27,171 bases of DNA from Pseudomonadota bacterium (lineage in GTDB: Bacteria; Pseudomonadota; Alphaproteobacteria; CACIAM-22H2): positions 1 through 27,171 of the forward strand of contig JAIUNH010000001.1 in NCBI GenBank assembly GCA_020161965.1, given 5' to 3'. How positions within the stretch are numbered: position 1 is the first letter of the stretch; each line of letters begins with the position of its first letter. The notes beneath the pieces were generated by a model, which ran no database searches, was not told the DNA's origin, and was given only the letters and a program-made list of their open reading frames with translations. Position numbers and translations under genes: made by a program. Below are positions 1-27,171 of the stretch, one piece after another.

Positions 1-28
1 AACCCAATCCGCCGATCAGCTTGGCCAT
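1..28 (-). CDS. ligB: N-terminal fragment of a LigB-type extradiol dioxygenase beta subunit (runs off the left edge)
   Basis: ATG at 28 overlaps the ligA TGA (30-28) and reads MAKLIGGLG, like the N-terminus of the LigB domain at 4488 (MARIIGGLA). Only 9 codons are visible. Confidence 0.65.
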
Positions 29-366
29 CAGCGTTTCCCCAGGCGTTCGCGCAAGAACGTCGCGTGTTCGATCCCGGCTTGATGCGCGCCGATTTCGGTC
101 ATCGTCGCGGGTTGAATGGCGCCGAGCTTCAGAATGTAGAAGACGTTGCCGCCCAGGCGGACCATCTCGCGCCAATCGCGTGCCAGCACGGCGCGCTTGG
201 CGTCGTCGGGCACGCAGTAGGAATCGAGATAAGCGCCAGGATTGGCTCGGAACGCATCGCGCTTTTCGGGAATGCGCAGATCCTTGGTCGCCTTGTTGAG
301 CGCGTAGCCGCCACTCTGGCGCGCGCGGTCGAACAACGGCGTGTCGGGGATGCGGTCGGCCGTCAT
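28..366 (-). CDS. ligA: LigA-family extradiol dioxygenase alpha subunit (protocatechuate 4,5-dioxygenase-like)
   Basis: 112 aa with YALNK...R.AF.A.P.AY...RDW..MVRLGGNVFYILKL, the LigA pattern. It is paralogous to the C-terminal domain of the 4488-5780 protein and is translationally coupled to a ligB-like start. Confidence 0.8.
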   Translation of the reverse strand: MTADRIPDTPLFDRARQSGGYALNKATKDLRIPEKRDAFRANPGAYLDSYCVPDDAKRAVLARDWREMVRLGGNVFYILKLGAIQPATMTEIGAHQAGIEHATFLRERLGKR

Positions 367-1067
367 GCGAAGCCTAGAAAATCGAGCAATGCTTTATTGA
401 CCGCTTCCGGGCGCTCGAAACAAGCGAAATGCCCGGAATCTTCGATGACGCTGAGCTTCGAACCCGGAATGGCGGCGGCGAGCACTTCGTGTTGTTCCAG
501 CGTCGCCCAGCGATCCTGGCGCCCGACCATGACAAGCGTGGGGCAAGCGATCTTCGGCAACAACGGCCGCGCATCGGGGCGGCCCATCAATGCGCGGATC
601 TGGCGTTCGTGGATGTCGGGATTCATACCCAGCACCATCTCGGTCAGCGGCGCGATCAATTCGGGATCGGTCTCGCGTGCCGGGTGCAGCATCGGCGGCA
701 ACCATTTGGCGGCCAGCGCTTTCATGCCTTCCTTGTGGGCGAGGTCGATCACCGCCAAGCGGCCGGGCATTTCCTTGTCGCTGCCGGGATGCGCACCCGT
801 ATCCATCAGCACCAGGCGTTCGACGCGGCTCGGGGCGAGGCGTACGGATTCCAGCGCGGCGCGCCCGCCCATCGAGAAGCCGACGATCGTGACGGGGCCG
901 TCGAACGCGGCCAACGCGATCTCGCCCATTTGGGTGATCGACGCGGCCTTGGTGAAGTCGGCGACCTGCGTGTCGGCGAACGGCGCCAAAGCATGGGACT
1001 GCGCGGCGAAAACCCGCGCGTCGCACAACAAACCCGGCAGAAATACGATTTGCGCGCGCGGCGCCAT
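363..1067 (-). CDS. Alpha/beta-fold hydrolase
   Basis: PGLLCD oxyanion segment, GFSMGG nucleophile elbow, and probable Asp (GRQD) and His (SGHF) of the triad. 4-nt overlap with ligA. Confidence 0.9.
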   Translation of the reverse strand: MAPRAQIVFLPGLLCDARVFAAQSHALAPFADTQVADFTKAASITQMGEIALAAFDGPVTIVGFSMGGRAALESVRLAPSRVERLVLMDTGAHPGSDKEMPGRLAVIDLAHKEGMKALAAKWLPPMLHPARETDPELIAPLTEMVLGMNPDIHERQIRALMGRPDARPLLPKIACPTLVMVGRQDRWATLEQHEVLAAAIPGSKLSVIEDSGHFACFERPEAVNKALLDFLGFA

Positions 1068-1123
1068 GGCGTCGTCCCGAGATTCTGATTGGGGTTTGTC
1101 TAAGGGGCGGACGGCAATTCCGA

Positions 1124-1161
1124 AAATGGATTGAATTGCTGGTTATATGAATTTCATGCAT
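1124..1161 (-). promoter_or_regulatory. LysR operator (ATG-N9-CAT recognition site plus downstream activation site) for the leftward hydrolase-ligAB operon; probably also lysR autoregulation
   Basis: The reverse complement ATGCATGAAATTCATATAACCAGCAATTCAATCCATTT contains a T-N11-A dyad and matches 2109-2146 at 22/38 positions. A possible TTTCGG-N17-TAGACA promoter follows (1125-1097). Confidence 0.7.
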
Positions 1162-1199
1162 CATTCGCCGAATTCGGGAATTTCAGGAAGAAACACGCC

Positions 1200-2108
1200 A
1201 TGCGCATCGATTTTCTGGGCCTTCACGCCTTCGTCGCCATCGCCGAACGCGGCAGTTTCCAGAAGGCGGCGGCGCATCTGAACCTGTCGCAAACGGCGCT
1301 GAGCCATCGAATCCGCAAGATCGAGGACGATCTCGGCGTGCGGCTTCTGGCGCGCACGACGCGCGAAGTGTCGTTGACCTCGGCGGGGCTGCAATTGCTG
1401 CCGCGCGTCAAATCGATGATCGACGATTTGGGCGCGTCGCTGGAGGATTTGCGCGGGCTCGCGCGCGTACGCCAGGAGCGATTGTCGATCGCGTGTTTGC
1501 CGACGATCGCCGCGGGTTTCATGCCGCGCGTATTGCCGTTGTTCCGCCAGGCGCATCCCGAAACGATGCTGCGCATCCACGACAATGCGGCGACGGAGAT
1601 CGCGGAGCTGGTGCAAAACGGCACGGTCGAATTCGCCGTCACGCTCGTCTCGGCCCATCGCTGGGATTTCGAAATTCAAACCCTAGCGCGCGATCCGTTC
1701 GTGTTGCTCTGCCACAAAAAGGCATGGCCGGCGGAGCGCAGTGTGGCTTCGTGGGCTGATGTCGCCGAGCAGCCGCTGGTGCGCATTTCGACGCAAACCG
1801 GCAATCGCATGATGATCGACGACGCGCTGGGCAGCCGGCGCGAAAACGTCAAATGGCGCTACGAGGTGCAGCATATTGGTACTGCGATCGGCATGGTGCG
1901 CTCGGGCGTCGCGATGGCCGTGGTGCCGCGCCTGTCGCTGGATTCGACCGATATCTCGGCCTTGCGCGTGGTGGAGCTACGCAATCCCAGCGTCAACCGC
2001 CAGATCGGTATCGTCTCGAAACGCGCCACACCCTTGTCGCAACCGGCGGCCGATTTGCGCCGCTTGATCGTGCGCGAACTCTCCGGCAAACGGCGTAAAA
2101 CCGCCTAG
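1200..2108 (+). CDS. LysR-family transcriptional regulator (GalR/LigR-like by context)
   Basis: N-terminal HTH (F..IAERGSFQKAAAHLNLSQTALSHRIRKIEDDLGVRLLARTTR) followed by a substrate-binding domain. ATG at 1200 with AGGAAG upstream is preferred over the TTG at 1131. Confidence 0.95.
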   Translation: MRIDFLGLHAFVAIAERGSFQKAAAHLNLSQTALSHRIRKIEDDLGVRLLARTTREVSLTSAGLQLLPRVKSMIDDLGASLEDLRGLARVRQERLSIACLPTIAAGFMPRVLPLFRQAHPETMLRIHDNAATEIAELVQNGTVEFAVTLVSAHRWDFEIQTLARDPFVLLCHKKAWPAERSVASWADVAEQPLVRISTQTGNRMMIDDALGSRRENVKWRYEVQHIGTAIGMVRSGVAMAVVPRLSLDSTDISALRVVELRNPSVNRQIGIVSKRATPLSQPAADLRRLIVRELSGKRRKTA

Positions 2109-2146
2109 ATGCATCGGATTCATTAAACCGCGCGAAGTACGCATTT
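2109..2146 (+). promoter_or_regulatory. Second LysR operator, upstream of galB
   Basis: ATGCATCGGATTCATTAAACCGCGCGAAGTACGCATTT begins right after the lysR stop, has the ATG-N9-CAT dyad, and ends overlapping a candidate -35 (TTGCTT, 2145-2150). Confidence 0.7.
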
Positions 2147-2239
2147 GCTTCACGTCACCCCGGCTCGGATAAGTTTCGCCAACGCTTAGGGAGAAACGCC
2201 GCCCGCTTGCCGCCGACGGCGCAGCATCGGAGTCGAATC

Positions 2240-2962
2240 ATGTCCACGCAGAAATCGGGTCTCGTCGTGTCCGCCCATCCGGGCGATTTCGTCTGGCGCG
2301 CCGGCGGGGCGATCGCGCTGCACGCCAAGCGCGGCTACCGGATGAAGATCGTCTGCTTCGCCTATGGCGAGCGCGGCGAAAGCCAATGGGCGTGGAAGAA
2401 GGCGGGCGTCGATATCAAGGACGTGAAGGCGCAACGCCACGAGGAGTCCGAGCGCGCCGCGAAGCTGTTGGGCGCGGAGATCGAATTCTTCGACGCGGGC
2501 GATTATCCACTGCGCACGACCGACGCGATGCTGGATCGCTTGGTCGATATCTATCGCGAGGTGAAGCCGAGTTTCGTGCTGACCCACGCGCTCGAAGACC
2601 CCTACAATTTCGACCATCCGCACGCGGCGCATGTGGCGCAGGAAGCGCGCATCATCGCGCAGGCCGCCGGCCACAAGCCCGATCCGTCGCGCCGCTATTT
2701 GGCGCCGCCGGTGTTTCTGTTCGAGCCGCACCAGCCCGAACAATGCAACTACAAGCCCAATCTGCTGCTTAAGATCGACGAGGTTTGGGAGACGAAACGC
2801 CAGGCCTTCGAGATCCTCGCGGCGCAGAAGCATCTTTGGGAGTACTACACCCGCGTCGCACTCAATCGCGGCATGCAAGGCAGCCGCAATTCCGGCAAAC
2901 CGATGACGTATGCGGAAGCCTATCAGCGCATCTTCCCCGATGTGGTCGAGGAATTGGCCTGA
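2240..2962 (+). CDS. galB: 4-oxalomesaconate hydratase GalB (PIG-L/LmbE family)
   Basis: [16 protein letters not shown] Zn motif, [27 protein letters not shown] at 2240 has a GGAG SD, and the gene is adjacent to galC and galA homologues. Confidence 0.9.
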
Positions 2963-3660
2963 TGAAACCCGTCGTCGTAACCGGCGTGCCGCGCGTACCC
3001 GCTGACAAGCTTGCGCGCCTCGCGACACTGGGCGTTTCGACCGCGCATGAGGCGATGGGCCGCTCGGGCTTGTTGAAGCCTTATATGCGGCCGATCAATC
3101 CGGGATCGGCCGTCGCGGGTTCGGCCGTCACCGTGTTGGCCCAGCCCGGCGACAATTGGATGATCCATGTCGCCATCGAGCAATGCGGGCCGGGCGATTT
3201 GCTGGTCGTCGGCCTCACTGCCGACAACACCGACGGCATGTTCGGCGATTTGCTGGCGACGTCGGCCAAAGCGCGCGGTGTCGTCGGCTTGGTGATCGAC
3301 GCGGGCGTGCGCGATGTGGCGACGTTGAACGAGATGGGTTTCCCGGTCTGGTCGCGCGCGATCTCGGCCAAAGGCACGGTCAAGGCGACGCTCGGCTCGG
3401 TCAATGTGCCGGTCGTGTGCGCGGGCGCGCTTGTGAAACCCGGCGACGCGATCGTCGCGGACGACGACGGCGTGCTGATCGTGCCAAAGCGCGAGATCGA
3501 CGCGACGCTGAAAGCGGGCGAGGCGCGCCTTGCCAACGAAACCGACAAGCGCGCGAAGCTCGCCTCGGGCGTGCTCGGCCTCGATCTCTATTCGATGCGC
3601 AAGCCCTTGGCGGAGGCGGGGCTCGTCTATCGCCCGTGGAATGAAAGCGAGGACAAGTGA
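2962..3660 (+). CDS. galC: 4-carboxy-4-hydroxy-2-oxoadipate aldolase GalC/LigK (RraA/HMG aldolase family)
   Basis: [57 protein letters not shown] overlaps the galB stop (TGATG). Confidence 0.92.
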
Positions 3661-4481
3661 GCCTGACGGTCGCCTTTATCGGCTTCGGCGAAGTCGGGCA
3701 GTTGTTCGGCAAGCAGCTTGCTGCGCAACAAGGCGTTGCCGTGCGCGCGCATGATGTGCTGTTCGACGATGCCGCGAAAGGCCCGGGCCTTAGAACCATT
3801 GCGGCCGAAACGGGTGTGGCCGTTTGCGGTTCGCATGTCGAAGCCTGCCGCGACGCGGAACTTGTGATTTCGGCGGTCACCGCCGATCGCGCGGTCGATG
3901 CCGCACGCCAATGCGCCAATGCGCTGACACCCGATCAGATTTATGTCGATCTGAACTCGATCTCGCCCACGACCAAGGGCCAAGTCGCCGATGCGTTGCA
4001 ACGCGACGCCGCGGGCTTCGTCGAATTCGCCGTCATGGCGCCGGTCGCGGGGCCGGGGATCGCGGTGCCGATCCTCGCGGGCGGTGCGAAGGCGAAGATC
4101 GTCGCGGAGATGCTCAATCCATTCGGCATGAAGATCGACGCGGTCGCCGAGAAGATCGGTGTGGCGTCGGCGACCAAACTCTGCCGTTCCATCGTCATCA
4201 AGGGCATGGAAGCGATCATGGTCGACCTCAAAGCCGCGACCGATGCGACGGGCGTGTGGCCCGCCGTGCTGGCGAGCCTCACCGCATCCTATCCCGGCAT
4301 GGATTGGGCGAAGATCATCGACTACATGCCGCCGCGCGTGAAGCGGCATGGCATTCGACGCGCGGCCGAAATGCGCGAAGCCGGCAAGATGCTGGACGAG
4401 GCGGGGGCGGATGGCGATTTCGCACGCGCCATCGCCGATGCACACGAGCGCTACGCGCGCGCGAACGCAAAGCAAGGGTAG
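3657..4481 (+). CDS. NAD(P)-dependent oxidoreductase, 6-phosphogluconate/3-hydroxyisobutyrate dehydrogenase fold with a DUF1932-like C-terminus
   Basis: GFGEVG Rossmann motif, [17 protein letters not shown] and [10 protein letters not shown]. The GTG start overlaps the galC stop. Confidence 0.85.
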
Positions 4482-4487
4482 GGCGTC

Positions 4488-5780
4488 ATGGCGCGGATCA
4501 TCGGTGGATTGGCGGCGTCTCATACGCCGACGATCGGCTTCGCCTACGACAAGGATAAGGCGTCCGACCCCGTCTGGGCGCCGATCTTCGAAAATTTCGC
4601 GCCGCTGAAGGCGTGGATCGAGGCAAAAAGGCCCGACGCGCTGGTCGTGATCTATAACGATCACATCACCTCGTTCTTTTTCGATCATTACTCGGCCTTC
4701 GCGCTGGGGATCGGACCCGAATGGCCGGTCGCCGACGAAGGCGGGGGGCCTCGCGATTTGCCGCCATTGCCGGGTCACCCGGAACTCGCACGTCATATCG
4801 GCGCGTCGCTGGTCGCCGACGAATTCGACATGTCCTTCTTCCAGGACAAGCCGATCGACCACGGCGTGTTCTCGCCGATGTGCATGATGATGGAGCACAG
4901 GCCGTCTTGGCCCGTGCCCATCGTGCCGCTGCAGATCGGCGTGTTGCAAGCGCCGGTTCCGTCGGGCGCACGCTGCTTCAAGCTCGGCAAGGCTTTGCGC
5001 CGCGCGATCGAATCCTATCCGGCGGATATCTCCGTCGCCGTCGTCGCGACCGGCGGTTTGTCGCATCAAGTTCATGGCGAGCGCGCGGGCTTCAACAACA
5101 CCGAATGGGATCGCCGCTTCCTCGAATTGTTCGAGCGCGACCCGGAACGCATCGCCGGCATGACCATCGCCGAACTCGCCACGTTGGGCGGGTTCGAGGG
5201 GGCGGAAGTGATCATGTGGCTGGTGATGCGCGGCGCATTGCCGGCATCGGTGCGTAAAAGCCATGAAAGCTATTATCTGCCGTCGATGGCGGGGATCGCG
5301 ACCGCGATCTACGACGTCGACGACGCGCCGCCCGACGAAGCGCAAGCCGAGCGTCAACGTGCGCATATCGCGCGCCAGTTCGACGGGATCGAGAAATTGC
5401 ACGGGACCTATCCCTTTACGCACGAGCGCAGCGTGAAGGCCTATCGCGTCAACAAGTTTCTGCATGGCCTGATCGCGCCCGAAGCGCGCAAGCGATTCCT
5501 CGCCGATCCCGAAGCCGAGTTTGCGGCGGCGCAACTATCCGACACCGAGCGCGATTTGATCCGCCGTCGCGATTGGCGCGGGATGATCCATTACGGCGTG
5601 ATCTTCTTCATGCTGGAAAAGCTCGGCGCCGTCGTCGGCGTTTCGAACTTGCATATCTACGCGGCGATGCGAGGGGTATCGCTGGAGGAATTTCAGAAAA
5701 CCCGCAACGCGCCCGGCGCACTTTATTCGGTCGCAGGCAAGGAGGGACAAGCGACAAGCTGGTCGGCGACGAAAACCTAA
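4488..5780 (+). CDS. galA: Gallate dioxygenase (fused LigB-LigA type, GalA/DesB)
   Basis: SHTPTIGFAYD, YNDH, DHG, GGLSHQVHGERAGFNN and GAEV Fe(II)-ligand motifs, plus a C-terminal LigA-like domain (YRVNKFLH...RDWRGMIHYGVIFFMLEKL). 430 aa. Confidence 0.9.
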   Translation: MARIIGGLAASHTPTIGFAYDKDKASDPVWAPIFENFAPLKAWIEAKRPDALVVIYNDHITSFFFDHYSAFALGIGPEWPVADEGGGPRDLPPLPGHPELARHIGASLVADEFDMSFFQDKPIDHGVFSPMCMMMEHRPSWPVPIVPLQIGVLQAPVPSGARCFKLGKALRRAIESYPADISVAVVATGGLSHQVHGERAGFNNTEWDRRFLELFERDPERIAGMTIAELATLGGFEGAEVIMWLVMRGALPASVRKSHESYYLPSMAGIATAIYDVDDAPPDEAQAERQRAHIARQFDGIEKLHGTYPFTHERSVKAYRVNKFLHGLIAPEARKRFLADPEAEFAAAQLSDTERDLIRRRDWRGMIHYGVIFFMLEKLGAVVGVSNLHIYAAMRGVSLEEFQKTRNAPGALYSVAGKEGQATSWSATKT

Positions 5781-5826
5781 AGTATAAAGTCGATAAAACG
5801 ACGAATAACCCCCCGGGAGGCTCGAC

Positions 5827-6279
5827 ATGGCGAATTTGAACGTCAACGGCGTGGTGCGGCAGATCGATGCGGCACCCGATACACCCTTGTTGTGGGTGCT
5901 GCGCGAACATCTGAAACTGACCGGCACCAAATACGGCTGCGGCGTCGCGGCCTGCGGTGCCTGTACCGTTCATCTCGACGGCGAACCGATCCGCGCTTGC
6001 GTGACGCCGCTGTCGCATGCCGAAGGCAAGCGCGTCACGACGATCGAAGGCTTGCCGGGCGGCGAGAATAATCGCCTGGTCCAAGCCTGGATCGCCGAAC
6101 AGGCGCCGCAATGCGGCTATTGCCAGTCCGGTCAGATCATGCAGGCCGCCGGCTTGCTGGCGAAAACGCCCAAGCCCTCGCGCGAGCAGATCGTCGAGCA
6201 TATGGACGGCAATATCTGCCGTTGCGGCAGCTATGCCCAGATCGTCGCGGCCGTCGAACGCGCCGCGAGCGGGAGGTAA
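5827..6279 (+). CDS. iorA: (2Fe-2S)-binding small subunit, isoquinoline 1-oxidoreductase alpha/CoxS family
   Basis: [20 protein letters not shown] and CRCG cluster motifs; GGAGG SD. Confidence 0.9.
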
Positions 6280-6284
6280 GCGCC

Positions 6285-8480
6285 ATGACCAAGAACGCAG
6301 CTCAAGCCACCGGCATCGGCCGGCGCGGCTTTTTGAAGGCTTCGGCGGGCCTCGCTTTCGCCTTCACGCTGGTCGAAGCGGGCGATGCGGCCGCGCAAGG
6401 TACGCCTTCGCGCCTCAACGCCTATATCGCGATCGGCACCGACGGCACGATCCGCATCGCCGCACCGGCACCCGAGATGGGGCAGGCGACCAATACGGCG
6501 CTGCCGCTGATCATCGCCGAAGAGCTCGATGCCGATTGGGCGAAGGTCGTGGTGGAGACCGCCCCCGTCGCCGCCGCCTATGACCATCCGATCTTCCGCG
6601 CGCAATTCGTCGTCGGCAGTTTGACGACGCGCGGCTATTGGATGGCGATCCGCACGGCGGGCGCGCAAGCGCGTCGCGTGCTGATCGATGCCGCCGCCCA
6701 GCGTTGGAACGTGCCCGCGAGCGAGCTATCGACCGAGCCGAGTGCTGTCGTCCACAAGGCGAGCAATCGTCGTTTGAGCTATGGCGAGATCGCATCCTTC
6801 GCGCAAGTTCCGGCGCAATTGCCGGAAATCCAGCCGGATATGCTCAAGAAGCCTGCCGACTTCCGGTTGATCGGGCGCGACGTGCGTCGCTGGGACGTGC
6901 CAGCCAAAGCGACCGGCAAAGCGGTCTATGCGATCGACGTGCAAGTGCCCGGCATGCTCTACGCCACGCTGGCGCGCTCGCCGGTGATGGGATCGACACC
7001 GCAAGGACATAACGGCGCCGAGCTTCTGCGCCGTCCCGGCATCGTCGCAATCGTGCCGCTCGCCCAGGGTGTCGCGGTCGTCGGCGACAAGATCGAAACC
7101 GTTCTGGCCGCACGCGCCGATCTGAAGGTCGATTGGTCGCCCGCACCGGGATCGAATTTCGATTCAGAGCGCGGGCGTGAGATGTATCTCGCCCATGTGC
7201 GCGATCCGTCCGGGCAGAAGGTCGTCGTCGGCCGCCGCACGGGCGATGCCAATGCGGCCCTGCAAGGGGCAGCGCGCGTGGTGTCGGGCGAGTTCACGAC
7301 CGACTATGTCTATCACGCGCAGATGGAGCCGCTGACTTGCGTGGCCTCCGTCACCGCCGACGGCGTGGAAGTATGGACCGGCACGCAATGGGCGTCGCGT
7401 GCGCGCGACGATGCGGCCAAGGCCGCGGGCGTGGCGCCCGAGAAGGTCAAGGTCAACATGATGCAGATGGGTGGCGGTTTCGGCCGACGCGCCCAGATCG
7501 AGTACGTCGTCGAAGCGGTCGAAGTGTCGAAGGCGGTCGGCAAGCCGGTCAAGCTGATGTCGACCCGCGAAGACGACGTTGCCAACGCGCATTGCCGGCC
7601 GATGACCGCGCATAAGATCGATATCGGTCTGGATGCCGGCGGCAAAATCGCGGGCTGGCGCCATCGCATCGCGGCCGATCTGGTGGTGACGCAAGTCTAC
7701 GGCCAGCCGCGCCTCGACGCGCAGAACGGTGTGGATCATATCGTCATGGCGCATGCCGACGTGCCGCTTTACGACGTCGCGTCGCATCTGGCCGAACATG
7801 TCTATGAAGCGCCGGGCGTGCGCTCGGCGGCGTGGCGCGGCATCGGGGCGGGGCCCAATGCCTTCGCCATCGAAGCGATGATCGACGAGTTGGCCGCACT
7901 CGCGGGCGAGGATCCCGTCGCCTATCGCATGAAGCTGCTGAAGGACCGCCGTGCGCGCACGGCGGTCGAAGTGGCGGCCGATATGGCGGGCTGGCCCAAA
8001 GCGCCGCGCAATGATGTCGGCTACGGCATCGCGTTGTCACGGTTGGGCGTGCCGCAATTGGGCGAGGCCATCGCGGTGACGATCGTCGAAGCGGCGCTGG
8101 ACCGTGCGCGCGGCAATATCGCCGTGCGCAATGTTTGGTGCGCCGCCGATGTCGGCTTGCCGGTCCAGCCGCGCAATATCCGCCAACAGGTCGAAGGCTC
8201 GCTCGTTTGGGGCTTGTCGGCCGCGTTGTCGGAACGCATCACGTTCAAGAATGGTGCTGTCCAGCAGCAGAACCTGTCGGATTACGAAGTGCTGCGCGTG
8301 TCGCGCTTGCCCAAGATAGAGATCAACATCATCCGCAGCGGCGAAATTCCGCTGCCCGTGGGTGAGCTCGGGCTTGGCACGATCGCGCCCGCGATCTCGA
8401 ACGCGGTGCGCGCACTGACCGGCAAGCGGCTCGCCGGGTTGCCATTCACGCCCGAACGGGTGCGCGCGACGCTCGCTTAG
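6285..8480 (+). CDS. iorB: Molybdopterin-binding subunit, IorB/aldehyde oxidoreductase (xanthine oxidase family), with a Tat signal
   Basis: GRRGFLK twin-arginine motif, EMGQ..T.LP.IIAEELDA.W, K..G.A.YAID, HAQMEP, GGGFGRR, WRGIG, GELG...IAPAISNAV. ATG at 6285 follows GGAGG. Confidence 0.9.
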   Translation: MTKNAAQATGIGRRGFLKASAGLAFAFTLVEAGDAAAQGTPSRLNAYIAIGTDGTIRIAAPAPEMGQATNTALPLIIAEELDADWAKVVVETAPVAAAYDHPIFRAQFVVGSLTTRGYWMAIRTAGAQARRVLIDAAAQRWNVPASELSTEPSAVVHKASNRRLSYGEIASFAQVPAQLPEIQPDMLKKPADFRLIGRDVRRWDVPAKATGKAVYAIDVQVPGMLYATLARSPVMGSTPQGHNGAELLRRPGIVAIVPLAQGVAVVGDKIETVLAARADLKVDWSPAPGSNFDSERGREMYLAHVRDPSGQKVVVGRRTGDANAALQGAARVVSGEFTTDYVYHAQMEPLTCVASVTADGVEVWTGTQWASRARDDAAKAAGVAPEKVKVNMMQMGGGFGRRAQIEYVVEAVEVSKAVGKPVKLMSTREDDVANAHCRPMTAHKIDIGLDAGGKIAGWRHRIAADLVVTQVYGQPRLDAQNGVDHIVMAHADVPLYDVASHLAEHVYEAPGVRSAAWRGIGAGPNAFAIEAMIDELAALAGEDPVAYRMKLLKDRRARTAVEVAADMAGWPKAPRNDVGYGIALSRLGVPQLGEAIAVTIVEAALDRARGNIAVRNVWCAADVGLPVQPRNIRQQVEGSLVWGLSAALSERITFKNGAVQQQNLSDYEVLRVSRLPKIEINIIRSGEIPLPVGELGLGTIAPAISNAVRALTGKRLAGLPFTPERVRATLA

Positions 8481-8499
8481 GGCGGGCGCTTAGGGCGGG
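8474..8499. repeat. Perfect 13-bp tandem duplication CGCTTAGGGCGGG x2
   Basis: Read directly at 8474-8486 and 8487-8499. Confidence 0.95.
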
Positions 8500-8858
8500 T
8501 TGCCGACCACGATCTGGATGCGATCGCAATCGCCGCGCGACGGTGTATTGCGATCGCTCGTCCGGACGGGTTCCAGCAGCATGGCGACGAGCTCGGACGT
8601 GCCGAGACCCGGATTGCGGTCGCGCACGTCGCGCAGCCGCTTTTCCACGAATTTGCCGATCGCGCGTTCGGGCACGCCGCAATCGCGCGCCTTGGCGGCG
8701 AAGGTGCCGATTTCGCGCACTTCGACATTCACGTCGCGAACGGGCTGGCGCAGCCAGATGGCGCCCAGGAAGACCGCGACGAAAAGCACGAGCCCCGCGA
8801 CGGTCGCCGCTTCCCGGGTTTTCAGATCGCGCAGGAACATGGGGGTCACCGTCGCCAT
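8490..8858 (-). CDS. Hypothetical protein with one N-terminal transmembrane helix
   Basis: Hydrophobic stretch AATVAGLVLFVAVFLGAIWL followed by a soluble domain with two Cys. It is coupled to the ycbK-like stop. Start is ATG 8858 or ATG 8840. Confidence 0.6.
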   Translation of the reverse strand: MATVTPMFLRDLKTREAATVAGLVLFVAVFLGAIWLRQPVRDVNVEVREIGTFAAKARDCGVPERAIGKFVEKRLRDVRDRNPGLGTSELVAMLLEPVRTSDRNTPSRGDCDRIQIVVGNPP

Positions 8859-9481
8859 GTGCGGTACGGGCCCGTATCGAGGTGGACGAAGCCGCGCTTG
8901 CCGTAATTGCCGATGCCGCCGAACTTCTCGCGCCGCGCGACCGCAGCGATGGCGTTGGGCGAACGGCCGAACATCGTGACGTCGACCGCGCGTCCCAGCG
9001 TGTGCATCGAACGGCGCGCGGCGGTTTTCTCGACGCGGCGGATTTGGTTCTGCGAGCGCACGGTGCGATAGGCGGAAAGGATGCGCCAAGGTTCGTCGGC
9101 GTCGAGCCGATTGCTGACGCGCCACAGCGCATCGAGCAGCGGCACGTTGACGCGCGCATGCGCGCCCGTGCGATGGTCGCGCAAAATACGCGCGATCGCC
9201 TTGCCGGCCGCATCATCGATTTTGCCGTCGCGCCAATAGACGCCGTTCCAGGATTCGTTCGTGTTGACGTTGACGAAGGAAAGCCCGCGCGTCGCGGGCA
9301 AGCGCGCGGGTGCGGCTTCCGCGATGGAGGGTGCGAACGTCAACGCGGCGAAAGCCGCCCCGATACCGGCGAGCGCTGAGCGTCGCGGCACGACGGGCCC
9401 ATTTTGCGACGGATCGCCGCAAAACGAGCAGTCGCAACCCGTTTCGTCGTTTTCCGCCGGATCGAAGCAAGCGAAGCGCAT
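8846..9481 (-). CDS. ycbK: YcbK/DUF882 family (peptidase M15) Zn peptidase with a Tat signal
   Basis: RRSALAGIGAAFAAL signal, LRDHR, ILSAYR, H-x6-D (HTLGRAVD) and GFVHLDTG motifs. Start position is uncertain. Confidence 0.85.
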   Translation of the reverse strand: MRFACFDPAENDETGCDCSFCGDPSQNGPVVPRRSALAGIGAAFAALTFAPSIAEAAPARLPATRGLSFVNVNTNESWNGVYWRDGKIDDAAGKAIARILRDHRTGAHARVNVPLLDALWRVSNRLDADEPWRILSAYRTVRSQNQIRRVEKTAARRSMHTLGRAVDVTMFGRSPNAIAAVARREKFGGIGNYGKRGFVHLDTGPYRTWRR

Positions 9482-9593
9482 ATCAAATGTCTAGGGGGCG
9501 GACGCCCCGCAACGCCATACGGAAGCACACTTATTCGCCGTGCCGGCGGACGCCCGGGTTGCTTATGGGGCCCCGCACGCCTAGCTTTGCGCG

Positions 9594-11216
9594 ATGGAAT
9601 CACGGGCGCGAATTTTGCGGCTTGCCGGCTTGTCCGGGGCGGGGTTGAGCGGTGCCGCGGCGCGGCTTGCCGTTTTCGTCGCGCTCTATGTCGCGTCCGA
9701 TTGGATCAGCAATATCGATCCGCAAACACCGTTCGGCTTCACGCTTTGGAATCCGCCGGCCGCACTGGCGCTGTTCTTGGGGCTCGTTTGGCGCTGGCGC
9801 GCTTTGCCGGCTATCGCCATCTCCGCGGCGTTGTCGGGGATTATGATTCGCGGCTATGCGCTCGACTTGCATTCGGCTTGGGTGACGCCCGCCGTTCTGT
9901 CCTTCGGCTATGCGGCACTAGGCAACGCCCTCGCTTCGCGCCGCGATGCGGCCGCCCCCTTCGCCGAGCCGATGTCGGCACTCGCCTTCATGCTGCTGGC
10001 GATTTTCGGGGCGGGGGGCATCGCCGTCCTGCACGTCGGCGTGTTCGCGGCATTCGGCTTTCTCGATCCGTCGCAGCTGCTCGCGCTATCGACACGCTCG
10101 TGGATCGGCGACGCGACGGGCATCGCGGTCATGCTGCCCGTGCTGGTGCAATTCGGCGCCGTGCGCGCGGAGGAAGGCTGGCGCGATATCGCGACGGCCG
10201 ACACGTTCGGCGCCATCGCGGCGGCGGCCACACTCGCGGGCATCGCGATCTTGGGGCCGGGGGCGACGACCAATCTCGCCTATCTCGTCATTTTGCCGGT
10301 CGTCTGGGTCGCGGTGCGGCGCGGCCTGTCGGCCACGCTCGCCACGCTGTTCGCGATCCAATGCGCGATCATTCTGTTCATCGTCCAGGACGAAGCGGCC
10401 GATACCGCGTTCTCGGAATTCCAGGTGTTGATCGTCGTCGTCGCGATGACGGGGCTCATCCTGGGCACGGCGGTCGGACATATCCGCCGTTCGGCCGACG
10501 ATCTGGCGCGCGCGCGCGCCGAAGGCGATCGGTTGGCGCGACTGACCGCGGTCGGCGCGCTCGGCTCGGCTATCGCGCATGAATTGAGCCAGCCGCTTTT
10601 CGCAATCCGCACGGCCAGCCATGTGCTGATGCGCGGGTTGGAGCGCGCCGGCGGGACGGACGAAATGCTGCGCGCCGCGCGCACGATCGAAAGTCAGATC
10701 GAGCAGGCGAGTGCGCGTATTCGCGCGTTGCGCGCGGAGTTCCAAAGTGCGGGTCCGTTGCCCAGCGTGTTCGATCTGGTCGTCGCGGCGCGCCAAGCGG
10801 CGCGCATCGTCGATGGCGGCGCGGCCGTGGCGCGCGGCCAATTGACGGTCGAGGATTCGCCGCCGGTGCGCGTGCGCGCCGATCGCGCGCATGTCGCCTA
10901 TATCCTCGACAATCTGTTCCGCAACGCGCTGGCGGCGATCCGCACGCGCGGGGCCGGCGGGCGCGTGCGCGTGGTGTTCGGTGCCGCCGACGATATCGTG
11001 CGCGTCGAAGTCGTCGATAACGGCGTGGGCATCTCCGACGATCTCGCCGGGCGGCTGTTCGAACCGATGGTCACCGGCCGCCACGACGGCGTGGGTTTGG
11101 GACTGTTCATCGGCCGCACGCTCGCCGAACTCAACGACGGCGCCTTGTCGCATCGGGCGACGGACAATGGCGGCGCCACTTTCGTGTTGGAACTTCCCGC
11201 GGGTGCAAAGCAATGA
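9594..11216 (+). CDS. Membrane sensor histidine kinase with a MASE1-like multi-TM N-terminus
   Basis: About 8 hydrophobic segments including WNPPAALAL, then H-box AHELSQPL, N-box NLFRNAL, G1 DNGVG and G2 GVGLGL. Confidence 0.88.
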   Translation: MESRARILRLAGLSGAGLSGAAARLAVFVALYVASDWISNIDPQTPFGFTLWNPPAALALFLGLVWRWRALPAIAISAALSGIMIRGYALDLHSAWVTPAVLSFGYAALGNALASRRDAAAPFAEPMSALAFMLLAIFGAGGIAVLHVGVFAAFGFLDPSQLLALSTRSWIGDATGIAVMLPVLVQFGAVRAEEGWRDIATADTFGAIAAAATLAGIAILGPGATTNLAYLVILPVVWVAVRRGLSATLATLFAIQCAIILFIVQDEAADTAFSEFQVLIVVVAMTGLILGTAVGHIRRSADDLARARAEGDRLARLTAVGALGSAIAHELSQPLFAIRTASHVLMRGLERAGGTDEMLRAARTIESQIEQASARIRALRAEFQSAGPLPSVFDLVVAARQAARIVDGGAAVARGQLTVEDSPPVRVRADRAHVAYILDNLFRNALAAIRTRGAGGRVRVVFGAADDIVRVEVVDNGVGISDDLAGRLFEPMVTGRHDGVGLGLFIGRTLAELNDGALSHRATDNGGATFVLELPAGAKQ

Positions 11217-11857
11217 CCGACAATTCATCTGCCGCGGCCCCTGGGGCGGCGCCCCATGTCGCCATCGTCGACGACGATCCCGCGTTGCGCGACACGCTGA
11301 CGATGCTGTTCGAGACATCGGGCTATCGCGTCAGCACGCTCGAGTCCGTGGAAGCGCTGCTCGACAATCCCGAAGCGCTGGGGGCCGCCTGCCTGGTGCT
11401 CGACCACACTTTGCCGGGCAAACAAGGCGTCGATGCGCTGGAAACGTTGCGCGAACGCGGACCCTTGCCCGCGATCGTCGTCTTGACCGGTTTCGGGACG
11501 ATTCCGCTGGCCGTGCGGGCGGTACGCAGCGGTGCATTCGAATTCCTGGAGAAGCCGGTCGAGCCCGACGTCCTGCTCGACGTCGTGGCGCGCGCGGTAA
11601 GCCATTCGCAGGCGCGCGGCGAGGCGGCGGCCGTGGAGGCCGAGGCGCGCGAACGTCTTGCCGGGTTGACGCCGCGCGAACGCGAAGTGCTGGCCCATAT
11701 GCTGGGCGGCGCTCCCAGCAAGGCGATCGCGGCGAAGCTCGATATCAGCCCGCGTACAGTTGAAATCCATCGCGGCCGGGTGATGGATAAGCTCGGCTGC
11801 CGGGGCCCCGTGGAGCTGTTCCGGCGCTATGCCGACCTAATCTCCACGGAGGCGTAG
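11213..11857 (+). CDS. FixJ/TodT-type response regulator (REC plus LuxR HTH)
   Basis: IVDDD, phospho-acceptor Asp in LVLDHTLPG, TG, FLEKP, and LTPREREVL...K.IA..LDISPRTVEIHR. ATGA overlap with the kinase. Confidence 0.93.
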   Translation: MTDNSSAAAPGAAPHVAIVDDDPALRDTLTMLFETSGYRVSTLESVEALLDNPEALGAACLVLDHTLPGKQGVDALETLRERGPLPAIVVLTGFGTIPLAVRAVRSGAFEFLEKPVEPDVLLDVVARAVSHSQARGEAAAVEAEARERLAGLTPREREVLAHMLGGAPSKAIAAKLDISPRTVEIHRGRVMDKLGCRGPVELFRRYADLISTEA

Positions 11858-11939
11858 GTAGACACTCGTATTGCGGGAATGGCCCCGATCGGCGGAAGTG
11901 CATACCCAGACGACACACCACTGGCCTGGGAAAGCGAAC

Positions 11940-12431
11940 ATGCTCTATCTGAACCGCCGTGCTCTCGCGGCCATCGACGCCCTGATCGTTCTCGCCCGCG
12001 CGCCGGCACCTGGCCGGATGCAACGGTCCGAAATTCAGGCCCGTTTGGGTCTCACCGATCGCTCGTTCGAAAGCGCGCTGTTCGAGCTCGTGAAGGCCGG
12101 CATGGTCGAATCGCGCCGCGGTGTTGGCGGCGGTTACCGCCTGTCGCGCCCGGTCGAGGAATTGACCGTGATGTCCGTGCTGCAAGCCTTGGGCGAAACC
12201 GGCCGTCCCGCGACCGAAGGCGGCGAAGTGCCGGAAGGTGCCGCCAATGTTCCGGCGATCCGCCGTCTGCAGCGCGATTTCTGGAACGGCGTCGAGGCGA
12301 AGGTCGTCGAGATGCTGTCGCGCACCACGCTGGGCGATATCCTCGAAAACGAGGACGCGCTGACGCAGGACGCGGCGCCGGAGACGGCCGAGCGCGTCCG
12401 CGAGCACGCGGACGCAATTCAAGGCGCCTAA
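11940..12431 (+). CDS. Rrf2-family transcriptional regulator lacking cysteines
   Basis: EI..RLGL..R..E..L..LVKAGMVESRRGVGGGYRLSRP.EE.TV..VL winged HTH. ATG at 11940 is preferred over 11871. Confidence 0.85.
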   Translation: MLYLNRRALAAIDALIVLARAPAPGRMQRSEIQARLGLTDRSFESALFELVKAGMVESRRGVGGGYRLSRPVEELTVMSVLQALGETGRPATEGGEVPEGAANVPAIRRLQRDFWNGVEAKVVEMLSRTTLGDILENEDALTQDAAPETAERVREHADAIQGA

Positions 12432-13171
12432 TCCACGTCCTTGCCGCCCAGCCGGGCGGCGAGCGCGGACGAAAGTCCGTTGCTCGCGATAGCCGGTACC
12501 GTGCCCATCGCGGTGCCGGCTTTCGCTTTTTGAGAGATGGACGCTTTTTGGAGGGCGTGTAGCGACGCCGCCAGCGGATCGACGATCGCGATCTTCGTGC
12601 ACGCACGGATCGGTGTGGCGAGCCCCGCAAGCCCCGCACCGCCCAGGATTACGCACTCGGCGCCGTCTTTCGCGGCACTATCCTCGATCGCTTCGACCAG
12701 CGATGCGATCGCTGCGTCGGGATCGGCGGCGATCTCCGCCCCCGAAGGCGCCACGGTGCGGATCCCGGCCAGGGCTTTGTCTTTGCCGGACGCCGCTAAA
12801 ATCTCGCGCAACATGCCGTCCCACAACGCGCCGCCGGTGACGATCGCGTAGCGCTTGCCGCCGGTCGCGTCGACCGCCGCATCGAGCATGCCGACGACCG
12901 GTTTGGTCGATAGCTCGCGAAGGGCGCCGAGACCCGGATCGCCGAAACAGGCGAGCAGCGTGCCGTCGATCGTCGCATCGTGTTTCGCCCACGCGTCGAG
13001 TGCGGCGTGTGCGGCGATCGCGTAGCCCGCGCGCGTGACGATGTATTTGGCGCCGAAGGCGCCGGTCGCGGGCACGATCTCGTCGCCGGGTGCTGCAAGT
13101 TTGCGCGCCTCGCGCGCGACCAGATCGGTGATCGCCGGCGTCGTATTCGGATTCAGCAGCAGGATACGCAT
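12428..13171 (-). CDS. Asp/Glu/hydantoin (allantoin) racemase-family protein A
   Basis: MRILLLNPNT, LACFGDPG, PVVGM, VILGGAGLAG. The second catalytic Cys position is Gly. Confidence 0.88.
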   Translation of the reverse strand: MRILLLNPNTTPAITDLVAREARKLAAPGDEIVPATGAFGAKYIVTRAGYAIAAHAALDAWAKHDATIDGTLLACFGDPGLGALRELSTKPVVGMLDAAVDATGGKRYAIVTGGALWDGMLREILAASGKDKALAGIRTVAPSGAEIAADPDAAIASLVEAIEDSAAKDGAECVILGGAGLAGLATPIRACTKIAIVDPLAASLHALQKASISQKAKAGTAMGTVPAIASNGLSSALAARLGGKDVD

Positions 13172-13180
13172 GTCGTCCCG

Positions 13181-13927
13181 TCAGGGCATGATTTCGCCGC
13201 CATTGGGATGCAGCAGCTGGCCGCAGAAATAGCGCGATTCCGCCGAAGCGAGAAACACGAAGCTGGGCGTCATATCGCCGGGCGTGCCCAGGCGCTTCAA
13301 GGGCAGGGCGGCGGCGTGGTCACGCTTGGCCTTTTCGGGCAGCGGGTCGAAGCCGGTATCGACCAGCCCCGGCGACACGCCGTTCACCAGGATGCCGAAC
13401 GGCGCCATTTCTTTGGCGAGCGCCCGCGTGAAGCCGATCAAGCCAGCCTTGGCGGCGGAATAAGCCGTGTAGTCGCCGCGCCCGATATAGCCAAGCTGCG
13501 AGCACACGGTGATGATGCGCCCCGATTTGCGCGGCTTCATCGCCTTGGCGGCGGCGCGCCCGCACAGGAACGCGCCGCGCAGATGAACGGCGATCATGCG
13601 GTCCCAATCGGCGACCGACATCTTGTCGATCGGCTGCGATTTTTGGATGCCGGCGTTGTTGACCAACACGTCCAGGCGGCCGAAATACTTCTTATGCGCG
13701 GCGAACAGCGCATCGACTTGGCGCTCGTCGGTCACGTCGGCACGCACGGCAATGGCCTTGCGGCCTAGTTTGACGATCGCTTTGACGGTTGCTTCGGCGG
13801 CGCGCGGATTGTCGAACCAGGCGATCGTCACGTCGGCACCCTCGCGCGCATAGGCCAAGGCGACGGCGCGGCCGATCCCCGTATTGCCGCCGGTCACCAG
13901 CGTCTTCAACCCCGTCAAACGACCCAT
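13181..13927 (-). CDS. Classical short-chain dehydrogenase/reductase (FabG-like fold)
   Basis: TGGNTGIG, NNAG, YSAAK, VNGVSPG. ATG at 13927 has a strong GGAGGAG SD. Confidence 0.92.
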   Translation of the reverse strand: MGRLTGLKTLVTGGNTGIGRAVALAYAREGADVTIAWFDNPRAAEATVKAIVKLGRKAIAVRADVTDERQVDALFAAHKKYFGRLDVLVNNAGIQKSQPIDKMSVADWDRMIAVHLRGAFLCGRAAAKAMKPRKSGRIITVCSQLGYIGRGDYTAYSAAKAGLIGFTRALAKEMAPFGILVNGVSPGLVDTGFDPLPEKAKRDHAAALPLKRLGTPGDMTPSFVFLASAESRYFCGQLLHPNGGEIMP

Positions 13928-14050
13928 CGCGCGTACTCCTCCACAAAAGGGGTCGATATCAGCAAAAACGGGGCCGGTTTTCATCCCTCTTGCGGGGTAT
14001 CGCGATCCTCGGCACTTTGGCCGCAACTCATTCCAAGGGGCTTCGACGCC

Positions 14051-14791
14051 ATGCGCCTGCTGCTGATCAACGCGAATACGTCCGATTTCGTCACCTCGAA
14101 GGTCCGCGCGGCGGCGCAGGCTTGCGCGTCGCCGGGCACGATTATCGAAGCGGTGACCGGTAATTTCGGCGGCCGCGTGATCGGCTCGCGCACCGAAAAC
14201 GCGATCGGCGAGCATTCGGCCGTCGATCTGGCGGCCAAACATGCGCCCGGCATGGATGGCGTGTTGATCGCCGTTTCCTACGACACCGGCGCCAAGGCGC
14301 TGCGTGAAATGCTGGATGTGCCCGTGCTTGGCATGACCGAAGCCGCGTTGCACGCCGCGACGATTTTGGGCGGGCGCGTGGGGATGATCGTGTTCGGGCC
14401 GCGTGTGCTGGGGCTTTATCGCGACGTGATCGACGCGACCGGCCTTGCGGGCAAGATCGGCGGCTGGCGCGCGATCGACAATTCGAAGCCCTATGCGCCC
14501 GGCGACCAGACGGAAGTCGAAGACCAGATCGTCGCGGCCTGCGACGATTTGATCGCCAAGGATTGGGTCGAGGCGATCGTGCTGACCGGTGCGGTCATGG
14601 CCGGCGTGCCCGCGCGCATCCAGCATCGCGTGGCGGTCCCCGTGCTCGACGGCATCACCACCGGCGTGCCGATGCTTGAAGCCTTCGTGAAGTTCAAACC
14701 CGCCAAGCCGCGCACCGGCAGCTTCGCGCCGATCACGGGTCGCGAGGCGGTCAATGTCGATCCGGCCCTGATCGCCAAGCTGAAGGGCTGA
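14051..14791 (+). CDS. Asp/Glu/hydantoin racemase-family protein B
   Basis: MRLLLINANT, IAVSYDTG, PVLGMTEAA, IVLTGAVMAG, VPVLDG. Neither canonical catalytic Cys is present. Confidence 0.85.
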   Translation: MRLLLINANTSDFVTSKVRAAAQACASPGTIIEAVTGNFGGRVIGSRTENAIGEHSAVDLAAKHAPGMDGVLIAVSYDTGAKALREMLDVPVLGMTEAALHAATILGGRVGMIVFGPRVLGLYRDVIDATGLAGKIGGWRAIDNSKPYAPGDQTEVEDQIVAACDDLIAKDWVEAIVLTGAVMAGVPARIQHRVAVPVLDGITTGVPMLEAFVKFKPAKPRTGSFAPITGREAVNVDPALIAKLKG

Positions 14792-14795
14792 TTTC

Positions 14796-15662
14796 GTGAT
14801 CGTCGTTTTCGGCTCGATCAATATCGACTTCCTGCTGCGCGTCGCGCGATTGCCGGGCGAAGGCGAAACCGTTGCGGGGCAAGACGTCGCTTTGGCGCCG
14901 GGCGGGAAGGGCGCCAATCAAGCGCTCGCCGCGCGCAAGGCGGGAGCGGCGGTGCGCTTGATCGGCGCCGCCGGCAACGACGCGTTCGCGGATTTGGCGC
15001 TCGCCAATCTCGTCGCCTCTGGCGTCGATCTGTCGGGCTTACGCCGTGCCAAGCGGCCGACCGGGGCGGCGTTCATCACCATCGACGATGCCGGGCGCAA
15101 TCACATCGTGCTATCGCCGGGCGCCAATCAAGAAGCGCGCGCCGCCGATTTCACGCCCGTCGCGGGCGGCATTCTGCTGGTGCAGCGCGAACTGCCCGAA
15201 GGCGAAACGCTGGCGGCACTGCGCAAAGCCAAAGATGCGAGCATGACGACGATCGTCAACGCAGCGCCCTCGGCCGGGTTTGCGGCCACGATGCGCGATC
15301 TCGCGGATATCGTCATCGCCAACGAACACGAAATCGCCGATGTCGCGGGCCGCGTCGATACGCCCGAAGCGCTCGCCGTCGAACTCGCCAAGACCGGCAA
15401 GACGATTGTGCTCACACTCGGCGCCGAAGGTGCCCTTGCCGCCAAGGGCGGTCAAATGTGGCGCGCCCCTGCCAGCAAGGTGAACGTCGTCGACACGACC
15501 GGGGCGGGCGACACGTTCTGCGGCGCATTCGCGGCGGCCTTGGACGAAGGCAAGGATATCGGTGCTGCGTTGGCTTTCGCGGCGGCTGCCGGATCGCTTG
15601 CCTGCACGGGGCTGGGCGCGCAGAGCGCCACGCCCGATCGGGCCGCTATTTTGAAAGCGTGA
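14796..15662 (+). CDS. rbsK: Ribokinase (PfkB family)
   Basis: GSINID, PGGKGANQA, QRE, NAAP, NEHE and DTTGAGDTF motifs. GTG start 4 nt after the racemase B stop. Confidence 0.78.
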   Translation: MIVVFGSINIDFLLRVARLPGEGETVAGQDVALAPGGKGANQALAARKAGAAVRLIGAAGNDAFADLALANLVASGVDLSGLRRAKRPTGAAFITIDDAGRNHIVLSPGANQEARAADFTPVAGGILLVQRELPEGETLAALRKAKDASMTTIVNAAPSAGFAATMRDLADIVIANEHEIADVAGRVDTPEALAVELAKTGKTIVLTLGAEGALAAKGGQMWRAPASKVNVVDTTGAGDTFCGAFAAALDEGKDIGAALAFAAAAGSLACTGLGAQSATPDRAAILKA

Positions 15663-16323
15663 TTTGGTGGCGGTAGATGCCGGCCGGTTCCGCACCGACG
15701 GCACCGAGTTTCGCCAGCGTGGCGGGCGATAGGATATCGCGCACGGTCTTGGCGAATTCGGGGATGTCGCCCCAGCCTTCGACCAGCAGCGCTACGCGCG
15801 GCCGCGCGTTCGACGTGCCGCGCGCTTTCTCCTCCGCATTCACCTCGCCGCTCGCCGCTTCATCGGCGATGATCGCAGCAAGTGCGGCGATCCCCGGTGT
15901 CGCCATCAGCCGATCGAACAAGGGGGCGAGCGACGCGACATGTGCCGCCTCGCCGCCGGGTGCGGTGTTGTAGCGCAACGTCGCCAGCAAACCGCCATCG
16001 GCCGCCCCGCGATTGACCGCCACGCCGCAAAGCGAGCGTGCAACGTTGCGGAAATGCTGGACGGCTTTCAGCGTCCACGGCGTGGGCGAATTCAACCGCG
16101 CGCGATAATCGGGGCCCGCGACGACGCCGGCGTCGCGCGTTTCATAGATATTGAAAAAACCGAGATCGGCGTCGAGGGCTGCAAAGCGCCGCCCGCGCAC
16201 GAAGCCGGGGATCGCGACGCGCTCGGGCATGTGCTCGCCGCCATGCCACGCGTAGAAATCGGCGAGACCTTCGGGAACGATATCGTGCCAGATTGCGACG
16301 GCACCATTGCCTTGCAAACTCAT
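15646..16323 (-). CDS. Hypothetical dimeric alpha/beta-barrel protein (DUF4286/EthD-like)
   Basis: W.DI....ADFYAWH..EHMPERVAIPGF..GRRF pattern. ATG overlaps the DHDPS-family stop (ATGA). Confidence 0.7.
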   Translation of the reverse strand: MSLQGNGAVAIWHDIVPEGLADFYAWHGGEHMPERVAIPGFVRGRRFAALDADLGFFNIYETRDAGVVAGPDYRARLNSPTPWTLKAVQHFRNVARSLCGVAVNRGAADGGLLATLRYNTAPGGEAAHVASLAPLFDRLMATPGIAALAAIIADEAASGEVNAEEKARGTSNARPRVALLVEGWGDIPEFAKTVRDILSPATLAKLGAVGAEPAGIYRHQITLSK

Positions 16324-17243
16324 CCGATCAGTCCTTGTTTGCGGCACAAGGCCGCGATTTCGGCGCGCTCGGCGTCGGAGATGCCAAGCTGCGGTTCGCG
16401 CACGGCCGCACTGGGGAAGATGCCTTGCAGGCGCAGCACTTCCTTCATGCGTGGGCGGAAATCGCGGATCGGGGCGCGCCAGCAATAGCGCGCGATGGGG
16501 CCGAGCTTGTCCCAGATCGCTTTCGCCTTCGCGAGTTCGCCGGCCCGGCAAGCATGGATCATCGCCCGGAGTTCGGCGGTCGCGGTGCCGGCGAAACCGA
16601 TCAACGCACCGTCGCAGCCCATCAACTGCGCTTCGAAGATGAACGTGTCGCTGCCGGTCAGCACGCCGATTTTGCGCGGCAGCTTAGCGACGGCCTCGAC
16701 CGCTTGGAGCGTTTGCGTCGCGTCGAAGGAGGATTCCTTCATCGCGATCAGTTGCGGGATTTCCGCCATCGCCTGCAGAATATCCGGCGTGTAGTCCGGG
16801 CCCCAGCCTTTGGGGAATTGGAAGCAGATGATCGGCAGGCCGGCCGCGTCGGCGATCGCGCGGTGATAGCGCACGATCATGTCGGCGGGGACGGGCGCGC
16901 CCGAGAAAGTCGGGAAGGCCGGGAACACCGCGAAGCCCTCGGCGCCGTTCTTGGCGAGCTTCTCGGCTTTCGCGGCTGCCGCCTTTGTCGAACCGCCGCC
17001 GGCCCCCGACAGGAACGGCACGCGCTTGGCGATGGCCCGCGAACAGACGCGCGCGACTTCGTAGATTTCGTTGTCGTCGAGCGAGACGACTTCGGACGCA
17101 TCCATGTTCATGACGATCGCGTCGGGTTTTTGGCCCGCGATCCAATCCATGTAGCGTTCGAGGGTCGCCCAATCGATCGACTGGTCGTCTTTCATCGGCA
17201 GGAAGGGGGCCGCGATCAGGCCGGAGAAGGGCCGGGGGAGCAT
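16320..17243 (-). CDS. Dihydrodipicolinate synthase/N-acetylneuraminate lyase family protein with an atypical active site
   Basis: G.IAAPFLPM.DD.SID, RVP.LSGAGG.ST, Schiff-base Lys in AMKESS, VLTGSD, G.DGALIG, KEVL.LQG, VREP. Confidence 0.88.
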   Translation of the reverse strand: MLPRPFSGLIAAPFLPMKDDQSIDWATLERYMDWIAGQKPDAIVMNMDASEVVSLDDNEIYEVARVCSRAIAKRVPFLSGAGGGSTKAAAAKAEKLAKNGAEGFAVFPAFPTFSGAPVPADMIVRYHRAIADAAGLPIICFQFPKGWGPDYTPDILQAMAEIPQLIAMKESSFDATQTLQAVEAVAKLPRKIGVLTGSDTFIFEAQLMGCDGALIGFAGTATAELRAMIHACRAGELAKAKAIWDKLGPIARYCWRAPIRDFRPRMKEVLRLQGIFPSAAVREPQLGISDAERAEIAALCRKQGLIG

Positions 17244-17253
17244 GATGCTTGCC

Positions 17254-18048
17254 TCAATATTGGATGACGCCGCGGCGCATGAAGCACTCGGTGATTTCTT
17301 CGCAATATTCCGAGAATTTCGCGCTGGCGATGACTTCCTTGTTGCGGGGGCGCGGCAGGTCGATGTCGATGATGCGGTCGATCTTGCCGGGGCGCGGCGT
17401 CATGACGATCACGCGATCGGCCAAAGCCACGGCCTCCGAAATCCCGTGCGTCACGAACAGCGTCGTATGGCGCCGGTCGAGCCACAATTTTTCGAGATCG
17501 ATGCGCATCTGTTCGCGCGTCAGCGCGTCCAACGCGCCGAACGGCTCGTCCATCAGCAGCAGCGGCGGGTCATGGATCAGACCGCGCACGATGGCGCAGC
17601 GCTGGCGCATGCCGCCCGACAATTCGCGCGGCATGCGGTCGGTGAAGTCGCCCAACCCGACCTTGCCGAGCAGCCGTAGCGCTTCGTCGCGATATTTGGC
17701 GGGATCGAGCCCGCGCAACTCGAGCTGGACGAGAACGTTGTCCAGCACGTTGCGCCAGTCGAGCAGGACGGGCGCTTGGAACACGATGCCGATTTCGGTC
17801 TGCGGGCCGGTCACGTCGCGGCCCGCCACCTTCACGTTTCCCGAGGAGTTGCGCAGCAGCCCAGCGACGATGCGCAGCAACGTGCTTTTGCCGCAGCCCG
17901 ACGGCCCGACGATCGCGACGAATTCTCCCGCCGCGATCGTCAGGTCGACATGTTCGATCGCGTGCGTGACCATGTCTCCACGCTGGAAGACATGCGCCAC
18001 GCCCGCGATATCGACGGACGAACCGACTTTGTCGATTTCGTTACGCAC
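17254..18048 (-). CDS. NitT/TauT-family ABC transporter ATP-binding protein
   Basis: GPSGCGKST Walker A, LSGGMRQR signature, LLLMDEPFGALD Walker B, VTH switch. Confidence 0.95.
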   Translation of the reverse strand: MRNEIDKVGSSVDIAGVAHVFQRGDMVTHAIEHVDLTIAAGEFVAIVGPSGCGKSTLLRIVAGLLRNSSGNVKVAGRDVTGPQTEIGIVFQAPVLLDWRNVLDNVLVQLELRGLDPAKYRDEALRLLGKVGLGDFTDRMPRELSGGMRQRCAIVRGLIHDPPLLLMDEPFGALDALTREQMRIDLEKLWLDRRHTTLFVTHGISEAVALADRVIVMTPRPGKIDRIIDIDLPRPRNKEVIASAKFSEYCEEITECFMRRGVIQY

Positions 18049-19027
18049 TCGGCATGAACTCGTTGGTGTGGAACGCGGTCCAGGGCTGGTTCGTCTGCAA
18101 TTCGCGATACTGCTTCAGCAGATCCAGCGTCTGTTCCCAATCCTTCTGCGCGCCGAAGCCGATGCGGCCCTTCGAATTCGCCGAATCCAGCAATTCGAAA
18201 TCGACCAGCATCTGATCGAGGGTCGAGGCCGCGTTGAGGTCGGGCTTGACCTTCAGGGCGGCGTCCACGGCCGCTTTTGGGTTCTTCTTCGATTCCTCCC
18301 ACGAACGCACGCTGGCGCGCACGAAGCGGCGGACCATGTCGGGCTTGTCGCGGATCGTGGAAAGCTGCGTCAGGATCGTCATGCCGACGATATTGGCGCC
18401 GTGATCGGCATAGCGCAGCGCATGCGGTTCCTGGCCCTGATACTTGATCAGGAAGAACTGATCGTCGGCACCGCCGAGCAACGCGTCGGCGCGCTTTTCC
18501 AGCACCGCCGCGACCTTGGCCGCCGGATCGACCTGGACGAAGCGGATCTTGCTCATATCCAGCTTGTTGTGCGCGGCGAGGGCGCGGAACAACTGGCCCA
18601 GCGGATCGCCCGGCGACACGGCCAGCGACTTGCCTTCCAGATCCTTGGGCGTACGGATTCCGGCCGAGGCGAGCGACACGACCGAGAAGCCGGTCGAGTT
18701 CAGCAGCGACATGACCGACTTGATCTCCGCCCCGCGCGCGGCAAGGCCGATCAGGCTGGAGGAATCCGCCATGCCGAACGTGTCGGACCCGGCGGCGACG
18801 ACCTGTACCGTGTTGGCCGAGCCGCGGCCTTCGTTCAGCGTGATGTCGATTCCGGCGTCGCGGAACGCGCCAATCTCGCGGCCGTAGTAGTACGGCACGT
18901 GCAACCCGCCGAGATACCAGTTGAAGCGCAGCGAGACCGCGTCGCGTGCCTGCGCGATGGCAGGCGAGAACGGTGCGGCGGCGAGGGCCAATGCGCCCAT
19001 GCCGAATTTGCGGCGTGTGATTTTCAT
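18041..19027 (-). CDS. NMT1/THI5-like ABC substrate-binding protein with a probable Tat signal
   Basis: TRRKFG signal, LRFNWY..G.H.P.Y, G.F.DAGIDI...EG.GS. ATG at 19027 follows GGGAG. Confidence 0.9.
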   Translation of the reverse strand: MKITRRKFGMGALALAAAPFSPAIAQARDAVSLRFNWYLGGLHVPYYYGREIGAFRDAGIDITLNEGRGSANTVQVVAAGSDTFGMADSSSLIGLAARGAEIKSVMSLLNSTGFSVVSLASAGIRTPKDLEGKSLAVSPGDPLGQLFRALAAHNKLDMSKIRFVQVDPAAKVAAVLEKRADALLGGADDQFFLIKYQGQEPHALRYADHGANIVGMTILTQLSTIRDKPDMVRRFVRASVRSWEESKKNPKAAVDAALKVKPDLNAASTLDQMLVDFELLDSANSKGRIGFGAQKDWEQTLDLLKQYRELQTNQPWTAFHTNEFMPSA

Positions 19028-19077
19028 GGCGTTTTCTCCCATTTGTTTTGTTCGTTGGTTGGCCGTTGTTTTCGTAT

Positions 19078-19866
19078 TCAAGCGCCGGTCACGCCCGCGG
19101 GCCGTTGCGAGACGTGCCAGGGGATGGCGAGCCGTTCGATCAATTCGACGGCGTAGTAGACGACGAGGCCGATGACGCTGAGGATGATGATGATCGCGAA
19201 GACCATCGCCGTTTCGAACTGCCCGTTATATTGGAGCAGCAGATAGCCGAGGCCCCGATCGGCGGCGACGAACTCGGCAACGATCGCGGCCGTGGCCGAC
19301 AATGCGGCCCCGACCTTCAACCCGGTGAAGATGTCGGGCAGCGCTTGCGGCAATTGGATCGTGCGGAACAGTTTCCATTCCGAAGCGCCCGTGGTGCGCG
19401 CGAAATCGGCGATTTCGGGATCGACCGATTTGAAGCCCGCGACGCTTGCCACGACGATCGGGAAGAAGCACAGCAGGAAAACGATGATGACCTTCGGCGC
19501 GAAACCGAAGCCCAGCCAAATGATGAATAGCGGGGCAATCGCGATCTTCGGGATGATCTGCAGGAAGACCACGACCGGATAGATCGATTGCTCGACGAAG
19601 CGGCTGCGCGCGACGACCAACGCCAGCGGCACGCTGACCACGATCGACAGCAGATAGCCCGCGAGCAATTGGCGCGAGGTGACGTAAGCCGCATCCATCA
19701 CGGCGGGTGCACGTTTCAGGAATTCGACCCAAACCTTGGTCGGCGGCGGCAGCAGATATTCCTTGATGCCGAACAGCTTCACGCCGAATTCCCACAGCAG
19801 CAGCAGGATCGCGAAAACGATCAGCGGCCCGGCACGCCGCTTCGTCCAATCGAGCAGGGCGGTCAT
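19078..19866 (-). CDS. NitT/TauT-family ABC transporter permease
   Basis: LLPPP..V, QIIPKIAIAPL..IWLGFG, EAA-like loop and LP.ALPDIFTGLKV. Confidence 0.93.
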   Translation of the reverse strand: MTALLDWTKRRAGPLIVFAILLLLWEFGVKLFGIKEYLLPPPTKVWVEFLKRAPAVMDAAYVTSRQLLAGYLLSIVVSVPLALVVARSRFVEQSIYPVVVFLQIIPKIAIAPLFIIWLGFGFAPKVIIVFLLCFFPIVVASVAGFKSVDPEIADFARTTGASEWKLFRTIQLPQALPDIFTGLKVGAALSATAAIVAEFVAADRGLGYLLLQYNGQFETAMVFAIIIILSVIGLVVYYAVELIERLAIPWHVSQRPAGVTGA

Positions 19867-20312
19867 GTCGCCTCCGTCTTCGGCAAATCAAACGTGCCGA
19901 ATTCGGCGGGCGTGTTGATCTCGATGAGTTCGAGATCGTCCGAACGCGCCAGCACGTTATGCGCCACGCCGGCAGGCTGCGACAGGCAATCGCCTGCGCG
20001 CACGGTGATCTTGCCTTCGCGGCCGCGATAGCCGAATTCGATCCAGCCTTTCATGACGAACACGAAGTGGCCGGTCATGTCGTGCCAGTGCCAGCCGGTT
20101 TCGCCCGGGAACGGCTTGATCGCGCGGATATGCTTCGCACCGATCTTGCCGCCGCTGGCGGCGGCCAAGCCCAGATCGCGATACTCCACGTCGGCACGCG
20201 GACCGTCGCGGGTGAACGGCGCGTCGCCGGAAACGAGCGCGAGTTTGCTCAACGCCTCGGCGAAGGGCAGCGGACCGGCATAGGTCGGTTTCGTGGCGGC
20301 GTCAGACGGCAT
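19863..20312 (-). CDS. Cupin-domain protein
   Basis: GWHWH...HFVFVMKG (motif 1) and GD..SQPAGVAHN (motif 2). ATG at 20312 has a GGAG SD and overlaps the iclR stop. Confidence 0.85.
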   Translation of the reverse strand: MPSDAATKPTYAGPLPFAEALSKLALVSGDAPFTRDGPRADVEYRDLGLAAASGGKIGAKHIRAIKPFPGETGWHWHDMTGHFVFVMKGWIEFGYRGREGKITVRAGDCLSQPAGVAHNVLARSDDLELIEINTPAEFGTFDLPKTEAT

Positions 20313-21171
20313 TGGCAAGCTCCGGCGGAAGGGCGGCGGGCGAGCGGCCGACAAGGCCGGCGCGCAAGGGCCAAATGGCGGAAAGTTCGTGGGCGGCGGC
20401 GGCAAGGGTGCGCGCGAATTCGGCGCGCCGCTCGGCCGGGAAGCGGCTGATGGGGCCGGCAAGGCTCAACGTGCCCGCAACGGGTGCTTCCGCTTGCGGC
20501 GAAACGCGGAACGTGACCGCGACGGCCGCCGTGCCAAGCTCCGCTTCCTCCAGCGCCAAACCGTAGCCACGCGTACGGGTCTCGCGCAGTTTCGCTTTGA
20601 GGGCGTCGACGGTGCGCACGACGTTCGGCCCGAACAAGGCGGCGCGCGGGAAGCCGGCGGCGGTGACAATGCGCACCGCGTCTTTCTCGGGCAGCGTCGA
20701 TAGCCAGATGGCGCCCACGGCGGTCGGATGCAACGCGGCGAGGAACCCGGTGTCGGGATCGTAGCGCAGGCCGTAGCGCGCACCCTGGGCCTTCGCGACC
20801 CAGATCAGGCGTTCGTTATCGACGATGGTGAGGCGCGCGAGTTCGCCGCTGTCGCGCGCGAGCTTGTCGAGGATCGGCTGCGCCACGTCGCTGATGCCAA
20901 GCCCTGCGAATTGCCGCAAGCCCATCAGGCCGAGTTTCATCGTGAGTTCGTAATCGGCGGAGGTCGCTGCCTGTTGGACGAAGCCTTTTTCGATCAGCAT
21001 CGCCAGCAGGCGATGCACGGCACTTTTCGGCAGCTTCAAACGGTCGCCGATATCGGTGATCGACAGCCCGCCGGGATTGGCCGCGAGCAGATCGAGAATA
21101 TCGAGCGTGCGGCGCGCGGCGGATTTGCCGCCGGCCGTCTTGTCGCCCACCGATTTGCGGGTGCCCGCCAA
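20302..21171 (-). CDS. IclR-family transcriptional regulator
   Basis: RRTLDILDLLA...LSITDIGDRLKLPKSAVHRLL..L...GFV.Q HTH, H.TAVG, RG.GLA.EE...G..AVAV. TTG start follows GGGGAG. Confidence 0.93.
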   Translation of the reverse strand: MAGTRKSVGDKTAGGKSAARRTLDILDLLAANPGGLSITDIGDRLKLPKSAVHRLLAMLIEKGFVQQAATSADYELTMKLGLMGLRQFAGLGISDVAQPILDKLARDSGELARLTIVDNERLIWVAKAQGARYGLRYDPDTGFLAALHPTAVGAIWLSTLPEKDAVRIVTAAGFPRAALFGPNVVRTVDALKAKLRETRTRGYGLALEEAELGTAAVAVTFRVSPQAEAPVAGTLSLAGPISRFPAERRAEFARTLAAAAHELSAIWPLRAGLVGRSPAALPPELANAV

Positions 21172-21187
21172 ACCAATCTCCCCTAGT

Positions 21188-21211
21188 CGTTCCTGTTCAT
21201 GAATCGGAACG
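21188..21211. promoter_or_regulatory. 24-bp palindrome, candidate IclR operator
   Basis: CGTTCCTGTTCATGAATCGGAACG has 10 of 12 symmetric pairs and lies 16 bp upstream of the iclR start. Confidence 0.65.
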
Positions 21212-21294
21212 TAGTTCCAGTTTGTGCAGGACCGGATGGGGAGTCAAGGCGGACGAACGCACAATGATGCGTTTTGTACGAAGTTCGGGGTAGG

Positions 21295-22074
21295 ATGATC
21301 CGCATGCGCCCCCTCCGCATTCTCCGCACCATTTTGCTCGTTTTGGCTGTGCTGCTCGCCGGACCCGGCATCACCGCCCTGTCGCGCGCGTCCGACAACA
21401 ACGATTGGCGGCGCGCAAGCCGCGAGGCGATGGGGCTGGCGCCCGATCCGGCCGTGGCGCGCCAGGCGATGATCCGTGTCTATGGCGCGCGCACGCGCGG
21501 CTGGCGCGGGGCGTTTGGCGTTCACACTTGGGTTTCCGTGAAGCCGGAGAATGCCGCGACGTGGACGACCTACGAGATCGTCGGCTGGCGCTCGCGCTGG
21601 GGCGGCGATGGGCTGGCCGTGTCGCAAGGGGCACCGGACCGACGCTGGTTCGGCGCCGAGCCCGAGCTCTACGCGCATCTGGAAGGACCGGGCACGCAGG
21701 AAGCGATCGCACGCGCGGTCGCGGCGGCCCAGGCCTATCCCTATCGCAACGAGTACGGTCTGTGGCCGGGGCCGAACTCGAACACGTTCACGGCGATGGT
21801 CGCGCGCGCCGTGCCGGAGCTTCGCCTCGATCTGCCGCCCACGGCGATCGGCAAGGATTATCTCGGCGGCATGACGCTCGCCGCCCCGGCGCTGTCGGGG
21901 ACGGGCGTGCAATTCTCGCTGTTCGGCTTGCTCGGCCTCGTCGTGGCCGCCGAGGAAGGCGTCGAACTTAATGTCGCGGGGCTCACCTTCGGCATCGATC
22001 CGCTGGGAATGGGCGTCAAACTCCCCGGCATTGGCCGCATCGGACCGACGCAGGATCCCGCGCGGAATTTCTAA
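21295..22074 (+). CDS. DUF3750-domain protein (probably exported or membrane-anchored)
   Basis: N-terminal hydrophobic helix, GVHTWV, YEIVGWR, WFG..P, Y.LWPGPNSNTF, LPPTAIGKDY. Start is 21295 or 21304. Confidence 0.78.
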   Translation: MIRMRPLRILRTILLVLAVLLAGPGITALSRASDNNDWRRASREAMGLAPDPAVARQAMIRVYGARTRGWRGAFGVHTWVSVKPENAATWTTYEIVGWRSRWGGDGLAVSQGAPDRRWFGAEPELYAHLEGPGTQEAIARAVAAAQAYPYRNEYGLWPGPNSNTFTAMVARAVPELRLDLPPTAIGKDYLGGMTLAAPALSGTGVQFSLFGLLGLVVAAEEGVELNVAGLTFGIDPLGMGVKLPGIGRIGPTQDPARNF

Positions 22075-22077
22075 TTT

Positions 22078-22896
22078 TCAGTGCTCGTCGACACCCGCCG
22101 GATTGGCGGCCATGGCGTCGTCGAGTAGCTCCGACACGCGCCGGCACGCGTCGTTATAAGGCTGCGAGGTGCGGAACGCCGTTCCGCGCGGATAGCCCGC
22201 ATCGACGCCAAGCTCGCCGACGATGCGGCCCGGGCGCGCGGCCATGACGACGATCCGCGTGGAGAGATAGACGCTTTCATAGACCGAGTGGGTGACGAAC
22301 ACGACGGTCCAGCGTTGCTTGTTCCATAGATCGAGCAGATCGTTGTTGAGCTTGAAGCGCGTTATTTCGTCCAGCGCCGCGAAGGGCTCGTCCATCAGCA
22401 GCACTTTGGGTCGCATGACGAGCGCGCGCGCGATTGACACGCGCATCTTCATGCCGCCCGACAATTCGCGCGGGTAGGATTTCGCGAAGCGCTCCAGCCC
22501 GACCATCTTCAGCGCCTCGGCGACGCGGTCAGGCACTTCCCCTTTCGGCCGATCTTTCAGCGTGAAGGGCAGAGCGACATTGTCGAACACCGTCGCCCAG
22601 GGCATCAAGGTCGGCTCTTGGAACACGAAGCCGATTTCACGCTCGGGCTTGCCCGCGGAATCGTACATCGCCGTCGGCCATTCGATCTCGCCTTCGCTGG
22701 CTTCGCCCAACCCCGCGATCATGCGCAACGCCGTCGACTTGCCGCAGCCCGAAGGGCCGAGCAGCGAAATGAACTCGCCGGGATGAATGTCGAGATCGAG
22801 CCCGCGGATCGCTTCGGTGCCGTTGGAGAAGACCTTGCGAATTCCCTTGAGCCGGACGAGCGGGCGGGCGGGGACGGAGCCGTCGGCCATGGTCAT
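22078..22896 (-). CDS. NitT/TauT-family ABC transporter ATP-binding protein
   Basis: GPSGCGKST, LSGGMKMR, LLMDEPFAALD, VTH. ATGA overlap with the creatininase-family stop. Confidence 0.95.
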   Translation of the reverse strand: MTMADGSVPARPLVRLKGIRKVFSNGTEAIRGLDLDIHPGEFISLLGPSGCGKSTALRMIAGLGEASEGEIEWPTAMYDSAGKPEREIGFVFQEPTLMPWATVFDNVALPFTLKDRPKGEVPDRVAEALKMVGLERFAKSYPRELSGGMKMRVSIARALVMRPKVLLMDEPFAALDEITRFKLNNDLLDLWNKQRWTVVFVTHSVYESVYLSTRIVVMAARPGRIVGELGVDAGYPRGTAFRTSQPYNDACRRVSELLDDAMAANPAGVDEH

Positions 22897-23708
22897 GCGC
22901 CGTACTTCTTGAGGTTCGTGAGCGGATAGCGATGTACTTCCGCGAGCAGGCGATTGAAACCGGCGGCGGCGTGATCGATACACGCCTTGCCGCGTGCGGC
23001 ATCGGCATCGGCCGCGTTGCCGCAAGCGCCCGCCGGATTCAGATCTTGCGTCTGCCAACCGAAGCCGATGCGCCCTTCGGGCATCAGGAATTCGTATTCC
23101 TTTTCCATGGCGACGGAGATCGACACGAAATCCGCCGCGTGTTCCATCTGCACGAGGTCCGGACGGCTCGCGAGCATCATCGAGGTTTCGACCGAGCCGC
23201 CATGGATGCCGTGGGTGAGTTCGAGTTCGGGGAACAGCCCGTCGGGCACGCCGAAGGAGAACGTCGCGCAAGTGACGACGAACATGTCGAGGCGCACGCG
23301 CAGATCGCGCGCCACGATATCCAGCACCTGCGGCTGGCCGCCATGTGAGTTGACGATGACGAGCTTGCGGATTCCGGCGCGATGCACGCATTCGCCCAGT
23401 TCCGTCCACATCCGGATCAGCGTTTCGGCCGAGAACGACAACGTGCCCGGAAAGGCGAGATGCTCGTTCGACTTGCCGACCGGCATGGCGGGCAGAACGG
23501 TCACCGGCAATTCGGCAGGCATGGTCTCGACCGCGCGCGCAACGACGGCTTCGTTGAGGCACGCATCGACATAGACCGGCAGATGCGGCCCGTGTTGCTC
23601 GATGGCCGCAACCGGCAGTACCGCGATCGTGTCCTTCGGCAGGCGCGCGAATTCGGCCGTGGTCATGTCGCGCCACCAGCGGCGCGGCAGGCGGGGGGAT
23701 GTTGTCAT
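22893..23708 (-). CDS. Creatininase-family amidohydrolase
   Basis: AIEQHGPHLP..VD, S.EH..FPGTLS, NSHGG and HGG..ETS metal-binding motifs. Confidence 0.9.
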   Translation of the reverse strand: MTTSPRLPRRWWRDMTTAEFARLPKDTIAVLPVAAIEQHGPHLPVYVDACLNEAVVARAVETMPAELPVTVLPAMPVGKSNEHLAFPGTLSFSAETLIRMWTELGECVHRAGIRKLVIVNSHGGQPQVLDIVARDLRVRLDMFVVTCATFSFGVPDGLFPELELTHGIHGGSVETSMMLASRPDLVQMEHAADFVSISVAMEKEYEFLMPEGRIGFGWQTQDLNPAGACGNAADADAARGKACIDHAAAGFNRLLAEVHRYPLTNLKKYGA

Positions 23709-23713
23709 ATCGA

Positions 23714-24514
23714 TCAATTCTCGCGTTTCACTTCGCTCTCGTGCCAGCGATGCAGCAGCGCCCATTGCAGCCACATCGTGGCGTAGAACAGCACGATGCC
23801 GAAGGCCGAGAGCATCAACAGGGCAGCGAACATGCGCGGCACGTTCAGCATGTTGCCGCTTTCGATGATGCGCCAGGCAAGGCCCGTGGCCGAACCCGAA
23901 CCGGCCGCGAACTCCGCCACGACCGCGCCGATCAAGGCGAGACCGCTGGAGACACGCACGCCACCCAAGATGTAAGGCAGCGCCGAAGGAAGCTGGAGAT
24001 AGCGGAACTTCTTCCAGCCCGAGGCGCCGTAGAGATCGAAGAGGTTTTTAAGCCCGTGATCGGCGGAGCTAAGCCCGATCGTGGTGTTCGACAGGATCGG
24101 AAAGAACGCGACGATCCAGGCGAGGATCAAGAGCGCGAGCCACAGCCGGTCGAGCCCGATCCAGATGATGATGAGGGGGGCAATAGCGACAACAGGTGTG
24201 ACCTGCAACACGACCGCATAGGGCCACAGCGTGCGCTCGATCGTGCGGTTGAGCGTGAACAACACGCCTAAGGTCATACCGGTGACGACGGCCGCAAGGA
24301 ACGCGACGACCGTGACACGCGTGGTGAACCACAGCGAGCCGAGCAACGACGGCCCGTCGTTCCAGAACGCCATTGCGATTAGGCTGGGGGCGGGCAACAC
24401 GAATTTGGGAATCTTCCACGCCGCGACCGACCATTCCCAGAAGGCGAGAAAGGCGATCCCGGCCGCGACCGGCAGAACCCAGCGCGAATGCTTCGACCAG
24501 ACCGCGCCGATCAC
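23714..24514 (-). CDS. NitT/TauT-family ABC transporter permease
   Basis: VLPAPS, QVTPVVAIAPL, LQLPSALPY, GAVVAEF. The GTG start overlaps the Rieske stop (GTGA). Confidence 0.9.
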   Translation of the reverse strand: MIGAVWSKHSRWVLPVAAGIAFLAFWEWSVAAWKIPKFVLPAPSLIAMAFWNDGPSLLGSLWFTTRVTVVAFLAAVVTGMTLGVLFTLNRTIERTLWPYAVVLQVTPVVAIAPLIIIWIGLDRLWLALLILAWIVAFFPILSNTTIGLSSADHGLKNLFDLYGASGWKKFRYLQLPSALPYILGGVRVSSGLALIGAVVAEFAAGSGSATGLAWRIIESGNMLNVPRMFAALLMLSAFGIVLFYATMWLQWALLHRWHESEVKREN

Positions 24515-25542
24515 GCCGGCACCGCGCGCGATTCCGTTTCGCCATGCGCTTCCAGCAATTCGCGCAAACGCCGGCGCATGACCAAGCCCGGCTTGTCCGA
24601 CGGCATGTGGAATTCCTCGCCATCGACGACCGCGAGCGGCACGTCCGGGCTGCAGCCTTCCAGGACCAACTTGTCCTCGTCGACGATCTTGCGGTCGAAG
24701 GCGATGACCTGCTCGGTCGAGACGTCCGCTTCCGTATCGTTGCGGAAGCAAAACTGAATCACCATCGTGCGCGCATCTTCCATCGGCGTCGCCGCGGTGA
24801 CGATCGTGTGGCGCAGACCGTTGGGATAGGTGATGCCCAAACGCCGCGCGAAGGGCATGAACCAGGTATTCGTGCGCTTTCGCGTGGTCGTGCCCTCGGC
24901 GATCTTCAGCGCGTCGGCGGAATCGTCGCCGCGCACGTCGACTTCGCTTTCGACGTAATAGTCGAAGCCGTTGGCGTGTTCGGTGACGATGGGCATTTGT
25001 TCGGGCAAAGGCCTTGACGTGCTGCCGAACGTGCCGCGATGGACGAAGGCGGGGTGCGCCACGTCGAAGGAATTCTCCATCAGGCGCAGCGCGCCGATCT
25101 TCCATTCCTCGTAGAACTGATCGACGCGGCGGAAGCCCGCCTCGTTCGCTTCGGGGATTTCGGGTAAGGGCGTCAACGGTTCGCCCAGCGCCACCCAAAT
25201 ATGGCCGTAGCGTTCGGCGACGCGATAGCCGTCGACAGCGATCTTGCCCGTCGCGGTCGGGTTCTCGCGCTGGGGAATGCGCACGCATTTGCCCGAGCAA
25301 TCGAACGTCCAGCCGTGATAGCCGCAGACGAGACTGCCCGTCTCGTCGAGATAGCCGAGCGAGAGCTTAGCCGAACGATGCGGGCAGCGATCGGCGATGG
25401 CGGCGAGCGTGCCGTCGGGTTTGCGCCACACGACGATATCCTCGCCCAGCAAGCGGAAGGGCTTCTGCCCATCGTCGAGATGCGAAGCCCGGAATACCGG
25501 GTACCAGAAGCGGCGCAGGATCGGCTGGCGGGTGGGCAGCAT
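24511..25542 (-). CDS. Rieske non-heme iron oxygenase alpha subunit A (VanA/NdmA-like demethylase class)
   Basis: CPH...CGYHGW Rieske ligands, ENSFDVAHPAFVH mononuclear-iron motif and EDK Asp ligand. Confidence 0.92.
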   Translation of the reverse strand: MLPTRQPILRRFWYPVFRASHLDDGQKPFRLLGEDIVVWRKPDGTLAAIADRCPHRSAKLSLGYLDETGSLVCGYHGWTFDCSGKCVRIPQRENPTATGKIAVDGYRVAERYGHIWVALGEPLTPLPEIPEANEAGFRRVDQFYEEWKIGALRLMENSFDVAHPAFVHRGTFGSTSRPLPEQMPIVTEHANGFDYYVESEVDVRGDDSADALKIAEGTTTRKRTNTWFMPFARRLGITYPNGLRHTIVTAATPMEDARTMVIQFCFRNDTEADVSTEQVIAFDRKIVDEDKLVLEGCSPDVPLAVVDGEEFHMPSDKPGLVMRRRLRELLEAHGETESRAVPA

Positions 25543-25547
25543 GCGCG

Positions 25548-26588
25548 TTACTCCGCCGCTTGCGCGGGACGCGTATGGCGCGTGGCTTCGGTTTCGCCAT
25601 GAGTGGCGAGAAGCTCGCGCAGCTTGCGGCGCATCACGAGGCCGGGCTTGTCCGACGGCATATGCTGTTCGAATCGATCGTCGAGCGGCACATCGGGATC
25701 GCAGGATTCGAGGATCACCTTATCCTCCAGCGTCACCGCGCGGTCGAAGGCGTTGACGTCCTTGGCGGGGGCTTGTTCCTCGGTATCCGAGCGATAGCAC
25801 CATTGGACGAGCATGGTCATGTCGTCGGTCATCGGCGTCGCCGCCGTGATGATCGTGTGGCGCAGGCCGTTCGGATACGTGATGCCGAGGCGCCGCACGA
25901 ACGGCATGAACCAAGTGTTCTTGACCCGGCGCACCGTGTCGCCCGGCGTGGCGCTGAGCACCTTCGACGCGAGATCTCCGCGGATCTTCACGGGAATTTC
26001 GGCGCGCAGATGGAAGCCGTAATCGAATTCCTCGATCTCGTTCTTCGCGGGGATCGGTTCCGACGCTTCGCCGAAGGTCTTGCGATGCGTGAAGGCGACA
26101 TGCGCGTTGTCGAAGGAATTCTCCATCAAACGCAAGGCGCCGATCTTCCAGGATTCATAGAACTGGTCGATATGGCGCAGGCCCGGCTCGTCGGCCTCAG
26201 GGATATGCGGCAATTCGGCCAGCGGTTCGCCGAGCACGACCCAAATATGGCCGTAACGTTCGGCGGCCTGATAGCCGCCGATGCGCATCTTGCCGGTCGC
26301 GGTCGGGTTTTCGCGCTGGGGAATGCGCACGCATTTACCCGAGCCCTCGAAGGTCCAGCCGTGATAACCGCAGACGACGTTGCCGTCCTGCAGGAAGCCG
26401 AGCGAGAGCTTGGCCGAGCGATGCGGGCAGCGATCCTCGATGCAGGCGATGCCGCCGTCGGCTTGACGCCACAGGACGATATTCTGTCCCAGCAGCGTAA
26501 ACCCGAAGGGTTTGTCTTCCGTCACATCCGTCGCGCGCGCGACGGGGTACCAGAAACGGCGCAGCACCGGTTGCTTGGTGTTCAGCAT
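25548..26588 (-). CDS. Rieske non-heme iron oxygenase alpha subunit B, a tandem paralog
   Basis: CPH...CGYHGW, ENSFDNAHVAFTH and EDK; colinear with 24511-25542; GGAG SD. Confidence 0.92.
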   Translation of the reverse strand: MLNTKQPVLRRFWYPVARATDVTEDKPFGFTLLGQNIVLWRQADGGIACIEDRCPHRSAKLSLGFLQDGNVVCGYHGWTFEGSGKCVRIPQRENPTATGKMRIGGYQAAERYGHIWVVLGEPLAELPHIPEADEPGLRHIDQFYESWKIGALRLMENSFDNAHVAFTHRKTFGEASEPIPAKNEIEEFDYGFHLRAEIPVKIRGDLASKVLSATPGDTVRRVKNTWFMPFVRRLGITYPNGLRHTIITAATPMTDDMTMLVQWCYRSDTEEQAPAKDVNAFDRAVTLEDKVILESCDPDVPLDDRFEQHMPSDKPGLVMRRKLRELLATHGETEATRHTRPAQAAE

Positions 26589-26619
26589 GAGGATCGCTCC
26601 CGATCTTCGTGTCCGCGGC

Positions 26620-27171
26620 TTAGAGGCCGCGGCGCTTGTTGATGAAGTCCAGCGTGAAGCCCGAACGCCAGTCGAAATCGGGCTTGTACAGGCCCTGATC
26701 GCGCATCATCTCGAAATGGCCCTTGAAGCGCTCTTCGGTGATCGCGCCGATGCCAAATTTCTTGGCGTCGTCGTTCACGATCAGCTCGTATTTCTTCATC
26801 GTCTCGACGGCGAAGGCCATCAATTCGGGCGTGTTGTCGGGGTTGTCCTTCTGGATCAGCGCGTTTCCGGCGGTCGGATCCTTCAGGTAATCGATCCAGC
26901 CGTCGATCGTGCCGTCGACGAAGCACTGCACGTTCTTCGGCTTTTCCTTGATGTACTTCGTCGGGAAGACGATCAGCGACGAGTAGGAGAGATAGCCGAA
27001 ATCGGCGAACAGGAAGATCTTCGGATCGACATTGCCTTCCGTCTTCACCTTGAACGGCTCGCTCGATACGAAGCCTTGCTGGATCGCGTTCTTGTCGATC
27101 AGCCACGGGCCCATCTGGAACGTGTAGGGACGGATTTGCGCATCCGTGAATCCGTAGCGCGCGCGCAGGAA
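26620..27171 (-). CDS. C-terminal part of an NMT1/THI5-like ABC substrate-binding protein (start beyond the right edge)
   Basis: Open in frame to base 27171 (FLRARYGFTDAQIRPYTFQMGPW...QQGFVSSEPF...FLFADFGY..YS...GIGA.T.ER); TAA at 26620-26622. Confidence 0.85.
   Translation of the reverse strand, partial: FLRARYGFTDAQIRPYTFQMGPWLIDKNAIQQGFVSSEPFKVKTEGNVDPKIFLFADFGYLSYSSLIVFPTKYIKEKPKNVQCFVDGTIDGWIDYLKDPTAGNALIQKDNPDNTPELMAFAVETMKKYELIVNDDAKKFGIGAITEERFKGHFEMMRDQGLYKPDFDWRSGFTLDFINKRRGL

Follow-up and report, generated by a model that had tools for sequence, protein, structure and literature searches.

Which compound do the six genes at the end of this stretch of DNA bring into the cell, and what is done to it there? 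The window, the whole stretch analysed, has 27,171 nucleotides and is all of contig C288. It carries a six-gene minus-strand operon of Tagaea (Rhodospirillales) for an ABC importer, two Rieske oxygenases and a creatininase-like hydrolase. All six genes are confirmed in place and strand, and are listed here in order of transcription, followed by a convergent neighbour:

26620..27171, minus strand: periplasmic substrate-binding protein (SBP) of the NMT1/THI5 type, C-terminal 183 aa (Pfam NMT1, E 5.8e-5)
25548..26588, minus strand: Rieske oxygenase R1, 346 aa, of the alpha-only VanA/Ndm/Hpx size class (Pfam Rieske 1.5e-25 and VanA_C 1.4e-18)
24511..25542, minus strand: Rieske oxygenase R2, 343 aa, paralogue of R1 (Pfam Rieske and VanA_C)
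23714..24514, minus strand: ABC permease of the NitT/TauT type, 266 aa, GTG start (Pfam BPD_transp_1, 4.4e-20)
22893..23717, minus strand: creatininase-family metal-dependent amidohydrolase (Pfam Creatininase, E 5e-71)
22078..22896, minus strand: ABC ATPase, 272 aa, last gene of the operon (Pfam ABC_tran, E 2.9e-34)
21274-22074, plus strand: DUF3750 gene, 3 nt from the ATPase gene

By start and stop positions, the junctions measure 31 nt between SBP and R1, 5 nt between R1 and R2, -4 nt between R2 and the permease (GTG at 24514), and -4 nt between the hydrolase and the ATPase (ATG at 22896). The permease-hydrolase junction is -4 nt if the hydrolase starts at TTG 23717 (274 aa) and +5 nt if it starts at ATG 23708 (271 aa). 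No terminator-like or promoter-like signal above chance lies inside the operon. The first-pass annotation had read these genes as a single unit, and the common strand and junctions of -4 to 31 nt bear this out. The DUF3750 gene is convergent, and the transcription unit therefore ends at 22078. At the other side, the contig end cuts the 5' part of the SBP gene, and the remainder was not found on the other contigs of the assembly (G000). Since the window is the entire contig, no extension is possible within this assembly.

The window aligns collinearly with the complete Tagaea chromosome G018, the two being 91% identical in nucleotides. The first gene of the operon in G018 is the SBP gene, whose product comprises 325 aa from ATG with the signal peptide MKLRLATLLAAGLLAAAPVAAQ (NMT1, E 8.9e-26); the SBP piece in the window is 96% identical to it. 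The 5' side of this gene has a 157-bp divergent region, an oppositely oriented FAD_binding_4 gene, and then SelO. The order from R2 through permease, hydrolase and ATPase to the DUF3750 gene is also found in four other Tagaea genomes (G018, G015, G001, and G008) at 96-99% amino acid identity, the ATPase included. Pigmentiphaga litoralis and one Burkholderiales MAG have the order SBP, Rieske, permease, hydrolase, and ATPase at 54-73% identity. This recurrence of gene order is well beyond chance, and proteins 96-99% identical in DNA only 91% identical indicate purifying selection. The nearest NCBIfam models of the permease are SaoP, SsuC, NtrB, and TauC, and all score under their cut-offs.

R1 and R2 are 64% identical overall. 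R1 has intact metal motifs, CPH...CGYH at residue 54 and NSFDNAHVAFTH at residue 157, and both motifs are intact in R2. Identity drops to 35% over residues 176-225, directly past the iron-binding motif; most of the difference between the two enzymes falls in this 50-residue segment by the catalytic iron, which makes it probable that each has its own position of attack or its own congener. The duplication is common to Telmatospirillum-like and other Tagaea loci. The best PDB matches of R1 are NdmA (8e-34, full length) and SxtDIOX (8e-33), and no NCBIfam equivalog is matched above its cut-off. In the tree, the family forms a separate clade (support 99*) apart from NdmA/B and HpxD; HpxD, at 33% identity, falls outside it and was rejected as an assignment. 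No assayed member of this family was found in the literature searched.

The comparison set comprises 80 loci with oxygenases of this family from Alpha-, Beta-, and Gammaproteobacteria, Cyanobacteria, and Verrucomicrobia, and NMT1-type ABC genes adjoin the oxygenases in 62 of them. The partners that recur are C-N hydrolases and deaminases rather than enzymes that cleave rings. They include PRK12393 amidohydrolase (29/80), creatininase-family genes (27/80), RutB/BiuH-like hydrolase (17/80), cytosine-deaminase-like hydrolase (15/80), and guanine/8-oxoguanine-deaminase-like, AtzE-like, and PuuE-like hydrolases. A cupin and an IPNS-like 2OG oxygenase each occur in 18 loci. The minimal module, in Herbaspirillum, consists of reductase, SBP, 2OG oxygenase, Rieske, ABC, and PRK12393 genes.

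The Rfam xanthine riboswitch RF03054 is present directly upstream of the operon in five of the seven betaproteobacterial loci tested (42.6-50.7 bits; gathering threshold 36). Sixteen of the 80 loci have its conserved motif directly upstream on the strand of the operon, with about 0.1 matches expected by chance, and the Variovorax homologue has two upstream copies, one per strand. The RNA binds xanthine and urate and switches genes off (Yu and Breaker 2020, PMC7373994). Its gene set contains NMT1-like, tauA ABC, hcaE Rieske, PDR, pcbC-like, and PRK12393 genes, which these authors tie to purine oxidation, the enzyme functions not being established (PMC7373994). When compared to this regulon (NMT1 motif RNA; Weinberg 2017; PMC7373994), the Tagaea operon has in common the NMT1/THI5-like SBP, the tauA-type ABC genes, and the hcaE-type Rieske, whereas the riboswitch, PDR/VanB reductase, PRK12393 amidohydrolase, and pcbC-like 2OG oxygenase are absent. 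In contrast, the duplicated oxygenase and the interleaved creatininase-family hydrolase, which has no mention in that paper (PMC7373994), are features of the Tagaea operon. The window, G018, and the seven nearest alphaproteobacterial loci all lack a riboswitch. The ligand evidence thus comes from a sister subclade of the same family, whose riboswitch-controlled oxygenases are only 48-51% identical to those of Tagaea and whose SBPs are 42-47% identical.

The first-pass annotation noted a unit with no reductase. This holds for the whole operon, which is visible in G018 with the SBP gene as its first, and no VanB-like match occurs there in roughly 10 kb of flanking DNA to each side. The absence is no peculiarity of Tagaea, as about 90% of the homologous loci are alike. 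The VanB-type reductase encoded in-cluster in the other seven of the 80 loci indicates the kind of partner that the family uses. The only VanB/PDR-type reductase of this assembly is on contig C577.

In the hydrolase, the positions that align with the metal ligands are conserved: EQHGPH, D, the H of SHGGQ, and HGGSVETS. The HYEN motif of creatininase is replaced by HGGQ. It shares the fold family and binuclear-metal ligand residues with creatininase (creatinine amidohydrolase, EC 3.5.2.10), MftE, ArfB, and IolN, but its gene context is unrelated to the creatine, mycofactocin, riboflavin, and inositol pathways. NCBIfam scores stay under the cut-offs for creatininase (90 vs 235), MftE (103 vs 172), and IolN (57 vs 245). 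ArfB-like formamide hydrolysis, an earlier suggestion, is not borne out either (21 bits vs 180). Three close relatives (L023-L025, 83% R1 identity) have the operon without the hydrolase, which is therefore accessory and may serve another step. No assayed creatininase-family protein of this branch was found in the literature searched.

The divergent FAD gene is known from G018, since the contig of the window ends before it. Its predicted model (pLDDT 84) matches PDB 6V42 full length (Z 47.3 over 457 residues, 32% identity; phmmer E 5e-75). The entries 6V42/6V43 are described as a "flavin oxygenase involved in folate catabolism" with the VAO/PCMH fold, and 6V42-like proteins occur in 22 of the 80 loci. 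Together, the riboswitches, the hydrolase and deaminase neighbours, and this folate-type flavin oxygenase support a purine or pterin substrate, and the N-heterocycle proposed at first pass, a purine, pterin or pyrimidine, stands in this narrower form.

We consider it moderately probable that the operon is a version of a widespread module that imports a purine- or pteridine-type N-heterocycle and oxidises it toward xanthine or urate. The SBP, permease, and ATPase, whose fold families are shown, would import the base. R1 and R2 would each oxygenate the ring system, supplied with electrons by a VanB/PDR-type reductase whose gene lies elsewhere. The favoured chemistry would be ring C-hydroxylation like that of HpxD, which creates lactam functions, over N-demethylation, although sequence alone would not separate the two. 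By the chemistry of its family, the binuclear-metal hydrolase may open a cyclic amide or a cyclic guanidine/urea bond of the oxidised product, and the conserved neighbourhood suggests that the divergent flavin oxygenase works on the same scaffold. HpxDE, the Mo-cofactor-independent hypoxanthine/xanthine hydroxylase of Klebsiella/Pantoea, is likewise an alpha-only Rieske of about 345 aa with a VanB/PDR-type partner, as in the seven reductase-encoding loci, and acts on the purine ring, as R1 and R2 presumably do. However, hpxE adjoins hpxD while the Tagaea operon has no adjacent reductase, and hpxDE comes without a dedicated ABC importer or hydrolase.

It is rather unlikely that R1 and R2 are position-specific N-demethylases like NdmA and NdmB, which would yield xanthine and formaldehyde from methylated purines or bases, such as 7-methylxanthine formed from 7-methylguanine or other methylated bases of nucleic-acid turnover, with the hydrolase handling a ring-opened or formylated by-product. 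Among solved structures, NdmA matches best, and tandem paralogues differing beside the active site recall NdmA (N1) and NdmB (N3). Xanthine is both the Ndm end product and a ligand of the riboswitch that switches homologous operons off, and guanine/8-oxoguanine-type deaminases are frequent partners. Yet a long branch sets R1 and R2 apart from the NdmA/NdmB clade, identity being about 30%, and the hydroxylase HpxD is equally close. The NdmABCDE cluster of Pseudomonas putida resembles the operon in its tandem alpha-only oxygenases, but NdmC, the reductase NdmD with its additional Rieske domain, the nucleobase:cation symporter, and the formaldehyde dehydrogenase of that cluster have no counterpart in the operon. 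Neither the operon nor the identified gene families that occur in at least 7 of the 80 loci include an NdmD-type reductase, an NdmC/E partner, or a formaldehyde-handling gene. The oxidative N-dealkylation proposed at first pass is accordingly not supported.

Improbable, too, is the molybdenum-free breakdown of pterin, lumazine, or the pterin moiety of folate. R1 and R2 would hydroxylate C6 and C7, two sequential steps that fit two paralogues; the creatininase-like enzyme would open the cyclic diamide toward xanthine-8-carboxylate and then xanthine, and the 6V42-like oxygenase would act early, on folate-derived pterin. The co-occurring folate-catabolic homologue and the cytosine-deaminase family, which includes pterin deaminases, speak for it, and because xanthine is the known end point of pteridine breakdown (PMC12391406), this reading would explain the feedback by a xanthine riboswitch. 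Cluster I of Cupriavidus sp. LA-1 is a possible functional analogue, with uptake, two ring hydroxylations, cyclic diamide opening/rearrangement, and xanthine as the end product from pterin/lumazine (PMC12391406). However, this only characterised bacterial route uses wholly different families: a Mo-dependent dehydrogenase (LuDH), an amidase-signature isomerase, a prFMN decarboxylase, and purine/pyrimidine permeases (PMC12391406). The operon lacks a decarboxylase, and contracting a pteridine ring would seem to ask more than the small Herbaspirillum module can offer. The flavin oxygenase shares only 32% identity with 6V42, and no publication on 6V42 was found in the literature searched.

A further proposal has R1 and R2 act like VanA, O-demethylating or hydroxylating a methoxy-aromatic acid from lignin that an NMT1-type transporter would bring in, much as phthalate-type ABC systems do. 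It would draw on the VanA_C domains of both oxygenases and on a VanA-like Rieske and VanB-type reductase pair about 29 kb from the operon in G018. The products would feed putative gallate/protocatechuate and LigAB-type genes elsewhere in the window, which count for this proposal and against the purine/pteridine reading. The proposal is highly improbable, as the VanA-like protein beside that reductase is only 31% identical to R1, over the N-terminal domain only, DdmC is a far weaker match than NdmA or SxtT, the recurrent partners over the 80 loci include no ring-cleavage enzymes, and homologues are under purine-sensing riboswitch control.

The module to which the favoured reading assigns the Tagaea operon, an NMT1-type ABC importer together with between one and three Rieske oxygenases from a single dedicated family, is biochemically uncharacterised. 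Other bacteria switch it off by a xanthine/urate-sensing riboswitch, which suggests that a purine- or pterin-like compound is probably imported and oxidised.

The Rieske operon occupies 22078-27171 on the minus strand and is made up of six genes, each with a clear Pfam match. They are listed here in reading order, followed by the neighbouring gene:

From 27171, minus strand: NMT1-type substrate-binding protein (SBP), last 183 aa before the contig end
26588..25548, minus strand: Rieske oxygenase R1
25542..24511, minus strand: Rieske oxygenase R2
24514..23714, minus strand: NitT/TauT-type permease
23708 or 23717..22893, minus strand: creatininase-family hydrolase
22896..22078, minus strand: ABC ATPase
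21274-22074, plus strand: DUF3750 gene, converging on the operon with 3 nt between its stop and the ATPase stop

The gene junctions are, in order, 31, 5, -4, -4 (or +5), and -4 nt. A promoter and terminator scan showed no signal above chance, including no terminator-like signal inside the operon. The first-pass annotation had read these genes as a single unit, and this is correct, given the Pfam matches, the tight junctions, the convergent DUF3750 gene, and the lack of an above-chance internal terminator-like signal. The convergent DUF3750/operon pairing is kept in four other Tagaea genomes. The order R2-permease-hydrolase-ATPase-|DUF3750 is also present in three Tagaea genomes besides the complete chromosome G018.

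The Tagaea assembly under study (G000) is fragmented, with 581 contigs, 3.94 Mb, and 85% completeness, and the window is all of its contig C288. G018 is collinear with the window across 11.6 kb, at 91% nucleotide identity and 96-99% protein identity. In this chromosome, the SBP gene is the first gene of the operon and encodes 325 aa with a signal peptide, starting from the ATG at 12033 of the G018 locus (L013). Upstream lie 157 bp, a divergent FAD_binding_4 gene, and then SelO. The 5′ half of the SBP gene and an orthologue of the FAD gene were sought on the other G000 contigs, and neither is present. Since the SBP gene stands first in G018, the operon has exactly six genes and no reductase, and the earlier remark that none was visible holds for the complete unit. 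In G018, the region to the right, which had been proposed as a check for missing enzymes, contains a divergent FAD flavoprotein gene and no reductase.

The transport genes comprise a NitT/TauT importer set of one NMT1-type SBP with signal peptide, one BPD_transp_1 permease, and one ABC_tran ATPase. These proteins all score far under the cut-offs of the substrate-specific NCBIfam models SsuA, TauA, and NrtA, and no NCBIfam equivalog fits R1, R2, the SBP, or the hydrolase. The adjacent operon at window 15646-21171, with an IclR gene first (20302-21171), also encodes an ABC permease (32% identical to that of the Rieske operon) and an ABC ATPase (43%), so that two related importers lie side by side.

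R1 and R2 are 64% identical, and the Rieske (CPH...CGYH) and mononuclear-iron (NSFDxAHxAFxH) motifs are intact in each. Their identity falls to 35% at residues 176-225, directly after the iron motif, which is consistent with different substrates or attack positions. Among solved structures, the best matches are to NdmA (8e-34) and to SxtDIOX and SxtT, both saxitoxin hydroxylases, with DdmC far weaker. The nearest named protein on annotated plasmids is HpxD, the Moco-independent xanthine hydroxylase, at 33% identity. A FastTree phylogeny of 114 sequences included 111 members of the R1 family, NdmA/B-like sequences from the methylxanthine N-demethylase (Ndm) cluster of a P. putida plasmid, and HpxD as outgroup. 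The R1 family forms one clade (support 99), with the NdmA/B-like proteins and HpxD outside. Membership of R1 and R2 in the Ndm clade is therefore rejected, as is orthology with HpxD, based on the 33% identity and its outgroup position. The R1/R2 duplication arose within a 20-member subclade, which includes operons from Pigmentiphaga and Burkholderiales that share the SBP-Rieske-permease-hydrolase-ATPase order. Its sister subclade of 38 members holds the Rieske genes linked to the xanthine riboswitch, to which R1 is 48-51% identical, versus 30-33% to NdmA/B and HpxD. The gene context also differs. In the HpxD system of Pantoea, hpxE directly follows hpxD, whereas the Tagaea operon has no adjacent reductase. 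The true Ndm cluster has an NdmD-type reductase, NdmC/E, and formaldehyde-handling genes, while the Tagaea operon has none of them.

The xanthine riboswitch (NMT1 motif RNA, Rfam RF03054) is found above the gathering score directly 5′ of the operon in five of seven betaproteobacterial loci, from Polaromonas, Ramlibacter, Uliginosibacterium, and two Herbaspirillum. Its core, GAGTAGAAGC...GGNCATTGCTC, lies on the operon strand in 16 of 80 homologous loci, with about 0.1 matches expected by chance, and 5 of these loci also contain a creatininase-family gene. A Variovorax homologue has two copies of the core upstream, one per strand. In this locus (L020, a plasmid of Variovorax sp. PDNC026), the riboswitch-like motifs at 9725-9782 (minus strand) and 9904-9960 (plus strand) stand back to back in one intergenic region. 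The plus-strand motif is just 5′ of an R1 homologue (45% identical), and the pair may represent divergent riboswitch-controlled operons. Rfam searches at the gathering threshold found no RF03054 in L013 or in the window, where the contig ends before the operon leader. Nothing relevant appears in the G018 leader up to E 10, and Rfam detects no riboswitch in the seven nearest alphaproteobacterial loci, three cyanobacterial loci, and one Bacillales-labelled locus. For the Tagaea operon, the evidence on the ligand is therefore indirect and comes through homology and shared architecture.

Yu and Breaker (2020, PMC7373994) showed that RF03054 RNA has xanthine and urate as ligands and acts as an off switch. 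Its associated genes encode NMT1/THI5-like proteins, tauA-type ABC components, hcaE (Rieske), PDR, pcbC-like 2OG dioxygenases, and PRK12393 (PMC7373994). Like this module, the Tagaea operon combines an NMT1/THI5-like SBP, a tauA-type permease and ATPase, and Rieske proteins in one unit, and its oxygenase and SBP are closer to the RF03054-linked homologues than to characterised Rieske enzymes. In contrast, it lacks the RF03054 leader, the PDR reductase, PRK12393, and the pcbC-like 2OG oxygenase. The last three are absent from the operon and from about 10 kb around it in G018. In G000, PRK12393 matches reach only 26-29% identity, and 2OG-oxygenase homologues sit on other contigs.

In G018, about 29 kb separate the operon from the nearest VanB/PDR-type reductase, which lies beside an unrelated VanA-like oxygenase and whose orthologue on contig C577 is the sole reductase of this type found in G000. 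A VanB-type reductase lies in the cluster in 7 of 80 R1-family loci, which identifies the partner type of the family and makes omission from the cluster the rule. The Herbaspirillum unit is self-contained, with riboswitch, VanB-type reductase, SBP, 2OG oxygenase, Rieske, ATPase, permease, and PRK12393 in this order, and housekeeping genes come after it. Genes of the Flavodoxin_2 type (NAD(P)H:quinone-reductase-like) occur close to the Rieske genes in L040, L041, L043, L049, L055, L077, L091, and L092, none of which has a VanB-type reductase.

The 80 loci were obtained by searching one genome per species with an R1-homologue alignment as query, and have 46-96% identity among the matches listed. 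They belong to Alpha-, Beta-, and Gammaproteobacteria, Cyanobacteria, and Verrucomicrobia. Searches with tblastn and clustering of all ORFs gave their neighbours, which were then identified from Pfam and NCBIfam.

Neighbours of R1 homologues across 80 loci
NMT1-type ABC genes: 62/80
PRK12393 amidohydrolase (nearest model 8-oxoguanine deaminase): 29/80
Second or third Rieske copy: 27/80
Creatininase-family gene: 27/80
FAD_binding_4 protein: 22/80
Cupin: 18/80
IPNS-like 2OG oxygenase: 18/80
RutB/BiuH-like cysteine hydrolase: 17/80
Cytosine-deaminase-like hydrolase: 15/80
PuuE-like, AtzE-like, and CocE-like hydrolases: 8-10/80 each

The partners that recur are in every case C-N hydrolases acting on nitrogen-rich rings. 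No formaldehyde-handling genes occur among the identified neighbour families present in at least 7 of the 80 loci, and NdmD-type reductase and NdmC/E are likewise absent from the identified recurrent families. The R1 search gave 120 clusters at 53% identity or more among the matches listed, and at least 484 R1-family loci were confirmed. Soil and freshwater bacteria, cyanobacteria among them, commonly carry the Rieske/NMT1 module. The R1 family is patchy, with close homologues in only 2 of 300 genomes of the same class, a sample too thin for co-occurrence statistics.

The hydrolase scores 239 bits against PF02633 (threshold 31). Its EQHGPH, YVD, and SH.. segments align to the metal-ligand positions of P. 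putida creatininase (Glu, His, Asp, His, as in 1J2T). It has SHGGQ (HGGQ) at the place of the HYEN creatinine-pocket motif. True creatininase (EC 3.5.2.10, TIGR04448) is rejected at 90 bits versus a cut-off of 235, MftE is rejected on its curated HMM cut-off, and the score is also below the IolN cut-off. The formamide hydrolysis suggested in the first-pass annotation, by likeness to the FAPy deformylase ArfB, finds no support, as the protein reaches 21.3 bits versus 180 for NF033501. Homologues of about 50% identity on annotated plasmids are found in a cysteine hydrolase-cupin-creatininase-ABC-amidase-HpxZ arrangement, with BMP-type nucleoside ABC systems, and with a nucleoside deaminase. Three loci with 83% R1 identity consist of the FAD gene, then SBP, R1, R2, permease, and ATPase, and their lack of the hydrolase makes it an accessory part of the module. 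In these loci (L023, L024, and L025, about 12100-13750), the permease gene directly adjoins the ATPase gene, and a tRNA gene follows the latter in L023 and L025. L025 is labelled as an 'Asaia bogorensis' MAG, resembles Tagaea or Telmatospirillum, and may be wrongly labelled.

Creatininase-family matches are present in all 20 other Tagaea genomes searched (3-8 each; 6 in G000), and an orthologue of the operon's gene in only 5 of 21 (G000, G001, G008, G015, and G018). A tight three-gene set (isochorismatase-like cysteine hydrolase, cupin, and a creatininase-family gene) recurs, often immediately 5′ of the Rieske gene, in L037, L060, L062, L067, L079, L031, L084, and the Roseomonas mucosa plasmid L017 (7788-9801). 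Contig C39 of G000 has a cupin and cysteine-hydrolase pair alone (59-60% identical). A literature search for creatininase together with Rieske found nothing relevant.

The FAD_binding_4 protein of G018 matches PDB entry 6V42 at E 5e-75. Its model (19 homologues, pLDDT 84) superposes on 6V42 with Z 47.3 over 457 residues at 32% identity, and the next family is the D-lactate dehydrogenases at Z 30. The entry is titled 'flavin oxygenase with cofactor bound involved in folate catabolism', and a literature search for 6V42 or such an oxygenase found no paper. A second, related module is present in G000. Contig C428 (about 1-7400) encodes an R1 paralogue (51-52% identical) along with a cytosine-deaminase-like hydrolase, three 6V42-like FAD proteins in tandem, and a pair of Flavodoxin_2 proteins, and contig C488 (about 640-2350) contains a creatininase paralogue (57%) with an NMT1 SBP. 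In other Tagaea genomes (L015, L043), this creatininase/ABC/deaminase/FAD cluster forms one uninterrupted stretch.

The Tagaea operon is best read as an alphaproteobacterial variant of the xanthine-riboswitch-associated module that has neither riboswitch nor reductase. The ABC system would import a purine- or pteridine-type base, R1 and R2 would oxygenate it with a VanB-type reductase supplied in trans, and the creatininase-family enzyme would open a cyclic amide or a cyclic guanidine/urea bond. A hypothesis paper suggests that creatinine-type enzymes could act on guanidinohydantoins from oxidised guanine (PMC12623156), which makes guanidinohydantoin opening another candidate for the hydrolase step. 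Of these elements, the data show the fold families, the structure of the operon, the riboswitch link at family level, and the type of reductase, and the ligand, the type of reaction, and the hydrolase step are inferred. The riboswitch-linked homologues, the C-N hydrolase partners, and the 6V42-like neighbour strengthen the earlier proposal of a nitrogen-heterocycle substrate. Oxidative N-dealkylation, proposed with it, is not supported. Ring hydroxylation appears favoured over N-demethylation, because the family branches outside Ndm and no recurrent neighbour that was identified handles formaldehyde. Gallate genes elsewhere in the window prompt an aromatic O-demethylase role, but the operon-family partners and the riboswitch make this unlikely.

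A more specific route, which we consider rather improbable, is that R1/R2, the hydrolase, and the 6V42-like flavin oxygenase carry out a Mo-independent breakdown of pteridines (folate/pterin breakdown products) or oxidised guanine derivatives to xanthine. The Rieske pair would perform regiospecific heteroaromatic ring hydroxylations, and the cyclic diamide or iminohydantoin so formed would be cleaved by the creatininase-fold enzyme. To our knowledge, neither step has been described for the Rieske or creatininase-fold families. Pteridine breakdown ends in xanthine, by enzymes unrelated to those of the operon (PMC12391406). A hypothesis paper suggests that creatinine-type enzymes could act on guanidinohydantoins from oxidised guanine (PMC12623156), which makes guanidinohydantoin opening another candidate for the hydrolase step.

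Gene sets of the kind found in this variant of the riboswitch-associated module have been in the literature since 2017-2020, without biochemistry. What sets the Tagaea operon apart as a variant is the combination of an interleaved creatininase-family hydrolase, duplicated oxygenases, and the lack of a riboswitch. The Rieske/NMT1 module is, as far as we know, among the few riboswitch regulons whose enzymes remain without an assigned reaction. With an importer, two oxygenases, and one hydrolase, the Tagaea operon is a compact form of the module, and counterparts exist in culture in Pigmentiphaga litoralis and Herbaspirillum. Combined with the reductases encoded inside the Herbaspirillum clusters, it provides a defined protein set for reconstitution. 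Solving the module would show for the first time what a large branch of the creatininase family does, and would fill a gap in bacterial nitrogen scavenging from purine- or pterin-like bases without molybdenum enzymes.
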